Shown piece by piece: positions 1 through 64,000 of a DNA stretch of 64,000 nucleotides (positions are counted from its first letter, which is position 1; each line of letters starts with the position of its first letter). Where the stretch lies: the NCBI GenBank assembly GCA_964618505.1, contig CAZUBH010000012.1:2288-66287 (forward strand). Direction: 5' to 3'. The translations under genes and the position numbers were made by a program. Origin of the DNA: an uncultured Thermoplasmatales archaeon. GTDB taxonomy: Archaea > Thermoplasmatota > E2 > DHVEG-1. The notes under the pieces are model-generated. The model saw only the letters and a list, made by a program, of their open reading frames with translations. It was not told the DNA's origin and ran no database searches.

Positions 1-1
1 T

Positions 2-109
2 GAATTAGATGTTATTATAAAAGAACTTAGAACGGCGATGTTTTTAGTTGGTGCAATTAATTTAGAGGAACTGGCAAATGTGGAAGTGGAATATGGATTT
101 AATGAATGA
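2..109 (+). CDS. 3' fragment of an upstream gene, probably isopentenyl-diphosphate delta-isomerase type 2; reads ...ELDVIIKELRTAMFLVGAINLEELANVEVEYGFNE*
   Basis: Open frame runs off the window start and ends TGA at 107-109. The C-terminal sequence resembles IDI-2 C-termini, and idi followed by GGPP synthase is a common archaeal arrangement. This is inference from context. Confidence 0.35.
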   Translation, partial: ELDVIIKELRTAMFLVGAINLEELANVEVEYGFNE

Positions 110-1076
110 AATTGGCTCAAGAGCAGATATTTTTAATAATTATTGGACAAAATATTTTCCTAACGATGAGCCTGAAACTCTTTACAACGCGGCAAAGCAC
201 ATACCATTTGCTGGTGGGAAAAGGCTAAGACCTGTTCTTTCTATGATATCTTGTGAAAGCATATGCTTAGAGTATAACCAAGTACTTCCCTTTGCAGCTG
301 CACTAGAAATAATGCATAATTTTACTTTGGTTCATGACGATATAATGGATAATTCTAAACTAAGAAGAAACATGCCTGCAGCACATATCAAATACGGCAT
401 ACCCGCTGGAATTTTGGCAGGGGATTATCTTTTCGCAAAATCATTTGATGCCTTACATGATTTAAATATTAATCTTGAAACCCTAAAAAGTTTAGAAAGG
501 GAATTTATTAGATGCATAATCGATATTTGCGAAGGTCAACAATGGGATGTGGAGTTTGAAAAAAGAAAAATAGTATCAGAAGAAGAATATATAAGAATGA
601 TAACAAAAAAAACTGCAGTTTTATTTAGGCTTTCATCTCGCGGAGGAGCAATAATTGGTGGTGCAAATCAAGATGAGATAGAAGCTCTGACAAATTATGG
701 TTTAAATTTAGGACTTGCTTTTCAAATATGGGATGATTATTTAGATTTGAGCAGTGATGCAGAAACCCTTGGAAAAGATATAGGAAATGATATTAGAAAT
801 GGAAAAAAGACTTTAATTGCAGTACATTCTCTTCAAAATGCTTCTGGCGAGCAAAAAGAAATTTTAAATGAGATATTTGGAAATCTAAATGCTTCTCACG
901 AAGAAGTAAAAAAAGTTTTCAATGTATTTAGAGAGCTAGGATCAGTGGGCTATGCAAAAGAGTGCGCAATAAATTATAATAATAAAGCAAAAGAACAAAT
1001 TTCAATTCTAAAAGATTCTGAAGCAAAGAATATTTTAAATGAAATTGCAGATTATTCGATAAAAAGAGAAAAATAG
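78..1076 (+). CDS. idsA: trans-polyprenyl diphosphate synthase (geranylgeranyl/farnesylgeranyl diphosphate synthase family)
   Basis: First aspartate-rich motif LVHDDIMD and second motif IWDDYLD are present. The FAGGKRLRP substrate-binding motif is present. The true start may be the internal Met at 93 or 102, which would avoid overlap with the upstream fragment. Confidence 0.85.
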   Translation: MWKWNMDLMNEIGSRADIFNNYWTKYFPNDEPETLYNAAKHIPFAGGKRLRPVLSMISCESICLEYNQVLPFAAALEIMHNFTLVHDDIMDNSKLRRNMPAAHIKYGIPAGILAGDYLFAKSFDALHDLNINLETLKSLEREFIRCIIDICEGQQWDVEFEKRKIVSEEEYIRMITKKTAVLFRLSSRGGAIIGGANQDEIEALTNYGLNLGLAFQIWDDYLDLSSDAETLGKDIGNDIRNGKKTLIAVHSLQNASGEQKEILNEIFGNLNASHEEVKKVFNVFRELGSVGYAKECAINYNNKAKEQISILKDSEAKNILNEIADYSIKREK

Positions 1077-1077
1077 T

Positions 1078-2793
1078 ATGTCTTCTAACAAGATATCTGA
1101 GGTTTCTAGAAAATATGCTCTTCAAAATGCAGTTCAATTTAATGGAAAAGCAAATCCAAAGGCAGTTATTGGAAAGGTTATAGCAGAGCTTAAAAGTGAA
1201 GGTTTTTCTCCAAGGAAAATTATTCCTATAGTAAATTTTACTATTAAAGATGTAAATAGTCTTTCTTTAAAAAAACAGATTTCAGAACTTGAAAAAATTG
1301 CTCCTGAAATGCTTGTAAAAGAAAAAAAAGAAAGAGATTTTTCTCTATCTGAACTTCCTTTTGCAGAAAAAGGCAAGGTAATCACTCGCTTTCCGCCAGA
1401 GCCCAATGGTTATCTACATATTGGTCATGCAAAGGCATCAATTATTGACTATGAATATGCAAAGATGTATGACGGAACTTTTATTCTTAGATTTGATGAT
1501 ACCAATCCTGATAATGCAAAGCTTGAGTTTTATGATGCTCAAAAAGAAGATTTGAAGTGGCTAGGAATAGAATGGGATAAAGAGTATCATACATCAGATA
1601 ATATTGAAAAGCATTACAAGCTTGCAGAAAAGTTAATTGAAAGTGGACATGCATATATCTGCAAGTGCCCACCCGAATTAATAAAAGAAAATCGTTTTCA
1701 CTCAAAATCATGCAGTTGTAAAGAAAGAGCATGCGGCGAAGCAATAGATTTATGGAAAGAATTGATTTCTTCAGGAGGAAGTAAGGGTGCAATATTAAGA
1801 CTGCATGCGGAAATGGGAAGTGCAAATACTGCTATGAGAGATCCCACTTTATTTAGAGTGACAGAATCAGAGCACCCGTTGAAAGGAAAAAAATACAGGG
1901 TTTGGCCAACATATGATTTTGCAGGCGCAGTTGAGGATAGTCTAAGCGGTGTTACACATCCTTTTAGAACAAAGGAGTATGAGCTGCGCGATCCTGTTTA
2001 TTTTAGAATTCTTTCTTTGCTAAATTTAAGAAAACCACATCTTATGGAATTTTCAAGATTATCAATTAACGGAATGCCTGTTTCAAAAAGAAAAATAAAA
2101 CCATTAATTGATCAAGGACTAGTCAAAGGTTATGATGATATTAGATTGCCTACGATACGTGGAATGAAAAAAAGAGGTCTTGTAGCTGGGGCTATAAAAA
2201 ATTTTGTGTTTTCACAAGGAATTTCTAAAGTGGAATCAATCGTAGATTTTAGTATAATTGAATCTTTTAATAGAAAAGTACTTGACCCTATAGCAAAAAG
2301 ATATTTTTTTGTTGCAGATCCAGTCAAATTAGAAGTAAGTAATGCCCCAAAAACAAATATTGAATTAAAACTTCACCCGAGCAAAGATCTAGGAATAAGA
2401 AGAATAGAAACAAAAAACGTATTTTTCATTTCAAAATCAGATTTGAAAAATATGAAAGAAAATACCCTCTTTAGATTGAAAGGATTGTATAACGTTAAAA
2501 TTGATAGAATTTCAGATGTTGTTAGAGCATCATACCAAGGAGAAGAATTAATACAAGAAAGCGAAAAAATCCAATGGACAACTGATGATTTTGTTGAAAT
2601 GAAGGTTTTCATACCCAAATTGATTTTTAAAAATGATACTTACAATCCAGATAGCCTAATAGAAAAAAGTGGTTTTGCAGAAAAATCAATTTTAAATGTT
2701 AAAGATGGTGAAATTATCCAATTTGAAAGATTTGGTTTTGTTAGAATTGAGAAAGACAAAGACAATTTAGTGGGGTATTTTGCCCATAAGTAA
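1078..2793 (+). CDS. gltX: glutamyl-tRNA synthetase, archaeal/eukaryal (GlxRS) type
   Basis: Class I HIGH motif (PNGYLHIGHAKAS) and a KMSKS-like motif (PVSKRK) are present. Length of 571 aa is typical of archaeal GluRS with a C-terminal anticodon-binding domain. Confidence 0.85.
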   Translation: MSSNKISEVSRKYALQNAVQFNGKANPKAVIGKVIAELKSEGFSPRKIIPIVNFTIKDVNSLSLKKQISELEKIAPEMLVKEKKERDFSLSELPFAEKGKVITRFPPEPNGYLHIGHAKASIIDYEYAKMYDGTFILRFDDTNPDNAKLEFYDAQKEDLKWLGIEWDKEYHTSDNIEKHYKLAEKLIESGHAYICKCPPELIKENRFHSKSCSCKERACGEAIDLWKELISSGGSKGAILRLHAEMGSANTAMRDPTLFRVTESEHPLKGKKYRVWPTYDFAGAVEDSLSGVTHPFRTKEYELRDPVYFRILSLLNLRKPHLMEFSRLSINGMPVSKRKIKPLIDQGLVKGYDDIRLPTIRGMKKRGLVAGAIKNFVFSQGISKVESIVDFSIIESFNRKVLDPIAKRYFFVADPVKLEVSNAPKTNIELKLHPSKDLGIRRIETKNVFFISKSDLKNMKENTLFRLKGLYNVKIDRISDVVRASYQGEELIQESEKIQWTTDDFVEMKVFIPKLIFKNDTYNPDSLIEKSGFAEKSILNVKDGEIIQFERFGFVRIEKDKDNLVGYFAHK

Positions 2794-2855
2794 ACTTTTT
2801 TAACTAATTTAATATATATAATACAAACTGGGATGTTTAAATAGGACGGGATGAA

Positions 2856-3536
2856 ATGCGTATTAGGTTAAAATTAGCCATAGCTGTTTTTTTAATTTTT
2901 TTACTATTTTCTATAAATAATGTTGCAGCATTATCGCTGAGACCATCAAGTTCAGAATTTGGGACTACAATGACTATTGTTATAGCTGCAATCGCACTTA
3001 TTATTGGTTTTTTCTTGTTTTCTGGCGGTGTAAAATATGTTACGGCCGATAATGTTCTTGATACAGAAATAAGAAAGAATCTTTATGAATATATTGATGA
3101 ATATCCGGGTTCACATCTGAGAGAGATTGCTAGAGAGCTTGATTTAAAACCAAGTAACGCAGCGTGGCATCTAAGAAAATTAGAACAAACAAATCTAGTT
3201 AGAAGCAGAAACATAGGCGGAAAACGAGTATACTATCTTGTTGAAGGTGGTATTGAATCTAGGAAAAGAGCTGTTGCAGAGTCGATTTTAAAAAATAAAA
3301 ACGCAAGATGTATTATGCAGTACCTTAACAACAATCCTGGAAAACACCTACTCGAGATTGCGCATTCTCTAAATCTAAATCATCATGTTGTAAAATGGCA
3401 TTTAAATAAAATGTTTGAAGCAGAACTTGTTGAAGGAGATACTACAAACTCCGCCTATCCAGTTTATTATCCAACAGAAATAGGTTCTGAAGCTTTAGAA
3501 AATCTTTCAGAATATCAAAAAGGGTCGGCATCTTAA
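2856..3536 (+). CDS. membrane-anchored transcriptional regulator with two tandem ArsR/winged-helix HTH domains
   Basis: There is an N-terminal hydrophobic signal/anchor and a second TM segment (TMTIVIAAIALIIGFFLF). Two repeats of an HTH-like block follow: LREIARELDLKPSNAAWHLRKLEQTNLVRS and LLEIAHSLNLNHHVVKWHLNKMFEAELVEG. Confidence 0.55.
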   Translation: MRIRLKLAIAVFLIFLLFSINNVAALSLRPSSSEFGTTMTIVIAAIALIIGFFLFSGGVKYVTADNVLDTEIRKNLYEYIDEYPGSHLREIARELDLKPSNAAWHLRKLEQTNLVRSRNIGGKRVYYLVEGGIESRKRAVAESILKNKNARCIMQYLNNNPGKHLLEIAHSLNLNHHVVKWHLNKMFEAELVEGDTTNSAYPVYYPTEIGSEALENLSEYQKGSAS

Positions 3537-3805
3537 ATTCTGCCGACATCGACTACTTCAACATTATCAATATTTTCAATTTTTGAAAGTGTTTCAATTA
3601 CCGGATCTAGTCCACCTTGATCATCAGGAACAGATACTGTAACATCAACGCCTTTCAAACCAAAAGCAATATTTTTAACTTCAACTTTTCCAAGTTTTAC
3701 CGGTGATTTTATGAGTTTTCTTACGTCATTTATTACTCTTTCTATTTTATCGTCTTCTAATACGCCATCTGGCATCATTCGTATGAGTGCTATAACCTCT
3801 CCCAT
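3533..3805 (-). CDS. ef1b: translation elongation factor aEF-1 beta
   Basis: About 90 aa, starting MGEVIALIRMMPDGVLEDD... and ending ...IDNVEVVDVGRI, as archaeal EF-1beta does. A GGAGGT Shine-Dalgarno sits 5 nt upstream of the ATG at 3805. The longer ORF-track start at 3838 would overlap the upstream zinc-ribbon gene. Confidence 0.8.
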   Translation of the reverse strand: MGEVIALIRMMPDGVLEDDKIERVINDVRKLIKSPVKLGKVEVKNIAFGLKGVDVTVSVPDDQGGLDPVIETLSKIENIDNVEVVDVGRI

Positions 3806-3818
3806 AGTGTTTACCTCC

Positions 3819-3983
3819 TTATGGACCTGTAAAATCACATTTTGAGCATTTATATGTTATACTTTGCTCTCTGCAATTGCTACATCTGCCGATAATTTCT
3901 TCGCATGATGGACATTTAAATGTGGTTGAACCTCTCTCTAAAAGGCCTTTTCCACAGGTTGTACAATTTTCTGCCTTTTGCAT
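3819..3983 (-). CDS. small zinc-ribbon protein (C4 type, about 54 aa) upstream of EF-1beta
   Basis: Hand translation of the minus strand gives MQKAENCTTCGKGLLERGSTTFKCPSCEEIIGRCSNCREQSITYKCSKCDFTGP*. It carries several CxxC pairs and is not in the ORF track because it is shorter than 60 aa. A small Zn-ribbon gene next to EF-1beta is a conserved archaeal gene pair. Confidence 0.6.
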   Translation of the reverse strand: MQKAENCTTCGKGLLERGSTTFKCPSCEEIIGRCSNCREQSITYKCSKCDFTGP

Positions 3984-4044
3984 AGGATGAGCTGAATAAC
4001 ATATCTTATATTAAAATGTGACGTCTCCTTAGACTCAGAAAAAC

Positions 4045-5157
4045 TTATTTTTTAATTCTCTCAAGTGAAAAGGAAGCAACAGATTTAAAAATCCTATATT
4101 GAAATATTGCGCCAGCAATCAAATTCATATGATAAGATATGAATCTAAATAGTAAAACAAAAACTCCGGTTAGAGCAATCAGTGCTTGATCATAGTTTAG
4201 ATAATTTAAGATAGGATGCCCTGCGGAGGTAAGAGAAGCACCTATTATAATTCCAAATAGGCCAGCCATTCCAAGTTCTGTTACTCCGCTACTACCAGGA
4301 GTGGTCGGGAGCATGACAATTATTATAAGTATAATTTGTGCCGCATATGATAAAATAATGTACGGTTGAAGTCCTAAACCTAGCAATATCAAAGAAGGGA
4401 TCATAAATCCAGTTGACCAGAGAAGTACTGTCAAAACGCCTGCTTTTAAAAATGCTAATTTTCCTTTGCTAAGATAGAAAACCATGCCTTCATGAAAGTT
4501 ATCAACTTCGTTGTTTATTTTTCTGATGAGTTTTGAATCAATACTTTTTTTCTTGGTTAGCTTACTTAGTTTTTTGCTTATGAAGATGATAAATGATTTT
4601 GTTTTGTCTGGATATTTTATTGTGTATGCAAAAAGTGCAATTGCTGCAACAAAAAAACCTACTGCTACAGTTAAAGCCAGATTCAACACTTCAATATCAA
4701 TTAAATCCTTAAATATAAAAAATGCAAAAGGAAAGCAAATTAGTAAAAATATTGCATCTAAAAGTCTCTCACCAAGAACAGCTGCAGTTGCTGAACCAAG
4801 GCTTAAGCCATCTTTATTTAGTAAATGAATTCTAACAGGTTCTCCACCTGCCATTGAAGGAGTAATTGCGCCTAAAAATAGATTAGCGATCACAATTTTA
4901 GTTGACTCCCACAGGCTAATTTTTGTTTCATCTGTGATTGAATTGCTGAGAGTTCTTAGTCTTGCCCCCCATATAAACCAGTAGATAATATTAAAAATCA
5001 ATGCGACAAAAAAGAATTCGTATCTGATCTTAACTTGAGATAAATATTTAAAAGTATTCCTGTCAAATGTTAGGTATAAAATTAGAATAATTATTGCGAT
5101 GCTTATTATTAGGCTTATAATAATTGGTTTTTTTATTGTTTTTTCCTTTTCGGCCAC
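4045..5157 (-). CDS. integral membrane protein, flippase-like domain (UPF0104 / lysyl-PG synthase TM-region family)
   Basis: About 8-10 TM helices are apparent. The GGEPVR-type motif (MAGGEPVRIHLL) is typical of this family. Confidence 0.5.
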   Translation of the reverse strand: MAEKEKTIKKPIIISLIISIAIIILILYLTFDRNTFKYLSQVKIRYEFFFVALIFNIIYWFIWGARLRTLSNSITDETKISLWESTKIVIANLFLGAITPSMAGGEPVRIHLLNKDGLSLGSATAAVLGERLLDAIFLLICFPFAFFIFKDLIDIEVLNLALTVAVGFFVAAIALFAYTIKYPDKTKSFIIFISKKLSKLTKKKSIDSKLIRKINNEVDNFHEGMVFYLSKGKLAFLKAGVLTVLLWSTGFMIPSLILLGLGLQPYIILSYAAQIILIIIVMLPTTPGSSGVTELGMAGLFGIIIGASLTSAGHPILNYLNYDQALIALTGVFVLLFRFISYHMNLIAGAIFQYRIFKSVASFSLERIKK

Positions 5158-5300
5158 ACATAGGTTATTTTGGCATTATTTATGTTTGTTTTGGTAATAA
5201 AAAACCATTGGGCCCTCTGTAGTAGGTAATAAGTAGTAATCAACTCCTTAAAAAATATTTAAATAATAGTTGTTCTTATATATTTATATAGGGAGGAAAA

Positions 5301-6482
5301 ATGAATACAGTTCTTATATCCAAAAGGGGAATTGTAACTATTGTGGTAGTTTTATTTATATTAATGAGTTTTCCTACAGTTGCTACTGAAAATAAAGTTA
5401 TTAAAAAAAGCATCACCAGACAAAGAAACGATACATTATACGTTGGTGGTTTAGGACCAAATAATTACACAAAAATACAAGATGCAATTGATAATGCTAA
5501 TAATGACGATACAGTTTATGTTTTTGATGATTCTTCCCCATATTATGAAAGAATTAGAATTAATAAAACAATACTTTTAAAAGGTGAAAATAAAAATACA
5601 ACAATAATTGATGGAAATTTATGCGACAATGCAATAATAGTACTGCAATCTTCTGATGTAATTATTACCGGATTTACTATCAGGAATTGCGCTGAAAATT
5701 TTGAATTTAGTGGTAGTGTATATGTGTATGATGACAACGTTAGTATTTATAATAATATAATTGAAAATAATGGAATTTGTGGTATTTATGTAAGTGATGG
5801 CATTAGAAATACTATCATCTCAAATAATGTAATAGTCAACTCAACTATGGGAATTCTGCTTAGATATGAAGGTTTTAATAATACGGTAATAAATAATAAA
5901 ATTTCATCAAGTGAATATGGAATTCTTATAAATTGTTTAGGATTTAATATCTCTAATAATGAATTGTTAGAAAACCAATATGGGATTTATGCTGCATCAC
6001 TTGGCAAAACCGACAATTATATTTGTAATAATTATCTATTAAATAATACTGAAATTGGCATAGGTATTGAATCATCTACATCATTTTGTTTAGCCTCAGG
6101 TAATAAAGTTAAGAATTCATACAGAGGCATCACAATAGAATCAGGAAAAAATAATACTCTGACAAGAAATATTGTAACAAATTCTTTTTATGGGATTTCT
6201 GTCGGTTCATCATCAAATTTGAAAATTATTGAAAATAGTATCATAAATTCGACTTATGGTGTTATTACCTCTGGTTCTGAAAATAAGATATTTAGAAACA
6301 ATTTTATTAATAACTTAAGAAGTGCCTCATTTAGAGGAAGAGAAACGCAATGGAACGAAAATTATTGGGATGTGCCTAGAAATTTTCCTAAGTTAATTTT
6401 TGGTTATACCGGCCTATTTGGATTAATACCATGGATAGAGGTTGATTGGAATCCTTCTAATGAGCAATACGATATTATTTAA
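5301..6482 (+). CDS. secreted or surface protein with right-handed parallel beta-helix repeats (NosD/pectate-lyase-like fold)
   Basis: N-terminal signal peptide is present. Many about 22-residue repeats occur with the pattern NN.I..N...GI.....N.I.NN. Paralogue of 23256..25085. GGGAGG RBS lies at 5291-5296. Confidence 0.65.
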   Translation: MNTVLISKRGIVTIVVVLFILMSFPTVATENKVIKKSITRQRNDTLYVGGLGPNNYTKIQDAIDNANNDDTVYVFDDSSPYYERIRINKTILLKGENKNTTIIDGNLCDNAIIVLQSSDVIITGFTIRNCAENFEFSGSVYVYDDNVSIYNNIIENNGICGIYVSDGIRNTIISNNVIVNSTMGILLRYEGFNNTVINNKISSSEYGILINCLGFNISNNELLENQYGIYAASLGKTDNYICNNYLLNNTEIGIGIESSTSFCLASGNKVKNSYRGITIESGKNNTLTRNIVTNSFYGISVGSSSNLKIIENSIINSTYGVITSGSENKIFRNNFINNLRSASFRGRETQWNENYWDVPRNFPKLIFGYTGLFGLIPWIEVDWNPSNEQYDII

Positions 6483-6498
6483 TTTGGCGTGAAATAAA

Positions 6499-7473
6499 AT
6501 GAAGAATAGCTTAATTGTAAAATGCCTTTCTGCAATATTTATCTTATTAATTATTGGAATATCATTTTCTTCGTGTATCAAAGCAAATATTGCTAAAGAT
6601 TTAGAAGGTGAAAATAAATTTATTGAAATTACGGCAGAAATCTCTGGATTAGATGGATCCACATCAAATAAAGTTAAATTAACAGAAGAACAATCCATTG
6701 AGTTAAAATTAATAGTAAACAAAATTAAAAATAGGTTGAGTACGACGAGTACAGAAGAAGAAACAATAGAACTATTTAATAGTGCTATTGAAGAATTTAA
6801 TAAATATGGATTGCTCGGCGAATTGACTGTAGAAGAAGCGCAAAACCTTATAGTGACTAAATATAAGATTCAAAATAATATAAATCAATATTTTAATATT
6901 CTAACAGGGAAACAAAAAAGTAACGAAAATTATTTATGCCTAGTTGCAGGCAACACCACTGAAACATCTTCCTATGGATTAATTTGGAGAAATAGTATTC
7001 GGTTATTAAAAATACCTGCATATATTTTTCTCGAGTTGTCTGAGTTTTTTGAGAATAATGGTTTGATATATCTACTAAATTTAATTACAGTCCTAGTTGG
7101 ATTACCAACTGCAATTTGTTATTACTTAATTCCTTTTTTGGGTTTTTTTGTAAATTTAAATCCCTTACTTTTGGGTGGGACGATATGTATAGGCAGAACG
7201 TCAACTAGTTTGTTTGGCGCAGTAAATCATCATCCTTCTGATGGATGGATACATACTATTGGATTAAATGGAAATAAAAATTGGACTGGACCATTTTATG
7301 GGCAACTGCCAATTCAAGGAGCTATGTGGTTTGCATTAATAATCGGTTATGATTTTTATCCAGGGATATTTGGATTTACAGGAATTAAAATTAATCAATT
7401 ATATGACCCATCATCCTCATTCTATCTTGGTTCAGCTCTTTGGGCAGGAATTGGACCAGATAGACCTAGTTAG
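6499..7473 (+). CDS. hypothetical membrane protein
   Basis: N-terminal signal/TM segment, a central hydrophilic region and a C-terminal hydrophobic block with Gly/aromatic residues. No recognisable motif. Confidence 0.3.
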   Translation: MKNSLIVKCLSAIFILLIIGISFSSCIKANIAKDLEGENKFIEITAEISGLDGSTSNKVKLTEEQSIELKLIVNKIKNRLSTTSTEEETIELFNSAIEEFNKYGLLGELTVEEAQNLIVTKYKIQNNINQYFNILTGKQKSNENYLCLVAGNTTETSSYGLIWRNSIRLLKIPAYIFLELSEFFENNGLIYLLNLITVLVGLPTAICYYLIPFLGFFVNLNPLLLGGTICIGRTSTSLFGAVNHHPSDGWIHTIGLNGNKNWTGPFYGQLPIQGAMWFALIIGYDFYPGIFGFTGIKINQLYDPSSSFYLGSALWAGIGPDRPS

Positions 7474-7620
7474 AAAATAAAGAGAAAAAAATGAATATTA
7501 AAATATTATCCAGATGCATATTTGCGGTAGTAATGTTATCATTGGTTTAGACACCACCTATTTTTAGTGACAAAAAACCTTATGTGTTAGATACTAATAC
7601 TGTGGACTCATCGTTGTCAT

Positions 7621-8571
7621 ATGAAATACCTACCGATTTCAAAATACGCAAAAACTCTTTACTATGCGGCACAAAACAAGATTGCAGGAGAAAGTATATA
7701 CCCATTCTATGCTTCTTACAAAGTAACGCACAAATGTTCACTAAGATGTGAATTTTGTAATGTTTGGATGGAAGATACTCCTGATCTAAAAAAGGATAAC
7801 GTTTTCAAAGTAATAGATAATATCGCCAACTCAAGTATCGTTGTATTAAGTCTCGAAGGTGGAGATCCTTTAGTAAGAAAAGATTTAGGGGAAATATTAG
7901 AATATGCTCACAAAAAACCATTTTATTTGTTTTTTACAACAAACGGTCATTTACTGGAAAAAAGACCAATGAAAGAATATGGAAAGCACATTGATTACTT
8001 GCACATAAGCATAGACGAGGGACACGATAATTTAGAATTTTTTGATAATTTGGAGTTGTACCAAAGCTATGGTCCAGAAATTTGCGTCCAGATAGTAGTA
8101 ACAAAAGATACAATGCCTGCTATGGAAGACAAAGTAAAACGTGTTTTTGAAGTAGGGGCAAGAACTGTAATAATGCCAGCTTGTCATTTAGATGGCACCG
8201 ACGATTTCTATCCTGACCCAAACGAATTCAAAAATGAAATTATAAGACTGAAGAAAAAATATCCAAATACTATAACAACGCCCAAAGGATTTTTAGATAA
8301 TATAAACAAACCTCATGGTTGCTCGACATCATCAGTTATTATAGATTCTGATGGCGGCTTATTTTATCCTTGCAGAACCATAGGAAAAAGAATTTTTAAT
8401 TTTACTGAAGGATCTTTTATGGAATTTTTAAAAACAGATAAAGCAAGACAAGCAAGAAAAGATATGCAGAATTGCAACAGAGCCTGTGGCTGGTATCAAT
8501 ATTTTGCAACAGATGTGTTTGCCTCGCCAAAAACGATTGGTTCTTCTCTTAGCCCATACCTTTTCAAATAA
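7621..8571 (+). CDS. radical SAM enzyme with C-terminal Cys-rich (SPASM/twitch-like) region, in the glycosylation cluster
   Basis: CxxxCxxC motif in KCSLRCEFCNVW. A GDP glycine-rich stretch (LEGGDPLV) is present. C-terminal cysteines are in CSTSS...YPCRT...QNCNRACGW. Confidence 0.65.
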   Translation: MKYLPISKYAKTLYYAAQNKIAGESIYPFYASYKVTHKCSLRCEFCNVWMEDTPDLKKDNVFKVIDNIANSSIVVLSLEGGDPLVRKDLGEILEYAHKKPFYLFFTTNGHLLEKRPMKEYGKHIDYLHISIDEGHDNLEFFDNLELYQSYGPEICVQIVVTKDTMPAMEDKVKRVFEVGARTVIMPACHLDGTDDFYPDPNEFKNEIIRLKKKYPNTITTPKGFLDNINKPHGCSTSSVIIDSDGGLFYPCRTIGKRIFNFTEGSFMEFLKTDKARQARKDMQNCNRACGWYQYFATDVFASPKTIGSSLSPYLFK

Positions 8572-8639
8572 AATTATTAAGTTCAGTAAAATTATTTATT
8601 AAACAAATTATTCTGGTGATACTTTGGATCTAGATTAAT

Positions 8640-9803
8640 ATGAAAATATTGTTTACAACAGAATCTTATTATCCCATTATTGATGGTGGAGCAATAGCAC
8701 AACATAGGATAGTCCATGAGCTAAAAAAAAAAGGCCATGATGTTAGAGTTATTGCGCCTGGATTTAAATTTAAAAACTATCAAGAAGATGACAATGGCTC
8801 AATAATCTACAGAACAAGAGGAGTGACCTTACCATTTTACATGAATAGCAAATATAAACTTGCACCTTTTCCTTTTTTATTTGTTAGAAAAATCATTAGA
8901 GAGTTCAAACCCGACATAATAAATGTCTGCTCCCCCTATCCTATTAGCCTGTCTGCACTTCTTCTGGCAAAAAAATATAAAATTCCTGTTGTTGGTTCAA
9001 TTCATATTTTACCTGAAAATATTTTGGCACCTTTAATGAAATATAAGTTTTTTAAAATTATTTTAAACATTACTTGGCCGTATCTAACATATTTCTACAA
9101 TATTGTAGACTGGGCAACAGTGCCAACTCAAACAGGAGCAGAAATCTACAAAGAAAGAGGATTAACTTCCAAGGTAACTCCAATATCAAACGGAGTCGAT
9201 ACAAAAACATTTAAGCCAAACAGAAATTGCACATATCTAAGAAAAAAGTTTAACTTGCCAAAAGAAAACATAGTTCTTTACACTGGAAGGATAAATCAAG
9301 AAAAAAATTTAGATGTTTTAGTAAATGCAATTCCTGATGTTTTAAATAAAGTTAAAGCTCATTTTTTATTCTGTGGTTCGGGCGGACTTAAGCCTGAAAT
9401 TATAAAACTTACAGAAAAATTAAATGTTTCAAAAAACACAACATTTATCGATTTTTTAGATTGGGAAGACTATCAAAATATCTATTCTATCGCAGATTTG
9501 TTTGTAATGCCGGCCGAATCAGAATTGCAAAGCATTGTAACATTAGAAGCAGTAGCATCGGGACTTCCAGCCATCGTTGTAGACAAGGGAGCAGTTCATG
9601 AGCTTGTCAGCATGCAGAACGGTTTGGTTTTTGAATCAAAAAATAGTTCCCAACTTGCAAAATGCATTATAAAAATACTAAAAGATAAAAAATTAAAAGA
9701 AAAAATGCAGAAGAACAGTCAAAAATTAATTAAAAATCATAGTTTAAAGTCAGTAGGAGATCAGTACGAAAAAGTTTATAAAAGTCTTTTAACAGAAAAA
9801 TAA
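8640..9803 (+). CDS. glycosyltransferase family 4 (GT-B, Glycos_transf_1)
   Basis: Typical GT4 architecture with the C-terminal E-x7-E-like region (MPAESELQSIVTLEAVASGLPAIV). Confidence 0.75.
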   Translation: MKILFTTESYYPIIDGGAIAQHRIVHELKKKGHDVRVIAPGFKFKNYQEDDNGSIIYRTRGVTLPFYMNSKYKLAPFPFLFVRKIIREFKPDIINVCSPYPISLSALLLAKKYKIPVVGSIHILPENILAPLMKYKFFKIILNITWPYLTYFYNIVDWATVPTQTGAEIYKERGLTSKVTPISNGVDTKTFKPNRNCTYLRKKFNLPKENIVLYTGRINQEKNLDVLVNAIPDVLNKVKAHFLFCGSGGLKPEIIKLTEKLNVSKNTTFIDFLDWEDYQNIYSIADLFVMPAESELQSIVTLEAVASGLPAIVVDKGAVHELVSMQNGLVFESKNSSQLAKCIIKILKDKKLKEKMQKNSQKLIKNHSLKSVGDQYEKVYKSLLTEK

Positions 9804-9807
9804 GAAT

Positions 9808-11649
9808 TCAATAAAAATTATCTATATATGTCCAATTAACAGAGTATACTTCTGCCCAATTTGCTTCACCCTCTGAACTTGCACCAACAACTCTATATTC
9901 TAATTCAAAAGGCTGATATGAAAATTTTTCATATGATTCATTTGTCATATAGAAAATCTTTCCAAATCCTACATGTACTAACCTATTAAACATTATATCA
10001 TCAATTATTACGTGGGTTATTCTACTGTAGTTCTTGCCAATTCCTTTTAGTTCAAATAAACAATCTTCAAAGTCATCACAAATCCAAATTATACTTGACT
10101 CGTCAATCGTTGTATTAAAACCTACTGCTTCTGCAAGTCTTGCAAGGCGATGATCTGATGCTATAACGCTTGTATTTTCATCCATATTATTTTTTATCCA
10201 ATCAATTGCATCTAAATCCTCTTCAGTTATTCCTTCATAAGAAGCATTTAAAGAAACATGGGATGGATAAACTGATGCTGCATTAGCCGCAACAATAATC
10301 AAAAAGATTGCAAGATATGACAAATTTCTTTTTTGAAAAATCTTTGAATTTTTAAAAAAATAGATGGCTTGACTTTTGTCAAATTTCTTGGCGATATCTG
10401 ACTTGGATTCAATTTTTACATTTAACAGAATTTTTTCAATTCCATAAACTGCGATAATGCTGATTGGTGCCATCATATATTCTATGTGTCTGTGGGGATA
10501 TATTGTCGTACTAAAAGAAGTCAGGCCATACAAAAACGAAATAATAATTCCAAAAAGCCAACCTCTTATAAAAAATCCATTTTTTTCAAATTTTGTTTCA
10601 CTAAACCCAGCCACACCTAAAGCAATAATGACCAACAATGGTATTGCTAGAATAATTGAATTTGCTGTGAAGCTAAAGTTTGTCCAAGGCATTTTTACAG
10701 CTGAAAAAATTATCATTATTGCTAGAGTTAAAAATAGTGTTAATGAAAATTTCATCAAAGCTGATTTTGCTGATGGAACTTTTTTATCCCTAAAAATATT
10801 TAATTTTCTTTTTAGCCATATAAACAAAAATAATGTAAAAAAACCTAGATAAAATAAGATAATTAGTTGATAACCGCCAAGAGAAATTGGCCCTGCCTTT
10901 ATTCCACTTTTCATAAAGCTCTCGTAGATGGGGGTTGCAATGAAATACCAATATGAAAAAATAAATCCGCTTGATATTACAATATACAAAATGTCTTTTT
11001 TAATGGATTGTGTCCATTGTTTGGTACTAAAATTTTCAAAAAACACAATGAAGATAAGAGAAACTAGGTAAATATAGGTTGAAAAATGATGCGACATTAT
11101 CAGAAGGCCTGTTGAAAAAATTAAAGGGATTATAAATTTTGAATTTTTTCTATATTTTACAAAAAAATACAAACTCAAAATCATAAAGAAATGTCCTAAT
11201 GTAAGAGGAGAAGCATGACTTGTTTGATACACATGAAACGGAAGAACAGCTAGAAGCAAGCTAGAAAAAAGTGCTTTTTTTCTATCTCCAATTAGCTCGT
11301 ACACAAGAAAATAAAATACAAATATAGAAAGACCGCCAAATATTGGAGCTATTTTGGGCATTATTGCAAGGACATCTAGTCCTGTAATCCAATGTGCAAC
11401 ACCTGTTATTGCATAGAGAATTGGAAAATATTGATATGAAGAGCCCCAACCATTGTATGGGTTGAAAATACTTTTAGTTTCAACAAAAGAGTTGGTAAGG
11501 CCATAGTATATACCAAAATCACATCCCCAAGCAGCATTTGTAAATGCAGGTATCAGTCTGATAACAATAGCAATTACAGTAACAATAATTAGCCAGAAAA
11601 GCCAACTCCCCAATACGTCCTGCAGTTTAGGTTTTGAAATTATAGGCAT
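9808..11649 (-). CDS. polytopic membrane protein, putative GT-C fold glycosyltransferase (ArnT/PMT-like) with C-terminal soluble domain
   Basis: About 12-13 TM helices in the N-terminal 420 aa, then a hydrophilic about 190-aa domain. It sits between soluble glycosyltransferase genes. No WWDYG motif, so it is not a canonical AglB. Confidence 0.4.
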   Translation of the reverse strand: MPIISKPKLQDVLGSWLFWLIIVTVIAIVIRLIPAFTNAAWGCDFGIYYGLTNSFVETKSIFNPYNGWGSSYQYFPILYAITGVAHWITGLDVLAIMPKIAPIFGGLSIFVFYFLVYELIGDRKKALFSSLLLAVLPFHVYQTSHASPLTLGHFFMILSLYFFVKYRKNSKFIIPLIFSTGLLIMSHHFSTYIYLVSLIFIVFFENFSTKQWTQSIKKDILYIVISSGFIFSYWYFIATPIYESFMKSGIKAGPISLGGYQLIILFYLGFFTLFLFIWLKRKLNIFRDKKVPSAKSALMKFSLTLFLTLAIMIIFSAVKMPWTNFSFTANSIILAIPLLVIIALGVAGFSETKFEKNGFFIRGWLFGIIISFLYGLTSFSTTIYPHRHIEYMMAPISIIAVYGIEKILLNVKIESKSDIAKKFDKSQAIYFFKNSKIFQKRNLSYLAIFLIIVAANAASVYPSHVSLNASYEGITEEDLDAIDWIKNNMDENTSVIASDHRLARLAEAVGFNTTIDESSIIWICDDFEDCLFELKGIGKNYSRITHVIIDDIMFNRLVHVGFGKIFYMTNESYEKFSYQPFELEYRVVGASSEGEANWAEVYSVNWTYIDNFY

Positions 11650-11697
11650 CTCCTACAGCGCCACTTGTATATTTATTTTGATATAAAATACTTAGTA

Positions 11698-12765
11698 TCA
11701 ACTAAAAACCACTGACAAAATATTATCTACTGTCTTAGAAACGTTGCATTTTCTTTGAATTCCCTTAGTTTTTTTGACTTTTTTTATATCTTCTAAGAGG
11801 TTTATATTGTCTTGATTTTTTGTACAAAAAGTTTCAATATCGGAGTGATATTTTGCTAGATATTCCTGTTCAATTTGTCCTGGAGTTGGAATAAGCAAGG
11901 CTTTTTTACCTATAACTGCCAAATCACAAATAGTTGAATAACCTGATCTTGAAATGACTAATTTTGATCTGTTCAAAATTTCTTCTCTTTTTTGCTTTGT
12001 TAAAAAAGAATATGTTGTAATGTTTTTATTTTTAATTTTTGAATTTGATTCAGATTTTCCAAGAGTAATTGATACATTTCCTTTAAGATTTTCTACTTGT
12101 TCGAGTAATTTATTTTCAAGCATGCTTCTTTGCGGTTCAGGCCCAGAAATGGAGATTAAATAATCAATATCTTGTTTTGATTGTGTTTTTTTAAAATCAG
12201 ATAATATTCCTACATAATGAACAGATTTTTCATCGATTTTTTTTAGATTATGAGATAAATCACCAGATACATTGTCCTCATAATAATCGGGAACTAAAAC
12301 TTCTTTAAAACGTTTGAAAAAAAATTTATTAAATAATTCACTACCCGTTTCAAACATCTTGATTCTTAGGGGATTCATTATTCTCATCTGATGCGATATG
12401 AAAAAAGAAGGAATTTTTTTACTATACATGTCATATCTACCATCAGATATAATTTTGTTATAACTTTTTTTTTCTAAAAGATTATTTAATTTTATCAGAC
12501 CTGACTCGATATTTCTTATAAACAAAGGCCAGTAGATCAAACTTTTTGCCATAAACTGTCTTGAGTTTTCTGATAAAAGCATTGGATAATCAGGAATGTC
12601 AACATAACATGCATTTTCGCCCAACTCTTTTTTAAGAAGTTCTAAAGATCTTCCATTTGAAATTATAGTTAGATTGTTATCCTCAGAAATGAATTTTCTA
12701 ATAACTGGTAAAGATCTTGTCGCATGACCAAGACCCCAAGAGCAAATTCCATAGATTATTTCCAT
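11698..12765 (-). CDS. GT1/GT28-like glycosyltransferase (MurG/UDP-glycosyltransferase superfamily)
   Basis: N-terminal GICSWGLGHATRSLP motif is characteristic of GT-B UDP-glycosyltransferase/MurG-like enzymes. It is about 355 aa. Confidence 0.6.
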   Translation of the reverse strand: MEIIYGICSWGLGHATRSLPVIRKFISEDNNLTIISNGRSLELLKKELGENACYVDIPDYPMLLSENSRQFMAKSLIYWPLFIRNIESGLIKLNNLLEKKSYNKIISDGRYDMYSKKIPSFFISHQMRIMNPLRIKMFETGSELFNKFFFKRFKEVLVPDYYEDNVSGDLSHNLKKIDEKSVHYVGILSDFKKTQSKQDIDYLISISGPEPQRSMLENKLLEQVENLKGNVSITLGKSESNSKIKNKNITTYSFLTKQKREEILNRSKLVISRSGYSTICDLAVIGKKALLIPTPGQIEQEYLAKYHSDIETFCTKNQDNINLLEDIKKVKKTKGIQRKCNVSKTVDNILSVVFS

Positions 12766-12847
12766 CTGGACTTGTATTCTGTAACTCTGTTAAATAACTA
12801 TTGAAATAACATCTTTATACTCGTGTTTTATTTTTGAATGTGAAAAA

Positions 12848-13660
12848 ATGGACTTTAAACAAAAATTTAAAAAGATATCTACAAAAAATGATAGTCTTTT
12901 ATGCGTTGGCCTAGACATTGATAAAAATAAGATGCCTGGTTTTCTGTTTAAAAAAGGTAAAAATCCTTATTTTGAGTTTAACAAAGCCATAATTAATTCT
13001 ACCAAAGATTTAGTTTGTGCATATAAATTGAATATGGCATTTTATGAAGCTTTAGGTGAAAAAGGAATAAAACTATTAAAACAAACAATGGAAATTATTC
13101 CCAAAAATGTAATTACAATACTTGACGGAAAGCGTAATGATATTGGCAATACAGCAAGAAAATATGCTGAATCATTATTTGAGTTTTATAGAGCAGATGC
13201 TGTAACGCTAAATCCATACATGGGCAGTGATAGTGTTTTACCTTTCTTAGATTATAAAGACAAATATAGCTTTATTTTGTGCAGAACTTCAAATCCTTCG
13301 GCTTCTGAATTTCAAGATATGATTTCAAATAATTCGCCTATATACAAACAAGTAGCAAAAAAGATATTTGAATGGAATGAGAATGAAAATTGTGGAGCAG
13401 TAGTTGGAGCAACATATCCCGAAGAACTTAAAGAGATAAGAGAAATTATTGGAGATAAAGCTTTTTTACTTATACCTGGAATTGGAGCCCAAGGCGGAGA
13501 CATTGAAAAAACAGTCAAAAATGGGATTAATTCTGATAGCAGTATGGCTATAATAAACTCCTCAAGGGGCATAATATACGCAGAAAATAATGAAAAATTT
13601 GCTCAAAAATCGAGAGAAAAGGCATTAGAAATACATGATAAAATCAACAAATATCGATAA
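12848..13660 (+). CDS. pyrF: orotidine 5'-phosphate decarboxylase, type 2
   Basis: VGLDIDKN... and ILDGKRNDIGNTARKYA match the OMPdecase type-2 active-site region (D-x-K-R-x-D-I-G-x-T). Confidence 0.8.
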   Translation: MDFKQKFKKISTKNDSLLCVGLDIDKNKMPGFLFKKGKNPYFEFNKAIINSTKDLVCAYKLNMAFYEALGEKGIKLLKQTMEIIPKNVITILDGKRNDIGNTARKYAESLFEFYRADAVTLNPYMGSDSVLPFLDYKDKYSFILCRTSNPSASEFQDMISNNSPIYKQVAKKIFEWNENENCGAVVGATYPEELKEIREIIGDKAFLLIPGIGAQGGDIEKTVKNGINSDSSMAIINSSRGIIYAENNEKFAQKSREKALEIHDKINKYR

Positions 13661-13895
13661 TATTGACGAAAAATTAATTAACTGCAATTATACTTTAATT
13701 ATGCCTTGATTCGAAGAGCTCCATGATAAAATGATTGGAGAAGCAAGTTCAAGGCGACAATTGATATCGTTTAGGGTCCCTCATCAATCTAAAAGACGAA
13801 ATGTCAAGATATGAGAATGAGGACAACCGCGTTATCATATAAATGTCGCGAGAAAAGTAGTAGATTATTCCTCTGCTGCTTACAGGATGATCTGT

Positions 13896-13931
13896 TGCTA
13901 ACACCCAACATTAAACTGTTGGGTGACAGCG
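13896..13931. other. stable hairpin: 9-bp perfect stem CACCCAACA / TGTTGGGTG with a 6-nt loop, inside a GC-enriched about 250-bp block (about 13690-13945) of a 580-bp spacer
   Basis: Read directly from the sequence. The block has higher GC than the flanks and no ORF. A long-range complement GCGACA (13754) with TGTCGC (13844) is also present. Confidence 0.35.
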
Positions 13932-14240
13932 ACTAAATTATGTTATTTTTTAACAAAAATTTAGATTTTTATTATCAAATTTTCTAACTTTCTGATATTA
14001 TGATATTAATGATTAATATTCGGATTTTTTAGATAGAGTTATATCCCAGTTGTATTATACACTTTAACAGTGGAGGCCAAAGGTTGTTCCCTTAATTACT
14101 AAAATATTGGCTTTATGGGAATGGGAGGCTTCTGATAGACATCTTTGATGTCTATGTAGTGCTGAAAACTTTAGGCTGGGTAAAAATACAAAATACTTGG
14201 ACATTTGAATTAGTGTGGGTTAGACTCATAAATCTGCAAG

Positions 14241-15365
14241 GTGAGGAAACAAATAATGAAGGTAGCAATGCTAGGATGGGAATATCCGCCTTTTAAGGTG
14301 GGTGGACTAGGTACCCACTGTTATGGACTTACTCGCAGTCTTGCAGATAAAAATGTGAAAATAGATTTTTATATGCCCAAAACCAAAAATTCATCTAAAA
14401 GTGATAAGGAAAATTTAAAGATTATTGAAGTGGGAGAGACTGAGATTTTTCCATATGATCGCCCAGAAGATAAAGAACTAGGTGGACACTTTTTTGAAAG
14501 TGTTTATAGATATAATGATTTGCTTGTACAAAAAGTCAAAGGCAAATACGATCTTATCCACTGTCACGATTGGCTAACGATGAAAGCTGCTATTAAGATA
14601 AAAGAAAATACTGGAGCTCCGCTTGTCTTAACTGTACATTCGACAGAGTATGACAGATCTGGTTGGTTGCATCCAAATGAATGGTTTATAAATATCGAAA
14701 AAGAAGGTATGCAAAAAGCAGATAAGATAATTGCTGTAAGTCATTTTACAAAAAGAGTTATAGTAGAAAAATATGGAATAAATCCTGATAAAATTTCAGT
14801 CGTTCATAATGCAGTCTATCCAATAGGTGAAAAAGAAAAGAAAAATTTAGTTTTATTTTTGGGAAGATTAACAATTCAAAAAGGGCCTGAATTTTTCTTA
14901 GAAGCTGCAAAAAAGGTTCTTGATTACGAGGATACAAAATTTGTAGTAGCTGGGATGGGAGACATGCTTCCTCGTTTAATTAACAAAGCAGTTGATTTGG
15001 GAATTTCAAATAAAGTAATATTTACTGGAAGATTATCAGAAAAAGAAGTAAGACACATTTACCAAATTTCAAATGTATATGTCATGCCATCAGTAAGCGA
15101 ACCTTTTGGAATAACAGCACTTGAAGCTATCTCTGCTGGGACTCCTACAATAGTATCAAAGACAGCTGGCGTTTCAGAGGCTTTTCAAAATTGTCTAAAG
15201 GTTGAGTTTTGGGATACAGATGAAATGGCTAACAAAATCATATCCTTGTTAAGATATGATCCTTTACATAGAACAATTGCAGATAATGGCCGAAAAGAAA
15301 TCGAGCTTTTTACCTGGGAACAAGTTGCAGACAAAACCATACAAGCATACAATGAGGCTATGTGA
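14241..15365 (+). CDS. glgA: glycogen (alpha-glucan) synthase-like glycosyltransferase (GT4/GT5, KxGGL motif)
   Basis: N-terminal EYPPFKVGGLGTH is the starch/glycogen synthase K-x-G-G-L motif. It has a C-terminal GT-B domain. A downstream paralogue follows. The start may be the Met at 14256. Confidence 0.7.
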   Translation: MRKQIMKVAMLGWEYPPFKVGGLGTHCYGLTRSLADKNVKIDFYMPKTKNSSKSDKENLKIIEVGETEIFPYDRPEDKELGGHFFESVYRYNDLLVQKVKGKYDLIHCHDWLTMKAAIKIKENTGAPLVLTVHSTEYDRSGWLHPNEWFINIEKEGMQKADKIIAVSHFTKRVIVEKYGINPDKISVVHNAVYPIGEKEKKNLVLFLGRLTIQKGPEFFLEAAKKVLDYEDTKFVVAGMGDMLPRLINKAVDLGISNKVIFTGRLSEKEVRHIYQISNVYVMPSVSEPFGITALEAISAGTPTIVSKTAGVSEAFQNCLKVEFWDTDEMANKIISLLRYDPLHRTIADNGRKEIELFTWEQVADKTIQAYNEAM

Positions 15366-16546
15366 TGACTTCTGTATGTTTTTATTTTGAAGTTCATCAA
15401 CCCATGAGATTAAATCGTTTTTCAGTTTTTAATATCGGTAAGACTGAATCAGTAAACAGCTATTTTGACAAGCACTTAAATAAAAAAATTTTTGAAAAAG
15501 TTGCAAAAAAATGCTATCTGCCAACAAATAATCTACTGCTTGATTTAATAAAGCAATATGATGGAAAATTTAAGGTTTCTTTTAGTTTAACAGGAACTTT
15601 TGTTGAATATTGCGAATCCCATATGCCTGAAGTATTGGACAGTTTTAAAGAACTGTTTAAAACTGGCTGCGCAGATATGATAGAAGAAACGTACTTTCAT
15701 TCTCTTTCTTCTCTATATGATGACCTCGATGAATTTGAAGAACAGGTCAAAATGCATAAAAATATGATTGGAAGAATTTTTAATTATACGCCAAAGGTCT
15801 TCAGAAATACCGAAGCGATATTTGATAATCGTATTGCAAAAAAGGTTTGGGAAATGGGCTACAAAGGCATAATAACCGAAGGATCAGAAAGAATTCTTGG
15901 ATGGCGTTCACCAAATTATGTTTATAGGCCTGTAAATTCGAATTTAAAGGTTCTAATGAGAAACTACAAATTAAGTGATGATGTTGGATTTAGATTTTCT
16001 GCAAAAGGTTGGCCAGGATTTCCCCTAACAGCAGACAAATATTCCTATTGGATGTCTCACTGTGAAGGCGATATAATCAATTTATTTATGGATTACGAAA
16101 CTTTTGGAGAACATCAATGGGAGCACACCGGCATTTTTGATTTTATAAAGCACCTTCCAGGAGAGGTTTTAAAACACAAACATCTTGATTTTGTGACTGT
16201 AAGTGAAGCAGTTGAGAGATATAATACAGTTGGTGAAATCGATGTTCCTTGGGCTATTTCATGGGCAGATGAAGATCGTGATGTTTCAACATGGCTTGGA
16301 AATGATATGCAAAGAGCCTGTTTCAATGAATTAAAAGAAATCGGACGCAAACTAAAAGATAAAAAAGACAATGATTTATTAAATGCGTGGAGAAGATTGC
16401 AAACTTCAGATCATCTTTATTATGTTTCAACAAAAGGATTTGAAGATGGAAATGTGCATGCATATTTTAGCCCATATGACGTGCCTTATGAGGGATTCAT
16501 AAACTATATGAACATCCTTCAGGATTTAAAACAAAAAGTTATCTAA
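15362..16546 (+). CDS. glycoside hydrolase family 57 protein (alpha-amylase/branching-enzyme family)
   Basis: N-terminal FEVHQPMRL is the GH57 signature HQP region. Its start overlaps the preceding gene by 4 nt (ATGA), which suggests operon coupling. Confidence 0.65.
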   Translation: MMTSVCFYFEVHQPMRLNRFSVFNIGKTESVNSYFDKHLNKKIFEKVAKKCYLPTNNLLLDLIKQYDGKFKVSFSLTGTFVEYCESHMPEVLDSFKELFKTGCADMIEETYFHSLSSLYDDLDEFEEQVKMHKNMIGRIFNYTPKVFRNTEAIFDNRIAKKVWEMGYKGIITEGSERILGWRSPNYVYRPVNSNLKVLMRNYKLSDDVGFRFSAKGWPGFPLTADKYSYWMSHCEGDIINLFMDYETFGEHQWEHTGIFDFIKHLPGEVLKHKHLDFVTVSEAVERYNTVGEIDVPWAISWADEDRDVSTWLGNDMQRACFNELKEIGRKLKDKKDNDLLNAWRRLQTSDHLYYVSTKGFEDGNVHAYFSPYDVPYEGFINYMNILQDLKQKVI

Positions 16547-17812
16547 TTGGTGAGGAGAAAATTATACATGAAAATTATACATTTTTCATGGGAGTATCCT
16601 CCAGTAATATTTGGTGGACTCGGAACATTTGCAACGGAGATTACCCAAAAACAAATTAAGATGGGTAATGACGTTACTGTGTTTTCTCTCAATGAAAACA
16701 ACAAATTAAAAACAATTGATAGTTGGAAAGGCATAAGAGTATACAGGCCAAAAAATATTGATTTTACATCTGCTCTTCATTTATGTACTAATCAAGAACT
16801 TAAGTCTTGGGGAAATCACTTTAAGTTTTTTTCAGATGTTGTTGGTTATAATCTACTTTCTGCGTCTGAACTTATAAAAATGATATCAAATAATGGTTCA
16901 AAAAGATACGATATAATCGACGCTCATGATTGGCTTGGAATTATGGGAGGAATAGTTGCAAAAAAAGAACTAAATTTACCGTTAGTTTTTCATGTGCATT
17001 CTACAGAATTTGGAAGATCTGTTGGTGGTGGGTCAGATACAATAAAAAACATTGAATTAGAAGGCGGTCAAAAAGCAGATTGTGTGATTACTGTTTCACA
17101 TGCAATGAAAGATGAACTCGAAAAACTTGGCTTTCCAAAAGAGAAAATAAGGGTTTGCTGGAACGGAATTGATCCTGATAAATACAATCCTAAAAAAGTA
17201 AATAAAAATGATATAAAAATACTTAGAAATAGATACAAAATTAAAGATGATGAAACTATGCTTTTTTTTATCGGAAGACTTGTTACGGTAAAAGGCGTTG
17301 ACAAGCTTGTTTCTGCGATGCCCAACATTGTTTCAAATTTTCCTAAAACAAAACTTATTATACTGGGTATCGGCGATATGAAAGAAGAATTAGAGCATAA
17401 GATAAAAGAACTAAATCTAGAAAAAAATATAATTCTTAAGACAGAATTTGTTGACGAAAAAGAACGTATATTGCATTATGCTGCAAGTGATGTTGTTATT
17501 CTTCCGTCATTGTATGAGCCTTTTGGAATAGTTTGTACTGAAGCCATGTCTATGGGTAAGCCGGTTGTAGTTGGAGCAAGAGGCACTAGTGGTTTTCGTG
17601 AGCAGATCATCCCAAATGGGGCAGACCAATGTGGTGTTCATGTGAATCCATTTGATCCAAAAGATATTGCCTGGGGAATAAAACAAGTGCTACAAAGGGA
17701 TGACAAAGGAGCTTTTTGGGGCGAAAATGCAAGAAAACGTGCTTGTGAAATTTTTTCCTGGGATGAAGTTACAAAAAGAACGTTGGATATATACAAAGAA
17801 TTTTTAAAATAA
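16547..17812 (+). CDS. second glycogen-synthase-like glycosyltransferase (GT4/GT5)
   Basis: EYPPVIFGGLGTF motif. It is a paralogue of 14241..15365, with a C-terminal GT-B domain. Confidence 0.7.
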   Translation: MVRRKLYMKIIHFSWEYPPVIFGGLGTFATEITQKQIKMGNDVTVFSLNENNKLKTIDSWKGIRVYRPKNIDFTSALHLCTNQELKSWGNHFKFFSDVVGYNLLSASELIKMISNNGSKRYDIIDAHDWLGIMGGIVAKKELNLPLVFHVHSTEFGRSVGGGSDTIKNIELEGGQKADCVITVSHAMKDELEKLGFPKEKIRVCWNGIDPDKYNPKKVNKNDIKILRNRYKIKDDETMLFFIGRLVTVKGVDKLVSAMPNIVSNFPKTKLIILGIGDMKEELEHKIKELNLEKNIILKTEFVDEKERILHYAASDVVILPSLYEPFGIVCTEAMSMGKPVVVGARGTSGFREQIIPNGADQCGVHVNPFDPKDIAWGIKQVLQRDDKGAFWGENARKRACEIFSWDEVTKRTLDIYKEFLK

Positions 17813-19680
17813 TGAGATTTATGAGAGAATGGCTTGTAACAAATGGTCTTGGAAGTTATGCATCCTTAACTTACAAAAATACAAATTCTAGAAAATTTCA
17901 TGGTCTGCTTGTGACAAGTCTAAATCCCCCTACAAAAAGAAATGTTTTTGTATCAAACAATCTTGAAACGATAATTATTGGAAACAAAAAATTTGATTTA
18001 TTGCATCAACCTTCAGATTTCTTTTTTGATTTATTTCCTAAATTTTTTTATGAAATTGATGATGTTAAAATTACAAAAACAATATTTATGCCGCAACATA
18101 AAAATACAACTATTATTAAATATAACATTGAAACAAAAAAGCCACTGACTTTTGAATCAAGACCTATTATAAATTTCAGACATTTTTATGATGTAAAAGA
18201 TAAAAATTCTTTTTTTATTAATCAAGAAATATCAGATGGTCAAGTAAATATAAAATTTAACGATTCGGAAAGTAAAATCAAGATTTTATTAGAAGAATCC
18301 AATTATAATAAAAATGAAAAATGGATAAAATCTATATATGATATTGACAAAACTAGAAACGATTCATACATTGATTATAATCTAATAACTGGGGAGTTTG
18401 TAAAAAATATTAAAAAAAATTGCGAATTTTATATTGTTTTTACAAATGAATGTAAATTAGAAAAGCACATAAAAGAAATTTTTAATGAAGAAATCAATAG
18501 AAAAAAAAGAATTATTGAAAAAGCAAATTTACCGAAAAAATTTGATAAGTTGGTTTTGTCTTCAGACAATTTTATCGTAAAAAAAGGAAATGGAAAATCA
18601 ATTGTTGCAGGTTATCATTGGTTTAGTGATTGGGGCAGAGATACTTTAATCTCACTTCCAGGGATAACCCTTGTAACAAATAGATTTGACGAGGCGAAAA
18701 AAATACTTTCAACTTTCAGTAAATTTTGTAAAAAAGGACTAATTCCAAACGCATTTATGGACAGAGATTCTGAAGCAGTTTACAATACAGTTGATGCTTC
18801 TTTGTGGTTTGTCGATAGAGCTTATCAATATCTAAAATATACAAACGATAAAAAATTTTTGGAAGATATATGGAGAACATTAGAATCAATAATATCTGGC
18901 TATAAAAACGGCACCGATTTTAATATTAAAATGGATGATGATTTTCTCATCAGCCATGATAAGGGACTCACATGGATGGATGTAAAAATAGATGATTATT
19001 ACCCAACACCAAGAGACAAAAAAGCAGTTGAAATCCAAGCTCTTTGGTACAATTCCCTGAAAATAATGGAAAGATTATCTAAGATTCTAAACAAAGACGA
19101 TGTTTACTCTGAACTTGCATTAAAACTTAAAAATAGCTTCAATAGACAATATGATCGCCAATATGATGTGATAGACAAAAAAGACACGTCTTTTAGATGT
19201 AATCAAATATTTCTCGTTTCACTTGAATATGAGATGATTAAGAGAAACCTTCAAAAAAAGATTTTAAGTGATGTAGAAGACAAGCTTGTAACCATTTTTG
19301 GTCTTAGAACACTTTCCAGAGATGATAGTAGGTACTATGGTAATTATATAGGAAATCACAACAAAGATGAAGCATACCACAACGGCATTGTTTGGCCGTG
19401 GTTACTAGGCCAATTTATAAAATCCTATGTTAAATTAGATAACAGCAGAATTAATAGAAATAAGGCTTTTGAAAAATTCTTGGAACCCATGATAGATGTT
19501 TTTGGAGATAAATGGGATGGCTCAATATATGAGATATTTGACGGGAATCCGCCTTACATTCCAAGAGGCTGCATATCGCAAGCTTGGAGTGTTGCTGAAA
19601 TACTTCGCAGTTGGGCAGAAGATATTGAATATATTAGGCCAAAATATGAAGATTTGTATTTACAAGAAATATGCATTTAA
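17812..19680 (+). CDS. amylo-alpha-1,6-glucosidase / glycogen debranching enzyme (GDE_N + GDE_C)
   Basis: GYHWFSDWGRDT is the conserved GDE catalytic-domain motif. It is 622 aa. Confidence 0.75.
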   Translation: MRFMREWLVTNGLGSYASLTYKNTNSRKFHGLLVTSLNPPTKRNVFVSNNLETIIIGNKKFDLLHQPSDFFFDLFPKFFYEIDDVKITKTIFMPQHKNTTIIKYNIETKKPLTFESRPIINFRHFYDVKDKNSFFINQEISDGQVNIKFNDSESKIKILLEESNYNKNEKWIKSIYDIDKTRNDSYIDYNLITGEFVKNIKKNCEFYIVFTNECKLEKHIKEIFNEEINRKKRIIEKANLPKKFDKLVLSSDNFIVKKGNGKSIVAGYHWFSDWGRDTLISLPGITLVTNRFDEAKKILSTFSKFCKKGLIPNAFMDRDSEAVYNTVDASLWFVDRAYQYLKYTNDKKFLEDIWRTLESIISGYKNGTDFNIKMDDDFLISHDKGLTWMDVKIDDYYPTPRDKKAVEIQALWYNSLKIMERLSKILNKDDVYSELALKLKNSFNRQYDRQYDVIDKKDTSFRCNQIFLVSLEYEMIKRNLQKKILSDVEDKLVTIFGLRTLSRDDSRYYGNYIGNHNKDEAYHNGIVWPWLLGQFIKSYVKLDNSRINRNKAFEKFLEPMIDVFGDKWDGSIYEIFDGNPPYIPRGCISQAWSVAEILRSWAEDIEYIRPKYEDLYLQEICI

Positions 19681-21369
19681 AACGTACTGTTGAATCATCC
19701 TATTTGTATTGAAAAATGATGCGTTTATTGCAATGCAACTTCTCATAGTTCTTATCCAATTATCCCTATCATTGTAAAACTTTGGTATAATCCAAGACTC
19801 TAACTTACTATATAAGTCATTTCTATCTGCATCATCATCAGATTCCTTTTCATTTGATTTTCTAGAACCAATTGACCACCCTGTTATGTTTTCTATGCAT
19901 CCTTCAATCCACCAACCATCAAGTGTACTAAATTGAGGAATGCCATTATGAGCTGCTTTCATGCCAGAAGTGCCAGATGCTTCCATTGGCCTTCGTGGAG
20001 TATTTAGCCATATATCTACTCCAGAAACCATCATTTTTGCAATGGCAATATCATAGTTATGAATGTAAGTCATTTTTATTTTATCATCAAACTGTTTAAT
20101 CGCATTATATATTTTTTTAAGGGATTCTTTTCCGCTATGGTCCTTTGGATGTGCTTTTCCCGCGTAAATTATCTGAATTGAACCTACTTTTTCTGTAATT
20201 TGTTTTAATCTTTCGATATCGGATATAAGAAGATCTGGTCTTTTATAAGGCGTTTGTCTTCTTGCAAATCCTATGGTAAAATGATCATAATTCATGCCTA
20301 TATTATATCTATTATTTACAAAATCTACTAGTGTTTTTTTAGCATTCATATGGGCCTGCCATATTTCAGACTTATCAATGCTAAATGCAGCTCTTAATGT
20401 ATATGGATCAGAACGCCATCCGGGCATATGTTTATCAAATAATCTTTGAAATGGCTCTGAAACCCAAGTTTGTGTATGAACGCCATTTGTTATTGCATCA
20501 ATTGAATATCCTGGAAACATTTCCCTAGATACTTCCCCGTGTTTTTTTGCCACACCATTTACATAATGGCTAAAAAATAAGGCGAGTCGAGTCATATTTA
20601 ATTTATTTTCATAAGTGACTTCACTAATTATTGAATCTGGCAATAAGTCGCCTAACATAGGCTTTGCAATTGACAAATCAAACTGATCGTGTCCTGCAGC
20701 AACTGGAGTGTGGGTTGTAAATACGCATTGCTCTCTTACTTTTTCTGCATCTCTAAATTGTCTAAAAAGCTCTAAAGTCGATAACGCAGCATGTCCTTCA
20801 TTCATATGATATTTATCTATTGTCTTATATCCTAACGATTGAATCGCCCTTACTCCACCAACACCTAAAACTATTTCCTGACCTAGTCTGTATTTGTGAT
20901 CTCCGCCATAAAGATATTTTGTAAGTTCTCTATCTTCACTACTATTTTCTTCTATATTAGTATCCAAAAAGAAAATCGGAACTAAATACCCTCCAATTCC
21001 CTTAACCAAATAATTCCAAATTCTAATCTTTACTTCTCTACCTTCAATATTAACGCTTGTCTTACTAGGAAGAAGTTTTAGAAAGTCATCAATATTAAAA
21101 TTATATGGAAGCTCAATTTGATTTCCTTCTTGATCTATTTTCTGATAAAAATATCCGTTTTCTGAAAGAAGGGTAATTCCAACAACTGGAACATTTTGAT
21201 CGGCACAAGATTTCAATGTGTCTCCAGCAAGTATACCAAGTCCACCACTGTATGTGGGTATGTGCTCATCAATTCCAATCTCCATAGAAAAATATGCAAT
21301 TTTTGGTTTTCCATTAAGGTTTACAGAAAGGTCTGCTTGCTTTTGAACTTCGATACTAGAAGACTCCAT
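19660..21369 (-). CDS. glgP: alpha-glucan (glycogen/maltodextrin) phosphorylase, GT35 short form
   Basis: EASGTSGMKAAHNG is the PLP-lysine motif of GT35 phosphorylases. It is convergent with the GDE gene and overlaps it by 21 nt. Confidence 0.8.
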   Translation of the reverse strand: MESSSIEVQKQADLSVNLNGKPKIAYFSMEIGIDEHIPTYSGGLGILAGDTLKSCADQNVPVVGITLLSENGYFYQKIDQEGNQIELPYNFNIDDFLKLLPSKTSVNIEGREVKIRIWNYLVKGIGGYLVPIFFLDTNIEENSSEDRELTKYLYGGDHKYRLGQEIVLGVGGVRAIQSLGYKTIDKYHMNEGHAALSTLELFRQFRDAEKVREQCVFTTHTPVAAGHDQFDLSIAKPMLGDLLPDSIISEVTYENKLNMTRLALFFSHYVNGVAKKHGEVSREMFPGYSIDAITNGVHTQTWVSEPFQRLFDKHMPGWRSDPYTLRAAFSIDKSEIWQAHMNAKKTLVDFVNNRYNIGMNYDHFTIGFARRQTPYKRPDLLISDIERLKQITEKVGSIQIIYAGKAHPKDHSGKESLKKIYNAIKQFDDKIKMTYIHNYDIAIAKMMVSGVDIWLNTPRRPMEASGTSGMKAAHNGIPQFSTLDGWWIEGCIENITGWSIGSRKSNEKESDDDADRNDLYSKLESWIIPKFYNDRDNWIRTMRSCIAINASFFNTNRMIQQYVLNAYFL

Positions 21370-21422
21370 TTTTCTCCATTCACCAAAAGGGTATAATGTG
21401 ACTTTATTTTTAAAATGTTGTT

Positions 21423-21728
21423 TTATGAATACATGAAACCTTCGTAATCTTCGTTTTTATTATTTTTGTTTGAACTATGTTTTATTAACTTTTTTTGCCT
21501 TTTCATACCAATAAAACTAAAATCATTTCTTAATAGTCTGACATATATTTTGTCACTTAAAGGCTCCAATTCTACAATTTTTTTAATTTGAAATTTTTTT
21601 AAAACTCTTTCCACAGATTTTTCTGGAAAAATTAATTGTTTTTTAATTTCAAAAACAGTAATAGGATATTTTTTCCTTAAGATTTTTATTATACTTTCTT
21701 CAACACTGCCTCTTAATATTTCTATCAT
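21423..21728 (-). CDS. small putative winged-helix DNA-binding protein
   Basis: 101 aa, basic, with a helix-rich N-terminus. The call is weak. Confidence 0.3.
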   Translation of the reverse strand: MIEILRGSVEESIIKILRKKYPITVFEIKKQLIFPEKSVERVLKKFQIKKIVELEPLSDKIYVRLLRNDFSFIGMKRQKKLIKHSSNKNNKNEDYEGFMYS

Positions 21729-21731
21729 AAA

Positions 21732-23165
21732 CTAAAAACACTCATAGGCTCTTGTGCCCATCTTATCTACTTTGTGTAGTTTTTCAACATCTTTATGCAT
21801 ATCTGGAGGATATCCCTCTGGAAAATCTATACAACCTTTGCAAATATCAAATCCAATTGCTTTTCGAAGACCTTTCATACTAATATAAGCAAGTGAATCT
21901 GCCCCTATTTCTTTTGCAATTTTATTCAAATCTTTTTGCTTTCCTTCCTCATCAACAGCAATAAATTCTTTTTTGCTTCTCATATCTATCCCTAGATAGC
22001 ATGGAGCTAAAAGAGGAGGACAACCTATTCTAACATGAACTTCTTTTGCACCTGCATTTTTCATTCCTCTAACAATTTTTCTGATGTTAGTACCTCTAAC
22101 AATAGAATCATCAAGAAGTATTGTTTTTTTACCTTCTAAAACAGACCTAATAAAAGATAATCCTTCTTCAACGACTCTATCTCTGCTTTCCTGAGTTTGT
22201 TGTATAAAAGATCGTTCGTCTTTATCCTTCATTATACCTTCATCGATTGGTATGCCTGATTCTCTAGAGTAGCCAAGAGCATACCTCCTTCCTGATTCTG
22301 GCACAGGAACTACTATATCTGCATCAACTGGGTATTCTTTTGCTAAAAGTCTACCTATTTCATCCCTAGTTAAATGAACAGATCTACCATTAATACGTGA
22401 ATCTGGTTTTGCAAAATATACAAATTCAAACATACAGGGATATTCTTTTTCCCTGACTATCTGTTTTTCAAGAATATTGCCTTTTGGATCAATAATTACT
22501 GCTGTTCCTCCAGGAATATCTTTAACATACTCAAAACCAATTTTTTTGAAAACTCTAGTTTCAGATGTCAAGCAATACATGCCATTTGATCTGCCTAAAA
22601 CCAAGGGTCTAATCTTATGTGGATCTGTTAGAGCAAACATAAAAGGACGATTACCAGAATCTGCGACAAATAAAGCAGAATAGCTTCCTTTTGCTTTTTT
22701 AAGTACGTTTTTACAGGCCTTAAAAATTACGTCTGGATTTAACTCCTTTTTGTATAACTCATCAGCCATAGGAAGTAAAAGCCATTGAATGTCGCAATCA
22801 GTCCTTGGTGTTCTAGTGGTAGATTTGTTTACTCGTGAGCAATTGTATATATTTCCATTATGAACTGCTGCAAGAAATGGATTAACTAAATATTCTGGTT
22901 GGGAATTTGCCTTTAGTGATTCCAAATCATCCATTCCGGCTGTTGAATATCTGGTATGTCCAATTCCTATGTTGCCCGGAGTGGATATTTTTTTTTCTTC
23001 GTCTAAAACTTCTCTAACAAGGCCTGCATCTTTTGTTACATGAATATTTCCATCATAAGTGAGTTTTCCTGCAGAAGATTGTCCTCTATGCTGTATAGAA
23101 AAGAGACCATGATACAACAGTCTTGATACTGGCTTATCTCCAATAATACCAATAATACCGCACAT
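21732..23165 (-). CDS. purF: amidophosphoribosyltransferase
   Basis: N-terminal MCGIIGIIG is the Ntn class-II glutamine amidotransferase nucleophile Cys. A PRTase domain follows. The start is set at the MCGI Met rather than the longer ORF-track start. Confidence 0.85.
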   Translation of the reverse strand: MCGIIGIIGDKPVSRLLYHGLFSIQHRGQSSAGKLTYDGNIHVTKDAGLVREVLDEEKKISTPGNIGIGHTRYSTAGMDDLESLKANSQPEYLVNPFLAAVHNGNIYNCSRVNKSTTRTPRTDCDIQWLLLPMADELYKKELNPDVIFKACKNVLKKAKGSYSALFVADSGNRPFMFALTDPHKIRPLVLGRSNGMYCLTSETRVFKKIGFEYVKDIPGGTAVIIDPKGNILEKQIVREKEYPCMFEFVYFAKPDSRINGRSVHLTRDEIGRLLAKEYPVDADIVVPVPESGRRYALGYSRESGIPIDEGIMKDKDERSFIQQTQESRDRVVEEGLSFIRSVLEGKKTILLDDSIVRGTNIRKIVRGMKNAGAKEVHVRIGCPPLLAPCYLGIDMRSKKEFIAVDEEGKQKDLNKIAKEIGADSLAYISMKGLRKAIGFDICKGCIDFPEGYPPDMHKDVEKLHKVDKMGTRAYECF

Positions 23166-23255
23166 TTTAGTTTCCGGAATGAACATATATTATTTATAGG
23201 TTTTTTTATAAAATGATTTTTTAATCAATATATTAAAAATAAAAAATTTAAAAAA

Positions 23256-25085
23256 TTAGAATATTTTTCTTGCTATTAAAAGATCCATATTTACATTTCC
23301 AGCATTGTCATAAGCAATTACTACAAGTTCATATTTATTTTTTATCAGAGTTGTGTCTTCCCAATCCCACTCATAAGGTGCTTCATAATCTGTAAAGACT
23401 GCAAATGGTTCGCTATCAAGATAAAATTCAACCTTTTCAATTCCTGATTCAAAATCTTCTGCTTGAACTTGAATTAAAATATCCCCAATTATAATCGTTT
23501 TTTGTTTTATAATTGACGATAATAAACTTCTACCCATAATATAGAGCCCATTTTGTGGAGATGTAATCTCTACGAAAGGTTCTGTTGTATCTTCTCCAGG
23601 TTCAGTTTGCATAAGTGGATAATTATCTTTTCCCATTCCATCTTCGATTTCATATAGAACATCACCAATACCGTCACTGCCTAATTGGTCTTGATTTGGG
23701 CCTTGATATAGATCCTCACCCATGTAATCGCTCCAATAATTTCCTCCAGAAGGATAGCCGTTATCCCAAAGATTGTTAGAATCATCATATGCATTGTGTG
23801 CGTTATCTAAAAAGATATTGTGATAAATTTTGTTGTAAGAAGATTCTTCAATACCAACACCCGCATAGCCGTTATTTGAAATTGTATTGTTAAAAATTTG
23901 ATTTTCATCACAATTGTTTTTTATGTAAATACCGTTCCATGTATTATTCATTATTTTATTATTGAACATCTTATTCTCATCTGAAGAACATTTCAAGTAA
24001 ATTCCATGATAATTTGAAGTTACTATGTTGTCTTTTAAGACGCACTCATCCTTGATTATTTTAATACCTGCATCATTTAGATCATTACCACTATTTTTTA
24101 CAGTAAATCCACTAAGCTTTACAAAATGATCATTTCTTCCACCACAAATTCTAACTACCGTATCAGAAAGTCTACCATCAATCATTGTTGTTTCTTTGTT
24201 TTCTCCCAAAAGATATATTTTTTTGTAGATTAGTATATGTTCATGGTAAACATCGTTTAATACAAAGATTGTATGACCGCAATTTGTATCAGAATCGTCA
24301 ATTGAATCCTGAATTGTAATAAACATCTCTTTTGTATCCAAATTTTGAATGGAGCCAAAATAATGTATTAAAGGATACCAATCTCTTGTCTCGTTTCCAT
24401 AAATATCGTAAGGAGTTTCACCTATGCCATCCTCGTCATCATCTACGCCATCATAATCATCCCAAAAGTTACCGCCTATAACTGACCCTTGATCCCAAAT
24501 ATTGTTATTTTCGTCAGAAACATGCACATTATTTGAAATAAAGTTATTGTGAAATATTTCATTATCTGTATCTGTTGTTCTAATACCTATGTTATTTTCT
24601 ACAATATTGTTATTTTCAATTATACAATAACGTGAATTAAGGATAACACCTGCGTCATTTTGCTCATTTCCGCTATTTTTAATTGTAAATCCATTAATGT
24701 AAACACAATCTGATGTAAGCGTTATTACACTGCAACAGTTTTCTCCATCAATTATTGTTGTTTCTTTGCACTCACCATAAAAATAAAGTGTTTTATGTAC
24801 TACTATACTTTCAAAATATGTTCCATTAAAAACAAAAATTTCATCATAACAATTTGAATTATCTATAGCGTCTTGAATATATTGATAAGGATGTTCTAAA
24901 CTTCCATCCCATGGACCAAGAGTATTGTCATCATCAACATAAATCATATCTGATAATCTATCGTTTTGATCTTTAGGTAAAGTATTTTTTGTTTTTTGTA
25001 AAATCGCGGTTGCTGAGGGCAATACAAGTATGACCACTATCAGCAAAACTATATATTTCAAATTAATAAATTTGAAGCTTTTCAT
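23256..25085 (-). CDS. secreted or surface protein with parallel beta-helix repeats, paralogue of 5301..6482, with an extra C-terminal about 100-aa domain
   Basis: Signal peptide is present. The N-terminal region (YVDDDNTLGPWDGSLEHPYQYIQDAIDNSN) aligns by eye with LYVGGLGPNNYTKIQDAIDNANND of the 5301 protein. Beta-helix repeats recur in the pattern N.I.NN..GI. Confidence 0.65.
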   Translation of the reverse strand: MKSFKFINLKYIVLLIVVILVLPSATAILQKTKNTLPKDQNDRLSDMIYVDDDNTLGPWDGSLEHPYQYIQDAIDNSNCYDEIFVFNGTYFESIVVHKTLYFYGECKETTIIDGENCCSVITLTSDCVYINGFTIKNSGNEQNDAGVILNSRYCIIENNNIVENNIGIRTTDTDNEIFHNNFISNNVHVSDENNNIWDQGSVIGGNFWDDYDGVDDDEDGIGETPYDIYGNETRDWYPLIHYFGSIQNLDTKEMFITIQDSIDDSDTNCGHTIFVLNDVYHEHILIYKKIYLLGENKETTMIDGRLSDTVVRICGGRNDHFVKLSGFTVKNSGNDLNDAGIKIIKDECVLKDNIVTSNYHGIYLKCSSDENKMFNNKIMNNTWNGIYIKNNCDENQIFNNTISNNGYAGVGIEESSYNKIYHNIFLDNAHNAYDDSNNLWDNGYPSGGNYWSDYMGEDLYQGPNQDQLGSDGIGDVLYEIEDGMGKDNYPLMQTEPGEDTTEPFVEITSPQNGLYIMGRSLLSSIIKQKTIIIGDILIQVQAEDFESGIEKVEFYLDSEPFAVFTDYEAPYEWDWEDTTLIKNKYELVVIAYDNAGNVNMDLLIARKIF

Positions 25086-25193
25086 AATTTTTCCTCCCTT
25101 TAAATGTGCTAAAATATCTTATTTATTAGCGCGATTGTTATATTTATTTTTATATTTAAGTATTACTGTAAAAATATGAAATAAAATTAAAAA

Positions 25194-26309
25194 TTACATA
25201 TATAAAAAATTACCTTTTTTATATATAAGTTCATTGTCTGCATAAACTTCACCATCCTTTCTTAAATCACACATCATATCCCAATGAAGACTTGATTTAT
25301 TTTTACTGCCGGTCTCAGGATATCCGCTACCAACTGCAATATGAATAGTTCCTCCAATTTTTTCATCAAATAGTGTGTTTTTTGTATAATGCTTTATACC
25401 ATAATTCGTACCAAAAGCAAATTCTCCTATTTTTCTTGAACCTTTATCCATGTCAAGCATTGAATTTAAAAAATTTAGGCCTTTTGAAGCCTTTGATTTC
25501 ACTACTTTTCCTTTTTCAAACCATAATTTGATATCATCAACTTCTCTTCCGCCATGAGATGCAGGAAAAGAGTATGATATATAGCCTTCTGCAGAATTTT
25601 CCACGGGGCCTGTGAAAACTTCACCATCTGGAAAATTTTCTTTTCCATAGCAATTTATCCATTTTCTTTTTTCAACAGAAATTTTCAAATCTGTATCTTT
25701 TGCGATTACGTGAATTTTTTTTATTTTATCTAATTTCTTTTTTATCTTCTGTTGCTCGACACGCATTTTCTCCCAATATTTGACAGGGTCTTTTTTATCA
25801 ACATGGGCGGCTTTAAATAGAAATTCTTCATAATCTTCTAAGGACATATCTGCATCCTGAGCAGATGCATTTGTTGGATATTGAGTAATGCACCATCTAA
25901 GTTTTTTTTCTGAAGCTCTTTTTAAAAATATTTCATGTATTTCTTTATTTGCAACACTTGCCTTTGCTTGTTTTTTTGAGTCAATATTTGTCATATTTTT
26001 AGTGTTCTCCGGACTAATTATTGCAAGCTTTGCGTCAATTTTTTCTATTTCAAATTTTGACAAGGGCGACATGTAATTTAGTTGATTATCTGATGCGTAT
26101 TTGAAATAAGTTTCAGCAAGACCATCAATTCCTATTCTGGTAAAAGGATGTGCTCCTTTGAGTATTGATTGCTTATAAACTTCTTTTATTAAAGGTGCCG
26201 CGAGATAACTACCAGATATCATAAATAAATCATTTTTTTTAATTGATAATGAGTGATTAATTAGGATGCTAGCCAGTTTTTCAATTCTTTTGTCAATCAT
26301 TAAAATCAT
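25194..26309 (-). CDS. aminopeptidase, M29 family (AmpS / aminopeptidase T-like)
   Basis: The length and overall sequence are recognised as thermophilic metalloaminopeptidase M29. The start may be the Met at 26300. Confidence 0.55.
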   Translation of the reverse strand: MILMIDKRIEKLASILINHSLSIKKNDLFMISGSYLAAPLIKEVYKQSILKGAHPFTRIGIDGLAETYFKYASDNQLNYMSPLSKFEIEKIDAKLAIISPENTKNMTNIDSKKQAKASVANKEIHEIFLKRASEKKLRWCITQYPTNASAQDADMSLEDYEEFLFKAAHVDKKDPVKYWEKMRVEQQKIKKKLDKIKKIHVIAKDTDLKISVEKRKWINCYGKENFPDGEVFTGPVENSAEGYISYSFPASHGGREVDDIKLWFEKGKVVKSKASKGLNFLNSMLDMDKGSRKIGEFAFGTNYGIKHYTKNTLFDEKIGGTIHIAVGSGYPETGSKNKSSLHWDMMCDLRKDGEVYADNELIYKKGNFLYM

Positions 26310-26349
26310 AAAAAGAATGGTTGAAAATATGAAATACTTTTCTTAGAAA

Positions 26350-27588
26350 TTAAATATTTTCCCATTCTCTTAGTACGGATTCCCATTTGTAGCTATCAAT
26401 GCCGTCTATTTCAGCAATTTTTCTTAGTATATTTTCATATCCTTTAACTAGTGTTCTTGTTCTAATTTTTACAATATAATCATAGGGTCCTGCTGTAGCA
26501 GTAACTCTTGTTACGCCTCTTACATTCCATATTTTTTTCATGGTTTCGTCTATTGGATATCCGGTTTTCATCTTGATAAAAATATAGGCTTTTGTTAATG
26601 TCAACGCAAATGAAAGTATTCCTAAAACCATTAATGAAATACCCATGGTCTTTATCAGTAATAAAACTGGATCTGTAGAAAAAGGTTCTATAATACCCAA
26701 ATAAGCAAGAACAATTGAAACAGGAAGTGTAAAAATTATTATGGACGATCTGACTGCCTGTACAACACTGGCTTTTCCAATACCCAGCGATCTAATATAT
26801 AATGTAAATGAAAAGAAAGTGCCTATAGCTATCAAAGCAATCCAACCAAAATTTTCTATTGAGGCAGATATGCTTTGTGCTACCCTATTAGTATTGTTAA
26901 CAAAATCAAATATCATTACAAAAATTATCGTAAAAATACACGCAAATGTGACATTCCAGAGTCTAATATTAATAGAATCGTTTGGAGAGTTTTTAATTTT
27001 CATCATTTTTAATTTTCTTTGACCGAGAGAAAATAAAACCCAACCCGGATTAATAACCAAAAATACCACTGCAAGGGATTGTAAACTTAACGATCCGCTC
27101 AGGCTAATCGAACCTAGAATGGCACCAAAAGTAACTATTGCAGAAGACTGTATCTCTACCAAGGTAGGTACATTTTTTTCAGTTATTGATTCAAAAATTA
27201 CTAGATATAAAATAACTACTTGTGAAAATGGTAAGACCACTGATGGATCGCCCAGCATAGATAATAATTCAAAATAGCCGAGTGTCATTATCGCATTGCC
27301 AAGGCCTGCAATAAGATGATATTTCAATTCTTGTTTTTTAATTAATCTTATTTTCTTAAAGGATGGATCAATTATTTTTGATCCAAGGCTTTTTTCTCCA
27401 ATTTTAATTGAAAAAAATAATGTGAACAAAAAGGAGACTAAGACCCCAAGTAAAAAAACTGAAAGACCTAGTACCCAAGGATCTTCGATAAATACTTTAA
27501 CTACTGCATCAAAACCAGACATTATTGCAGCAATTATGGATGAAGTAAATGCAAGAACATAAAATAGATATCTCTTTGTTATTTTCAT
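26350..27588 (-). CDS. multi-TM membrane protein with C-terminal Lrp/AsnC-type ligand-binding (RAM) domain
   Basis: About 10 TM helices over about 340 aa. The C-terminal about 70 aa (KIWNVRGVTRVTATAGPYDYIVKIRTRTLVKGYENILRKIAEIDGIDSYKWESV) resembles the betaalphabetabetaalphabeta RAM domain. The start overlaps the upstream RAM gene by 4 nt. Confidence 0.5.
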   Translation of the reverse strand: MKITKRYLFYVLAFTSSIIAAIMSGFDAVVKVFIEDPWVLGLSVFLLGVLVSFLFTLFFSIKIGEKSLGSKIIDPSFKKIRLIKKQELKYHLIAGLGNAIMTLGYFELLSMLGDPSVVLPFSQVVILYLVIFESITEKNVPTLVEIQSSAIVTFGAILGSISLSGSLSLQSLAVVFLVINPGWVLFSLGQRKLKMMKIKNSPNDSINIRLWNVTFACIFTIIFVMIFDFVNNTNRVAQSISASIENFGWIALIAIGTFFSFTLYIRSLGIGKASVVQAVRSSIIIFTLPVSIVLAYLGIIEPFSTDPVLLLIKTMGISLMVLGILSFALTLTKAYIFIKMKTGYPIDETMKKIWNVRGVTRVTATAGPYDYIVKIRTRTLVKGYENILRKIAEIDGIDSYKWESVLREWENI

Positions 27589-27833
27589 AATGCGATTTCT
27601 TTTTCAATTACCTGCGTAGTTGTTTTTTTAACGCCTTTAATCATTTGAAGTTTATTTGTAACTTTTAGAAGATTTTCTAAACTTTTTACATGAACTCTAA
27701 CAACTATATCATACTCGCCTGCAACAACAGAAATTTTTTCTACATTTTCTATTTCTCTCATTTCTGATATTGCTTTATTTGAGTCGCCGGGTTCCATTGA
27801 TAATAGTATATATGCATTTATCATATTTTGCAC
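27585..27833 (-). CDS. standalone Lrp/AsnC ligand-binding (RAM) domain protein
   Basis: 82 aa. INAYILLSMEPGDSNKAISEMREIENVEKISVVAGEYDIVVRVHVKSLENL matches the AsnC_trans_reg C-terminal domain pattern without an HTH. Confidence 0.6.
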   Translation of the reverse strand: MQNMINAYILLSMEPGDSNKAISEMREIENVEKISVVAGEYDIVVRVHVKSLENLLKVTNKLQMIKGVKKTTTQVIEKEIAL

Positions 27834-27916
27834 CTAATTTTCAGGCCGTATATCCATCTGTATTATAAATTTAACTACTAAAAAAACTTTTATTTAGAAA
27901 TAGGTTGTGACAATAA

Positions 27917-29632
27917 GTGTTAAAAGCAACCATTATTGACGGTTATATAGACGAACCAACCTGCTTAGGGGTTCCACCCTACATAAGTCCTTACCCTAGA
28001 TACATTGCAGGATCGATAATAACTTTTGATAAAAAATCTCAAATATGTTATTTTACAATTGATCAAATTAGAAAAGACGAGTCGTTAGTCAATATAGCAT
28101 CTTCATCAGACATAGTTGTAATTATTGCAGGCGTTTCTGTTCCAGGTAAATATCTTTCTGGATATCCTGCAAGTCCTAATGAAATTATATCTTTGTTAAA
28201 AAAAGTTAAAAATCCGGTTAAAATTTTAGTAGGACCTGCTGCAAAATATGGATTTGGTCTTTTTGGAGGCAAGTCTATAAAAGATATCGAAACATACAAA
28301 GATTTTTTTGATTTAGTTATAAAAGGAGACGCCGAGATAACGATCTTCAATCTTTTAAAAGAAAAATTAAAAGTAGAAAATGTTAATCAATTACAATTAA
28401 GAAAAAATGGCCATTCAATAAGAGATTTTGCAATTTTAGGATCCGATATTGTAACCAAACATCCTTTTTTCCCAGATTATTTAATCGCAGAAATTGAAAC
28501 CTTTAGAGGTTGCCCGAGAAGTTATTCTGGCGGTTGTTCATTTTGTAGTGAGCCTTCAAAAGGTCTTCCAGATTTTCGGCCAATCAAAGATATTGTAGAT
28601 GAAATTGATGAACTTTATAAAAAAGGCATTAAAAATTTTAGACTAGGAAATCAGCCATGTATTTTTTCATATATGGCAAAAAATGCCGAAACAGAAGAAT
28701 TCCCAAAGCCAAACCCTGAATTATTAACTAAGTTATTCTCAAAAATTAGAGAGGTTGCAGCTAATCTTAAAACACTTCACATAGACAACGCCAATCCAGG
28801 AGTTATCGCTAGATTTCCTGATGAATGCAAAAAGATTGCAAAAACAATAATAAAATATCATACACCTGGGGATGTTGCTGCTTTTGGTATAGAAAGCGTT
28901 GATCCACAAGTAATAAAACAAAATAATTTAAAGGCAGATCCTGAAGATTCTTTAAAGGCAATTAAAATTTTAAATGAGGTTGGCTCAAAATTGGGTTCAA
29001 ACGGAATGCCCGAGCTACTTCCTGGACTGAATTTTGTATTCGGATTGAAGGGAGAGACAAAAACAACATTTGATTTAAATTTTCAGTTTTTGAAAAATAT
29101 TTTGGATGAAAAATTGCTAGTTAGAAGAATCAATATAAGACAGGTTATTCCAATCCCAGAAACAAAAATGTATGAATTAGGAATAAAAAATGTAGTTAAG
29201 CACAAGAAAGACTTTAAAATATTTAAAAGGAGAGTAAAGGAAGAAATTGAAAGGCCTATGCTTAAAGAAGTTGTTAAAAAAGGAACTGTTTTAAAAGATG
29301 TGTATACAGAATGCTATGAAGGGAAATTAACATTTGCAAGGCAATTAGGTAGCTATCCTTTACTTATAGGAATCCCAGGGGTTATTCACTTAAACAAATT
29401 TTACAATCTAAAAGTCATAGATTACGGTTTTAGATCTGTAACTGCAATACCTTATCCTCTAGACATTAACAAATCGCAAAGAAAAACATTGGAAGCAATT
29501 CCTGGTATTGGTAAAAAAAGGGTTGTAAAAATTCTTGCAAATCGACCGTTTAAAAACAAGGAAGAGTTAAAGCAAACAATCGATGATTCTGATGTTTTAT
29601 TATCACTTTTGAAATATGTAGAGTTCAAGTGA
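27917..29632 (+). CDS. radical SAM-superfamily enzyme with C-terminal helix-hairpin-helix motif (archaeal COG1031-like)
   Basis: The Cys cluster ETFRGCPRSYSGGCSFC has C-x7-C-x2-C spacing, which is non-canonical. There is a TIM-barrel-like middle region. The C-terminal LEAIPGIGKKRVVKILANRPF is a HhH motif. Confidence 0.5.
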   Translation: MLKATIIDGYIDEPTCLGVPPYISPYPRYIAGSIITFDKKSQICYFTIDQIRKDESLVNIASSSDIVVIIAGVSVPGKYLSGYPASPNEIISLLKKVKNPVKILVGPAAKYGFGLFGGKSIKDIETYKDFFDLVIKGDAEITIFNLLKEKLKVENVNQLQLRKNGHSIRDFAILGSDIVTKHPFFPDYLIAEIETFRGCPRSYSGGCSFCSEPSKGLPDFRPIKDIVDEIDELYKKGIKNFRLGNQPCIFSYMAKNAETEEFPKPNPELLTKLFSKIREVAANLKTLHIDNANPGVIARFPDECKKIAKTIIKYHTPGDVAAFGIESVDPQVIKQNNLKADPEDSLKAIKILNEVGSKLGSNGMPELLPGLNFVFGLKGETKTTFDLNFQFLKNILDEKLLVRRINIRQVIPIPETKMYELGIKNVVKHKKDFKIFKRRVKEEIERPMLKEVVKKGTVLKDVYTECYEGKLTFARQLGSYPLLIGIPGVIHLNKFYNLKVIDYGFRSVTAIPYPLDINKSQRKTLEAIPGIGKKRVVKILANRPFKNKEELKQTIDDSDVLLSLLKYVEFK

Positions 29633-29668
29633 AAAATTAATTTAGTTATTTCATATAATGATTAAAAC

Positions 29669-30115
29669 ATGTCTGATAATTACAAAAAAATAGAAGATAT
29701 ACTTGGCCACAAATTTAAAGATAAGACTCTTCTCAAAGAAGCTTTAACCCACAAAACTTATGCATTTGAAGCTGACAAACCTGTTGATTATAATGAAAGA
29801 CTTGAATTTTTAGGGGACAGTGTTTTAAACTTTATTGTTTCAGAAGAGCTTTACAAAAGCAATATGTTTCTTTCTGAAGGGGAACTTACAAGAAGAAGAG
29901 CATTCATTGTTAACAATAAAGTGCTGGCAAATATTGCTAAAGATATGTGTATAGGTAAGTATCTGCTATTTGGAGTTGGTGAAAAAAAACAGGATGGGCA
30001 AAAAAATGATACTAATCTTGCAAACGCATTGGAAGCGCTAATTGGGGCAATTTATCTAGACTCTAATATAAAAACCGTTAGAGAGTTTGTTTTAAACAAA
30101 ATTTTTACAAAATAA
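29669..30115 (+). CDS. RNase III catalytic-domain-only protein (Mini-III-like)
   Basis: ERLEFLGDSVLNFIVSEELY matches the RNase III signature ERLEFLGD. It is 148 aa with no dsRBD. Confidence 0.7.
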   Translation: MSDNYKKIEDILGHKFKDKTLLKEALTHKTYAFEADKPVDYNERLEFLGDSVLNFIVSEELYKSNMFLSEGELTRRRAFIVNNKVLANIAKDMCIGKYLLFGVGEKKQDGQKNDTNLANALEALIGAIYLDSNIKTVREFVLNKIFTK

Positions 30116-30543
30116 TATCTATTTAAAAATAAGTACAAAATATTTATAGAAAAATTTATATAATAAACATTTATCCCTTGTCTCAATCAAGGTAATCGAA
30201 TGGGGACCATTTTTCCTTTAAAATCATTCTCATCACCTCCCCTCCTCCCCATTCATTATCATTTATAAATTAATAAAAAAAATGAATTTTTAAATTTTAA
30301 ATTTTAATTATCCTGCTACCAATCTGATAACAATTCCAAATAGAAATACAGAGGATAATGTAATCAGATAGAATAGAGTCCTCTCCCAATCTTCCTCGAC
30401 TACTATTCCCATCCTTTTGTCACCGGATAACAGATTTTTTTTTAACTTTTAAACTTTTCTAAATTTTACTCGTCATATGACGACAATAAATAATAGAAGA
30501 TGTAATTAAGAAAAAATGCATTCCTATTATAGATGGTGATTTC

Positions 30544-30957
30544 GTGTTTGTAAAAGATTTGATGTCAAAAAACGTAGTTACTATTGAAGAAGATGAACTT
30601 GTTTATGACGCTTGCAAAACTTTAAAGAATAAAGGAGTTGGGTGTCTCATAGTTACAAAAAATGGAGTAGTAAATGGAATTATCACCGAAAGAGACATGA
30701 TTGACAGAATAATACTTGACCAAAGAGACCCAAAGAAAACTAAAGTTTTTGACGTTATGACAAAAAATATCAAAACAATACATGCGTCTGCAAAATTAGA
30801 ACAGGCAGCCGAAATTATGAGTAAAAATAAGATAAAGAGATTACCTGTAATACTAAATAACGAAATATCCGGTATCATAACAGTTACAGATCTTGCAAAT
30901 ACCATGCCCAACTTTGTAAAAGAGTTTATTGAAGAACAGCCATTTAAGTTTATTTAA
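30544..30957 (+). CDS. CBS domain pair protein
   Basis: 137 aa with two CBS-like repeats (VVTIEEDELVYDACKTL..GCLIVT and TIHASAKLEQAAEIMSKNKIKRLPV). Confidence 0.65.
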   Translation: MFVKDLMSKNVVTIEEDELVYDACKTLKNKGVGCLIVTKNGVVNGIITERDMIDRIILDQRDPKKTKVFDVMTKNIKTIHASAKLEQAAEIMSKNKIKRLPVILNNEISGIITVTDLANTMPNFVKEFIEEQPFKFI

Positions 30958-31002
30958 CAATTATTAAAAAGAGAAATCCTCATTATAATATATGTTGGCG
31001 AA

Positions 31003-31566
31003 TTATTTTTCTTCTGTATATTTCCAATCTTTATAGTTAGTCATTCTAGATTTGTAGTTTTTTGTTTTTTCACTTTCATCATCCGAAAACAAAGTGTCCA
31101 CAATAATGCCCTCAATGTCTCTTAAAAAAATCTTACTTTCATCTTCATCATAGTCTGTCGTAAATATATTACCGTCTTTGTAAATTACACCTACCTCAGA
31201 GTTATAATTGGGCTCATTATCAAGCATTAGTTCTGAATCGTATTCGGTAATATCGTCTAATCTTTTAAGTTGATAACAATCCTCAGCCATGCCAATCATG
31301 GTTCTATAAACTCGAATTTTTTTGGTGTCGTTTTCAGTTTTTATCTGATCTTTAATGCTTGTAACAATTGCTGGGATGTCCTGAGGTTCTATTTCTAATA
31401 ATATCTTTTTCCAAAACCAATTGTATAGCTTGCTTGCTCTTGCATTTATGTGTTCTGGTTGTTTTTCAGGGTATAAAATTATCCTGCCGTTTAGTGTTCT
31501 GTGTTTTTTTCTCCATTCAGTTCTTTTTTGATCAAGCTCTCTTTTTCTATTGTTCTGAGACATCAC
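31003..31566 (-). CDS. hypothetical protein
   Basis: 187 aa with no recognisable motif. The N-terminus is basic and the C-terminus acidic. Confidence 0.3.
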   Translation of the reverse strand: MMSQNNRKRELDQKRTEWRKKHRTLNGRIILYPEKQPEHINARASKLYNWFWKKILLEIEPQDIPAIVTSIKDQIKTENDTKKIRVYRTMIGMAEDCYQLKRLDDITEYDSELMLDNEPNYNSEVGVIYKDGNIFTTDYDEDESKIFLRDIEGIIVDTLFSDDESEKTKNYKSRMTNYKDWKYTEEK

Positions 31567-31646
31567 ATATTACTATTACAACCTCCATTATTTAAATATT
31601 TGTGAAAAAATACTAAACGACTATTATAGCAGAATAATTTATATTA

Positions 31647-32549
31647 ATGAATTCTATTAATCTTAAGGGGAGCTGTTTGGAAGAAATAATACGTACAGAA
31701 AATCTCACAAAATACTATGGCAACATTAAAGGTATAGAAAATGTTAGTTTCTCTGTTAAAAAGGGAGAAATATTTGGATTTCTGGGACCAAATGGCGCAG
31801 GTAAAACAACAACAATAAGAACTCTTTTAGGATTTTTAAAACCTACCTCTGGAAATGCTTACATTTTTGGCTTAAATATAAAAGAAGATGGTAAAGATAT
31901 CAAACAAAATATCGGTTATATACCTGGAGATTTGAATCTTTATAATCACATTACAGGTGGTCAATTTATTGATTACTTTATAAAATTAAGAGATACTGGA
32001 GCATATCTGCTTGACGATTTACTTTCAATATTTGAAATTCCGTTAGATAGAAAAATTAAAGGTTACTCCAAAGGAATGAAACAAAAATTAGGTATAATTC
32101 AGGCTTTTATGCATGATCCAGAGCTTGTCATTATGGATGAGCCGACATCTAGCCTTGATCCTCTACTTCAACAAAATTTTTATAATTTCATAAAAAAAGA
32201 AAAAAAGAAAGGAAAAACTATGTTTTTTTCATCCCATATCTTAAGCGAAGTTGATAAGATATGCGACAGAGTTGGAATAATAAAAAAGGGAAGTATAGTA
32301 ACTTTAGAAGATATTGAAACTCTCAAAGATAAAAAAGGAAAAATAATTAAAGTAAAAATAAAAGAAAAACCAGGAAAATTTAAGGGCCCAAAGAACATAA
32401 AAGTAAAAGATGGATGGATACAATTTGTTGCAACTGATGATATTGACAAATGGATAAAAAAATTAGCAAAATATACAATTATCGATTTGGAAATAAACGA
32501 ATTTAGCTTAGAAGATATCTTTTTACATTATTATGAGGGTAGCAAATGA
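31647..32549 (+). CDS. ABC transporter ATP-binding protein (ABC-2 type exporter)
   Basis: Walker A GPNGAGKTT, signature YSKGMKQKLG and Walker B VIMDEPTSSLD are all present. Confidence 0.85.
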   Translation: MNSINLKGSCLEEIIRTENLTKYYGNIKGIENVSFSVKKGEIFGFLGPNGAGKTTTIRTLLGFLKPTSGNAYIFGLNIKEDGKDIKQNIGYIPGDLNLYNHITGGQFIDYFIKLRDTGAYLLDDLLSIFEIPLDRKIKGYSKGMKQKLGIIQAFMHDPELVIMDEPTSSLDPLLQQNFYNFIKKEKKKGKTMFFSSHILSEVDKICDRVGIIKKGSIVTLEDIETLKDKKGKIIKVKIKEKPGKFKGPKNIKVKDGWIQFVATDDIDKWIKKLAKYTIIDLEINEFSLEDIFLHYYEGSK

Positions 32550-33352
32550 GCAGTTTGTTTAATTTTCAAATGACAGTTCAAACAATTAAAGATAATTTCA
32601 AAATTACATTAATTGTTACATTACTTTTTATGGGAATGGCTGCAATGTATGCTGGCATGTACCCAACATTTAAAGAAAGTTTGTTAGAGCTTACTGAAGG
32701 GTTTTCTGATTCTTTTGGTTGGCTTTCAGGCGTTGAAGATATGGCATCTTATGTTGGTTTTTTAAATGTTGAAATGTATCAGATATTTTGGCTGTTGATT
32801 CTTGCAATTTTGATTGGTTTTATTGCTGCATCTACTATCTCAAAAGAGGTAGAGGGAAAGACTATAGATTTATTATTATCAAACCCTGTTTCCAGAAAAC
32901 AGATTATTTTTGAAAAATATATAGCAATGATTCCTATGATTTTAATAATAAATTTTGCTACATTTATTGCTGTATACGCAACTACCATTGCTATAGATGA
33001 AGAAATCAATCTTGGATATTTATTTATGACTCATGTAGTGTCCATACCTTATTTTCTAGCAGTTTTGGGCATAGGTTTTGTTATTTCTGTGATAGTTGAC
33101 GAGAAAATGAAAGCCAGCATTGTAATGGTAGCAATTATCGTTGGCATGTACATTTTTGAGTCTATCAGTTTAATGGCATCTGATTATGAGGCATTGGGCC
33201 TGCTTTCAATTACTCATTACTTTAATCCTTATGATATCTTAAAGTTTGGAGAAATAGATGTTGTTGGTGTTGTAGTATTGATAGTAGTTACTGTGGAATG
33301 CCTTCTTTTTTCCATGCTATACTTCGATTGGAAAGACATAAACGTTTCATAA
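32546..33352 (+). CDS. ABC-2 family transporter permease
   Basis: 6 TM helices. It overlaps the ATPase stop by 4 nt. Confidence 0.7.
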   Translation: MSSLFNFQMTVQTIKDNFKITLIVTLLFMGMAAMYAGMYPTFKESLLELTEGFSDSFGWLSGVEDMASYVGFLNVEMYQIFWLLILAILIGFIAASTISKEVEGKTIDLLLSNPVSRKQIIFEKYIAMIPMILIINFATFIAVYATTIAIDEEINLGYLFMTHVVSIPYFLAVLGIGFVISVIVDEKMKASIVMVAIIVGMYIFESISLMASDYEALGLLSITHYFNPYDILKFGEIDVVGVVVLIVVTVECLLFSMLYFDWKDINVS

Positions 33353-33399
33353 ACTCTAAATATAAAAATTACATTTGAAAAACATAATTGGGGGTTTAA

Positions 33400-35211
33400 G
33401 TGGTGAAAGGAAAAATATTATTATTAATGCTGATTTGCATTCTTCTTTTTTCAAATTTTAGCATTGCTCAAGAAAATGATTGTGGATGTGATGAAGCATA
33501 TAATGCAAATATAAAAAGTAATAATTATAGAACTGGCCTTTTAACAGGTGGACCAAAAATACCGCAAGGAGTTGTTTTTAAAGAAGAATCACCAACTTCA
33601 TGGGACTGGAGAGACGCAGAATATGAAGGAATCTCAGGGGATTGGACCACAGAAATCAAAAATCAAGGTTCATGTGGAAGTTGTTATGCTTTTGGTTCCT
33701 ATGCATCTTTAGAATCGCTAATAAAAATTAAAAGTAAAGACCCTTTTTTATCTGTTGATCTTTCAGAGCAATTCATGGTATCTTGTGGTGAAGAATGGGT
33801 CGATGGAATTCTTGGTTGTAATGGCGCATATTTTGTTCCAACATTTGAATTTTTAGAACAATTCGGAGCAATACCTGAAACTTGCTTCCCATACGTAAGC
33901 GGAGGGAGTGGATATGTTCCTCCCTGTTCAGATAAATGCCCAAATTGGCAAGACCTTCTAATAGAAATTGATGGATGGGGTGTTGTTTCATCAGATGTTG
34001 AATCAATACAAAATGCTTTGATACAATATGGTCCGCTTGTAACTACTATGGTAGTTTATGATGATTTCCACTCTTATCCTGGAGGCATATATGAGCATCC
34101 TGGAAGTGACCCAGATCCAACAAACCACATCGTTTGTATCGTTGGATATGATGATTCTCAGGGGTATTGGATATGTAAAAACAGTTGGGGAACTGGTTGG
34201 GGAGAGAATGGTTGGTTCAGAATTGCCTATGGCGATTGTAAAATCGAACAAGACACTGCATATCTTCAATATACAGATCAAACTGCACCCCAGATTAAAG
34301 TAAAAATGCATAGAATAAAAGAAATTGGAGAAATTGATACTTTTATTGAATTTGGTGCTGACTGGTCTTATAAAATATCAGTTTTTAATGGAGATAGTTG
34401 GACTGAACAAATAAACAATGATTACTCATCAAATGAAGATGATCACATAGAAGATGTTGTTCATAGTTTTAATGTATATGCTGCTGAACCAGAGATTACA
34501 ATAAAGGTTTGGGACAGGGATCTTTTAAGTGGTGATGATTTAGCTGATGTTTCGGGTTATGAAGGAGGTGGTGCAGATAATGATATTTCTGATAGAAGAG
34601 GCGCTATTTTTCATTGTAAATATGATGTAGTAAATAACGAAATAATAGAATTAGACACAATTATTGAAGATGGAAGTTATTACACAAGCTCAGGTACTTA
34701 TAATCCAGATGGGGGGGATAATAGTGATGAAGAAAATGACGCAAAGGTTTGGTTTGATATTTTTGATACATATGAATCTCCTGATGCTGATCTAAAAATT
34801 TATGGCGGTATTCAAGCTGAGGTAGAATCTGGACAAAAAAACTGCAATTTGGGCTCATTTACAGTGGAAAATATAGGTGAAGATCCCTACAGCATATCTG
34901 ATTCATATTTAGATTGGGAGATATTTGAAACTCCTGATTGGGGCTCTAATTGGAGATTTGAGCCAGAGTATGGAGAAGACTTAATAACGGGAGATATTAC
35001 AAATGTTGAGGTTTTTGTAGATGCCCCAAGTCAAGAAGATGATTTTTCAGGAACAATAAAACTACGAAACTCTGAAAATTACAATGACGAGGAGTCTGTA
35101 CTTGTCAATTTAAAAACTCCTATAACAAATAAAGGAATCTTCTGGCAAATCTTAGAATTTTTACAAAATATATTTGAGAAATTGTTTGGATTTATAGGTT
35201 TTCTTACTTAA
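33400..35211 (+). CDS. secreted papain-family cysteine peptidase (C1A) with about 300-aa acidic C-terminal extension
   Basis: GTG start with GGGGG RBS and a signal peptide. The catalytic Cys is in QGSCGSCYAF, the His in NHIVCIVGYDD and the Asn/Trp in KNSWGTGWGENGWFRI. The C-terminal half is rich in D/E/G/Y/W and has no known motif. Confidence 0.8.
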   Translation: MVKGKILLLMLICILLFSNFSIAQENDCGCDEAYNANIKSNNYRTGLLTGGPKIPQGVVFKEESPTSWDWRDAEYEGISGDWTTEIKNQGSCGSCYAFGSYASLESLIKIKSKDPFLSVDLSEQFMVSCGEEWVDGILGCNGAYFVPTFEFLEQFGAIPETCFPYVSGGSGYVPPCSDKCPNWQDLLIEIDGWGVVSSDVESIQNALIQYGPLVTTMVVYDDFHSYPGGIYEHPGSDPDPTNHIVCIVGYDDSQGYWICKNSWGTGWGENGWFRIAYGDCKIEQDTAYLQYTDQTAPQIKVKMHRIKEIGEIDTFIEFGADWSYKISVFNGDSWTEQINNDYSSNEDDHIEDVVHSFNVYAAEPEITIKVWDRDLLSGDDLADVSGYEGGGADNDISDRRGAIFHCKYDVVNNEIIELDTIIEDGSYYTSSGTYNPDGGDNSDEENDAKVWFDIFDTYESPDADLKIYGGIQAEVESGQKNCNLGSFTVENIGEDPYSISDSYLDWEIFETPDWGSNWRFEPEYGEDLITGDITNVEVFVDAPSQEDDFSGTIKLRNSENYNDEESVLVNLKTPITNKGIFWQILEFLQNIFEKLFGFIGFLT

Positions 35212-36061
35212 CCAGTAAAACAGAATAATTACATTTTTCTGTTATTTTCCTTTTGATATTTCTTATTGGTATGCCTAAAACATCCCTTTTTTTCTTTTCT
35301 CTACCTAAAATAACAATTCCTGCGTTAAAATCCTCTGCCGATTTAATTGTTTGCTTTTCAAGACTGCCTTTAACAAGCTCTGATTTAATGTTCTTTTTTT
35401 GAATGTGTGCAACAAATTCTTGACCGTTTGCAATTAAATAATTTTGAGGCTTTTTTTCTGATCTTTTTCCGCTGCTATCAACCTGGACGCTGTCTTCAAC
35501 ATCCACTACATAAATTATTTTCAAATCCCAGCCAAGGATTTCAGATATTTTCATACTTATTTCAGGAACTTTTTTATTTGGCGCCAGATTAGAACATACC
35601 GCAAGAATTGACTTATTTTTATTACCGGACTCTATCCAAACAGGCGTATCTATATCATCAAATAATTTATAATTTAAAATACATTCTTTTTCAAAGCCCA
35701 TCAAAACAAGATCATATTTATCTTTGTTTATTTGTCCTTTAATAACATTTGAAAATTCTCCTTCAGCAATATCCTTTTCAATTGGGATTCCTCTTCTTTT
35801 AAAAAATAATTCTGCCTCTTCAAATATGATTTCATTTGCTTTTTTAATATGTTCTCCAATTACTTCTTTTTTAGTTTCTTCAATGTTATAATAAGTCCTA
35901 TATGAATCTGAAAGCTTATTTGCTTGATCTAGGGTCTTTTCTTCTATTATAAATAGAATTTTTATTTTACTATGAAAGTTTTTTACTAGAATTTCGGCAG
36001 TTTTAAATATCTCTTTTTTAAAAAATTCTGATGAAATTGGAATCAATACATTTTCAAACAA
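35204..36061 (-). CDS. universal stress protein family (tandem UspA-like domains)
   Basis: Two alpha/beta repeats of about 140 aa of the UspA type. The call is weak and rests on pattern only. Confidence 0.4.
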   Translation of the reverse strand: MFENVLIPISSEFFKKEIFKTAEILVKNFHSKIKILFIIEEKTLDQANKLSDSYRTYYNIEETKKEVIGEHIKKANEIIFEEAELFFKRRGIPIEKDIAEGEFSNVIKGQINKDKYDLVLMGFEKECILNYKLFDDIDTPVWIESGNKNKSILAVCSNLAPNKKVPEISMKISEILGWDLKIIYVVDVEDSVQVDSSGKRSEKKPQNYLIANGQEFVAHIQKKNIKSELVKGSLEKQTIKSAEDFNAGIVILGREKKKRDVLGIPIRNIKRKITEKCNYSVLLVK

Positions 36062-36094
36062 AGTATTTTCCTCCTATTTTAGAAAAATTTGATT

Positions 36095-37549
36095 TCAAAT
36101 TCCAAGAACCCCCATCCAATAAATAGCTGCAACTGCAAAAATTACCATAATACAGGCAAAATTTGCAAGAGCTCCTGCTTTGAAAAGATCTTTTGTTGAA
36201 AAATAACCAGAAGAGTAAGTTATTGCATTGCCCGGTGTTGCTATTACAAACATAAAGGCAAGTCCTCCGCTAAGTGCAATTATTAGAGATGCAAGAAGAG
36301 GGCTTATCCCAGGAATTTCAGCAGATATGGCAATTCCAATAGGTAGCAAAATAGCAACAGCACCAACATTTGACATTAAATTTGTCAGAAGAACTGTAAG
36401 GATAATTATTCCAATAATTACCAAATAAGGATTTCCGTTAAAAATATTGAATAAACTATGAGCAAACCAGGCTCCGGCGCCTGTTTTTTGCATTCCTATG
36501 CCAAGAGTAATTGCCCCTCCATAAAGCAGTATTATGCCCCATGGAACTCTTTTTTCAACATCTTTCCAAGTAATACTGCCTGTTGCAAATAGTAAAAATG
36601 AGCCTAAAATTGCAATGACGGCAAGTCCAAAATATTCTGGAGATGAAAAGAAAATCCAAAGTATAATGGTAAGTATCAAAATAAACAAAACAATAAGTTC
36701 ATTTTTAGTTATTTTTCCAACTTTAATAACTTGATTTTTTATTTCTCTTTTTGCGGAAGTAACATTTTTTATCTCAATAGGAAAAGATATTTGTAAAATC
36801 AACCAAACTAAAGGAAGAGAAATGAACACTACGGGCATTGAATATGCCATCCAATCAAAAAATGTGACAATAATTGGATTTTCTAAATCTGCAAGTATTC
36901 CAACAGTAAGAGGGTTTCTTGCACCGCCAACAAGTGTTCCCAAACTTCCTATTGAACACCCATAAGCAATAGATAGCATGCTAATTTTGCCAAAATTGCT
37001 TTGTCTCGGAATTATTTTCATTGCAATAAGTATTGACAAGACAATAGGTAAAAACAAAGCAGCCACACCATGTTCTGGCATAATAAAAGATAGAAAAGCA
37101 CACGAACACATTATTCCAAATGTAAACATTTTTGGACTATCTTCAAAAAAACTAAGAAGTTTTAATGCGATTCTTTTGTGAAGTCCGTGCTTTTCAACAG
37201 CACTTGCAAGTATAAATGCTCCTATTAAAAAGAAGATAGCTTGATTACCAAAAGAAGAAAAAACATCATTTGCAGGCATTATGCCAAGTATAGGCTGAAT
37301 TATCATAATAAGAAGTCCAGTAACAGCCAGAGGAATTGGCTCTGTTATCCAAAGAATTGCACCCATTATTAAAATCGCTACCATCATTTTACCGTTGTGG
37401 GACAGTCCTTCAGGGGTGGGAAGAAAATAGAAAATTATTATTAAAAAAAATGCTAAAAAAATAAAAAATAAATTTTTCTTGGAAAAACTTGATGTTTTTC
37501 CTTTAATCAATCGAAAATCATCATAATTTTCATTGTTTTTTTGATTCAA
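36095..37549 (-). CDS. anion permease of the ArsB/NhaD/DASS (SLC13-like) superfamily
   Basis: 484 aa with about 12-14 TM helices and an internal duplicated topology. Gly/Pro-rich hairpin-like motifs (GSLGTLVGGARN, GNAITYSSG) are present. Confidence 0.5.
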   Translation of the reverse strand: MNQKNNENYDDFRLIKGKTSSFSKKNLFFIFLAFFLIIIFYFLPTPEGLSHNGKMMVAILIMGAILWITEPIPLAVTGLLIMIIQPILGIMPANDVFSSFGNQAIFFLIGAFILASAVEKHGLHKRIALKLLSFFEDSPKMFTFGIMCSCAFLSFIMPEHGVAALFLPIVLSILIAMKIIPRQSNFGKISMLSIAYGCSIGSLGTLVGGARNPLTVGILADLENPIIVTFFDWMAYSMPVVFISLPLVWLILQISFPIEIKNVTSAKREIKNQVIKVGKITKNELIVLFILILTIILWIFFSSPEYFGLAVIAILGSFLLFATGSITWKDVEKRVPWGIILLYGGAITLGIGMQKTGAGAWFAHSLFNIFNGNPYLVIIGIIILTVLLTNLMSNVGAVAILLPIGIAISAEIPGISPLLASLIIALSGGLAFMFVIATPGNAITYSSGYFSTKDLFKAGALANFACIMVIFAVAAIYWMGVLGI

Positions 37550-37670
37550 CTCTTATTACCTGCCTTTTCCCCTCAATCATGTAAATAAAATAATGGTTTA
37601 ATAAATTTGATAAACAATATTTTCAAAATTTTTCTAATTTAGGAAATATTTATATATTTAAATAAAAATA

Positions 37671-38966
37671 GTGTTAAATGGGAAAATGAAGAAACTAGTA
37701 ATTTTATTTATCACATTATTTCTATTGTTAACTACAATGAGTCAAGCTATTTATCCAATACAAAGAAAATCTAGTAATTTTGAAATAAATTTAGAGATGG
37801 AAGACATAATTCAAGATATAAACGAATCTTTAGTTTTTTATTATCACAATAGATTAATGGATTTTGGCCCGAGATACACGGGATCTATCAACTGCAGGCT
37901 TGCCGGAGAATGGATACACAATGAGTTTGAATCAATGGGTCTTTATGCAGAATTTCACGATTGGAGATGTGCAGGATTTGAAAGTAAAAATATAGTTGCC
38001 ACTTTACCAGGCTCAAATGAGTCAAGCACCGCAATAATTATTTTTAGCGCTCATTACGATTGCACACCAGATTCCCTTGGCGCAGACGATGATGGATCGG
38101 GCGTTGCTGCTATAATGGCCGCAGCAAAAGTTCTCAGCGGGCATTCATTTAACCATACAATTCAATTCATAGCATTTTCAGGTGAAGAAGTTGGAACCTA
38201 CGGAAGTTTTTGCTATGCTCAGGATGCTTATGGGCGAGAAGACAACATTTATGCAGTTATCAATGCAGATATGATAGGGTATGCAGATACAAGCAAGGGT
38301 GGAAGAATTATTAATTTTCATTGTCCTGAAAGATCAAGATGGATTGCAGATTTTGCAAGCAGATTAAGTGATAAATATCTTGATTTAGTAGATATAGGAG
38401 TTGAGACTCGCCCAAACTATATTGGTGCTGATCATCAAGCATTTTCTTACTATGGATATGACGGAGTTTGGATTGCACATCATGATGGATACCAATGGGC
38501 AAATTCTCCAGAGGACACTCCAGATCATATAAATCATACATATCAAGTCAAGGCAACAAAATTTTTGACAGCTCTAGTTGTAGAACTTGCCAGCGAACCA
38601 ATTGAAGTCCAAGTAATGATAAAAACTCCTAATGAGGGAACTTTTTATCTGTTTAACAGACCTATTTTTAAATTGACATTTTCAAGGTTATGGTATTTAG
38701 GTTTTAGAGGCATTACTGTTATAAGAGGCAGAACTGTCGCAAGTGCTGAAGTACTTAGTTGTGAAGAAATAGAAAAAGTAGTTTTTTGTATAGATGGAAA
38801 CTTTATGTATTGGGACTACGAACCACCTTATGAATGGGAAATACAAGGAAGATTCGCAGGTCTTTTTGGCAGGCATACATTAAAAGTTTATACTTATACA
38901 ACAACAGGAAAAATTGCATCTGATGAGATGGACATAAATATTAGGACTTTAAACAAGATGTACTAA
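37671..38966 (+). CDS. secreted M28-family zinc aminopeptidase
   Basis: Signal peptide. Zn ligands are in HYDCTP, DDDGSGVAAIM, FSGEEVGTYGS and DMIGY. There is a C-terminal beta-sandwich extension. Confidence 0.8.
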   Translation: MLNGKMKKLVILFITLFLLLTTMSQAIYPIQRKSSNFEINLEMEDIIQDINESLVFYYHNRLMDFGPRYTGSINCRLAGEWIHNEFESMGLYAEFHDWRCAGFESKNIVATLPGSNESSTAIIIFSAHYDCTPDSLGADDDGSGVAAIMAAAKVLSGHSFNHTIQFIAFSGEEVGTYGSFCYAQDAYGREDNIYAVINADMIGYADTSKGGRIINFHCPERSRWIADFASRLSDKYLDLVDIGVETRPNYIGADHQAFSYYGYDGVWIAHHDGYQWANSPEDTPDHINHTYQVKATKFLTALVVELASEPIEVQVMIKTPNEGTFYLFNRPIFKLTFSRLWYLGFRGITVIRGRTVASAEVLSCEEIEKVVFCIDGNFMYWDYEPPYEWEIQGRFAGLFGRHTLKVYTYTTTGKIASDEMDINIRTLNKMY

Positions 38967-39006
38967 AAGTTAGTTTTATATACGACGCTGTCTTATAAAA
39001 ATTAAA

Positions 39007-39675
39007 ATGAGAAAATCATATCTGGTAAGTCTAAATTGTATTATCATATTTTTTATTGTTTCAACTCCTGGCGGATATAGTTCAGAAAATATCGAAATTA
39101 AATCTTGTAAAAAATTACTTTTAACTGGTTTTGAACCATTTGACATATTTCATATTAATCCATCTGAACTAATCGTTGAAAATTTAGATGAGCAAATAAT
39201 AGCTGATAAAGAGATCATTGGATTTGTTTTACCAGTAGATTTTGATAAATCATTAGAAAATATTACAGATTTGATTGAATTATACGAGCCAGATTTTGTT
39301 GTCAGCCTTGGTCTTGATGCAAGTGCTGAATTAATTGAGGTGGAGAAATGTGGTATAAATTTAAAAAGAGGGGAAGGCGATATTTTGCCATGCAGATTAG
39401 ATCGTTCAGGACCATTTTTTAGATTTTCTGATTTTAATGAAAGAGAAATTGTAAAAGAATTAAAAGATGAGGGAATTAAAGCACAACAGAGTTTTTTTGC
39501 AGGTCTTTATGTTTGTAATGCAGTATTGTATGGAACTTTAGATTATATAGATGACAAGAACTTAGATATAAAATCAGGTTTTATCCACGTTCCTTTGCTT
39601 GATACCCAAGATCCTTCTGGAATGAGTATTGATGAATTGATTAGTGCAACAAAAATAATCATAAAGTCTTTGTAA
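39007..39675 (+). CDS. pcp: pyroglutamyl-peptidase I (peptidase C15) with N-terminal signal/anchor
   Basis: LLTGFEPF at the N-terminus, the catalytic Cys in GLYVCNAVLY and the His in FIHVPLL. A hydrophobic leader (LVSLNCIIIFFIVSTPGG) precedes them. Confidence 0.75.
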   Translation: MRKSYLVSLNCIIIFFIVSTPGGYSSENIEIKSCKKLLLTGFEPFDIFHINPSELIVENLDEQIIADKEIIGFVLPVDFDKSLENITDLIELYEPDFVVSLGLDASAELIEVEKCGINLKRGEGDILPCRLDRSGPFFRFSDFNEREIVKELKDEGIKAQQSFFAGLYVCNAVLYGTLDYIDDKNLDIKSGFIHVPLLDTQDPSGMSIDELISATKIIIKSL

Positions 39676-39728
39676 TAATTTAAAGAATCTAAAAAGTTTT
39701 ATAAACAAAAAAATACTGACAAATTATT

Positions 39729-39992
39729 ATGAGAGATTTAACAAAAGCACAATTAACAATTGGACTTTTAGCTTTTTTTGCAACTATGTGGAGTCTTGTT
39801 AAAAATGCTATGACCTCATCAGATGATATTATTGTCTCTGTAGGAATCATAATTGTTTTACTTGTAGTACAAATAATACTTTCTATCGTAATTCTTGGCT
39901 TATTGCAGTGGGTTAACATATACGATTTAAAAACAAATTCTTTGATTACGTTTATAATTCTAGTTGTAGTAGGTTTAACTGCAACATTATAA
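39729..39992 (+). CDS. small membrane protein (2 TM)
   Basis: 87 aa with two hydrophobic helices. Confidence 0.3.
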   Translation: MRDLTKAQLTIGLLAFFATMWSLVKNAMTSSDDIIVSVGIIIVLLVVQIILSIVILGLLQWVNIYDLKTNSLITFIILVVVGLTATL

Positions 39993-40001
39993 AATTTTTT
40001 A

Positions 40002-40988
40002 CTATTTTTTCTTTCTATCTGTGATATCTTTAATTATATGAACTGATCCTGTATATTCTCCCTCTTCGTTAAAAATCGGTGATGCAGATATTTCAATATA
40101 TCTATCAATATTTGGTTCGTAAAAATCTACTGTATGCGATTTTTTAGTTTCTTTTATTTTTTCGCAAGGGCAATAAGAATGAGTCATATTTTTTCCATGA
40201 ATAATTTCATAGCATTTTTTGTTGATAACCTCTCTTTCTGAATCAAAAAATTCAATAAATGCTTTATTTGCTTTTACAATGTTGAAATTTTTATCGTGAA
40301 TTGAAATCATGTCTTTTATAGAGTTAAAAGTTGTCTCCCATTCCGTAAGTAACTTTTTCATCCTATTTTCGGCTTTTTTTTGTTCAGAGATATCTTCAAT
40401 TATTACAGTTGCACCTGGCTCTCCATCATCAAAGGTTGTTGGAATGTTTTTTACCCTAAAATACAAATTTTGATTTTCTAATTTGGTTTCAATACTAGAC
40501 TCTTTTCCATCAAGTGCTTTTTTTATCTTATCAAACATTTCAGATCTGCTAAAAAATGACGAAATAAAATCGTCAATTCTTTGCCCCATCAAGTCATCTC
40601 TTGATGTATCCAAAAAATCCAGTAAATTATCATTTATTCTTACAATTTTCAAATCCTTATCTACTAGTAAAATATAGTCAAGTGTATAGTTTAATATTGC
40701 CGAGAGAGGAATTCTCCTTGAAGGAAAATAAACCTTTGCAGGCCCAAAAGTAACCATTTCAGCTTGACCAGAAATTAATAAAATATCAAGATATTTGGCT
40801 ACAGAATTTCTGTTTATTTTCATTTCCCTAGATATATCTGTAACTGTCATTCCTCTAGGATTTTCTTTTAGAATTTTCTTAATATTTGTCAGTTCCTTTT
40901 GATAACTCTCCACATTACAAAATGTAAACTTGCATATATATGCATTACGTTTTTGTTTAACACTTTTGCCATGCAAAGAGAGAAACAT
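40002..40988 (-). CDS. transcriptional regulator with N-terminal HTH and two PAS domains
   Basis: N-terminal wHTH (RGMTVTDISREMKINRNSVAKYLDILLISGQAEM) followed by two PAS-like repeats. Confidence 0.55.
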   Translation of the reverse strand: MFLSLHGKSVKQKRNAYICKFTFCNVESYQKELTNIKKILKENPRGMTVTDISREMKINRNSVAKYLDILLISGQAEMVTFGPAKVYFPSRRIPLSAILNYTLDYILLVDKDLKIVRINDNLLDFLDTSRDDLMGQRIDDFISSFFSRSEMFDKIKKALDGKESSIETKLENQNLYFRVKNIPTTFDDGEPGATVIIEDISEQKKAENRMKKLLTEWETTFNSIKDMISIHDKNFNIVKANKAFIEFFDSEREVINKKCYEIIHGKNMTHSYCPCEKIKETKKSHTVDFYEPNIDRYIEISASPIFNEEGEYTGSVHIIKDITDRKKK

Positions 40989-41241
40989 TTATATACTAGT
41001 CATTGCATTTAGGCATTGCCAGGCATAAACGCAAGGCAATGTGGTGTTGGGATAAATGAAACTCTTTAACAAAAAACTTAAAATTTCATCTTCAAGCTTT
41101 ATCCTCCGATGCAATCCTATATACGCTGCAATAGATTTTGGGGGAGGTTTTAATCTTTTTAAGATAATAGCAGCATCCCTTAAACTACCGCATCCTTTCC
41201 TCAAAGAAAGAATATTTTCCGTCTTTCCTCCTGGAAATAAT

Positions 41242-41251
41242 GAGGTACCTC
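41242..41251. promoter_or_regulatory. perfect 10-bp palindrome GAGGTACCTC, first copy (the extended 11-mer is TGAGGTACCTC)
   Basis: Seen directly. It lies in the divergent intergenic region between the PAS regulator and the M28 peptidase gene. Confidence 0.4.
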
Positions 41252-41281
41252 TCTGTTTTGTCGCATCCCATGTCTCCTAGT

Positions 41282-41291
41282 GAGGTACCTC
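41282..41291. promoter_or_regulatory. perfect 10-bp palindrome GAGGTACCTC, second copy, 40 bp from the first and about 80 bp upstream of the 41370 ATG
   Basis: Seen directly. It is an exact repeat of the 11-mer TGAGGTACCTC. Confidence 0.4.
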
Positions 41292-41369
41292 CATCCCATC
41301 CATTTTATTATAATTATTTCTATTAAAAAAGTTTATAATATTGGAAATAACTATACTTAGTAGAGACAG

Positions 41370-42644
41370 ATGAATAAAATCAAAGTTTTAAATATTCTAA
41401 TATTATCTGCAATAATATTATTATCTGCTGTAAGTGCACAATCTAATTTTAATAAGGAAAATAAAAATTTTTCAAAAATCTCGGTCATTTATGATCTTAT
41501 AACAGAGGAATTATTAGAAGAATATCTTGAAACACTTGTTGGATATTCGCCAAGAATGACTGGGACATATGGCTGTGAAAAATCTGCAGAATATATATTT
41601 GATTCATTTGAACAAATGGGGCTTGATGTTAGATATCAAAATTGGACTTCATTTGGAAATAGATACTATCCAAGATTATTTGAAGGGAAAAATATAGAAG
41701 CAACGCTTCATGGTAATAACGCATCATCAGAAAAAGTAGTAATTTTTAATGCACATTATGACACCGTTTGGGATACGCCGGGTGCAAATGATGATGGTTC
41801 AGGCACCGCCGCTGTGCTTGCAGCAGCTTATGCTTTAAGTCAATTTGATTTTGAGCATACAATAAAGTTCGTAACATTTTCGGGTGAAGAGGTAGGTCTT
41901 TTGGGAAGTCAGGCTTATGCTAAAGAAGCTTATGAGAATAATTACGACATTTATTTGGAAATAAATGTTGATATGATAGGTAAAGCCACCTCAAAAGAGA
42001 CTGGTAGAAAAATGACACTTGTTTCAACTGAGGATGTTGAATGGTCTTTTGATATATTTGAATCAATTAATTCTTCTTATGAGCTTAATTTTACAATAAA
42101 TAAACATGGATTAAACAGAGACGATAGAGGAGGAAGTGATTACAAATCTTTTATTGACTACGGCTATGAATCTTTAATATGCTGGCAAGCTGAAGGTGAT
42201 GAATTTATGCATACCTCACAAGACGACATGTCAAATGTAAATCTTAGCTATTTAACCAATATGACAAGAATAATTGCAGGCTCAATTGGATATATTGCAG
42301 ACAGTGACACAAACTACCCACAAGTAAGAATAAATTCTCCAAAACAAGGAAAATTATATTATAAAGGCTCTGAAAAACGCAATATAAACACATTAAAATC
42401 AATTGTACTGGATGATATTTGGATATATATTGATGTAATGTATAAAGATGAAAAAATAGAAAAAGCAGAGTTTTACTTTGATAATGTATTAGAATTTGTA
42501 GACACCAAAGAGCCTTTCAAATGGCACATGAATAAATTTTCTTTGGGAAAACATAGGATAACTATTATAACTCACGATAGTAAAGGTCAGAAATCAACTG
42601 ATTATAAAGACATAATGTTTTTCAATATTTTTAAAAACACGTAA
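41370..42644 (+). CDS. secreted M28-family zinc aminopeptidase, paralogue of 37671..38966
   Basis: Signal peptide and the Zn-ligand motifs HYDTV, DDGSGTAAVL, FSGEEVGLLGS and DMIG. Confidence 0.8.
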   Translation: MNKIKVLNILILSAIILLSAVSAQSNFNKENKNFSKISVIYDLITEELLEEYLETLVGYSPRMTGTYGCEKSAEYIFDSFEQMGLDVRYQNWTSFGNRYYPRLFEGKNIEATLHGNNASSEKVVIFNAHYDTVWDTPGANDDGSGTAAVLAAAYALSQFDFEHTIKFVTFSGEEVGLLGSQAYAKEAYENNYDIYLEINVDMIGKATSKETGRKMTLVSTEDVEWSFDIFESINSSYELNFTINKHGLNRDDRGGSDYKSFIDYGYESLICWQAEGDEFMHTSQDDMSNVNLSYLTNMTRIIAGSIGYIADSDTNYPQVRINSPKQGKLYYKGSEKRNINTLKSIVLDDIWIYIDVMYKDEKIEKAEFYFDNVLEFVDTKEPFKWHMNKFSLGKHRITIITHDSKGQKSTDYKDIMFFNIFKNT

Positions 42645-42684
42645 TCTTTTTTTAAATCATATCAAATTCTTTTTTAATAGCAAA

Positions 42685-44664
42685 GTGCATAAGAGTTTAG
42701 AAATGAGCAGAACACTTTCGTCACTTGACATCTATGTAATTGTATCGGAGCTTCAAGAACTCTTAGGAAGTTACGTAGATAAAATATATCAACCTACTCA
42801 TAACGAGGTATTAATTAAAGTAAATAATAAAAAAACAGCAAAAAAAGAGGCAATATATGCTTCTTGCAGTGAATTTTTGTGCCTCACATCAAAAAAAATT
42901 GATGTACCTCAAAAACCGCCAAGTTTTGCAATGGCACTTAGAAAATATATTTCCAATGGAATTATTACAAAAATATGGCAGCATGAATTTGATAGAATAA
43001 TAAAAATTAATGTTAGTAAAAAAGATGGGGAATATACTCTAATTTTTGAGATTTTTAAAAACGGCAATATTATTCTTTTAAGACCTGACGGCACAATATT
43101 AATTCCTTTAATTACACAAAAATGGTCACATAGAATCATAAAAGGAAAACAAAAATATGAATCTCCCCCCTCGCAGTTAAACACATTTGATTTATCATTT
43201 GAGGGTTTTTCAAATATAATTAAAAACAGTGACAAAGATTTAGTAAGAACTCTTGCAGTTGATATAAATTTAAGTGGAAAATATGCTGAAGAGGTTTGCT
43301 TTAGAGCAGATTTTAGCAAAAACATTAAAACAAGTGATTTGAGTCCAAATCAAATTAGCGAAATTTTTGAGTCGTTACGTAGCTTTTTAGCAAAGTTTCA
43401 AAATAAAAATTTCCGGCCCAATTATGTTTCAAAAGAGGGTAAAATAATAGAGATTTGTCCTGTTATTTTCAAGAGCTATCCAGATTATGAAATAAAAAAA
43501 TTAGATAGCTTTTGTAGAGGTTATGAAAAATTCATAGAAAAAAGAGAGGTTAAAACAAAACGTCAAAGCAAACAAGATGAAAAACTTGGAAAGCTTAAAA
43601 GAATGATTGATCAACAAAAAAAAACCATAGAAAAATTTGAAAAAAAGATAGTTGATAAAAAAAAGCAAGGGGACGTCTTATACCTAAATTATCAAAAAAT
43701 TGAAGAAATACTTAACAAAATTACAGATGCTTTAAAGTTAAAAGATAAAACAGAAGTTATAAAAGAAATAAACAAAAATGATTTTGTAAAAATCTTTGAC
43801 CCTACATATGATAAATTTATATTAATATTAAAAGATGAAAAAGGAAAAAATATAGAAATAAATCTTGATTTTAGAAAAAGCGTATCAGAAAACGCAGAAG
43901 ATGCATATGAGTCTAGTAAAAAATTCCAAGATAAAATTCAAGGAGCAAAAGACGCATTAAAAAAAACAGAAGAAAATTTAGATAAATTAAAAGAAAAAGA
44001 AGTTTTAAAGCAGGAGAAAAATAAGGAAAAATCTAATCAAAAAAATTTCTGGTTTGAAAGATTTAGATGGTTTATATCATCTGAAGGAAATATAGTTGTT
44101 GCAGGAAAAGATGCGAAAAGTAATGAAATAGTTGTAAAAAAATATCTTAACGATGGGGATAGATACTGTCATGCGGATGTTCATGGAGCTCCTAGTTGCG
44201 TTATAAAAAACAAAAATATTGAAAATGATACTATAAAAATTTCTGAAAAAACACTAGAAGAAGCATGCATTTTTGCAGCATCTTACTCAAAGGCATGGAA
44301 TCAATTTGCAGAAGCACAATCATATTGGGTTTTACCAGAGCAAGTTAGCAGAACACCAGAAAGTGGAGAATATCTCCCAAAAGGAGCTTTTATTATTAGA
44401 GGAAAAAGAAATCATTTTAGATGTAAACTTGAAATTGCAATTGGAGAGATAAAAATAAAAGATGTGAAAAAAATTATGGCAGGTCCAATAAAGGCAGTTA
44501 ACTCAAAATCTGAAAAATACGTGATAATTAATCCTGGACAAGAAAAGAAAAATGTTGTAGCAAATAAGCTTTCCAAAATATTTAATGTACAAATTGAAGA
44601 TATACAAAAAATACTGCCCCCTGGAGACATAAATATCGTAAAATCAGAAGGGATCAAAATATAG
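42685..44664 (+). CDS. NFACT-family protein (archaeal Rqc2/NEMF/FbpA homologue) with NFACT-N, coiled-coil and NFACT-R (DUF814) domains
   Basis: The C-terminal FERFRWFISSEGNIVVAGKDAKSNEIVVKKYLNDGDRYCHADVHGAPSCVIKN is the DUF814/NFACT-R signature. A long central coiled coil is present. Confidence 0.7.
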   Translation: MHKSLEMSRTLSSLDIYVIVSELQELLGSYVDKIYQPTHNEVLIKVNNKKTAKKEAIYASCSEFLCLTSKKIDVPQKPPSFAMALRKYISNGIITKIWQHEFDRIIKINVSKKDGEYTLIFEIFKNGNIILLRPDGTILIPLITQKWSHRIIKGKQKYESPPSQLNTFDLSFEGFSNIIKNSDKDLVRTLAVDINLSGKYAEEVCFRADFSKNIKTSDLSPNQISEIFESLRSFLAKFQNKNFRPNYVSKEGKIIEICPVIFKSYPDYEIKKLDSFCRGYEKFIEKREVKTKRQSKQDEKLGKLKRMIDQQKKTIEKFEKKIVDKKKQGDVLYLNYQKIEEILNKITDALKLKDKTEVIKEINKNDFVKIFDPTYDKFILILKDEKGKNIEINLDFRKSVSENAEDAYESSKKFQDKIQGAKDALKKTEENLDKLKEKEVLKQEKNKEKSNQKNFWFERFRWFISSEGNIVVAGKDAKSNEIVVKKYLNDGDRYCHADVHGAPSCVIKNKNIENDTIKISEKTLEEACIFAASYSKAWNQFAEAQSYWVLPEQVSRTPESGEYLPKGAFIIRGKRNHFRCKLEIAIGEIKIKDVKKIMAGPIKAVNSKSEKYVIINPGQEKKNVVANKLSKIFNVQIEDIQKILPPGDINIVKSEGIKI

Positions 44665-45717
44665 GTGAAAACATTGAAAGTTTTGTTTAAAGATCCGAAA
44701 AATAAAGAAATTAAACTTGTTGCAGAAAATCTTGACGATATTTGGCATTTATACAATTTAATTGAAGAAGGAGACCTTGTAAGGGCGGTATGCTTTAGAA
44801 CAGATGACCAAAAGGACGATAAAATAAGATCTAAAAAATCAGAAAAAAAGAAAATGAAGCTTGGGATCAGGATAGAAAAAATAAACTTTCATGAGTTTTC
44901 AGATAGACTTAGATTGCATGGAACAATTGAAGAAGGTCCCCAAGACCTTGGATCTTATCACACTCTCAATATTGAAGCAGATAAAATGAATAGTTTTTCT
45001 ATTGTAAAAGACAATTGGAAACACCATCATTTAGAAAGAATTGATGAAGCAGTAAAACAAAGAAAACAGCCACTTCTTATCTTTGTCTCTTTGGATGAAG
45101 ATGAAGCTACTGTAGCGATTCTTAGACAGAGCGGGATACAAAAAATTGCAGATATTAGCTCAAAAAAATCTGGAAAAATGTATGATTGCCAAGATACATC
45201 AAAAGACTATTTTGGCGAAATATTCTCGGTTTTAAAGACTGTAAAAAAAGAGGAGTCCCCAGTTGTGGTAATCGGACCTGGCTTTACAAGAGAACATTTT
45301 ATTAAAGAAGGTAAGCAAAAATATCCTGATATATTTGAAAATTGTAGAACTCATGCAACAGGGCATTCGGAAATGAATGGAATAAATGAGGCGATAAAAC
45401 AAGGCGTTGTTGATCAAATTACAAAAGAAAATAGAGTCGCAATAGAAACTAAATTTGTTGAAAAGGTATTTGAAGAAATTAAAAAAGATGGTTTAGTATC
45501 ATATGGAGAATCTCAAGTTGTTGATGCTCTAGAAAATGGTGCTGTTGAAAGACTTTTAATTTCTGATTTGCTTGTTAGAAGAGATAATGGAATAAAAATA
45601 CTTGAAATTGCAAAAAATACTAACAGTAAATTTACCATAATTAATACAATGCACGAAGCAGGTAAAAAATTTGAAGGAATTGGTGGTATTGCTGCTCTAC
45701 TTCGTTTTAAAATTTGA
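44665..45717 (+). CDS. pelA: Pelota / aDom34 (mRNA surveillance, ribosome rescue factor)
   Basis: GTG start immediately after the NFACT stop. There is an N-terminal Sm-like domain, a central domain and a C-terminal eRF1-like domain (GGIAALLRF tail). Confidence 0.75.
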   Translation: MKTLKVLFKDPKNKEIKLVAENLDDIWHLYNLIEEGDLVRAVCFRTDDQKDDKIRSKKSEKKKMKLGIRIEKINFHEFSDRLRLHGTIEEGPQDLGSYHTLNIEADKMNSFSIVKDNWKHHHLERIDEAVKQRKQPLLIFVSLDEDEATVAILRQSGIQKIADISSKKSGKMYDCQDTSKDYFGEIFSVLKTVKKEESPVVVIGPGFTREHFIKEGKQKYPDIFENCRTHATGHSEMNGINEAIKQGVVDQITKENRVAIETKFVEKVFEEIKKDGLVSYGESQVVDALENGAVERLLISDLLVRRDNGIKILEIAKNTNSKFTIINTMHEAGKKFEGIGGIAALLRFKI

Positions 45718-46494
45718 TTATATCATCAAACGACCATATGTCATTGATTTATAAAATTCTGACAATGCCGTTTCATATATTTCGTCAAATGGATCTGGGT
45801 CATCTCCAGAATCGTTATCACTAGTATCTTTTGTATCATCTTCCATTTCAACAAGATATGGATCATAATAAGAATATGTAATATCTATTGTGAAATCATT
45901 ACCAGATTCGCCAAGTTTTTTAAGAATTCTTATTTCACCTATATCACAAATTACTGTTATTTTAAAATCTTCATTTACCCATGTGTCGTCATAGTATGGC
46001 TCTTCCATTAGCATAGACTCTGCTTCTGACATGTCTTCTGCCTCAATTATATCTGTTGAAGGTATTCCATCAACATTTATGATGATTTCAAAATTACCTT
46101 CTTTTGTCTGCTTTTCACTGGTAGCAGAACCCTCATAAGTCATGCCATCAGGAGTTTCTATTTGTACTGTTATTGTATCTAGACCAAATCTACCAAGGAG
46201 AGGAGCTTTGTCATCAATCCAACTAACATTGAATACAATTTCATTTAAATTTCCTTTATTAAATGAAACGGTCCCTTCATAAGGAGTATTTTTATCAGCA
46301 AAATCTGAAATTGTTTGAGATCCTGATTTAAGATCCCAGTTTACCTCATACATTTCTAATTTGTCATTATCTTTTGAATCGTCATCGCCATTGTCTTCAG
46401 GTGCTTCATACAAAGCAATACCGATTCCAGCAATTACAATTACAGCTACAGCAATAAGAATAATCAGTTTATCGTTTTTTTTCAGGTTTATCAT
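45718..46494 (-). CDS. membrane-anchored, highly acidic extracytoplasmic protein of unknown function
   Basis: A single N-terminal TM (LIILIAVAVIVIAGIGIALY) then about 230 aa rich in D/E. The C-terminal tail is DTSDNDSGDDPDPFDEIYE. Confidence 0.4.
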   Translation of the reverse strand: MINLKKNDKLIILIAVAVIVIAGIGIALYEAPEDNGDDDSKDNDKLEMYEVNWDLKSGSQTISDFADKNTPYEGTVSFNKGNLNEIVFNVSWIDDKAPLLGRFGLDTITVQIETPDGMTYEGSATSEKQTKEGNFEIIINVDGIPSTDIIEAEDMSEAESMLMEEPYYDDTWVNEDFKITVICDIGEIRILKKLGESGNDFTIDITYSYYDPYLVEMEDDTKDTSDNDSGDDPDPFDEIYETALSEFYKSMTYGRLMI

Positions 46495-46611
46495 AGATAC
46501 ACCTTTATTATTTAATTTATATTTATCTGTAAATATAAGTATGTTTCTTCCTTTATTAAATTTTTCCTTTATTTTATATAAATATGCAACTTTAAATCAT
46601 AAAATAAAAAT

Positions 46612-47619
46612 CTAATCTGTTATAATCGAAATAAATTGCCCGCATTTGTCGCATTTATTATTTTTTAAACCAATATTATCTGAAGAAAAACCTTGCCTTT
46701 TTATAATCAAATTACCGCAATTCGGACAAATTGTATTTTCATATTCGAAATTGGGAATATTTCCCAAATAAACGAAATTAATTCCAATTGATTTTGAAAT
46801 TTTATAGATTTCTTCAAGAGTATTTATTGGTGTTGGAGAAAATTTATTCATTTTGTACTGTGGATGAAATCTAGAAAAATGCAAAGGAGTGTTATTGCCA
46901 AGATTGTTGGCAACCCAATTACAATAATTTTCAATTTCGCTTTTTGAGTCATTTAAACCTGGTATTACAAGATAAGTTAGTTCTATGTGAATATCTAAAT
47001 CTTTAGCCATTTTGCAGGTTTCAAGAACTGGCTTAAGCTTGGCTTTGCAAATTTTTTTATAAAAATCTTGGTTAAATGCTTTAACATCTATATTCATAGC
47101 ATCAAGATAATTTGAAATTTCTTCCAGAGGTTTTTTAGTAATATACCCATTTGTCACATAAACTGTATACAATCCATTTTGTTTGGCAAGTTTAGCACAA
47201 TCATAAGTATATTCGTGCCAAATAGTTGGTTCATTGTAAGTCCAAGCAATTCCTCTGCAATTGCTATTTTTTGCAATTTCTATAATTTCTTCGGGTTTCT
47301 TTTCCTCTAATAAATAGTCATTATTGTTTGCTGTTGAAATTCCATAATTTTGACAATTTTCACATTTAAAGTTACATCCCACAGAACCCAAAGAAAGAAC
47401 ATTTGATCCGGGATAAAAATGAAACAATGGTTTTTTTTCTATTGGATCAATGGCAACAGATGAGCAGGAACTATAAATTAAAGAATAGAGCTTTTCTTTT
47501 TCGTTTTTTCTAACACCACAAATACCTACGTTATCGGGCTTGATTATACACTTATGATTGCATAAAAAACATTGTACATTTTCATTTTGGGGCTTGTAAA
47601 ACTTTGCTTCTACTCTCAT
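46612..47619 (-). CDS. AmmeMemoRadiSam-system-type radical SAM enzyme (PFL-activase-like) with C-terminal zinc ribbon
   Basis: The N-terminal QCFLCNHKCIIKPDNVGICGVR auxiliary Cys motif and the canonical SVGCNFKCENCQN radical SAM motif are typical of TIGR04337-like enzymes. The C-terminus carries CPNCG...CDKCG. Confidence 0.65.
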   Translation of the reverse strand: MRVEAKFYKPQNENVQCFLCNHKCIIKPDNVGICGVRKNEKEKLYSLIYSSCSSVAIDPIEKKPLFHFYPGSNVLSLGSVGCNFKCENCQNYGISTANNNDYLLEEKKPEEIIEIAKNSNCRGIAWTYNEPTIWHEYTYDCAKLAKQNGLYTVYVTNGYITKKPLEEISNYLDAMNIDVKAFNQDFYKKICKAKLKPVLETCKMAKDLDIHIELTYLVIPGLNDSKSEIENYCNWVANNLGNNTPLHFSRFHPQYKMNKFSPTPINTLEEIYKISKSIGINFVYLGNIPNFEYENTICPNCGNLIIKRQGFSSDNIGLKNNKCDKCGQFISIITD

Positions 47620-47646
47620 TAAGGTTTTTCATTGCTTCAGTACTTA

Positions 47647-48960
47647 TTAACCTTCTCCCAAATGCATTTCTCTAAGACTTAAAATAAAACCTCTTCTGGG
47701 ATATCTATCGTTTATTTGGGGTTGCATTTCTTCAAAATCTTTAAAGTCTTCATCATTTTCCAAGATATATTTTGCATAGAAAAATGCTTCTTCAACAGAC
47801 ACCATGTCGTTTTTAAATAGACCTAATTGACGTTGAATTCCTCTGCTAAACAAACCGGATTTGTATCCATCTGCATTACCTGTTTTCAAGCCTTCAAACC
47901 ATAAAAGAGAAAATATTGGGCCTCTCAAAGTGCTAGTAAATCCTTTCCTAAATTTACTAGTACTTGAAATCACTATTCTGCCATTTTGAGGTATTTTTGA
48001 TCTGAATAAAATTGACGTTGGAAAGTTAAGTATTGTTTTATCAGCAAATCCGCCACAAAAACAGGCATCAATTATTATACTAACCTTGCTAGATTTTAAA
48101 GGTAGCAAAATCTGACCAAAATCTCTATCAGAGAGAATGTCATCCCACAAAAATATCTGACTTCTCTCAAAAAGTTTTCCACCAGCAAGTGAATCATTGG
48201 AATCCCCATAACCGTGGCTAAACATCCAAATGAAAACTTCGCTATCTCTATATCTGTTTGATTCGTTTATTATTCTATCAAATGTTTTTAATACATTATT
48301 TTTTGTTGCCCCGCCATATGTAAATGCATAATCATGTTGTCTTTGCTGCAAGGTTTCAATTTTTTCACCATATCCGTTATCTGATCTAATCCAACCATCG
48401 TCAAATAAGATGACAATATTTGAAGTTGCATAATTTAAACTTTCAACAAAATAAGCTGCCATTTCTTCTGCCAGATATAGTCCACCGTTGCCAAGTTTAC
48501 TTTCATTTTCTTCAGGAAAGTTTGCAGTTGCAATAAATACGGCATACTTATGAGAGTCAATTTCAACAGAGCGAGGGTTATCAACTTCAATTTGAATTTT
48601 TTCAATTTTTGAAAAATCTATTCCATCCCAAGCCCTAACACTTATTGAGTAAACGCCATCCAAAAGCTTGTAAGTGTCCCAATCAAAGCTCCATTTTATT
48701 GTTCCTTGAGCTTTTTTCCAATCTCCATCCCCCATCTTAACTTCTATTTTTTTGATTTGCTCATTTCCATCTAAATCATAAGAAGTGCCACTTATCATGA
48801 CAAGACTTGAAACTTTCATTTTGTCAATAGGATAATTGATTTCTACTACGGGTTTTTCATTTTTATTTTTAGAATCATCCTCTAAACAACCCGAAAATGT
48901 TGTAACTAAAAGTAGTAAAACGAAAAGTATTGCCAGCAGCTTTTTTTTCATCACTCTCAT
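47647..48960 (-). CDS. secreted or lipoprotein-like caspase-fold cysteine peptidase, C13 legumain/GPI-transamidase-like
   Basis: Signal peptide with SGC lipobox-like motif. There is an N-terminal Ig-like beta-sandwich. The catalytic His is in WMFSHGYG and the Cys in IIDACFCGGF, as in legumain-family His-Gly...Ala-Cys dyads. Confidence 0.6.
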   Translation of the reverse strand: MRVMKKKLLAILFVLLLLVTTFSGCLEDDSKNKNEKPVVEINYPIDKMKVSSLVMISGTSYDLDGNEQIKKIEVKMGDGDWKKAQGTIKWSFDWDTYKLLDGVYSISVRAWDGIDFSKIEKIQIEVDNPRSVEIDSHKYAVFIATANFPEENESKLGNGGLYLAEEMAAYFVESLNYATSNIVILFDDGWIRSDNGYGEKIETLQQRQHDYAFTYGGATKNNVLKTFDRIINESNRYRDSEVFIWMFSHGYGDSNDSLAGGKLFERSQIFLWDDILSDRDFGQILLPLKSSKVSIIIDACFCGGFADKTILNFPTSILFRSKIPQNGRIVISSTSKFRKGFTSTLRGPIFSLLWFEGLKTGNADGYKSGLFSRGIQRQLGLFKNDMVSVEEAFFYAKYILENDEDFKDFEEMQPQINDRYPRRGFILSLREMHLGEG

Positions 48961-49079
48961 TAATATATTTATTATAGCTGGTTTAAAATATTTATTTTAC
49001 ATTTATTACCCATTTAAAATATTCAAAAGATTTATCATAATAATATCGGTTATGTCTCGTATAAATTGGGGCGATATAT

Positions 49080-50105
49080 TTGAAAAAACTAACATATTCA
49101 GATAGTGGCGTTGATATAACTAAGGAAGAAATAGCAATAAAAGCCATTACTTCCACACTAAAATCTCATAGAAAAGGATTAGGTAAACCTATGGGTGGCC
49201 ATTATGCAGGAATGATAGATTTTGGAGAATATGCACTTGTTTTATGTACGGACGGTGTTGGTAGCAAGGTTTTAATTGCCTCACAAATGAAAAAATGGGA
49301 CACCATAGGAATTGATTGCATAGCAATGAATGTTAATGATGCTATTTGTGTTGGTGCAGAGCCTCTTGCATTTGTTGATTATCTGGCGATAGACGCCCCA
49401 AAAAAAGATATCACAAAAGAGATAGGAAAAGGGCTTGAAGAAGGGGCTAAACAATCTAATATCTCAATTATAGGGGGAGAAACGGCATCTCTTCCAGAAA
49501 TTATTAATGGCTTTGATCTTGCAGGAACTTGTCTTGCGTATGTAAAAAAAGATAAAATTATAACTGGAGAAAAAATAGAAGAAGATGATATAATTATTGG
49601 ACTTCCCAGCAGCGGAATTCATTCAAATGGATATTCTCTTGTTAGAAGAGTGATAAAAAATAATAATTTTTATTACAAGAACAAATTTCCAGATAATTTT
49701 TATCCTGGAAAACTGATTGGAGAAGTACTACTTACCCCCACCCAAATTTATGTTAAAGAAGTTATTGAGCTGTTCAAAAGTGTCAATATAAAAGGTCTTG
49801 CCCATATAACAGGTGGTGGGCTTAGAAATCTTCCGAGATTGAATAAAAATGTCAAATTTACAATAGATGATCCTTTAGAACCTCAGTCAATTTTCAAATT
49901 TTTACAGAAATATGGAAATATTGACGACAAAGAGATGTACCAGACGTTTAACATGGGAATGGGTCTTGCTTTGATTGTTTCAAAAAAAGAAGTTAATAAG
50001 GCATTGAATATATTGAATAAATATTCAAAATTAAAAGCAAAAGTAGTTGGAAAGATAGAGAAAGGAAAGGGTGTCAAATTTACTAAACTTAATCTAAAGT
50101 ATTAA
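49080..50105 (+). CDS. purM: phosphoribosylformylglycinamidine cyclo-ligase (AIR synthetase)
   Basis: LVLCTDGVGSKVLIA and the overall PurM N and C domains. The TTG start follows the ORF track. Confidence 0.8.
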   Translation: MKKLTYSDSGVDITKEEIAIKAITSTLKSHRKGLGKPMGGHYAGMIDFGEYALVLCTDGVGSKVLIASQMKKWDTIGIDCIAMNVNDAICVGAEPLAFVDYLAIDAPKKDITKEIGKGLEEGAKQSNISIIGGETASLPEIINGFDLAGTCLAYVKKDKIITGEKIEEDDIIIGLPSSGIHSNGYSLVRRVIKNNNFYYKNKFPDNFYPGKLIGEVLLTPTQIYVKEVIELFKSVNIKGLAHITGGGLRNLPRLNKNVKFTIDDPLEPQSIFKFLQKYGNIDDKEMYQTFNMGMGLALIVSKKEVNKALNILNKYSKLKAKVVGKIEKGKGVKFTKLNLKY

Positions 50106-50381
50106 GCTAGTTTTCCCTATTCTTTCCAACAATAGCTTTCTTAGTCTTTGGGGGAAGGTCCTATATGCAAAAATTGCTGTGCAATTAAGCCATAGTTTTA
50201 TTTTAAAACAATTTATTAGATCTTCTATGAAGGAGGTTTTGATACAAAAAATTGAAAGGAATTCTTGAAACGATTTTTTCTTCGTTTTTCCTCCTCCATA
50301 ACTAATATCAATAGCTATATATTAAAGATTGCCTATGATACTATAGTCAATTGTCGATAATATGTATAAAAATAATATTTG

Positions 50382-51101
50382 TTAAATAAAAAATGGTACT
50401 TTTTTCTTGTATTTTCCATAGTTAGTAATTTTAGTAAGCTCTTTTTCTTCAATTTTACATACCTTAACATATTTATATATCAAAATTGGAGCAAAAATTA
50501 GTGTCAATATTGTAGGCCAGCCAACAAACCATCCTATTATTACTAAAATAAATCCAAGATACTGTGGATGTCTTGAATAGGAATAAACACCTTTTGAAGC
50601 TAAGTCGCCTGATTTTAGATTTTTATAAAGTGAAATCCATCCAAAAACTATGAAAATTGTACCAATAATAATTAGAATACTTGCATAAAACATTGCCAAA
50701 TCCATTGAAATATCAACACCTAAAAACTCAAAATGATAAACAGTGCTAGCAAGCTCAATTGTTGAGGCTCCAATATTTTTTGATACGAAAAATATAGTTA
50801 ATGGGATTCCGTACATCTCAATAAAAAGAGAAACAAAAAATGCTGTCACAATCCCATATTCCTTCCAATCTATTTTCCTTCTGAAAGAGAGTGGTATTAA
50901 AAATGTTAAAAACATTACTATGTTGATTAGAACTATATGCCACTGCTGAGTAATTACATTTGGAAGTATTGAACCAGTAATGTGAGAATAGAAGTGCAGA
51001 TAAAAATCCCTAAAAAAGATGAAAGGAATTATAAATAATAAGATAAAAAGAAATCTAATTGGCAGATTTCTGTGTTTTAAAAAAAATTTAAGGTTGGTCA
51101 T
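50382..51101 (-). CDS. isoprenylcysteine carboxyl methyltransferase (ICMT/PEMT)-family membrane methyltransferase
   Basis: Multi-TM protein. The C-terminal SRHPQYLGFIL matches the ICMT/PEMT RHPxY motif. Confidence 0.6.
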   Translation of the reverse strand: MTNLKFFLKHRNLPIRFLFILLFIIPFIFFRDFYLHFYSHITGSILPNVITQQWHIVLINIVMFLTFLIPLSFRRKIDWKEYGIVTAFFVSLFIEMYGIPLTIFFVSKNIGASTIELASTVYHFEFLGVDISMDLAMFYASILIIIGTIFIVFGWISLYKNLKSGDLASKGVYSYSRHPQYLGFILVIIGWFVGWPTILTLIFAPILIYKYVKVCKIEEKELTKITNYGKYKKKVPFFI

Positions 51102-51145
51102 TTATTTATGATTATAATCTTGAGTTAAATAAGTTTTGAAAAAGT

Positions 51146-51219
51146 AGCGGGGAGTGGATTTGAACCACTGATCTACGGGTTATGGGCCCGTCGGGATTTC
51201 CTGACTACCCCACCCCGCT
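51146..51219 (-). tRNA. tRNA-Met (anticodon CAT), initiator type
   Basis: Minus-strand read: AGCGGGGTGGGGTAGTCAGGAAATCCCGACGGGCCCATAACCCGTAGATCAGTGGTTCAAATCCACTCCCCGCT. It has a 7-bp acceptor stem with A1:U72, a T-loop TTCAAAT, an anticodon loop CCCATAA and three consecutive G:C pairs (G29-31/C39-41), all typical of archaeal tRNAi. No encoded CCA. Confidence 0.8.
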
Positions 51220-51327
51220 ATCTGGCACGTGTTCTTCGTGAATAATGTTTCTTATACTTAAATCTAGTTCCTATTATTGAGTTTCATAAAGATTAAATGA
51301 GTCCGTACATTACAAAATTTTGTTAAA

Positions 51328-51624
51328 ATGAATACTTTGAATCAGGAATTTAAAGAAAAGTTGGAAGAACTAGCCCGGCTTTCTAGTGAAAAAAATAAAA
51401 ATGACAAGCAAAAGCTATTTTCTATGATAAAAGATCACTGCTTTGAAATAGAAGAACTATACAAAAATAAAAATGATCACTGGGCAGTTGAGACCGCGGA
51501 CCTGATTGTTCTTTGTTTTGAACTATTGATTTCAGAAAATAAAAAAATTGACGATGTTTTTAGTAAGTGTCTTCCTAGATTTTATAAAAAATTAGCTTTG
51601 ATTGATGATGGGTGTGAGGCATGA
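51328..51624 (+). CDS. hypothetical small protein (possibly MazG-like all-alpha NTP pyrophosphohydrolase fold)
   Basis: 98 aa, helical. The stretch [17 protein letters not shown] is reminiscent of MazG-type helices. The call is weak. Confidence 0.25.
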
Positions 51625-52385
51625 TGAAAATTATTTCATGGAATGTAAATGGAATTCGTGCAGCAGACAAAAAAGGTTTGTTCAATTGGTTTAAAAGTGA
51701 ATCGCCAGACATTTTGTGCTTACAAGAAATTAAGGCACTTGCGGAACAATTTCCCCCGCACTTAAAGAATACTCCCAGATACAATGTATATATAAACTCG
51801 GCAGAACGTAAAGGATACAGCGGTGTTGCTACATATTCCAAAATTAAACCCAAATATACGAAAAAAGGATTTAGTATCGAAAGATTTGACAAAGAAGGAA
51901 GAGTCTTAATTACAGAGTTTTCAAACTTTATCTTGTTTAATATATACTTTCCGAACGGCAAAAAAGATGATGAGAGATTAAACTTCAAGCTTGATTTTTA
52001 TGATACATTTCTTGCATATGCTGACAATCTAAAAGCAGAAGGAAAAAATATTGTGGTTTGCGGAGATTTTAATACCGCCCATAAAGAAATTGATTTGGCG
52101 CATCCAAAAGCAAATGAAAATAGATCGGGTTTTTTACCAGTAGAAAGAGCTTGGTTAGATACATTTATTGACCATGGATATATAGACACATTTAGATATT
52201 TTAACAAAGAACCTGAAAACTATACTTGGTGGGACCAAAAAACAAAAGCTAGAGAAAGAAATGTTGGCTGGAGAATTGACTATTTTTTTGTTAATAAAGA
52301 ATTTTTACCTAAAATAAAAAAGGCGTTTATTTTATCAGATATTATGGGTTCAGATCATTGCCCAATTGGAATTGAAATTAGTTGA
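51621..52385 (+). CDS. xth: exodeoxyribonuclease III / AP endonuclease
   Basis: [14 protein letters not shown]-terminus, the ...LQE... motif and the C-terminal SDHCPI are the ExoIII/APE1 family hallmarks. Confidence 0.85.
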
Positions 52386-52394
52386 GGAAATATC

Positions 52395-53891
52395 ATGAAA
52401 AAATCTCTTGATTTTATATACAAGCAACAAAAGGAACTATCAATTTTTGGAGGAATTGGGGCGCTTCTTGGTTGGGACCAGATGACGTATATGCCAAAAT
52501 CAGGTGCTCAAGAAAGAGCAGAACAAAGTGCACTTATTTCTCGGCTTGCACACGAGAGAGTTGTATCGGATGTTTTTTGGAAACATATAAAAAATTTATC
52601 AAAATTAGATGTGTTTGAAAGCCTATCTGAAAAAGATAAAATTGTTGTTAAAAGGCTTAAAAAAGATGTTGAAAAATCAAGAAAAATTCCTTCAGATTTT
52701 GTTCAAAGATTTTCGAAAACAACAACTATTGCTTATCAATCATGGGAAAAAGCTCGAAATAAATCTAATTTTAAATTATTTTCAAAAGACCTTCAAAAGA
52801 TAATTGAGCTTGAAAAAGAATATTGCAAATATATAGATATAAAAGGTCATCTTTACGATAATTTACTCGATGATTACGAAGAGGGAATGAATACTAAAAA
52901 ATTAAAAAATGAGTTTAATTTTTTAAAAAGGGAATTAAAAAATATTTTACAAAAAATTACTGAAAGTGATATATATCAATCACAAAAAGAATTACAACTA
53001 AAAATAAATAAAAATGCTCAACAAAAAATAGGCAAATTAGTACTTGAAAGATTAGATCTTCCAGATGATAGATTCAGAATGGATGTTTCAACTCATCCTT
53101 TCACAACATCAATGGGATATGATGATGTAAGAATTACTACAAGCTACGAAAGAGAAAATGGTCTTTTTTCTTTTTTTTCAACAATACATGAGGCAGGACA
53201 TGCTTTATACGAACTAGGGTTGCCAAAAAACGAATACAAAAATACTGTAATTTCGGATTCCCCATCATTGGGGCTTCATGAATCCCAATCTAGATTTTGG
53301 GAAAATATGATTGCAAGAAACAAAAATTTTTGGAGTTGTTTTTATCCGGAATTTAAAAAAATCTTAAAAAACGATAGTCTAGATGAATTATATAAAAATG
53401 TGAATCAAGTAAAACCTTCCTTAATTAGAGTTGAAGCCGATGAATTGACATATTGTTTACATGTAATTCTTCGTTTTGAGATAGAAGTTGGTTTAATCGA
53501 AGATAGAATTAAAATCTCTGAATTACCAGAAATATGGAATGAAAAAATGAAAAATATTTTAGGAATTTCACCCAATAATGACAAAGATGGGGTTCTACAA
53601 GACATGCATTGGAGTGGAGGTAGTTTTGGTTACTTTCCAACATATGCTATTGGATCTATATATGCATCTCAAATTTTTAATCAAATGAAAAAAGAAAATA
53701 AAGATTTAGAATCTGAAATTAAAAATGGTAATTTTGAAAATATACTATTATGGCTTAAAAAAAATATACATATTTATGGTAGGATGATAAACTCAGATGA
53801 GATAATTAAAAGATGTTGTAAAGAAGGATTAAAATCCAAAATATTTATTGATTATTTAAAGAAAAAATATTTTGAAATTTATGAAATCTAG
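52395..53891 (+). CDS. carboxypeptidase Taq-like metallocarboxypeptidase (M32)
   Basis: The HEXXH motif appears as IHEAGHALYE and the M32 motif HESQSRFWEN is present. About 500 aa. Confidence 0.8.
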   Translation: MKKSLDFIYKQQKELSIFGGIGALLGWDQMTYMPKSGAQERAEQSALISRLAHERVVSDVFWKHIKNLSKLDVFESLSEKDKIVVKRLKKDVEKSRKIPSDFVQRFSKTTTIAYQSWEKARNKSNFKLFSKDLQKIIELEKEYCKYIDIKGHLYDNLLDDYEEGMNTKKLKNEFNFLKRELKNILQKITESDIYQSQKELQLKINKNAQQKIGKLVLERLDLPDDRFRMDVSTHPFTTSMGYDDVRITTSYERENGLFSFFSTIHEAGHALYELGLPKNEYKNTVISDSPSLGLHESQSRFWENMIARNKNFWSCFYPEFKKILKNDSLDELYKNVNQVKPSLIRVEADELTYCLHVILRFEIEVGLIEDRIKISELPEIWNEKMKNILGISPNNDKDGVLQDMHWSGGSFGYFPTYAIGSIYASQIFNQMKKENKDLESEIKNGNFENILLWLKKNIHIYGRMINSDEIIKRCCKEGLKSKIFIDYLKKKYFEIYEI

Positions 53892-55100
53892 TTAGGCGCC
53901 AAACTTCTCAAGTCTTTTTGCATTAGCAAGAGCAATTGGAATTATCTCCTTTGCAGGAAGTCTTGGACCCAAAGCGCCGATTACGCAATCTCTTTCGCCA
54001 AATTTTTCTACTCTGTCTGTCCTGCAATATTTAGACCAAATCAAAACAGGAACTGGATGCCAACTATGTGATTTTAAAAGTGATGGCGTTGAATGATCTC
54101 CTGTGACAATAATTACATCTGGATTTAGAGCTAAAATTCTTGGTATTTGTCTATCAACTTCTTCAATTATTGACACTTTTTTATCAAAGTTTCCGTCTTC
54201 ACCATAACTGTCAGTCTTTTTGATGTGAATGAAAAAATAGTCGTAGTTTTTCCAATTTTCCTCAAGTGTTTTAAATTCATCATCAATTGTCTCACCGGTT
54301 TTTAGCAGGTCCATTCCTATCAACTTTGCAAGACCTCTATACATAGGATAAGCAGCAATAGCAGCACTTTTTATTCCAAAAACTTCAGGAAACAACGGCC
54401 AATCTGGTTTTTGTGAAAAACCTCGCAAAAGAGTCATGTTTGCAGGATGCTCATTTGATAAAATTTCTTTAGCTTGTCTCAAAAACTCTTTTACAATTCC
54501 CACTGTTCTTTCTGAATCTGGGTTAGTTGAAACAGGGTCTAAAGGCTTTTTTCCTACTTCTTGTGGATCTGTATCAAGTATGTTGCCAAATAGTTCACTT
54601 CCTCTAAGTACTAATAAAAATCTATGTTCTTTTACAGTTTGTACAAAAAGTTCTATACCAGGTATATCGATTTTTTCACATAAAAGTTTACATAGATCTT
54701 GATTTTTCTCAGTTGATATTCTTCCCGCTCTTCTGTCAGTAACGTTGCCATTTTCATCAATCGTACAAAAATTTCCACGGGCAGCAACATCATTTGAATT
54801 TAAATTAAATCCAATTCCTGTAGCAGCAAGAACGCCTCTACCTACCTGATATTTTGTAGGATCAAAACCAAATATTCCAAGATGGCCCGGACCAGACCCC
54901 GGAGTGATACCAGATCCGACAGGTATTTGCAATCCATTTATTCCTTCTTTTGAAAGTAAATCTAAATTTGGCGTATGAGCTTTTTCAAGTTCAGTTGGGC
55001 CGTTTTTTTCGATAGGAAGACCGCCTAAACCATCCATAACAAGCATAACAATTTTAGAATCTGATTTTTTGACAAGTTTTTTAATATCTTCAATCTCCAT
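53892..55100 (-). CDS. apgM: 2,3-bisphosphoglycerate-independent phosphoglycerate mutase, archaeal type
   Basis: MLVMDGLGGLP N-terminal motif and TGDHSTP. The start is set at MEIEDIKK rather than the longer ORF-track start. Confidence 0.8.
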   Translation of the reverse strand: MEIEDIKKLVKKSDSKIVMLVMDGLGGLPIEKNGPTELEKAHTPNLDLLSKEGINGLQIPVGSGITPGSGPGHLGIFGFDPTKYQVGRGVLAATGIGFNLNSNDVAARGNFCTIDENGNVTDRRAGRISTEKNQDLCKLLCEKIDIPGIELFVQTVKEHRFLLVLRGSELFGNILDTDPQEVGKKPLDPVSTNPDSERTVGIVKEFLRQAKEILSNEHPANMTLLRGFSQKPDWPLFPEVFGIKSAAIAAYPMYRGLAKLIGMDLLKTGETIDDEFKTLEENWKNYDYFFIHIKKTDSYGEDGNFDKKVSIIEEVDRQIPRILALNPDVIIVTGDHSTPSLLKSHSWHPVPVLIWSKYCRTDRVEKFGERDCVIGALGPRLPAKEIIPIALANAKRLEKFGA

Positions 55101-55229
55101 TGGTCTTACTCCTCTCCTCAATTCAATTTTAATTCGAACATAATTTGATTTGTTAATAAACATTATGATGAAGTCTTAAGAAAATAGATATTCTAAAATA
55201 TATAGATAAAAGATAAATACTATTTTTAT

Positions 55230-56321
55230 ATGCCAATAATGAATAAAAGAGACCATCGGATGATAAAAAAAACTGTAAAATGTCCCAAATGTGGTACGTA
55301 TATAGAGTTAACAGGTTATGTTTTGGAGGTTGCAAAAATAACTTGTCCAAAATGTGGTAAAGTTGGAAAAGTTACTTTTAAAAAATCATATTCATTTGAT
55401 GCAACAGCTATTCATGTATCTAATTTGAGAAAAGAATATGGAAATTTAATTGCAGTTAATAATGTCTCTTTTTCAGTAAGTAAGGGAGAAGTTTTTGCGT
55501 TTTTAGGCCCTAATGGTGCCGGAAAAACAACGACCGTTGAAATGATAGAATCCATAAGAAAACCAACATCTGGAGTTATAAAAATTTTAAATCTTGATAT
55601 AAAAAATCGATTTAACGAAGTAAAAAAATATATAGGAATATTGCCTCAAGAATTTCATTCTTTTGAAATGCTTACTGTTAGAGAAACCCTTCAGTATTTT
55701 GCCAATCTTTATGAAAATAGGGCGGATGTTGAAAATATCATTGAAATAATGGATTTAAAAAACCATGAAAAAAAATTATATAAAAATCTATCTGGTGGTT
55801 TAAAACAGAGAGTTGGTGTCGCGGTTTCTCTTGTTAACGACCCTGAAATTATTTTTTTAGATGAACCTACAACAGGGCTTGATCCAAAAGCCCGTCGTGA
55901 AGTCTGGCACGTCATTGCAGATTTAAGAAATAAAGGAAAAACTATCTTTTTAACCACACATTATATGGAAGAAGCTGAATTTTTGGCAGATCATATAGCA
56001 ATTATTCATAAAGGAAATATTATAGCAGAAGGAACCCTAGAAGATCTAATAAATAAATATGGTAGAGGCAATCTACTTAAAATAAAAAAATGTAAACAAA
56101 AAAATGCATTACAAATTTTAAGAAGTAAAGGATATGATACAAAATCGGAAGGCAATGGAGATATTTCAATACGAGTTGACTATAACGATAAAGTTTTAGA
56201 AGTTTTATCAACCCTGAGACATGAATGTATAAATTACTCCTCAATAGAGATTAAACGATCAAATCTAGAGGAGGTTTTTTTACAACTTACAGGTTCGAAA
56301 CTCTCGGAGGCTGACACGTGA
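55230..56321 (+). CDS. ABC transporter ATP-binding protein with N-terminal double-CxxC zinc ribbon
   Basis: N-terminal CPKCGTYIEL...CPKCGKVGKV. This is followed by Walker A GPNGAGKTT, signature LSGGLKQRVG and Walker B IFLDEPTTGLD. Confidence 0.8.
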   Translation: MPIMNKRDHRMIKKTVKCPKCGTYIELTGYVLEVAKITCPKCGKVGKVTFKKSYSFDATAIHVSNLRKEYGNLIAVNNVSFSVSKGEVFAFLGPNGAGKTTTVEMIESIRKPTSGVIKILNLDIKNRFNEVKKYIGILPQEFHSFEMLTVRETLQYFANLYENRADVENIIEIMDLKNHEKKLYKNLSGGLKQRVGVAVSLVNDPEIIFLDEPTTGLDPKARREVWHVIADLRNKGKTIFLTTHYMEEAEFLADHIAIIHKGNIIAEGTLEDLINKYGRGNLLKIKKCKQKNALQILRSKGYDTKSEGNGDISIRVDYNDKVLEVLSTLRHECINYSSIEIKRSNLEEVFLQLTGSKLSEADT

Positions 56322-57430
56322 ATCCAAGAATTATACTTTCGGATTTTAATGCAAGTTTTAAATCATGGAAACGCAGTAAAGGAACTTTGTTTTGGACTCT
56401 TGCTTTTCCCATTATTTTGATTTTACTTTTTGGTGCAATATTTTCAGGTGTTGGAGATATTGAATACGATATTCATATAATAGATCTTGATAAATCTGAA
56501 ATGTCTCAGATGCTTGTTGATGTTTTTAATGGCACAGGCGTTCTGAAAATAAAAATAATAAATAATGATATTAAAAATATAACAGAGTACATCCAGGAGA
56601 AAAATATAAAGAGATTGATTTTAATTCCTCAAGGTTACGAGTCGACAATACAAGAATCTTTTATTGACAAAAATGAATCAGTTACAATATCTTACTATTT
56701 TGATCCGAGCGAGCAACAATCAAATCAAGTTGTGAGAGGAATTGTATCTAGTGTGATTCAATCACTTAATATGAATTTATCTGGAGGAGCAGACATAATC
56801 GGAATAAATGACATAAGCACAATTACAGAAGATTTTGATTTTATTGATTTTTTTATTCCTGGAATGATTGGTTTTACTATAATGCAAACTTGTATTTATG
56901 GAAGTATTGAGCGAAATACTAAGTTTAGAAAATATGGTATTTTAAGAAAGCTTCTTACTACACCAATTACTAGAATGGAATGGATATTTTCAAAAATGCT
57001 TTTTATGCTATTTTTGTCATTTCTATCAACAATAATAATTACATTGTTCAGTGTGTTTGTTTGGGGCGTTAAAGTAAATATAAATCCTATAATGATAATT
57101 ATAATAATTTCAACGAGTTTTCTTTTTTCAGGAATGGGAATGTTAATTGGAAGATTTGTAAAAGAAGAAGAAACTGCAGATACCGCTGGAGGCGCAATTA
57201 GTTTTCCTATGATGTTTCTTGCGGGGACATTTTGGCCTCTTGAACAAATGCCTGAATTTTTACAATCATTTGCTAGAATCCTTCCCCTGTATTATGTAAA
57301 CGAAGGTTTGCGTAATGCTATGATATATATTAACCATTCAGAATCTTTGATAAATGCGTTTGTTGTTTTAGTATTTGCAATTGTGTTTTTTGTAGCAGGC
57401 GTAATTCTAACAAAATGGAGCGAGGATTAA
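56318..57430 (+). CDS. ABC-2 family transporter permease
   Basis: N-terminal TM, a large extracytoplasmic loop and 5 C-terminal TMs. It overlaps the ATPase stop by 4 nt. Confidence 0.7.
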   Translation: MNPRIILSDFNASFKSWKRSKGTLFWTLAFPIILILLFGAIFSGVGDIEYDIHIIDLDKSEMSQMLVDVFNGTGVLKIKIINNDIKNITEYIQEKNIKRLILIPQGYESTIQESFIDKNESVTISYYFDPSEQQSNQVVRGIVSSVIQSLNMNLSGGADIIGINDISTITEDFDFIDFFIPGMIGFTIMQTCIYGSIERNTKFRKYGILRKLLTTPITRMEWIFSKMLFMLFLSFLSTIIITLFSVFVWGVKVNINPIMIIIIISTSFLFSGMGMLIGRFVKEEETADTAGGAISFPMMFLAGTFWPLEQMPEFLQSFARILPLYYVNEGLRNAMIYINHSESLINAFVVLVFAIVFFVAGVILTKWSED

Positions 57431-57465
57431 TTAATATTTAAATATTAGCTATATATTGAAAATAT

Positions 57466-57858
57466 ATGGAAAAAATTAAAGTCAATTCTACTAAAAGAAA
57501 TCAGATAATTGATATAACAAATGAGATAGAAAAAATAGTTGAAAATGTCGATGATGGTTTTGTTATTGTTTATGTCCCTCACACTACAGCAGGGGTCACT
57601 ATCAATGAAGGAGCAGATCCTGATGTTCAAATCGATATTATAAATTATCTGAACAAATTAGTTCCTGAAAATGGTAATTACTTACATGGAGAAGGAAACA
57701 GTGATGCTCATATAAAAGCGAGTTTAATTGGATCTTCGGCGAGTATTATTATAAAAGATGGAAAATTGGTATTGGGCACATGGCAACATGTTTTCTTTTA
57801 TGAGGGAGACGGTCCAAGAAATAGAACAGTTTATGTTGATATTTTTAAAACCAAATAA
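57466..57858 (+). CDS. YjbQ/UPF0047 family (secondary thiamine-phosphate synthase enzyme)
   Basis: VYVPHTTAGVTINEGADPDVQ is the conserved YjbQ core. 130 aa. Confidence 0.75.
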   Translation: MEKIKVNSTKRNQIIDITNEIEKIVENVDDGFVIVYVPHTTAGVTINEGADPDVQIDIINYLNKLVPENGNYLHGEGNSDAHIKASLIGSSASIIIKDGKLVLGTWQHVFFYEGDGPRNRTVYVDIFKTK

Positions 57859-57908
57859 TTTTTTATCTAATAATTAAAAAATAAAAAGAGGGGAATATGT
57901 TTTATAAT

Positions 57909-59189
57909 TTAGTCCTCAATCTCTATATTTAATACAACTGGACCAAAGACAAAAGCATTTGCTTTGAGTTTTACTTTATTGGCGTTTTCTGCATTTGCAG
58001 AAACTTCGATTTCTATGTTTCCGAATCTTAAGAGACCAACTGAGACTTTGTCTGTTTGGATTTCTTCGTTGATGTTTATTTCATCAAATTCTCCTTCAAC
58101 ATCAACATCAATTAAACCTAGTATGCCACCCTCAACCTCAATATTCCATGATCCATTTACAGCTGCTGCGTCTCCTATATTTTTTATAGTTGCACTTATT
58201 CCACCAAATCCTCCAGAAATATTTACTATGTCTAATTCGGGTTCTTCTGGCACAGCTAAAATAGAAGCTGTTGTATTGTCTTCTGCAAATACGCCCTGAT
58301 TATCTGTTACTGTTAAATTTACTATAAATTCTCCGATAAAACTGTAGTTATGTATTGGATTTTGCTCTGTAGAGTTTGTCCCATCACCAAAATCCCACAA
58401 AAATGAATATGGTTCTTCTCCCCCATATGCCATACCTGAGAATTGAATATCTTCGCCTACAAACGCTTCATATGGACCGCTTGCATCAGCTTCTAAAGGT
58501 TCTGGTATCAATACAATTGCCCCTATGTTCCAGTTGTAATCAAGTTGGCCTGGCGGATCTGTCACATCATATATTTCACTCCAAGACGCTCCATTTGTGC
58601 TAATCCACCCACCTTTACCTCTTAACATAGGACTTTGACCAACACCTAGTGGAAATTGATCGGCTGCATGGGCAACTCTTACAACACACCAAAGATCTTG
58701 AGAACCATCAATTGAATATGGTTCATTGAGAGATACATCAAGCCATCCAGTTTCGGAAACTTCCCCCACATTAATTTGTTGTATTATGGAGCCTGGTGAA
58801 GATGAAGTGCCCTGTGATCTTAGATAAACAACCACGTTTGTCGGAGGATCTGCTGGAAGTTCACCCGCCATTTGATGATGCCATCTTATTTTTGAAATAT
58901 TCTCTCCATCATATTCTCCAAGTTCATCCGGTGTTAATCTAATGGCTCCATAAAATGTTCCTCCAGATTGAAGACCAATGGAGTTTTGATTGAGATCGCC
59001 ATCATAACTAAGATAAATTTCTGACCTATCAGAATCGCTACTTGCTTCATTTATGTTTTCCATGCTAGATAATAAAAATATTTTTTTATCTTTATTTGTA
59101 TCTGCTATAACAGCTGCTGATGTTAGAAACAACATCAGTGCTATAAACAGAACTATGGCGTTTTTAAAAATTTTTTTTCCTATTCTCAT
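57909..59189 (-). CDS. secreted protein with PKD domain and C-terminal beta-sandwich
   Basis: Signal peptide. The PKD motif reads FSGMAYGGEEPYSFLWDFGDGTNSTEQNPIHNYSFIGEFIVNLTVTDNQG (WDFGDG...H.Y). Confidence 0.7.
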   Translation of the reverse strand: MRIGKKIFKNAIVLFIALMLFLTSAAVIADTNKDKKIFLLSSMENINEASSDSDRSEIYLSYDGDLNQNSIGLQSGGTFYGAIRLTPDELGEYDGENISKIRWHHQMAGELPADPPTNVVVYLRSQGTSSSPGSIIQQINVGEVSETGWLDVSLNEPYSIDGSQDLWCVVRVAHAADQFPLGVGQSPMLRGKGGWISTNGASWSEIYDVTDPPGQLDYNWNIGAIVLIPEPLEADASGPYEAFVGEDIQFSGMAYGGEEPYSFLWDFGDGTNSTEQNPIHNYSFIGEFIVNLTVTDNQGVFAEDNTTASILAVPEEPELDIVNISGGFGGISATIKNIGDAAAVNGSWNIEVEGGILGLIDVDVEGEFDEININEEIQTDKVSVGLLRFGNIEIEVSANAENANKVKLKANAFVFGPVVLNIEIED

Positions 59190-59516
59190 AAATTTCCCCC
59201 GTGTTTTGTGATAACAAGTATCACTATTATATCTATTCTGTCTTTCATACTATTTATATTTTTCTATAATTATATAAATAAAAATTACTAAAATTAGAAA
59301 AATTTAATTATTTATATTAGAATATACAAATATATTTATTGAATTGTGTTAACATTTAACACTATTGGGGAAAAATTGTGATCTGATGTTAGTTGTTGGT
59401 ACAGTCTCAAGCATAGAAGAACAAAAGGAAGTAAAATTTATTGCAGAAGTTGTAATTATCGGAGAAAGATTCAGGTTTATTGCAAGACAAAATAAAAAAA
59501 TGAAAAAGTATTGAGA

Positions 59517-59771
59517 TTATTCTCCGGAAAGGCTTTTTGTTCCTATCAGTGTTTTTGAATCAACAATACCTTTTTTTGATCTTATCTTGTTTATTACTAC
59601 ATCGCCGATAGAGTCTATATCGCCAGATTCGATTTTAATTAGAATATCATATTCTCCAAATAAGGGGTGTATCTCTGTAACTTCTGGCATTTGTTTTAAT
59701 GCCTGATATACTTCTTTTTCTTTTAGCGGGCTTATGCTTAATAACGCAAATCCTATTGCCATATTCCCCAA
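59517..59771 (-). CDS. standalone Lrp/AsnC ligand-binding (RAM) domain protein, paralogue of 27585..27833
   Basis: ALLSISPLKEKEVYQALKQMPEVTEIHPLFGEYDILIKIESGDIDSIGDVV aligns by eye with the 27585 protein. Confidence 0.55.
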   Translation of the reverse strand: MGNMAIGFALLSISPLKEKEVYQALKQMPEVTEIHPLFGEYDILIKIESGDIDSIGDVVINKIRSKKGIVDSKTLIGTKSLSGE

Positions 59772-59850
59772 AACGTATTTCTATATCAAATAATTTTCTT
59801 AAAAATCAGAAAACTAATTTATACCTTTATCGTGTTTATTTGAGCATATT

Positions 59851-60408
59851 ATGAATGTTAAACAAGTTATTGAAAAAAGAAGAGCATATAGATCCTTAAA
59901 AAAAATCGAAATTAAGAAAGATTTAATTAAAGAGCTTGCAGAATCTGCAAGACTTTCTGCATCCTGTTTTAACAACCAACCATGGAGATTTATTTTTGTA
60001 TACGAACCTAAAAAATTAATAGAAATGCACGAAGCGTTATCAAAAGGAAATGAATGGGCAAAGAAAGCTTCAATGATAATTGTAGTGATTAGTAAAAAGG
60101 AGTTTGATTGTATAATACGAGATAGAATGTATTATCAGTTTGATTGTGGAATGGCTGTTTCAAATCTAATTCTAAGAGCAACTGAACTTGGACTAGTTGC
60201 ACATCCAATTGCTGGATATAGCCCAAAAAAAACCAGAGAGATACTCAGAATTCCTGACGAAATGGATGTAATTACCTTGATAATAGTTGGCAAACATTCT
60301 AATTCTATTAACAAAGATTTAACAGAGAAGCAAATAGAAACTGAAAAGAAAAGACCTGAACGTATGTCCTTAGAAGAATTTGTATTTTATAACAAATATG
60401 AAGATTAA
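59851..60408 (+). CDS. nitroreductase-family protein
   Basis: The RRAYRSL N-terminus, CFNNQPWRF and the overall NADH-oxidase/nitroreductase pattern. Confidence 0.7.
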   Translation: MNVKQVIEKRRAYRSLKKIEIKKDLIKELAESARLSASCFNNQPWRFIFVYEPKKLIEMHEALSKGNEWAKKASMIIVVISKKEFDCIIRDRMYYQFDCGMAVSNLILRATELGLVAHPIAGYSPKKTREILRIPDEMDVITLIIVGKHSNSINKDLTEKQIETEKKRPERMSLEEFVFYNKYED

Positions 60409-61176
60409 TTACCCATACATAGAATAAGGTACATTTGGTAGCTCTGGGGCTGTGGGCTTTGATTGTTGCATAGATTTTACAATGGCATCTTCTATTTTTT
60501 TTGCGGAGTTTAATAAGGGTTTTGGATCGATTTTAATCTCTGGGAGCATTTTATCCAGTTTTTTAATTAATTCTGCTGCGGCCCTTGAATCTGGATATTT
60601 TGCATGACTTTCTGCAAGCATACATATGACATCTTTTTCCATTAATTGTCCTTGATAAAGAAGTACGCCTGATACCCCTGTAATCATACCATCATTTGTT
60701 TGTTTTATTTTAAGACAATCGAGTTGTTTTTTCATTTCATTTGTTGTCGCAATTCCAAATATTCTTGGTTTTTTCATATTTTGCTCATCTAAGGCATGAA
60801 TTCCTTCAAAGGTTAGTACTATTTGGCATCCTTTTTTTTCTGCCCAATTAAATATACTATTGACGAGGGGCCTAATAAGTCCATTTGGAGGCATAAACTC
60901 TGAGATAATCAAAGCTAAATTTTTACAAGATTCATTTGGACCACATTGCTTTTCTCCAGAGTATATTCTAACAGGCGGTGATGGTACTGACTTATGTACC
61001 ACGGTTGCTGGCATAAATTTATCAGAAAGTATAGTGCCGATAGGTTCGAGATTTAATGTGTCGATTATAAAATGACCTGCAATAGAACTTATCAAACCTA
61101 CTGTGGGAAACGCTACAACAAGCATAGAATTTTTTAGATCTACTTCCTTGTATTCTACTATCTCGATATCTTGCAT
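60409..61176 (-). CDS. PAC2-family protein (archaeal proteasome-assembly-chaperone-like, COG1938)
   Basis: N-terminal SMLVVAFPTVGLISSIAGHFIIDTLNLEPIGTI is typical of the PAC2 family. Confidence 0.6.
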   Translation of the reverse strand: MQDIEIVEYKEVDLKNSMLVVAFPTVGLISSIAGHFIIDTLNLEPIGTILSDKFMPATVVHKSVPSPPVRIYSGEKQCGPNESCKNLALIISEFMPPNGLIRPLVNSIFNWAEKKGCQIVLTFEGIHALDEQNMKKPRIFGIATTNEMKKQLDCLKIKQTNDGMITGVSGVLLYQGQLMEKDVICMLAESHAKYPDSRAAAELIKKLDKMLPEIKIDPKPLLNSAKKIEDAIVKSMQQSKPTAPELPNVPYSMYG

Positions 61177-61194
61177 TTATTATCCTCTTTAAAA

Positions 61195-61326
61195 TTAAGC
61201 TAGGCCTTTAATTGCAGTAACACAGCCTTTGCAAATTTTTTTAGATTCCCCTTTAATTTTTATGTCTTGTAAATCATCTAAACCGTGCTCTTCTCCACAA
61301 CAAAAGCAATTTACACTTTTTCCCAT
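61195..61326 (-). CDS. small Cys-rich (zinc-ribbon-like) protein, 43 aa
   Basis: Hand translation gives MGKSVNCFCCGEEHGLDDLQDIKIKGESKKICKGCVTAIKGLA*. It is not in the ORF track because it is shorter than 60 aa. Confidence 0.35.
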   Translation of the reverse strand: MGKSVNCFCCGEEHGLDDLQDIKIKGESKKICKGCVTAIKGLA

Positions 61327-61340
61327 TTATTTTCACCTCT

Positions 61341-61532
61341 TTATTTTCCAGATCTAAAATCATCACATGGTTCTTCTTCTTCCATTGGTCTTGAATGTTC
61401 TGCATGATCTGGCTGTAAACAAATTTCTCTGGGTATTTTTTCCATTGGCTTTCCACAACAATTTGGAATTTTAGATTTATTTTCTACCGTAACAGTTCTT
61501 TTACAAGTTAAACATTGATATTTATCTGACAT
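61341..61532 (-). CDS. desulforedoxin-like small iron-sulfur protein (Dfx N-terminal domain-like)
   Basis: MSDKYQCLTCKRTVTVENKSKIPNCCGKPME matches the desulforedoxin C-x2-C...C-C metal site. A GGAGG RBS sits upstream of the Met, and the start is set there. Confidence 0.55.
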   Translation of the reverse strand: MSDKYQCLTCKRTVTVENKSKIPNCCGKPMEKIPREICLQPDHAEHSRPMEEEEPCDDFRSGK

Positions 61533-61633
61533 TTTGCCTCCACCAATAAAACATAGCATTACATCATTTATAAGTATTTTTAATAGTGAAATAAGTACAT
61601 AAATTTTTTAGATAGTAAAAAATTACGATAAAT

Positions 61634-61918
61634 ATGAAAAACGAAAAAATTAAGGGGAAAAATTACAAACACAATGTTAAAATTTATACTTTAAGTACTT
61701 GTGGTTGGTGTAAAAAAACCAAAGAATTGCTAAAAGCACTCGAAATCGAATATGAATATATTGATGTTGATACTTTAGAAGGAGAAGATTTAGACAACGC
61801 CCGTTCTGAGGTTAAAAAATATAATCCAAGAGGAAGTTATCCCACACTAGTTATTGATAATGGAAAGCATGTAATAGTTGGATTTAAGGAAGATGAAATC
61901 AAGGAGAAATTAAAATAA
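61634..61918 (+). CDS. glutaredoxin/thioredoxin-like small redox protein
   Basis: CGWC active site in IYTLSTCGWCKKTKELL, in a thioredoxin fold of about 90 aa. Confidence 0.7.
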   Translation: MKNEKIKGKNYKHNVKIYTLSTCGWCKKTKELLKALEIEYEYIDVDTLEGEDLDNARSEVKKYNPRGSYPTLVIDNGKHVIVGFKEDEIKEKLK

Positions 61919-62439
61919 TGGCAGATAAGAAAAAAATACTTGAAAAAATGCAAAAAAACGCAGAAGAAAATGGTTATTATCTTACTCCCGATAAAGACCT
62001 TTTAGATGACCTTATCAGAGGTCTTGCAAAAAATGAAGATCGTTATGGATATGGTTGCTGTCCCTGTCGTATTGGTTCAGGGGTAAAAAACTATGATTCA
62101 GACATAATTTGTCCTTGTGAATATCGCGATGCTGATGTTAATGAATTTGGTATGTGCTATTGTTGTCTATTTGTAAGTAAGGATGTAAAAGAAAATCCCT
62201 CAAAGATGGGGACAATTCCTGAAAGAAGGCCAATAGAAATCCAAGATGCTGCAATGCAAGCAAAGGAAAAAGATGAGGAAAATATATCAAAAGATACTAA
62301 AAAGAATAAAAAAAATGAAGGAGTAAAAGTATGGCGTTGCACTGTTTGCGGATACTTATGCGCAAGAGATATGCCGCCACCAATATGTCCAATCTGTAAG
62401 GCAAAAGCAGAAAGATTTGAAAAATTTGATTTTGGTTAA
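61918..62439 (+). CDS. ferredoxin:thioredoxin reductase catalytic-subunit-like protein fused to a C-terminal rubredoxin domain (FDR-like)
   Basis: The FTR catalytic Cys pattern is CCPCRIG...ICPCEY...GMCYCCLF. The C-terminus VWRCTVCGYLC...PPPICPICKA is a rubredoxin CxxC...CxxC. The same fusion is known from the Methanosarcina FDR protein. Confidence 0.65.
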   Translation: MADKKKILEKMQKNAEENGYYLTPDKDLLDDLIRGLAKNEDRYGYGCCPCRIGSGVKNYDSDIICPCEYRDADVNEFGMCYCCLFVSKDVKENPSKMGTIPERRPIEIQDAAMQAKEKDEENISKDTKKNKKNEGVKVWRCTVCGYLCARDMPPPICPICKAKAERFEKFDFG

Positions 62440-62442
62440 AAT

Positions 62443-62886
62443 CTAATAAACCAAATCTTTAATTTTAGAAACTATATCTTCTTTTTGAGTAACTTCGAGC
62501 TCTTGATCTAATTTTGGATATAGCGATTCTTCCTCGAATTTTTTATGATTTGTAAGTTTTTCTTTTAAGCCTATAAAATCCACGGGTCTTTTATTTAAAA
62601 GATCCTTTCTAATAAGTCTAACTTTGTTTAAAATCTCATTATGTTCTTTTATTAGTTCGGGTACCATTTTATAACCCTCTGAAATATTTGTTGGACTATA
62701 TGATGTAAAAATTGCCTTTTCTTCAGTGAAAAGGTGTTTTTCAAGAGACCATTCGAATTTATCAAACACTTTCATTAAAGAAACTGAATCTTCGTTTATG
62801 CTTTTTTCAACATTTTTAAGCAAGCCTATAAGTTTTGCATGGTCTTTTACCATTAAATCAAGAATTTCTGTAGATTTCATAATCAC
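62443..62886 (-). CDS. hemerythrin-like (HHE cation-binding) domain protein
   Basis: His/Glu spacing occurs in DHAKLIGLL...EKHLFTEEKAIF...EHNEIL, in a four-helix-bundle-like sequence. Confidence 0.5.
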   Translation of the reverse strand: MIMKSTEILDLMVKDHAKLIGLLKNVEKSINEDSVSLMKVFDKFEWSLEKHLFTEEKAIFTSYSPTNISEGYKMVPELIKEHNEILNKVRLIRKDLLNKRPVDFIGLKEKLTNHKKFEEESLYPKLDQELEVTQKEDIVSKIKDLVY

Positions 62887-62935
62887 TTCCCCGTTTTATT
62901 CTTATTAACATGTTATCATTTATATAATTAGCTTT

Positions 62936-63931
62936 TTGCCAAAGGGCAATAACTATAAGTTTCAAATTATTCTCACGTCAAAGGAAAAAATGAATTTATT
63001 TGTAGTAACATTTGAATCTGTTGCAATTTTATTAGGAATAGGTCTGATAGGTTTTTGGATAATAAGAAAAAAGGTTCTTCCAGAAAATGCATTAAGAGTT
63101 CTTTCGCCTCTCGCACTTGAAATTGCCCTTCCTAGTTTAGTCTTTATGAGAATAATAAGTGATTTTTCTCCATCAGATTCTCCTGATTGGTGGCATCTTC
63201 CAATTTGGTGGTTGTTTTTTATGGTTGTTGCTGCGCTATTAACTTTTATTTTTAGATATATTTCAAAAAAAGAAACTAGAAATGAATTTGCGATTTCCTT
63301 GTTTTTTCAAAATGGAATATTTGTACCTCTTGCAATAATTTCATCAATGCATCCCAACAATTCCTCTTATCTTGTTTATCTTTTTTTATTTACTATGTTT
63401 TATCCTGCATTTTTTTTCAATACTTATTATTTTTTCTTTGGAAAAAAAATAAAAGACATAAATTGGAAAAAAGTTCTAAACAATGTTTTATTAGCAACTA
63501 TAGCGGCCCTAATATTAGTTTTTGTAGGCCTAAGTACCTATGTTCCAGATATTGCAACATCTATTCTTTACATGTTGGGTGCAATGACAATACCTTTAAT
63601 TATGCTAGTAATTGGAGGAAACATATATCTGGATTTTAACAAAAGAGGAGAAATATTTACTATTGAAATTGTCAAGTTTTTAATTGTTAAAAATATTATA
63701 TTTCCACTAATTTTCTTAGGAATTTTACTATTTGTGAAACCCCCATACCATATTGCACTAATCTTGATAATACAAGCAGCAGTACCTCCAGTTACTTCAG
63801 TACCAATTTTTACAGAAAGAGCCGGAGGTAATTTTTCAATAGTAAATCAATTTGTAGTTTCTAGTTTTATATTTTCTTTGATAACATTACCGGTGTTTAT
63901 AACAATTTTTAGCTGGTATTTTAGCCCATAA
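62936..63931 (+). CDS. AEC-family (auxin efflux carrier / malate permease-like) membrane transporter
   Basis: About 10 TM helices in a 5+5 arrangement with a central hydrophilic loop, typical of the AEC family. Confidence 0.5.
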   Translation: MPKGNNYKFQIILTSKEKMNLFVVTFESVAILLGIGLIGFWIIRKKVLPENALRVLSPLALEIALPSLVFMRIISDFSPSDSPDWWHLPIWWLFFMVVAALLTFIFRYISKKETRNEFAISLFFQNGIFVPLAIISSMHPNNSSYLVYLFLFTMFYPAFFFNTYYFFFGKKIKDINWKKVLNNVLLATIAALILVFVGLSTYVPDIATSILYMLGAMTIPLIMLVIGGNIYLDFNKRGEIFTIEIVKFLIVKNIIFPLIFLGILLFVKPPYHIALILIIQAAVPPVTSVPIFTERAGGNFSIVNQFVVSSFIFSLITLPVFITIFSWYFSP

Positions 63932-64000
63932 ATTATTCTTCAGACGGGCACGACTTACAAATAACTGGGAAAATTCCTTTATCTTTTAGAATTTTGCATA

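Follow-up and report, generated by a model that had tools for sequence, protein, structure and literature searches.

What occupies the long gap between pyrF and the glgA-GH57-GT-debranching-enzyme operon in this AT-rich archaeal DNA, and does it serve the genes that follow or is it a gene in its own right? In the window, i.e., the whole 64-kb stretch of DNA that was analysed, the 580 nt of 13661-14240 form the largest gap when gap sizes are computed with ORFs of at least 80 aa, the median being 42.5 nt, and an initial sequence-only reading was right to single them out as an unusually large spacer free of long ORFs. The true start of the glgA-like gene is probably an ATG with which the gap grows to about 595 nt; the gene call in an identical Logan contig (L001) begins at the equivalent of that ATG, GGTGAGG precedes it, and both are invariant in alignment A2 (coordinates of these and other features are in Table 1). 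The GC content is 0.37-0.40 over 13700-13950, against 0.19-0.30 in both flanks and 0.311 for the whole window, so that the enrichment noticed at the outset is real, if modest. Two candidates for this GC-enriched core had been offered, a structured non-coding RNA and a long regulatory leader. It is for the former that we argue, and more specifically, with a probability that we put at roughly 0.78 on the basis of sequence comparison, for an independent gene for an archaeal box H/ACA guide sRNA of ~235 nt that would direct pseudouridylation in the catalytic centre of 23S rRNA.

The predicted folding energy of 13690-13950 on the + strand is -73.9 kcal/mol where shuffled versions give -52.5 +/- 4.7 (z -4.56; 0 of 200 shuffles equal), the z for the - strand being -3.4. 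An nhmmer profile match spans 13701-13935, and nucleotide identity of the core is 72-82% among about 30 related Thermoplasmatota contigs. It was found in 24 of 80 related glgA loci, with one further copy broken by a contig end (L025), and the carrier genomes include CP070724.1 (Thermoplasmatales archaeon bin45; locus L003). Alignment A1 holds 25 genome loci; further metagenome loci (L214-L219) were reached via relatives of pyrF. In every instance the core is on the + strand, 40-100 nt past the pyrF stop, and all contigs fetched via pyrF relatives have the order GT28-pyrF-RNA-glgA, with no other gene context for the RNA among them. As it is upstream of glgA wherever it was found, context alone does not separate the RNA from the operon. 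With consensus stems predicted by RNAalifold and pairs counted over the 25 aligned sequences, 94.7% are standard pairs as against 31-43% in slid controls, 13 pairs are altered on both sides, none of 500 shuffles matches the observed value on any of five measures, and G.U pairs favour the + strand. Some of the individual pairings that had been seen by eye need revision. The long-range complements GCGACA (13754) with TGTCGC (13844) and CCTCAT (13779) with ATGAGG do exist, the last beginning at 13817 rather than 13816; the former pairing, however, is specific to this window, and relatives instead pair TGTCGC with an invariant GCGAC (the 3' strand of P3 in Table 1).

Could so conserved a stretch between pyrF and glgA be a small protein-coding gene, or the decayed remnant of one? 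The window does have ORFs of 27, 41 and 51 codons here, and in many relatives one frame runs free of stops for 50-60 codons over hairpin 2 and the 3' domain. That frame is nevertheless broken in this window, internal stops interrupt the window ORFs in 21-23 of 25 relatives, and the length of the ORF spans shifts the frame in 6, 18 and 19 of the 25. Variable columns by codon position number 29, 27 and 25 of 44, with no excess at the third, indels of 1-16 nt lie in loops, and gene callers report no gene in the pyrF-glgA gap on any contig fetched. We give a coding origin next to no credence. A divergent form of a universal structured RNA, such as SRP RNA or RNase P RNA, or else an RNA of a mobile element, would fit the size of ~235 nt and the raised GC in an AT-rich genome. 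Yet Rfam, applied to the whole window at gathering thresholds, gives one tRNA elsewhere and nothing in the spacer; applied to the spacer at E up to 10 it gives chance matches alone (csRNA at E 0.7, a CRISPR repeat at E 7.9) and no H/ACA family, and ARAGORN gives nothing in the spacer. The Rfam comparison suggested at the outset accordingly agrees with the earlier failure to recognise SRP RNA, RNase P RNA or a C/D-box RNA by eye, readings that are set aside here: no Rfam match, no C/D boxes. As to mobility, the core is present once in the 64-kb window and has no adjacent transposase or nuclease gene, and an invariant 16-mer from it recurs in viral contigs as 10 isolated chance matches with no copy of the element. 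This explanation too is very hard to believe. A structured non-coding RNA, conserved with compensatory changes and, as considered below, with its own promoter, is what the comparisons support.

Table 1. Features of the pyrF-glgA spacer, in window coordinates
Feature	Coordinates	Strand	Basis or remark
Archaeal promoter: BRE-like CGAAA, TATA box TTAATTAA	13667-13681 (CGAAA 13667-13671; TATA box 13674-13681)	+	conserved
Whole putative sRNA gene, two candidate H/ACA guide hairpins and 3' domain	13702-13937 (about 235 nt)	+	conservation and fold; predicted ends
H/ACA hairpin 1	13703-13759	+	RNAalifold stems and pair counts
Hairpin 1 lower stem GCCUUGA/UCAAGGC	13703-13709/13749-13755	+	
Hairpin 1 5' guide UUCGAAG	13710-13716	+	
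Hairpin 1 upper stem CUCCA/UGGAG	13719-13723/13736-13740	+	
Hairpin 1 K-loop UGA...UGAU	13724-13726/13732-13735	+	
Hairpin 1 3' guide GCAAGU	13743-13748	+	
Hairpin 1 ACA box	13757-13759	+	
H/ACA hairpin 2	13762-13841	+	consensus stems and pair counts
Hairpin 2 lower stem UGAUAUCG/CGUUAUCA	13762-13769/13830-13837	+	8 bp
Hairpin 2 5' guide UUUAGGGU	13770-13777	+	
Hairpin 2 upper stem CCUCAU/AUGAGG	13779-13784/13817-13822	+	
Hairpin 2 K-turn-like AA-UC / AAGA-UAU-GA	13786-13789 / 13806-13814	+	
Hairpin 2 inner hairpin GAC/GUC	13795-13797/13803-13805	+	
Hairpin 2 3' guide ACAACC	13823-13828	+	
Hairpin 2 ANA box AUA	13839-13841	+	
3' domain, three-way junction	13845-13933	+	consensus structure
P3 GUCGC/GCGAC	13845-13849/13929-13933	+	invariant
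P3a, long covarying hairpin	13856-13899	+	invariant loop CUGCUGC 13873-13879
P3b CACCCAACA/UGUUGGGUG	13902-13910/13917-13925	+	invariant
Junction ACA	13926-13928	+	
T6 run, likely archaeal termination signal of the sRNA	13946-13951	+	read from sequence; putative function
Promoter-like motif TTTTTTAGATAGAGTTATAT	14025-14044	+	conserved in five closest relatives; putative function
Ribosome-binding site GGTGAGG and probable glycogen-synthase-like start ATG	14240-14246; 14256-14258	+	alignment A2, L001 gene call

Why a guide RNA, and why of the H/ACA type? The rules used for archaeal H/ACA hairpins (PMC2377435, PMC4652768, PMC3608112) place a K-turn or K-loop 5-6 bp above the pocket, about 8-11 layers separating the latter from the second G.A pair (PMC2377435, PMC4652768). 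The ANA box was taken as single-stranded, directly after the lower stem and 14-16 nt 3' of the pocket top (14-15 in Pyrococcus), and the guides as two strands of 4-8 nt flanking an unpaired U-N of the substrate. Both hairpins have the lower stem, pocket and upper stem of this architecture, and by sequence both have K-turn or K-loop spacing and an ACA or ANA box in accord with it, the box of hairpin 2 being borderline. In hairpin 1 a 5-6 bp upper helix is surmounted by a K-loop of U.U, G.A and A.G whose UGA and UGAU are invariant, 8-10 stacked layers lead from the pocket to the second G.A, the 3' guide is 6 nt long, and an ACA, invariant or nearly so, lies 14 nt after its first nucleotide. In L069 the changes in the upper stem are fully compensated (CACUC/GAGUG), in L040/L217 (AUCCA/UGGAU) and L214 (CUACA/UGUAG) partly so, and in L047 a 16-nt insertion supplies a real C-stem and makes a K-turn of the K-loop. 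A point against is the lower stem of 6-8 bp, compared with 7-9 in Pyrococcus. L214 has GCAAC in hairpin 1 in place of GCAAG.

What might hairpin 1 guide? Its two guide strands can pair, 6+6 bp, with GCUUGC[U]A CUUCGA in the 23S rRNA of metagenomic archaea, the bracketed U being the equivalent of E. coli 2496. None of 81 related loci contains rRNA, and shared flanking proteins did not link the rRNA contigs fetched to the carrier lineage. A metagenome scan that specified the 3' half-site CTTCGATGTCGG alone gave 95 archaeal 23S matches, and in all 95 the other half-site (92 CUUGC, 3 UUUGC) was present too, with U-A after it and the spacing exact. A first scan, with CCUCGA as in haloarchaea and the full predicted A-loop site, had returned nothing; one half-site per hairpin worked. 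This site is the single best in the five metagenomic archaeal 23S sequences tested, and 2 of 300 guide shuffles score equally. In the rRNA of Halomicrobium, the sole archaeal rRNA chosen independently of the guides, a C.A mismatch (CCUCGA) falls within the site, which is slightly outscored by another, and with E. coli rRNA as target proxy no convincing site was found, there being a chance match in a variable 16S region. On this pairing E. coli position 2496, a uridine of the peptidyl-transferase centre where helix 89 has its 3' end, is the most likely target. In P. abyssi, motif 1 of the three-motif sRNA Pab40/Pf7/Afu4 directs pseudouridylation of position 2588 (PMC2377435). With a numbering offset of 92, checked on the 39- and 54-nt spacings of conserved pseudouridine sites, 2588 would be the same position. 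In yeast, too, the equivalent site is a pseudouridine.

Hairpin 2 is less decisive in its target. In its lower stem 97.5% of pairs are kept, the changes being compatible with G.U, its upper stem has A-U/U-A and C-G/G-C swaps, and its A-n-A is invariant (alignment columns 217/219). Conservation extends to GA and AAGA-nnU-GA, from which about 9-10 layers result if one bulge is allowed, and the helix between pocket and K-turn requires that bulge. For the first G of the K-turn, found in 22 of 25 sequences, this window has A. Measured from the pocket top, the ANA box is at 16 nt if the substrate is read as UN and at 15 nt if as UNN, borderline for the 14-16 range, and an alternative helix, GUCC/GGAY, competes with the pocket and can close part of it. 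The pairing GGUUGU[U]C GCCC at the A-loop, 6+4 bp, is not significant alone, as 52-56 of 300 shuffles equal it; U/C variation in the guide remains compatible with G2553, and in Thermoplasmatota positions 2554 and 2555 are both U (PMC9976906). Hairpin 2 possibly targets the A-loop of helix 92, at U2555 or, in a UNN arrangement, U2554. For E. coli 2586, the choice of Muller et al. for motif 2 of Afu4, no pairing with the 5' guide was seen by eye.

The remaining part of the RNA, its 3' domain, amounts to about 40% of the whole and contains the longest invariant block. P3a has 8-17 bp around its loop motif, with stem sequences that differ over the 25 relatives. Lacking a K-turn, a pocket, an ANA at 14-16 nt and a match to helix 69, the 3' domain is not a canonical guide pocket. 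A k-mer coverage test shows complementarity between the invariant blocks of the domain and helix 91 of archaeal metagenomic 23S rRNA, the helix that lies between the two predicted guide targets; that test was usable whereas an unrestricted bipartite search was far too permissive, and RNAduplex of the long blocks, stems included, against rRNA gave nothing above shuffles. Might the RNA then be a composite particle that serves 70 nt of domain V of 23S rRNA (E. coli 2490-2560), with guides for U2496 and U2554/2555 and a 3' domain anchored on helix 91? We regard this as a speculative extension, though one worth stating. The loop CUGCUGC would pair with GCAGCAG in the loop of helix 91 and the P3b strands with those of its stem, and the domain might also unfold this helix. 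If so, an archaeal H/ACA sRNA would possess its own module for docking on rRNA or for acting as its chaperone, a role so far described chiefly for snoRNAs of eukaryotes (snR10 and snR30, for example), and the complementarity offers a testable hint that archaeal guide RNAs can have docking modules.

Where does the RNA begin and end? The promoter consensus, GCGAAAcnTTAATTAA, has invariant positions over the 25 aligned loci, and a TATA box is recognised in 23 of them, its end 22-26 nt before the first stem. By standard archaeal promoter geometry this distance would put the transcription start 0-3 nt before hairpin 1. At the other end a run of at least 4 T is found no more than 60 nt downstream in 18 of 25 relatives. 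The predicted ends are approximate. Of the spacer beyond, 13950-14255, comparison with the five closest relatives reveals, besides the ribosome-binding site, one contiguous conserved block, TTTTTTAGATAGAGTTATAT, a region in which the closest relatives have a canonical CGAAA-TTTATA promoter; it probably belongs to the glycogen operon rather than to the sRNA. The comparison with shuffled controls and relatives that the sequence-only reading had proposed, while bearing out the core, gives no significant folding for 14040-14260 on either strand (z -1.0 and -1.3). Both of the perfect 9-bp hairpins reported in that reading are present, one being P3b and the other at 14135-14143/14147-14155; the latter is not kept even in the closest relatives and belongs to no conserved element. 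This downstream half is ordinary promoter and 5'-UTR DNA. A false lead is also removed: the glycogen operon here is without an unusual structured leader.

Might the core itself nevertheless act in cis, as a riboswitch-like or protein-binding 5' UTR of the glgA-GH57-GT-debranching-enzyme operon, with fold-dependent read-through from the conserved promoter? Its position upstream of glgA on the same strand at every locus would be expected of a leader, as would the 7 of 25 relatives without a T-run of the kind described and the failure of a scan to find any intrinsic-terminator-like hairpin. Against this, the element is missing from 55 of 80 glgA loci whose downstream operon is the same, and its presence tracks adjacency to pyrF, not to glgA. 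T-runs follow it in most relatives, and about 300 nt of unconserved AT-rich DNA, with the separate promoter-like motif within it, intervene before glgA. No alternative pairing with the ribosome-binding site resembling an expression platform is apparent, and the invariant single-stranded nucleotides are those expected of guide strands, K-turns and ANA boxes, complementary to rRNA, i.e., the anatomy of a trans-acting H/ACA guide. A long regulatory leader, with the core possessing its own BRE and TATA box, we therefore consider improbable. A little less so, though still unlikely, is a structured sRNA of some undescribed function, such as a protein sponge or an rRNA-processing chaperone, with H/ACA-like traits that are coincidental or vestigial and guide nothing. 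The lack of an Rfam match, the size and invariance of a 3' domain that is not H/ACA-like, the helix 91 complementarity with its suggestion of an antisense or chaperone role, and the statistical weakness of the hairpin 2 target all lean that way. What leans against it is that there are two hairpins, each with a pocket, a well-spaced K-turn or K-loop and an ANA box at 14-16 nt, and that the 6+6 bp match of hairpin 1 falls on a known pseudouridine site; such a set of features twice over, together with a known site, is hard to attribute to chance.

How would a box H/ACA guide sRNA from this locus work? Transcribed from its own BRE/TATA promoter straight after pyrF, it would bind L7Ae at the K-loop of hairpin 1 and the K-turn of hairpin 2, and Cbf5-Nop10-Gar1 at the lower stem and ACA/ANA box of each. 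The strands of the internal loops would pair with 23S rRNA on both sides of a uridine for Cbf5 to convert to pseudouridine, at the equivalent of E. coli 2496 for hairpin 1 and possibly 2555 or 2554 for hairpin 2, while the 3' domain may dock the particle on helix 91. The predicted target sequences in the 23S rRNA of the carriers are GCUUGCUACUUCGA-like and GGUUGUUCGCCC-like, GGUUGUUCGCCC being at E. coli 2549-2560; GCUUGC-U-A-CUUCGA is predicted for E. coli 2490-2503, and UGGGUGU-GCAGCAG-CACCCAA for helix 91. None of ten small window ORFs checked encodes an H/ACA protein. No H/ACA guide RNA for uncultured, sediment-dwelling Thermoplasmatota was found described in Rfam or in the literature searched, and the present RNA is a first candidate for them. 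Its predicted products are two pseudouridines of the peptidyl-transferase centre, of which one is at a site common to Pyrococcus and eukaryotes, and such a shared site bears on the age of RNA-guided modification of the catalytic core of the ribosome. The alignment can also seed a covariance model for annotating such MAGs.

Yeast snR46 (25S Psi2865) and snR10 (25S Psi2923) are H/ACA snoRNAs for the peptidyl-transferase centre and guide pseudouridines at the equivalents of E. coli 2496 and 2554, which are also the predicted sites of the core. That snR10 has a second, non-guide role in pre-rRNA processing parallels the docking idea for the core. These are eukaryotic hairpin-hinge-hairpin-tail RNAs without K-turns and from separate genes, and no homology is claimed. 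The closest known archaeal systems are Afu4, Pf7, Pab40 and Pho40 of Archaeoglobus and Pyrococcus (PMC2377435), which, like the core, have several hairpins per transcript, each with an ANA box and a K-turn or K-loop. The predicted site of hairpin 1 would, by the offset of 92, be that of Pab40 motif 1, and by the same offset the A-loop position of hairpin 2 would be the one proposed for Afu4 motif 2 (A. fulgidus 2601, P. abyssi 2647), though Muller et al. dispute the latter assignment. By Rfam there is no detectable sequence similarity between core and family. Despite the hairpin 1 target matching by offset, the core does not fall within the three-motif definition of Afu4/Pf7/Pab40, as motif 3 of the latter targets helix 69 and the third unit of the core has no pocket, no K-turn and no helix 69 match; the hosts also differ, being mesophilic, AT-rich, uncultured Thermoplasmatota. 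Hairpin 1 on its own is much like the single-hairpin sRNAs Pab91/Pf9 and Afu46, with which it has in common a lower stem, a 5' guide, a 5-6 bp helix, a K-loop of U.U and tandem sheared G.A pairs, a 6-nt 3' guide and an ACA 14-15 nt below; it differs in a lower stem of 6-8 rather than about 9 bp, in its rRNA site and in being embedded in a longer RNA. For fusion of an archaeal H/ACA guide to a module that is not H/ACA there is the precedent of Pab21 in Pyrococcus, an H/ACA sRNA with an extra C/D-box motif in the one transcript (PMC2377435), although the extra module of the core, unlike that of Pab21, is without C/D boxes and is a three-way junction with rRNA-complementary blocks.

What lies in the 580-nt spacer (13661-14240) between pyrF and the glycogen-synthase-like gene, glgA? 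Our answer, at a probability of about 0.78, is a gene for a new box H/ACA guide sRNA of the archaeal kind, in which two hairpins are predicted guides and the conserved 3′ domain is unusual. The sequence-only reading had claimed an unusually long non-coding spacer, and no other gene-free gap in the window is as long (median gap 42.5 nt); the hairpins and complements listed there are every one present, and the core, within a window of 31% GC from an AT-rich Thermoplasmatota archaeon, is modestly GC-richer than its flanks. That the core is structured, as proposed there, is also borne out, the + strand being far more stable than shuffles (z -4.56), while the downstream half of the spacer has no excess folding (z about -1). 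Though a first-start ORF listing puts the glycogen-synthase-like start at GTG 14241, that is inside a conserved ribosome-binding site, GGTGAGG (14240-14246), and the gene probably truly starts behind it at ATG 14256, which is the conserved start and the one called in L001, a contig identical to the window that is present in a Logan assembly.

Conservation was sought in 80 related loci from MAGs named Thermoplasmatota, Thermoplasmatales or Thermoplasmata, and with BLAST and nhmmer the stretch at about 13667-13937 was found, at 72–82% nucleotide identity, in 24 of them; one further copy is cut by a contig end. The element has one constant orientation and starts 40–100 nt 3′ of the pyrF stop. The order GT28-pyrF-element-glgA is also present on contigs reached via pyrF relatives in the protein database, where no gene is called in the pyrF-glgA gap. 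Two loci have peculiarities of their own. In L217 a DDE_Tnp_1 transposase gene (1371-2297), which looks like a recent IS insertion adjoining the locus, lies between the GT28-like gene and a 613-aa gene of an otherwise conserved block, and L066 (JAUVXD010000032.1), a contig of 2.2 kb whose label assigns it to an Acholeplasmataceae bacterium MAG, bears archaeal glgA (84% identity) and GH57 genes and is probably a mis-binned archaeal contig.

An alignment of 25 sequences and their consensus fold give three modules. Over the whole structure 94.7% of pairs are standard, compared with 31–43% when partners are slid, and 13 pairs are altered on both sides; on no measure did any of 500 shuffles reach the observed value.

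Features of the spacer and its flanks (A2, alignment of the downstream spacer half from the window and its five closest relatives)
Feature	Position	Strand	Description
pyrF (OMP decarboxylase)	12848-13660		Upstream flank of spacer
BRE/TATA-like GCGAAAcnTTAATTAA	Upstream of hairpin 1		Conserved
Hairpin 1	13703-13759	+	Lower stem (G)CCUUGA/UCAAGG(C); loop strands UUCGAAG(AG) and (AA)GCAAGU; upper stem CUCCA/UGGAG
Hairpin 2	13762-13841	+	Lower stem of 8 bp; pocket formed by AUUAGGGU and AYAACC; swaps in the upper stem, CCUCUU/AAGAGG
3′ domain	13845-13933	+	Three-way junction; P3 GUCGC/GCGAC encloses P3a and P3b
Promoter-like motif TTTTnAGATAnnnTTATAT	14025-14044; A2 columns about 140-170		Invariant in window and five closest relatives, amid unconserved AT-rich DNA
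GT4/GT5 glycogen-synthase-like gene			Downstream flank of spacer; then GH57 enzyme, second glycosyltransferase, debranching enzyme

Archaeal H/ACA RNAs have one to three hairpins of about 65–75 nt, each with a K-turn or K-loop, a 5–6 bp helix from pocket to K-turn (the second G.A being reached after about 10 stacked layers), a 3′ pocket strand of 5–6 nt, and an ANA whose distance from the pocket top is 14–15 nt, or at most 16 (PMC2377435, PMC4652768, PMC3608112). Hairpin 1 agrees with every one of these structural rules and is the K-loop form of the unit: directly above its upper stem invariant UGA and UGAU provide U.U, G.A and A.G, the apical loop is variable, and ACA is 1–2 nt past the stem. 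In one relative, L047, a 16-nt insertion makes the loop helical, giving a true K-turn. Compensation of the upper stem is complete in L069 (CACUC/GAGUG) and partial in L040/L217 and L214. Hairpin 2 agrees at the edge, with ANA at 15–16 nt and one bulge; its conserved GA facing AAGA-nnU-GA is readable as a K-turn, with A in place of G in the window copy. A small hairpin is nested inside it, and one nucleotide past the stem comes an A-n-A box that is invariant. Within the 3′ domain the stem of the long hairpin P3a varies in sequence among relatives yet stays paired (8–17 bp), its loop of 11–20 nt always having CUGCUG(C), and the P3b stem, CACCCAAC/GUUGGGUG, is invariant. In L214-L216 the 3′ guide of hairpin 1 is GCAAC, not GCAAG, and the adjacent stem position is changed from A to U; the lower stem may have shifted register there, or else the rRNA target may differ.

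Might the element instead be a leader of the glycogen operon, as was also entertained from the sequence alone, or a riboswitch? Its presence coincides exactly with that of pyrF upstream of glgA, all 55 glgA loci without upstream pyrF lacking it. A TATA box is recognised in 23 of the 25 loci, ending 22–26 nt before the first stem, and by this spacing, which is standard in archaea, transcription would start where hairpin 1 begins. In 18 of 25 relatives a run of four or more T lies within 60 nt downstream. Ordinary promoter and 5′-UTR DNA makes up the downstream half of the spacer. Outside the promoter-like motif and the ribosome-binding site, 13950-14255 lacks conservation, in the closest relatives too, and the hairpin at 14135-14155, earlier counted in the structured element, is unconserved there and falls away. 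TTTTnAGATAnnnTTATAT is probably a promoter or operator of the glycogen operon and, if a promoter, the 5′ UTR is about 190 nt long in the window. In the closest relatives L002, L003, L004 and L007 a canonical BRE/TATA, ACGAAAAGTTTATAGATA, precedes glgA by about 140 nt (A2 columns about 305-345). In its place the window has, at 14110-14160, GGGAGGCTTCTGATAGACATC, which includes that hairpin, so one of two promoters upstream of glgA may have been lost or altered. We regard a leader or riboswitch as very improbable; the putative sRNA gene happens to adjoin the operon on its upstream side in this clade.

A protein-coding reading was rejected, as small ORFs of the window are broken by internal stops in 21–23 of the 25 relatives, variable columns are spread over codon positions as 29/27/25 of 44 with third-position bias absent, and indels are located in loops. 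In Rfam 15 the element has no match at gathering thresholds, and only chance matches at E up to 10.

What would the guide sRNA target? No rRNA was found in the window or related loci, and so E. coli rrnH served as comparison, together with an rRNA operon on a plasmid of the haloarchaeon Halomicrobium. Against these, hairpin 2 guides point to the A-loop of helix 92 and hairpin 1 guides to helix 89 at its 3′ end, where they meet CCUCGA with a single C.A mismatch; the invariant guide GAAG predicts CUUC, as yeast 25S has. A metagenome scan requiring both CCUCGA and the full A-loop prediction gave 0 matches. A second, with just one half-site per hairpin (CTTCGATGTCGG, 36–42 nt, GGTTGTTC), gave 120 stretches, 95 being archaeal 23S genes, and in all 95 the unspecified hairpin 1 half-site is directly upstream at the correct spacing (CUUGC in 92, UUUGC in 3). 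With such 23S of other lineages, GCUUGC-[U]-A-CUUCGA forms 6+6 bp with the window guide; no other site in the five 23S sequences tested scores as high, and just 2 of 300 shuffled guides equal it. In many of the archaeal 23S recovered (L084-L203) E. coli position 2499 is U (CUUCGAUG), the eukaryotic state, and not the C of E. coli and Halomicrobium.

The predicted hairpin 1 target uridine aligns to E. coli C2496. Motif 1 of Pab40, an sRNA with three motifs, guides Psi2588 in helix 89 of P. abyssi, a site said to be conserved in eukaryotes (PMC2377435). With a numbering offset of 92 the two would be the same position. The offset is fixed by the distances, 39 and 54 nt, among the conserved Psi sites 2549, 2588 and 2603, and it also matches yeast Psi2826, Psi2865 and Psi2880. 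For hairpin 2, GGUUGU-[U]-C-GCCC would pair (6+4 bp) at U2555, or alternatively U2554 would be reached if the arrangement is UNN, in which ANA is 15 nt away, and U/C variation in the guide is still compatible with G2553; since 52–56 of 300 shuffles match its score, the assignment is plausible and no more. In Thermoplasmatota 2554 and 2555 are both U (PMC9976906), and the equivalent A-loop position (A. fulgidus 2601, P. abyssi 2647) was once assigned to motif 2 of Afu4, though Muller et al. were doubtful (PMC2377435).

As a third guide unit of Afu4/Pf7 type the 3′ domain was rejected, K-turn, pocket and helix 69 complementarity all being absent. Its invariant blocks are complementary to successive segments of helix 91 as found in the most frequent of the recovered 23S types (5′-CAUCCUG GGUGU GCAGCAG CACCCAA-3′): CUGCUGC of the P3a loop pairs with the helix loop GCAGCAG, conserved in nearly all archaeal 23S, ACACCCA with UGGGUGU, and UUGGGUG with CACCCAA. 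By k-mer coverage the window domain accounts for 25 of 25 nt (0 of 1000 shuffles reach this) and that of L042, a related locus, for 21 of 25 (20 of 1000). As helix 91 lies between both predicted target sites, a docking or unfolding module is suggested, tentatively and with the odds against it, for the rRNA belongs to other lineages, and archaea differ in the stem of helix 91. Across the L084-L203 archaea the helix 91 loop, UGCAGCAG, is almost invariant and the stem covaries.

Elsewhere in the window, a 148-aa ORF at 29669-30115 (+) matches RNase III-like families (Ribonucleas_3_3, E 7e-36), proteins uncommon in archaea, and the 428-nt gene-free gap 3′ of it (30116-30543) has z about -4.8 on the + strand by simple shuffle. 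A second gene-free gap, of 381 nt (40989-41369), includes an island of 45% GC near 41200 and shows moderate folding on both strands (z about -2.8). Another small RNA could lie there, or else an ORF that is short or decayed. Two stand-alone AsnC/Lrp ligand-binding-domain proteins of about 82–84 aa are encoded at 27585-27833 (-) and 59517-59771 (-), both genes adjoining longer-than-average gaps.

Follow-up and report, generated by a model that had tools for sequence, protein, structure and literature searches.

A conserved archaeal gene pair encoding a divergent 10-TM DMT-fold protein with a C-terminal RAM domain and a free RAM protein

Analysis of the window, the whole 64-kb stretch of DNA studied here, revealed two overlapping genes that encode a free RAM protein of 79 amino acids and a 412-amino-acid protein in which a 10-TM domain with the DMT/EamA transporter fold is followed by a cytoplasmic RAM domain. 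Free RAM and transporter-RAM form a conserved two-gene module. In our favored reading, to which we assign a probability of roughly 0.55, this module is an allosterically regulated secondary transporter with a hetero-oligomeric RAM sensor, and its cargo would probably be an amino acid or a compound closely derived from one.

Results

Organization of the gene pair

The free RAM gene (27585..27824, minus strand; 79 amino acids plus stop, PF01037 match) lies directly upstream of the transporter-RAM gene (26350..27588, minus strand; 412 amino acids, stop codon at 26350..26352, minus strand), as taken from the open reading frame list and the sequence. The stop of the first and the start of the second share the ATGA tetranucleotide at 27585..27588 (minus strand), so that the 4-nt overlap given in the preliminary description can be read directly from the sequence; on the basis of this overlap, translational coupling of the two genes is probable. 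The same description had assigned 82 amino acids and coordinates 27585..27833 to the small gene. Its open reading frame stands and its start is revised: translation probably begins at the ATG at 27824 and not at the GTG at 27833, because this GTG falls within a Shine-Dalgarno-like AGGTG (27831..27835, minus strand) located 6 nt 5′ of the ATG, because gene callers give 79 to 81 amino acids in homologous loci, and because Met is found at the aligned position in 73 of 79 orthologues. Of 76 loci, 60 have a Shine-Dalgarno-like tetramer no more than 20 nt away from the start.

Further upstream, a TATA-like box, TTTATAAT, was read from the sequence at 27862..27869 (minus strand), 38 to 45 nt 5′ of the ATG of the free RAM gene. 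TATA-like hexamers cluster 41 to 50 nt 5′ of the start codon in the 76 homologous loci (99 matches in two bins), and the box is the probable archaeal promoter of the two-gene unit. Flanked by the TATA box and the Shine-Dalgarno-like motif, at 27837..27850 (minus strand), is a conserved motif, TACGGCCTGAAAAT, recognized by eye in the upstream sequences. Its counterpart in many homologous loci is TCCGGCTGTGAAAT, and it may represent an initiator region, a 5′UTR or an operator. No Rfam match was obtained for window positions 24000 to 31000.

The free RAM protein

The small gene encodes a RAM domain without a helix-turn-helix (HTH), as had been proposed, with 48.4 bits to PF01037 (cutoff 25) and no HTH match. 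Its closest solved relatives are the stand-alone RAM proteins STS042 (2zbc, E = 3.6e-7) and DM1 (2e1a), from which we infer a RAM fold for the protein. Among the orthologues, G36, D39 and T68 are retained in 79/79 and T70 in 78/79; these are the canonical residues contacting the amino-acid backbone, and they are also kept in the aligned distant partners. They align with G36, D39, T69 and T71 of STS042, whose effector is Ile (PMC2995911), and correspond to Gly102, Thr133 and Ser135 of MtbLrp. In the latter, Gly102 lies in the binding loop and Thr133 and Ser135 of the neighboring subunit hold the ligand carboxylate; the Gly/Asp/Thr-x-Thr set as a whole holds the α-amino and α-carboxylate groups of the ligand (PMC2175373).

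The transmembrane domain

The 10-TM assignment made earlier from the sequence was borne out by ten helices in the hydropathy profile and in the AF2 model of the 412-amino-acid protein (pLDDT 86.4, pTM 0.81), where they span residues 5–33, 37–59, 85–112, 115–136, 143–159, 169–195, 205–231, 247–268, 273–296 and 307–328. For this transporter domain (residues 1–330; 26599..27588, minus strand), K+R counts gave an N-in/C-in topology. In 44 fused members, the N-terminus and loops 2-3, 4-5, 6-7 and 8-9 carry 10.9 K+R versus 1.4 in the other loops, placing both termini and the RAM domain in the cytoplasm according to the positive-inside rule.

Foldseek searches of the PDB identified the DMT fold, with matches to LicB (target-normalized TM-score 0.80–0.83), TPT (0.70), Vrg4, CST, YddG, PfCRT and SLC35B1, all at a probability of 1.00; TM-scores of the DMT structures ranged from 0.59 to 0.83 (target-normalized) at sequence identities of 10 to 16%. 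The earlier guess of an EamA fold was correct for the fold itself and for family member P0179, which scored 38.0 bits to PF00892 (cutoff 28.2), but the window protein remained below the Pfam threshold at 13.9 bits; P0162 and P0154 reached 25.9 and 24.2 bits. In P0179 the EamA match covers repeat 1, whereas the window protein is matched over repeat 2. When the profiles of the N-terminal and C-terminal halves were compared by hhalign, they aligned in register (6–163 with 1–166) at weak to marginal significance (P ≈ 0.006–0.009). D27 in TM1, E145 in TM5 and D204 and R209 in loop 6-7 were invariant in 29/29 sequences, and D27, IDPxF, DPS, E145, DSxNxRxW and YIRALGxGK are motifs particular to the family. 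The TM region has a transporter fold of the DMT/EamA type and is not a known enzyme family with a coincidental tail. As modeled, the 412-amino-acid protein is a divergent 10-TM DMT/EamA-fold protein, predicted to function in transport, with a C-terminal RAM domain.

One family member, P0140 (469 amino acids), was considered as a fusion of free RAM and transporter and was rejected, its extra residues being an insertion in loop 2-3. No natural fusion carrying two RAM domains was seen among the family members.

The fused RAM domain

The C-terminal part of the 412-amino-acid protein had been described as RAM-like from its sequence, and four lines of analysis agree on a RAM fold. The fused cytoplasmic RAM was assigned to residues 332–406 (26371..26595, minus strand) from PF01037, the PDB profile and the AF2 model. 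Residues 337–406 matched PF01037 with 30.7 bits (cutoff 25), and a family profile searched against the PDB retrieved stand-alone RAM crystal structures with residues 331–407 at E = 5e-13. The AF2 model shows the β-α-β-β-α-β order at 332–405, with strands at 332–340, 359–364, 371–377 and 397–405 and helices at 346–354 and 380–392, and superposition on the stand-alone RAM protein TTHA0845 (2djw) using Foldseek gave a TM-score of 0.86 and an rmsd of 2.0 Å. The tether between TM10 and the RAM domain comprises only about 3 residues and is constant in length in 43 of 44 members; the pTM of 0.81 over the whole chain suggests that the two domains are oriented to each other in a defined way.

The fused RAM retains the Gly/Asp loop (G367 in 82/82, D370 in 79/82) and has Y400-K-W402 at the position of the Thr-x-Thr motif, in accordance with a clade pattern of Y or F at 400 and W at 402 (79/82). 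In deeper-branching fused RAMs, T or S occupies position 402 in 15/18 sequences and T position 400 in only 2/18. Trp402 is taken as the derived state because of the Thr or Ser found there in the deeper branches. The change from Thr to Trp could alternatively have created a built-in pseudo-ligand, or the fused RAM could have lost sensing.

No HTH was detected by Pfam and NCBIfam models in the free RAM, the 412-amino-acid protein or a second free RAM of the window, and NCBIfam regulator models matched in their C-terminal ligand-binding part only (e.g., LysM, 23–36 bits versus a cutoff of 180). The JGI name for these proteins, "DNA-binding Lrp family transcriptional regulator," is a misannotation, since an HTH is lacking and the N-terminal 330 residues of the 412-amino-acid protein are membrane helices. 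No PII family was found among the Pfam matches down to E = 1.

Conservation of the gene pair in archaea

A genome scan with a closer alignment as query, a broad one being too divergent, yielded 80 loci, a sample biased to the clade of the window; distant branches were sampled individually. The hosts are uncultured Thermoplasmatota known from metagenome-assembled genomes (MAGs). In 76 of the 77 assessable Thermoplasmatota loci, which derive from different species, the free RAM gene lies directly upstream of the transporter-RAM gene; this recurrence puts the pairing far beyond chance. The ATGA overlap is found in 70/77 assessable loci and also in the distant members L085 and L087, and L081 likewise has a free RAM partner joined by ATGA, while the genes flanking the pair vary between loci. 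In the exceptional locus (L025), no free RAM gene was found within 4 kb; here the partner may be unnecessary, or its gene may lie at another site.

Each of the five distant fused members that were inspected (22–29% identity) adjoins a free RAM gene. Three of them are labeled Woesearchaeota, Thorarchaeota and Nanohaloarchaea, and in one the order is reversed, with the free RAM gene downstream instead of upstream. The survey for the fusion in other archaea that had been recommended at the outset traced the pair to lineages labeled as four archaeal phyla.

Pairwise divergence of the free RAM correlated with that of the fused RAM at r = 0.80 and with that of the TM domain at r = 0.62, values obtained from non-independent pairs and short domains; mean identities were 64–65% for both RAMs versus 58% for the TM part. 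That the free RAM follows the fused RAM more closely than the TM domain is a hint of co-evolution.

The second free RAM of the window

A second stand-alone RAM protein is encoded at 59517..59771 (minus strand; PF01037, 50.9 bits). The preliminary description had called it a paralogue of the free RAM; it proved to be a genuine RAM protein but no close copy, with 24% identity to the 79-amino-acid RAM. Its translation probably starts at the ATG at 59762, giving 81 and not 84 amino acids, a version exactly identical to database protein P0212. The 669 homologues, of about 82 amino acids and at best 75–85% identical, occur in the same Thermoplasmatota lineages, and the protein belongs to a separate orthologous group that is even better conserved. 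No link to the transporter was seen. The three RAMs are mutually about 24–25% identical over their full length, and a free-RAM HMM scored the fused RAM (28.6 bits) and the 84-amino-acid paralogue (26.3 bits) about equally, which rules out a recent duplication as their source.

Genomic neighbors and RAM-less relatives

A gene for an M29 aminopeptidase (25194..26309, minus strand; PF02073, 314 bits) is located 40 nt downstream of the pair. Such a gene is directly downstream in 32 of the 76 loci with sufficient flanking sequence and is absent in L003 and L010; a functional link through the release of free amino acids is possible. A radical SAM/HHH gene lies upstream in 12/71 loci. At these frequencies, neither gene was accepted as a core part of the module.

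RAM-less relatives of the TM domain had no RAM gene nearby in the loci examined. The informative loci of this group belong to remote bacterial relatives (20–25% identity), and in three of five of them the gene lies directly downstream of trpS. The two trpS neighbors tested scored 183 and 249 bits to TIGR00233 (cutoff 176.75), and one trpS-linked locus additionally contains TrpR and chorismate mutase. The fifth sister locus (P0206/L095) is not beside trpS, P0197 is flanked by IS elements, and no trpS was found near loci of the fused family. Taken as sequence context, the trpS linkage of the RAM-less relatives and the M29 neighbor are hints of an amino-acid substrate, the former specifically of tryptophan. 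Transporter classifications contain a "putative tryptophan efflux" DMT family, which was given no weight in this reading. The only T-box among the bacterial sister loci (L093; 74 bits, gathering score 93) precedes a PF00591 gene and not the trpS-DMT genes. With this element off-target and no Rfam match at the window locus, a T-box or riboswitch was discarded as a clue to the direction of transport.

Discussion

Amino-acid-gated transport or signaling had been suggested for the pair in the preliminary description, and we infer the same. The case is strengthened because the pair is conserved across phyla, including a locus with swapped gene order, because the free RAM shows essentially no variation in its ligand-contact residues, because the RAM domain is cytoplasmic and follows TM10 after a short tether whose length is constant, and because the RAM-less relatives have no RAM neighbor. 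Upon co-translation, free and fused RAM would together build a hetero-oligomeric sensor. The binding pocket of Lrp/AsnC proteins lies between subunits, the Gly-containing loop being provided by one and the Thr/Ser pair by its neighbor. In the clade studied here, the fused RAM would offer the loop half only, and the free RAM both halves; with only a half site on the fused RAM, a canonical site involving the transporter would therefore have to be completed by the free RAM. At rising cytoplasmic levels of the cognate amino acid, its binding may change the assembly or conformation of the RAM domains, and this change would pass through the short, rigid tether to TM10 and bias the alternating-access cycle of the carrier. 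Two outcomes are conceivable: export through a carrier opening like an overflow valve, which we slightly favor, or import that is shut off by trans-inhibition. LicB, the best structural match, acts as an importer.

A more specific version of this scheme can be put forward tentatively and is possible at best: the Gly/Asp loop of the fused RAM and the Thr-x-Thr motif of the free RAM would form a split site, and ligand-dependent assembly at this site would gate the DMT transporter directly. If true, transport would be controlled post-translationally in a new way, and the "demi-FFRP" proteins would have their first physiological role that does not involve transcription.

The output of the pair might instead be signaling. 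As a transceptor or membrane-sequestration device, the membrane-bound RAM would capture and release the free RAM or full-length Lrp/FFRP regulators depending on the amino-acid level or the transport state, thereby setting the pool of RAM subunits available to DNA-binding Lrp proteins and thus transcription. DM1 indeed forms hetero-octamers with FL11 in vitro, proposed as the reason for stand-alone RAMs (PMC2995911), AmtB sequesters GlnK at the membrane (PMC10710835), and the genome contains at least one further conserved free RAM. We nevertheless consider this function unlikely: the ATGA overlap, shared by 70/77 loci, points to synthesis of both proteins in equal amounts and to a stable complex and not a shuttling pool, no full-length Lrp/AsnC gene is present in the 64-kb window or consistently near the pair in other loci, and the invariant intramembrane residues D27 and E145 together with the preserved DMT fold argue for a maintained carrier function.

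The residue pattern also bears on whether the RAMs sense anything. Their role might be purely structural, as a scaffold for oligomerization or assembly; the free RAM would then cap the exposed β-sheet of its fused counterpart or serve as a factor for assembly. Conservation of all four ligand-contact residues in 78–79 of 79 free RAM orthologues is hard to explain without ligand binding, and retention of the Gly/Asp loop in 79–82 of 82 fused RAMs points in the same direction, which makes a scaffold improbable despite the missing Thr-x-Thr half-site in the fused RAM of this clade. In its favor, the minimal RAM unit is a dimer with a hydrophobic β-sheet core, so that a carrier that is monomeric and has one RAM could cover the sheet face only with the help of a partner, and several Lrp-like proteins have been predicted or observed to be unresponsive to amino acids (PMC2995911).

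The compound both sensed by the RAM pair and carried could also be something other than a proteinogenic amino acid (a dipeptide, cofactor, 2-oxo acid or modified amino acid, for instance), given that DMT carriers move choline, nucleotide sugars, triose phosphate and drugs and that the neighboring genes vary (M29 or M20 peptidases, acetyltransferases). The conserved Gly/Asp/Thr-x-Thr set, which holds α-amino and α-carboxylate groups (PMC2175373), speaks against such a cargo, and we rate its chances as low. That the two genes are unrelated neighbors, their adjacency being a relic of duplication or fission and the free RAM acting elsewhere, would agree with the only ~25% identity of the two RAMs and with the lack of a free RAM gene in L025, but appears close to refuted by the conservation data, as adjacency persists in 76/77 loci despite changing flanks, in lineages labeled as four archaeal phyla, down to 22–24% identity and through an order reversal, and as the RAM-less relatives have no RAM neighbor.

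We found no publication describing a RAM-fused transporter with a free RAM partner, in line with the initial impression that the architecture had not been characterized. The gated transporter proposed here has its closest parallels in several known systems. The methionine importer MetNI is trans-inhibited via a C-terminal methionine-binding domain, and as in the scheme above, a small C-terminal domain holds the transport cycle back by binding a cytoplasmic amino acid where two domains meet (PMC10710835). Unlike the secondary DMT-fold carrier studied here, MetNI is a primary ABC importer with the sensor on its ATPase subunit; this sensor domain does not belong to the RAM family (PF01037), and its two copies stem from a homodimer without a separately encoded free paralogue. 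The C2 domain of MetNI has an ACT-like ferredoxin fold. With GlnK-AmtB, the module shares a small soluble sensor whose gene adjoins and is co-expressed with that of the controlled transporter, at a 1:1 ratio (PMC10710835). However, PII trimers plug the channel by their T-loop (PMC10710835), and no sensor copy is fused to the transporter. The resemblance is one of logic only. SbtB-SbtA is similar to GlnK-AmtB.

The stand-alone RAMs (DM1 of P. horikoshii, STS042 of S. tokodaii, TTHA0845 of T. thermophilus and TvDM of T. volcanium) and the Lrp/AsnC (FFRP) regulators belong to the same domain family and fold, and share their ligand-contact residues with the free RAM. Hetero-oligomers of a RAM-only and a RAM-containing protein are documented for DM1-FL11, amino acids shift the assembly states of RAMs, and the physiological role of stand-alone RAMs was called unclear in a 2010 review (PMC2995911). 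Their known partners are DNA-binding transcription factors, whereas here the partner is a polytopic membrane carrier without an HTH; the module would assign a stand-alone RAM a permanent partner that does not act in transcription. In divergent gene pairs of Lrp/AsnC and EamA type, such as PA2577/PA2576 of P. aeruginosa, a sensor of the Lrp/AsnC type likewise controls an EamA/DMT carrier (PMC8707732). There, control is transcriptional through an HTH and an operator; here, an HTH is lacking and carrier and sensor are parts of one polypeptide, implying control at the post-translational level. LicB (a choline importer), YddG, TPT and the nucleotide-sugar transporters Vrg4/CST/SLC35 share the 10-TM fold, but no match extends over the C-terminal RAM region. 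YddG is an aromatic amino-acid exporter.

That transporters gain plug-on cytoplasmic domains for fast allosteric control is already known, with CBS, C2, RCK, USP, cNMP and PII modules documented; a 2023 review of transporter regulatory domains does not mention RAM/Lrp-type domains (PMC10710835). What the module adds is the direct attachment of a RAM sensor, known almost only from transcription factors, to a secondary carrier. Genes for an Lrp/AsnC regulator and an EamA transporter are commonly paired, and the module would be the post-translational equivalent of that arrangement. With its genetically fixed free RAM subunit, it suggests a definite role for stand-alone RAM proteins that can be put to the test, and the asymmetric residues, with a complete site in the free RAM and half a site in the fused RAM, predict a heteromeric binding site. 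Hundreds of database entries now labeled as DNA-binding Lrp regulators should be re-annotated, and a ligand-gated exporter might find use as a part for amino-acid production strains. Related sediment lineages are described as degraders of proteins and peptides, and an amino-acid-gated valve would fit this physiology.

Results

The pair consists of two (−)-strand ORFs, 27585..27833 (82 aa from GTG) and 26350..27588 (412 aa from ATG), which overlap by four bases, read in the sequence as ATGA. Pfam analysis of the small product, hereafter the free RAM, gave a match to the Lrp/AsnC ligand-binding domain (RAM, PF01037) at 48.4 bits (gathering score 25) and no helix-turn-helix (HTH) was found; residues 337–406 of the 412-aa protein (transporter-RAM) matched PF01037 at 30.7 bits, and its only other Pfam match, to EamA (residues 203–294, 13.9 bits), was under the 28.2-bit threshold. 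The preliminary description had read this arrangement as an HTH-less RAM gene overlapping by 4 nt the gene of a 10-TM protein with a RAM-like C-terminus of about 70 residues, and was borne out in each of these points. Its 82-aa gene does exist as an ORF, but the true start is more probably ATG 27824 (79 aa) than GTG 27833, because the GTG sits inside an AGGTG motif 6 nt 5' of this ATG, gene callers assign 79–81 aa in homologous loci, and Met occupies the aligned position in 73/79 orthologues.

Across homologous loci, a TATA-like box accumulates 41–50 nt 5' of the free-RAM start, which an SD-like motif precedes in 60/76 loci, consistent with a single promoter serving both genes. Between the two elements lies a conserved motif (27837–27850 (−), TACGGCCTGAAAAT in the window; TCCGGCTGTGAAAT or TTCGGGCTGAGAAT at the same position in many of the loci L001–L084) that could be an initiator region, a 5'UTR element or the operator of a regulator.

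The AF2 model of the 412-aa protein, calculated from a 50-sequence alignment, is confident (mean pLDDT 86.4, pTM 0.81); it contains ten long helices and, after them, a domain of beta-alpha-beta-beta-alpha-beta order spanning residues 332–405. Whether the membrane region is EamA or another transporter, a question raised in the preliminary description, was addressed by Foldseek against the PDB: at E ≤ 6e-4, every match was a carrier of the drug/metabolite-transporter (DMT) fold, namely Vrg4, the CMP-sialic acid transporter, the triose-phosphate translocator, LicB (target-normalised TM 0.80–0.83), YddG and SLC35B1, with PfCRT as a further match (E=1.8e-3). The remaining matches were Lrp/AsnC proteins; the stand-alone RAM TTHA0845 superimposed on the RAM region with TM 0.86 and an rmsd of 2.0 Å over 79 residues. 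Stand-alone RAMs were also the best PDB matches of the family sequence profile (2cvi, 5e-13; DM1/2e1a, 2e-12; STS042/2zbc, 3e-11). Distant family members attain the EamA gathering score (38.0 bits across the entire first repeat in the database protein P0179), and profile–profile comparison revealed a weakly visible internal 5+5 repeat in register (P=0.006–0.009). The 412-aa protein is composed of a DMT fold and PF01037.

In 44 fused members, the Lys+Arg count of the N-terminus plus alternate loops was 10.9, versus 1.4 for the other loops, which places both termini of the carrier, and hence the RAM domain, in the cytoplasm. TM10 ends at approximately residue 328 in the model, the first RAM strand starts at 332, and the G323–Y335 spacing is the same in 43/44 members; the tether between TM10 and RAM is therefore short and of fixed length. 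Within the carrier, D27, E145, D204 and R209 are shared by every one of the 29 sequences in a wide alignment.

When 1.84 billion cluster representatives were scanned exhaustively with phmmer, just 88 clusters proved related to the 412-aa protein, and the alignment of every full-length member included the C-terminal RAM, down to 23–29% identity. Scanning a single genome for each GTDB species gave 109 relatives, from which 80 loci were kept, all from uncultured Thermoplasmatota. A same-strand RAM ORF lies immediately 5' of the transporter-RAM gene in 76 of the 77 loci with an assessable 5' side, with the ATGA overlap in 70 and a gap of 4–39 nt in six. L025 is the only close-clade locus in which the free RAM gene is absent within 4 kb on either side, and the partner may have been lost or moved; approximately 300 nt of AT-rich non-coding DNA (3700–4000) precede its transporter gene. 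The adjacent free RAM was retained in all five distant fused members examined (22–29% identity), three of which are labelled Woesearchaeota, Thorarchaeota and Nanohaloarchaea in their source records. Among these, two show a 4-nt overlap and two a 4-nt gap, and in the Thorarchaeota-labelled locus (L088, GCA_013388835.1, 4001–5517) the order is reversed, with the free RAM gene following the transporter-RAM gene after 6 nt. This persistence of adjacency despite a changed gene order is strong evidence that the two proteins are functionally linked.

Lrp/AsnC proteins hold the amino acid between subunits, with the conserved-Gly loop (Gly102 in MtbLrp) on one side and Thr133/Ser135 of the neighbouring octamer subunit on the other (PMC2175373, PMC2995911). 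Of 79 free RAMs, all have G36, D39 and T68, and 78 have T70; these residues align with G36, D39, T69 and T71 of STS042, listed as Ile-binding in a 2010 review (PMC2995911). In 82 fused RAMs, the loop is kept (G367 82/82, D370 79/82), and the Thr-x-Thr positions are taken by [Y/F]400 and W402 (W in 79/82). W402 represents a derived state, since in a wider alignment it is restricted (with Tyr in one member) to proteins sharing 37% identity or more with the window protein, and 18 deeper members mostly carry T (11) or S (4) at this position (other, 3); T at 400 occurs in only two of them. By homology, the fused RAM of the window's clade would supply the loop half alone of the canonical site, and the Thr half would have to come from the free RAM. 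Mean pairwise identity is 0.64 and 0.65 for the two RAMs versus 0.58 for the TM domain, and free-RAM divergence correlated with that of the fused RAM at r=0.80 versus r=0.62 for the TM domain; as sequence pairs are non-independent, this closer tracking of the fused RAM is suggestive only.

A profile built from orthologues detected three RAM domains in all in the 64-kb window. The third, a second free RAM noted in the preliminary description, was confirmed at 59517..59771 (−) (50.9 bits); it probably starts at ATG 59762, giving the 81 aa of the database protein P0212. At 24% identity, a recent copy of the transporter-linked RAM is ruled out. With other ~82-aa proteins it forms a separate orthologous group (669 matches, best at 75–85% identity), which occurs in the same Thermoplasmatota lineages and is better conserved than the transporter pair. 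The second free RAM retains the canonical G-E-Y-D loop and has an S-K-T motif.

Among relatives of the TM domain that lack a RAM, the nearest (330–350 aa, E-values 1e-7 to 3e-4) have no Pfam match. They have the TM1 Asp, IDPxF and D-x-x-N motifs in common with the fused family, and no RAM gene was found near them in the five loci inspected. Three of the five proteins show just 26–29% identity to the alignment reference P0189, yet in the loci of all three trpS lies 10–128 nt upstream of the carrier gene (L089, 1811–4059; L090, 1959–4041; L093, 1955–4029); the two trpS products tested scored 183 and 249 bits against TIGR00233 (cutoff 176.75), and L089 also contains TrpR and chorismate mutase. 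The trpS-linked DMT-like proteins are bacterial, have 340–350 aa and stem from mutually very divergent loci. That the RAM-less sister group is bacterial follows from a T-box leader in L093 (6409–6624 (−), 74 bits, E=1e-14, under the gathering score of 93). The gene 3' of the T-box, near the trpS-DMT pair, encodes a 441-aa protein with PF00591 (glycosyl transferase family 3, TrpD/thymidine phosphorylase family), and a tRNA gene lies just 5' of trpS. The trpS linkage, in three of five loci and in remote relatives only, hints that this DMT-fold branch acts on tryptophan or aromatic amino acids. These apparently unannotated proteins are candidate tryptophan transporters.

The flanks of the pair are not conserved across loci, and in the complete genome CP070712 the neighbours are entirely different. 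An M29 aminopeptidase gene lies downstream in 32/76 close-clade loci (25194–26309 (−) in the window), and a radical SAM/HHH gene precedes the pair in 12/71. The divergent window copy (27917–29632 (+)) encodes a radical SAM protein of 571 aa whose C-terminal part carries helix-hairpin-helix motifs, and is followed by a 148-aa ORF (29669–30115 (+)), whose 153-aa counterpart in L001 has RNase III domains; both genes are kept in L001/L002, but only in ~12/71 loci. Peptidase and amino-acid-modifying genes recur around fused and RAM-less members alike: M20 peptidases lie close to the carriers of L089 (4122–5243) and L091 (767–2077), and a weak GNAT-like gene (223–233 aa) directly 3' of the RAM-less carrier in L090 (4084–4755) and of the fused, Nanohaloarchaea-labelled one in L091 (4186–4887). 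Two large window ORFs with hydrophobic N-termini (23256–25085 (−) and 57909–59189 (−)) resemble secreted proteins, the L001 homologue of the former having NosD, beta-helix and Big_7 domains; they would be in line with a host that lives by degrading polymers or proteins outside the cell.

Discussion

The analysis shows the two folds, the membrane topology, the linkage of the genes and the conservation of residues; the physical complex, ligand, substrate and direction of transport are what we infer from them. The 412-aa protein would be a secondary transporter, probably of an amino acid, and a RAM sensor in the cytoplasm, a hetero-oligomer of the fused domain with the co-translated free RAM, would bias its alternating-access cycle. 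Should the level of the cognate amino acid rise, RAM–RAM assembly or conformation would change, in the manner of the amino-acid-driven dimer/octamer shifts of DM1, FL11 and Lrp (PMC2995911). The short tether would relay this change to TM10. The carrier could be an exporter that opens on overflow, which we slightly favour; the characterised prokaryotic DMT-fold amino-acid carriers (RhtA, EamA, YddG) are known as exporters. Alternatively, it could be an importer closed by trans-inhibition, for which MetNI sets a precedent (PMC10710835). Amino-acid-gated transport or signalling, as proposed in the preliminary description, is supported as a hypothesis.

Two other readings appear unlikely to a similar degree. 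The protein might act as a transceptor that sequesters RAM subunits and so influences Lrp-type transcription factors; the RAM profile search found no full-length Lrp regulator within the 64-kb window. The RAM might also be a purely structural scaffold, a reading to be set beside the conserved ligand-contact residues. A ligand or cargo other than a standard amino acid is less probable still, and with adjacency so persistent we give hardly any credence to the free RAM and transporter-RAM being unrelated neighbours.

The logic of the proposed amino-acid-biased carrier resembles that of MetNI, with its fused substrate-sensing domain at the carrier C-terminus, and that of GlnK-AmtB, where the gene of the small sensor GlnK is co-transcribed with its transporter; the transporter-RAM pair belongs to neither family. 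Lrp/AsnC and EamA families are often linked transcriptionally, e.g., PA2577/PA2576 (PMC8707732), and the module looks like a post-translational version of this link. Full-text literature searches turned up no publication describing a DMT-RAM or EamA-AsnC fusion, in keeping with the initial impression of an uncharacterised architecture, and neither RAM nor Lrp domains are mentioned in a 2023 review on how transporters are regulated post-translationally (PMC10710835). The plug-on principle is familiar; new here is that a RAM, accompanied by a free paralogue as its obligatory partner, would serve as the plug-on allosteric domain of a transporter.

Automatic annotation widely names the 412-aa proteins 'DNA-binding Lrp family transcriptional regulator' at JGI, and at NCBI 'Lrp/AsnC family transcriptional regulator'. 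An Lrp/AsnC transcription regulator is ruled out because the defining HTH is absent, and these names are misleading, a systematic misannotation of ten-TM, HTH-free proteins. Although uncharacterised so far, the architecture is strongly conserved and hints at a mechanism, and from the module a testable role can be proposed for stand-alone RAM proteins.

Follow-up and report, generated by a model that had tools for sequence, protein, structure and literature searches.

A conserved neighbourhood of genes for putatively exported peptidases in an uncultured Thermoplasmatota archaeon

Results

Five leader-bearing peptidases within 15 genes

The genome of an uncultured Thermoplasmatota archaeon (~31% GC) carries, within 15 genes, five leader-bearing peptidases: a papain-family C1A peptidase (C1), two M28 aminopeptidase-like proteins (M28a and M28b), a C15 pyroglutamyl peptidase (Pcp) and a clan CD cysteine peptidase. 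Our analysis of the surrounding 64,000 nt (the window) reveals that the locus is a conserved neighbourhood of exported-peptidase genes, real but largely ordinary, and that its repertoire matches that already catalogued for protein-scavenging archaea. The sole mildly new item is a discrete clade of leader-bearing Pcps, paired with an M28 aminopeptidase. We give a probability of about three in four to the reading that this is a vertically inherited chromosomal neighbourhood whose five extracytoplasmic peptidases serve the breakdown of external protein. From domain identities, catalytic residues, leader conservation and synteny, we infer actual export, enzymatic activity, a nutritional role, the pyroglutamate-unblocking logic and regulation by a PAS protein. 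Six of the seven peptidase calls made in an earlier note on this DNA hold; the seventh, C13, fails at the family level.

The C1A peptidase carries a conserved acidic extension

C1 (33400–35211, + strand) is a multidomain, putatively exported protein that matches PF00112 over residues 65–288 (2.4e-50; 172.1 bits against a cut-off of 20.7). It is composed of a signal peptide (about residues 1–24), a 40-aa linker bearing a conserved DCGC motif, the catalytic domain (65–288), an acidic extension of two conserved modules (289–575) and a hydrophobic/amphipathic tail. The best PDB match is the catalytic domain of cathepsin C/DPP1 (7.4e-39), the nearest solved structure, whose exclusion domain C1 lacks. 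Specifically, the catalytic Gln, Cys, His and Asn lie in NQGSCGSCYAF, TNHIVCIVGY and KNSWGTGWGENG, which align with the same motifs of DPP1 (3PDF), in agreement with the earlier assignment. There is no Pfam match to an I29 inhibitor propeptide, the linker alone separating signal peptide and domain. I29 is not needed for C1 membership, as short prokaryotic C1A enzymes do without it; C1 shares with prokaryotic multidomain C1A enzymes, whose architectures are common, both the Gln/Cys/His/Asn set and the 'short' I29-less N-terminus (Kordis and Turk 2023, PMC10380794). The acidic C-terminal extension recognised in the earlier note is 315 aa long (22% D+E, net charge −49), is kept in orthologues and has no match among Pfam and PDB sequences, while in more distant C1 paralogues its place is taken by PKD, rhodanese or Big_7 domains.

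The two M28 proteins differ in their metal site

M28a (37686–38966, + strand; PF04389, 4.5e-32, 111.8 bits) and M28b (41370–42644, + strand; 1.7e-35, 122.9 bits) both score far above the PF04389 cut-off of 21.3 bits and are 32% identical, confirming the proposed pair as distant paralogues, both putatively exported. Public gene calls start M28a at ATG 37686 (426 aa), and the ORF can be extended to GTG 37671. The catalytic domain is that of the M28 structures 1AMP (Vibrio/Aeromonas AAP), 2EK8 (Aneurinibacillus) and 6HC6 (Bacillus YwaD), but both window proteins, unlike this comparison set, carry a C-terminal domain, beta-rich in M28a and Ig-like in M28b (weak Big_7 match). M28b keeps the catalytic Glu and the full co-catalytic set of metal ligands, including the His in MHTSQDD, whereas M28a retains His128, Asp, Glu-Glu and Asp200, with Asn in place of the last, second Zn-ligand His (the AAP His256 equivalent); WANSPEDT of M28a aligns to WYHTPNDT of 2EK8. 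The substitution is shared by the orthologue in the related contig L086, while more distant orthologues have His. One canonical Zn ligand short, M28a may be weakened or non-catalytic.

A pyroglutamyl peptidase with a leader

The C15 peptidase (39007–39675, + strand) is a pyroglutamyl peptidase I by its PF01470 match (1.5e-34; 120.2 bits against 22.7) and its alignment to 1IOF; in NCBIfam it scores 129.8, short of the equivalog/subfamily cut-offs (199). Residues 1–35 form the hydrophobic leader pointed out in the earlier note, which is of the n-h-c type, and residue 36 is precisely where the Pcp fold sets in. In particular, the triad is intact, with IEVEK, GLYVCN and GFIHVP aligning with the residues numbered Glu79/Cys142/His166 in the Pcp of P. 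furiosus. The fold over residues 36–219 and the Glu-Cys-His triad are those of Pcp 1IOF (P. furiosus) and 1AUG (B. amyloliquefaciens); the classical enzyme, however, is cytosolic and starts at residue 2, whereas the window protein has a signal-like leader and is encoded downstream of an exported M28. Among 4029 C15 representatives, leader-bearing Pcps group together as a discrete clade at the top, above the classical leaderless ones; they comprise about 40 representatives (50% clustering), ~1% of those seen. The leader could alternatively be an uncleaved membrane anchor.

The C15 gene is followed by a conserved gene for an 87-aa hydrophobic, presumably membrane, protein (39729–39992, + strand), which has no Pfam match. 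Its counterparts, 86/88-aa ORFs of 45–49% identity, lie 3′ of C15 in four related contigs (L086, L089, L091 and L093), always on the same strand.

The fifth peptidase is a clan CD protein with a lipobox

The product of 47647–48960 (− strand), called legumain-like C13 in the earlier note, has a lipobox leader ending in FSGC, a Big_7 Ig domain (residues 37–108), its only Pfam match, and a protease domain (about 130–437) with a His248/Cys299 dyad. His248-Gly249 and Asp297-Ala298-Cys299 are invariant, with the dyad residues at the ends of predicted strands, His-Gly and Ala-Cys following strands 3 and 4; a catalytic dyad is present, although the family differs from that of the earlier call. C13 finds no match in this protein in Pfam (even at E<=10), NCBIfam or PDB sequences, and the Pfam C14 profile does not match it either. 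Across 36 orthologues, C14 is matched by 16 (best 5e-7) and C13 by 11 (best 0.0025); one of them, P0051, scores 28.7 bits for C14 (PF00656, cut-off 21.4) and 13.7 for C13 (cut-off 22.8), and two orthologues carry the NCBI name 'caspase family protein'. In a fold search with the domain only, clan CD takes every one of ranks 1–30, MALT1 and metacaspases 4/9 leading and legumain entering at rank 13, before one unrelated match at rank 31, the model being of low confidence (pLDDT 61) and TM-scores only 0.30–0.36. We therefore do not uphold the C13/legumain assignment at family level, having no C13 match, orthologues that pass the C14 threshold and a fold ranking led by MALT1 and metacaspases. The protein, which itself passes neither Pfam threshold, is a clan CD (caspase-hemoglobinase fold) peptidase nearer C14 than C13. 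It has the His-Gly and Ala-Cys dyad and caspase-like sheet in common with C14 metacaspases, paracaspases and orthocaspases and with C13 legumain, but is a surface protein with lipobox and Ig domain, whereas metacaspases are cytosolic and legumain is lysosomal.

Leaders and neighbouring genes

Leaders were read from the sequence by a simple n/h-region heuristic (Lys/Arg n-region, h-region of 12–14 residues, small residues at −3/−1 or [S/A]G-C), by which C1, M28a, C15 and M28b have Sec-type leaders and the clan CD protein a lipobox. Consistent with this heuristic call, and with the signal peptides proposed earlier, the leaders are conserved in homologues. That of C15 is kept in 117 of 120, at 20–50 residues and signal-like, and the lipobox in 116 of 120, with a near-invariant SGC; in C1 homologues a leader is found in 96 of 120, at least 3 of the rest being truncated fragments and others appearing start-shortened.

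Since each peptidase has its own Sec-type leader or lipobox, a dedicated export transporter would not be needed. The earlier note had tied an ABC exporter to the peptidases, and an ABC-2 type ATPase and permease pair (31647–33352, + strand; PF00005, PF12679) does end 47 nt upstream of C1. The link goes no further: the pair is DrrA/GldA-GldF-like, and in two relatives (L002 and L086) it is separated from C1 by 2.5–4.3 kb. Judging from these sequence features, we regard it as functionally outside the peptidase set and as no protein exporter.

Two further peptidases of the window listed earlier pass their Pfam thresholds, an M29 aminopeptidase (25194–26309, − strand; PF02073, 1.6e-93, 314.2 bits) and a Taq-type M32 carboxypeptidase (52395–53891, + strand; PF02074, 5.6e-165, 550.1 bits). 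Neither has an N-terminal leader, so both are presumably cytosolic, and they are outside the exported set. Between C15 and M28b lies the gene for a putative regulator (40002–40988, − strand) with two PAS domains (PAS_9, 2.6e-24) and a weak winged-HTH N-terminus (sub-threshold matches, residues 36–88). The window also encodes several Ig, PKD and beta-helix surface proteins.

The gene order is conserved in relatives

Collinearity of the block extends to a relative at ~62% identity, and the core order of M28, C15 and the 87-aa membrane protein, then PAS, then M28, is found again in all six of the related contigs examined. Specifically, L089–L092 and L094 have M28→C15→small TM ORF, PAS, M28b and NFACT-Pelota, plus extra C25 and M14 genes, while L093 reads C15→hyp88–C25–PAS–RR–M28b, its upstream gene being cut by the contig end. 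C15 is directly 3′ of an M28 gene wherever the upstream gene is readable. In L091, L092 and L094 the M28b orthologue precedes NFACT, and L093 has it at the same position on a contig that ends before NFACT. The place of the PAS gene is kept in L086 and L089–L094, and relatives add a receiver-domain gene beside it; the window holds no response-regulator remnant. The variable slots of the relatives hold further exported peptidases (C25 upstream of C1; M14-C25 upstream of M28-C15), and C25, M14 and M09B are absent from the window itself. As far as we found, the conserved order M28→C15→small membrane protein/PAS/M28 by NFACT-Pelota is not described in the published peptidase catalogues of related sediment archaea. 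We argue for non-accidental clustering mainly from this conserved synteny rather than from a formal statistic.

The foremost alternative, which we consider unlikely, is that there is no functional locus, only independent, separately transcribed genes on a conserved backbone in a genome rich in secreted peptidases everywhere. Housekeeping genes (Usp, DASS symporter, NFACT, Pelota, AmmeMemoRadiSam rSAM and PurM) are interleaved, gene orientations are mixed, ABC-2/C1 adjacency is not conserved, and related MAGs have dozens of extracellular peptidases per genome (PMC6461988). The occurrence of genes on both strands, and the 40-nt gap between M28a and C15 with a TATA-like motif inside, likewise count against our preferred explanation. 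What such a backbone leaves unaccounted for is that the added genes of the variable slots are again exported peptidases, that M28, C15 and the small ORF keep an invariant order, and that a PAS (and receiver) regulator pair occupies one fixed place within the block. Of the "dedicated protein-scavenging locus" of the earlier note, the recurrent peptidase neighbourhood thus stands; the interleaved housekeeping genes, and the failure to find a peptide or amino-acid importer in the window's annotated gene set, speak against its dedication. The "peptidase island" reading is partly supported.

A role in the cell envelope rather than in nutrition, by maturation or turnover of surface proteins (S-layer, Ig/PKD) or by pyroglutamate processing on the cell's own secreted proteins, seems less probable still. 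It would suit a clan CD lipoprotein with an Ig domain, i.e. a cell-attached enzyme, the surface proteins of the window, the lack of an importer nearby and the degenerate metal site of M28a. However, the mixture of endo- and exopeptidases matches the protein-degradation repertoire of related archaea, part of which is expressed at high levels (PMC6461988), and the cluster gains C25 gingipain-like and M14 carboxypeptidase genes in relatives.

The peptidase genes appear native

The earlier note took these families to be rare in archaea and perhaps horizontally acquired, and proposed GC, codon usage and the phylogeny of the C1 and C13 domains as tests. GC3 and codon-usage distance are within the window's norm for all peptidase genes, C1 falls in an all-Thermoplasmata clade, and full-length orthologues number in the hundreds, every named one from Thermoplasmatota. 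No integrase or mobile-element genes are seen within the block. Furthermore, papain-family enzymes are widespread in Archaea including Thermoplasmatota (PMC10380794), and extracellular C01A occurs in 8 of 8 Thermoprofundales (MBG-D) MAGs, at 3–7 copies each (Zhou et al. 2019, PMC6461988). A recent horizontal transfer finds no support here. Three points favour a foreign island of horizontally acquired C1 and clan CD genes, bacterial or eukaryote-like: the C1 family as a whole is patchy, bacterial and archaeal members being mixed in its tree; HGT is estimated to account for 56% of the short C1A peptidases of archaea (PMC10380794); and GC is slightly raised over C1 (0.348; mean 0.314; z = 1.4). 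Set against the native usage, collinearity and clade, they leave such an island very improbable.

Discussion

Extracellular peptidases of MBG-D and related sediment Thermoplasmatota were reportedly described by Lloyd and colleagues in 2013. In Thermoprofundales MAGs, extracellular C14B (5 of 8) and C15 (1 of 8) accompany C01A, C25 and M28A/E, with expression seen for several of the families (PMC6461988). The C01A, C14B, C15 and M28 sets resemble those of the window, and C25 and M14 are found in its relatives; the published work gives families per genome, and the likeness does not include an order-level affiliation of the window with MBG-D. The dominance of cysteine peptidases in that repertoire fits anoxic habitats. 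In a SIP study, Thermoprofundales were not seen taking up labelled protein (PMC9123169), a finding that speaks against our preferred explanation and is to be read with our host placed only as a Thermoplasmatota archaeon.

If the five peptidases do serve external protein breakdown, each would be exported by its own Sec-type signal peptide (C1, M28a, C15 and M28b) or lipobox (clan CD). Outside the membrane, the cysteine endopeptidases C1 and clan CD lipoprotein would cleave proteins to peptides, the M28 aminopeptidases would trim peptide N-termini, and the exported Pcp would take off N-terminal pyroglutamate. Such a residue otherwise blocks aminopeptidases, and the role fits the invariable place of C15 immediately 3′ of an M28 gene. 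Uptake would be encoded elsewhere or separately, as would the final hydrolysis carried out by the leaderless M29 and M32, and the HTH-PAS protein within the cluster is a candidate regulator.

More tentatively, and with the odds against it, the leader-bearing Pcp, the upstream M28 and the 87-aa membrane protein might constitute a conserved extracellular 'N-terminal unblocking' module in an island controlled by the HTH-PAS (plus receiver) regulator. The Pcp would remove the pyroglutamate of detrital peptides that have aged and cyclised spontaneously, and so open them to aminopeptidase digestion. If true, a classically cytosolic enzyme would have been relocated, and sediment Thermoplasmatota would have in this module a specific adaptation to degraded protein.

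Peptidase genes and catalytic residues

The window is uniformly AT-rich (GC ~31%), and six of the seven peptidase calls of the earlier note were confirmed by Pfam. Specifically, the product of 33400-35211 (+) matches Peptidase_C1 (E = 2.4e-50), the products of 37671-38966 (+; M28a) and 41370-42644 (+; M28b) match M28 (E = 4.5e-32 and 1.7e-35), and the product of 39007-39675 (+) matches C15, the pyroglutamyl peptidase I (Pcp) family (E = 1.5e-34). The products of 25194-26309 (−) and 52395-53891 (+), both of which lack a leader, match M29 (E = 1.6e-93) and M32 (E = 5.6e-165).

The best solved relative of the C1 domain is cathepsin C/DPP1 (7.4e-39), and the catalytic Gln, Cys, His and Asn motifs are kept in the alignment with it. 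The Glu/Cys/His motifs of the C15 protein are likewise intact in comparison with P. furiosus Pcp. The two M28 proteins are paralogues as proposed, with the same architecture and a distant relationship (32% identity). In M28a, Asn at approximately residues 303-304 ('WANSPEDT') replaces the second Zn-ligand His of the M28 'HTxxDT' motif; the replacement is also found in the orthologue on a collinear 133.6-kb contig (L086), while the His is kept in more distant orthologues and in M28b. Judged from this substitution, M28a may be a one-metal enzyme or a weakened one. A glutaminyl-cyclase-like reading of M28a was discarded by comparison with the metal ligands of glutaminyl cyclase, as the metal site lost in M28a is the opposite one.

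The acidic C-terminal extension ascribed to the C1 protein spans residues 289-603, contains 22% Asp+Glu with a net charge of −49, and is kept across the orthologue group. It has no sequence relative in Pfam or the PDB, and a profile search against the PDB returned chance-level matches only. In the linker ahead of the catalytic domain (residues 25-64) lie a 'YRTGLL' motif and a conserved 'DCGC' motif. The last ~30 residues (575-603) are poorly conserved yet always hydrophobic or amphipathic, and this C-terminal tail may serve as a membrane or envelope anchor.

Leaders and a clade of putatively exported Pcp

Read by eye, the N-termini of C1, M28a, M28b and C15 show a Lys/Arg n-region and an h-region of 12-14 residues, with small residues preceding a plausible cleavage site, while an FSGC lipobox closes the leader of the clan CD protein encoded at 47647-48960 (−). 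In a simple hydrophobicity/charge test, a leader was scored in 116 of 120 clan CD homologues among the matches listed, with SGC nearly invariant, in 117/120 C15 homologues and in 96/120 C1 homologues. Among the C1 homologues scored as leaderless, at least three are N-terminally truncated fragments, and others resemble shortened starts.

The alignment with P. furiosus Pcp pairs residue 36 of the C15 protein with residue 2 of that enzyme, so residues 1-35 are an added hydrophobic leader. An exhaustive search yielded 4029 C15 representatives. Among the 45 ranked highest, a leader is almost universal (26 pass a strict motif test and ~11 more were recognised by eye); past rank 45, almost all are classical and start at residue 2. 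This concentration of leaders in the top 45 indicates that the predicted exported Pcp is a discrete conserved clade, and a start-codon artefact is excluded on these sequence comparisons. A scan of metagenome contigs with the single C15 sequence returned one short locus only.

Conserved gene order around the peptidases

The 133.6-kb contig is collinear with the window at ~62% protein identity. Its order is a radical SAM gene, RNase III, a hypothetical gene, an ABC-2 pair, three inserted genes, C1, Usp, DASS, M28, C15, a small ORF, PAS, an MG2-domain protein, NFACT, Pelota, a hypothetical gene, a radical SAM gene, clan CD and AIRS. One of the three inserted genes encodes a C25 gingipain-like peptidase, and the MG2 (alpha-2-macroglobulin-like) protein takes the place of M28b.

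Five more distant contigs were compared. In four of them (L089/L090, L091, L092 and L094), M14-C25-M28->C15 is followed by an oppositely oriented PAS gene and then by genes for a receiver-domain protein, another M28, NFACT and Pelota; in three of the four, a small ORF was called behind C15. The fifth, L093, reads C15, a small ORF of 88 aa (hyp88), C25, PAS, response regulator and M28b, the upstream gene being cut by the contig end. The C25 genes of these relatives (555-858 aa, some with propeptide and PKD domains) lie at L086:7433-9868, at L093:1478-4054 and upstream of M28 in L089/L090/L092/L094, and genes for M14+MAM carboxypeptidases lie inside the same island. In the window, the small ORF directly after C15 (39729-39992, +) encodes a hydrophobic 87-aa protein that is 45-49% identical to its counterparts on the related contigs, matches no Pfam family and looks unannotated. 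A search of the window for response regulator, C25 and M14 genes or remnants returned none beyond PKD-domain similarity at 57909-59189.

The stretch had been read as a dedicated protein-scavenging locus. The conserved peptidase neighbourhood across relatives bears out part of this reading, but unrelated genes are interleaved (Usp, a DASS symporter, an HTH-PAS protein, NFACT, Pelota, a TM-anchored acidic protein, an AmmeMemoRadiSam radical SAM enzyme and PurM), and no peptide importer is present among the annotated genes of the window. The remainder is housekeeping, including a glycogen cluster, glycosyltransferases, GluRS and phosphoglycerate mutase. A sigma-70 promoter/terminator scan, a model not meaningful for an archaeon, found fewer sites than in shuffles. 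On gene order, this is a conserved island of peptidase genes, with peptidase slots that vary and a candidate regulator lying among them, not a self-contained operon.

Several other features of the window were recorded. NFACT (Rqc2/RqcH-like) and Pelota abut with a 0-nt gap (42685-45717, +); the pair is kept in L086/L087 and L094, and NFACT is placed likewise in L091 and L092, where the loci examined end before Pelota. In this lineage of archaea the two genes may thus be a linked pair for ribosome rescue and quality control. The glycogen/alpha-glucan cluster (14241-21369) comprises two GT4/GT5 glycogen-synthase-like genes, GH57, amylo-alpha-1,6-glucosidase (GDE) and glycogen phosphorylase. A second ABC-2 ATPase/permease pair (55230-57430) precedes YjbQ and a leader-less-looking PKD/lectin-like surface protein (57909-59189), whose PKD region resembles the PKD parts of the relatives' C25 and MG2 proteins. 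Two NosD/right-handed beta-helix proteins (5301-6482, +; 23256-25085, −) are probably further surface proteins; one carries a Big_7 Ig domain, as do the clan CD protein and M28b.

A putative clan CD lipoprotein, closer to C14 than to C13

The product of 47647-48960 (−), previously called a C13 legumain, has the Big_7 Ig domain as its sole Pfam match, and matches no NCBIfam peptidase family and no PDB sequence; phmmer and profile searches against PDB sequences returned no protease beyond metacaspase-4 (E = 0.67). It has >600 homologues; those listed (120) match it in length and, with few exceptions, in Big_7 architecture. In an alignment of 36 homologues, His248-Gly249 and Asp297-Ala298-Cys299, the clan CD dyad, are invariant. 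Scanned singly, 16 of the 36 match Peptidase_C14 (best E = 5e-7; the orthologue P0051 reaches 28.7 bits, above the cut-off of 21.4), while 11 match Peptidase_C13 (best E = 0.0025), with the one C13 score seen being sub-threshold. Two orthologues are named 'caspase family protein' by NCBI.

A PDB fold search with the full-length AlphaFold model retrieved Ig-domain matches only. A domain-only model, built from a domain-only alignment with a pLDDT of only 61, retrieved almost exclusively clan CD structures, at TM-scores of only 0.30-0.36. MALT1 paracaspase and metacaspases 4/9 come first, legumain appears from rank 13, and C11 and caspase-3 occupy lower ranks. Membership of clan CD is established; C14-like is a better label than C13, and the legumain label of this surface lipoprotein is likely a mis-annotation.

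The clan CD gene is co-oriented with genes for the radical SAM enzyme (TIGR04337, 363 bits) and the TM-anchored acidic 258-aa protein (45718-48960, −), with gaps of 27 and 117 nt, and L087 has the same trio; there is no evident functional connection. A RiPP-type reading of the clan CD and radical SAM pair was discarded, the latter being an AmmeMemoRadiSam enzyme.

Origin of the peptidase genes and the ABC-2 pair

GC, GC3 and codon-usage distance stay within the norm of the window for all seven peptidase genes (|z| < 2), giving no sign of the horizontal acquisition that had been proposed. Named homologues of C1, clan CD and C15 all come from Thermoplasmatota, Thermoplasmatales, Thermoplasmata or 'Euryarchaeota archaeon' MAGs, and Logan/NCBI contigs of the SRR70482xx runs carry the window's proteins. 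A rough NJ tree of C1 domains from 80 retained genome loci, with no bootstrap support, places the window's C1 within an all-Thermoplasmata clade; other Thermoplasmata C1 paralogues interleave with bacterial and methanogen sequences. Recent horizontal transfer finds no support; the C1 family may have undergone ancient exchange between domains of life. Some contigs of the tree hold 2-4 C1 copies, and on some Thermoplasmatales contigs (L028, 6.3-kb; L006; L005) 2-4 C1 domains lie in tandem or close together, a sign that papain-family genes have expanded locally in Thermoplasmatota. The description of papain-family enzymes as rare in archaea is not supported: Thermoprofundales MAGs are predicted to encode extracellular C01A (3-7 per MAG), alongside C14B, C25 and M28A/E, and a single MAG has an extracellular C15 (PMC6461988).

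The ABC-2 pair that had been tied to the peptidases is DrrA/GldA-GldF-like and lies 47 nt upstream of C1 in the window; the distance to C1 is 2.5 kb in L002 and 4.3 kb in L086. With a Sec-type leader on every peptidase, nothing calls for a connection between the pair and these enzymes.

Proposed pathway and implications

What remains of the earlier interpretation is a set of predicted exported peptidases in a conserved neighbourhood, without the rarity, the horizontal transfer or the ABC exporter. We propose that the peptidases leave the cell via Sec or as a lipoprotein, with C1 and the clan CD enzyme as putative endopeptidases at or near the cell surface and the M28 enzymes presumably working as aminopeptidases. 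Exported Pcp would remove N-terminal pyroglutamate, a block to aminopeptidases, and this would account for its constant place behind an M28 gene. Genes for uptake would lie elsewhere, and hydrolysis could be completed in the cytoplasm by M29 and M32, which lack leaders.

Cysteine peptidase dominance suits an anoxic habitat, and the Thermoplasmatota of sediments and the sea are regarded as major degraders of detrital protein. In a SIP study, protein assimilation by Thermoprofundales was not detected (PMC9123169). The window adds little to the known list of peptidase families, the repertoire having already been catalogued for related archaea. It supplies a clean conserved order of M28, exported Pcp, small membrane protein, PAS regulator and second M28, accompanied by variable C1/C25/M14 slots. 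We found no published description of the exported Pcp clade or of this gene order, and both are therefore modest additions. Knowledge of the enzymes that such archaea export, and of the organisation and regulation of their genes, helps to tie genomes to measured extracellular peptidase activities.
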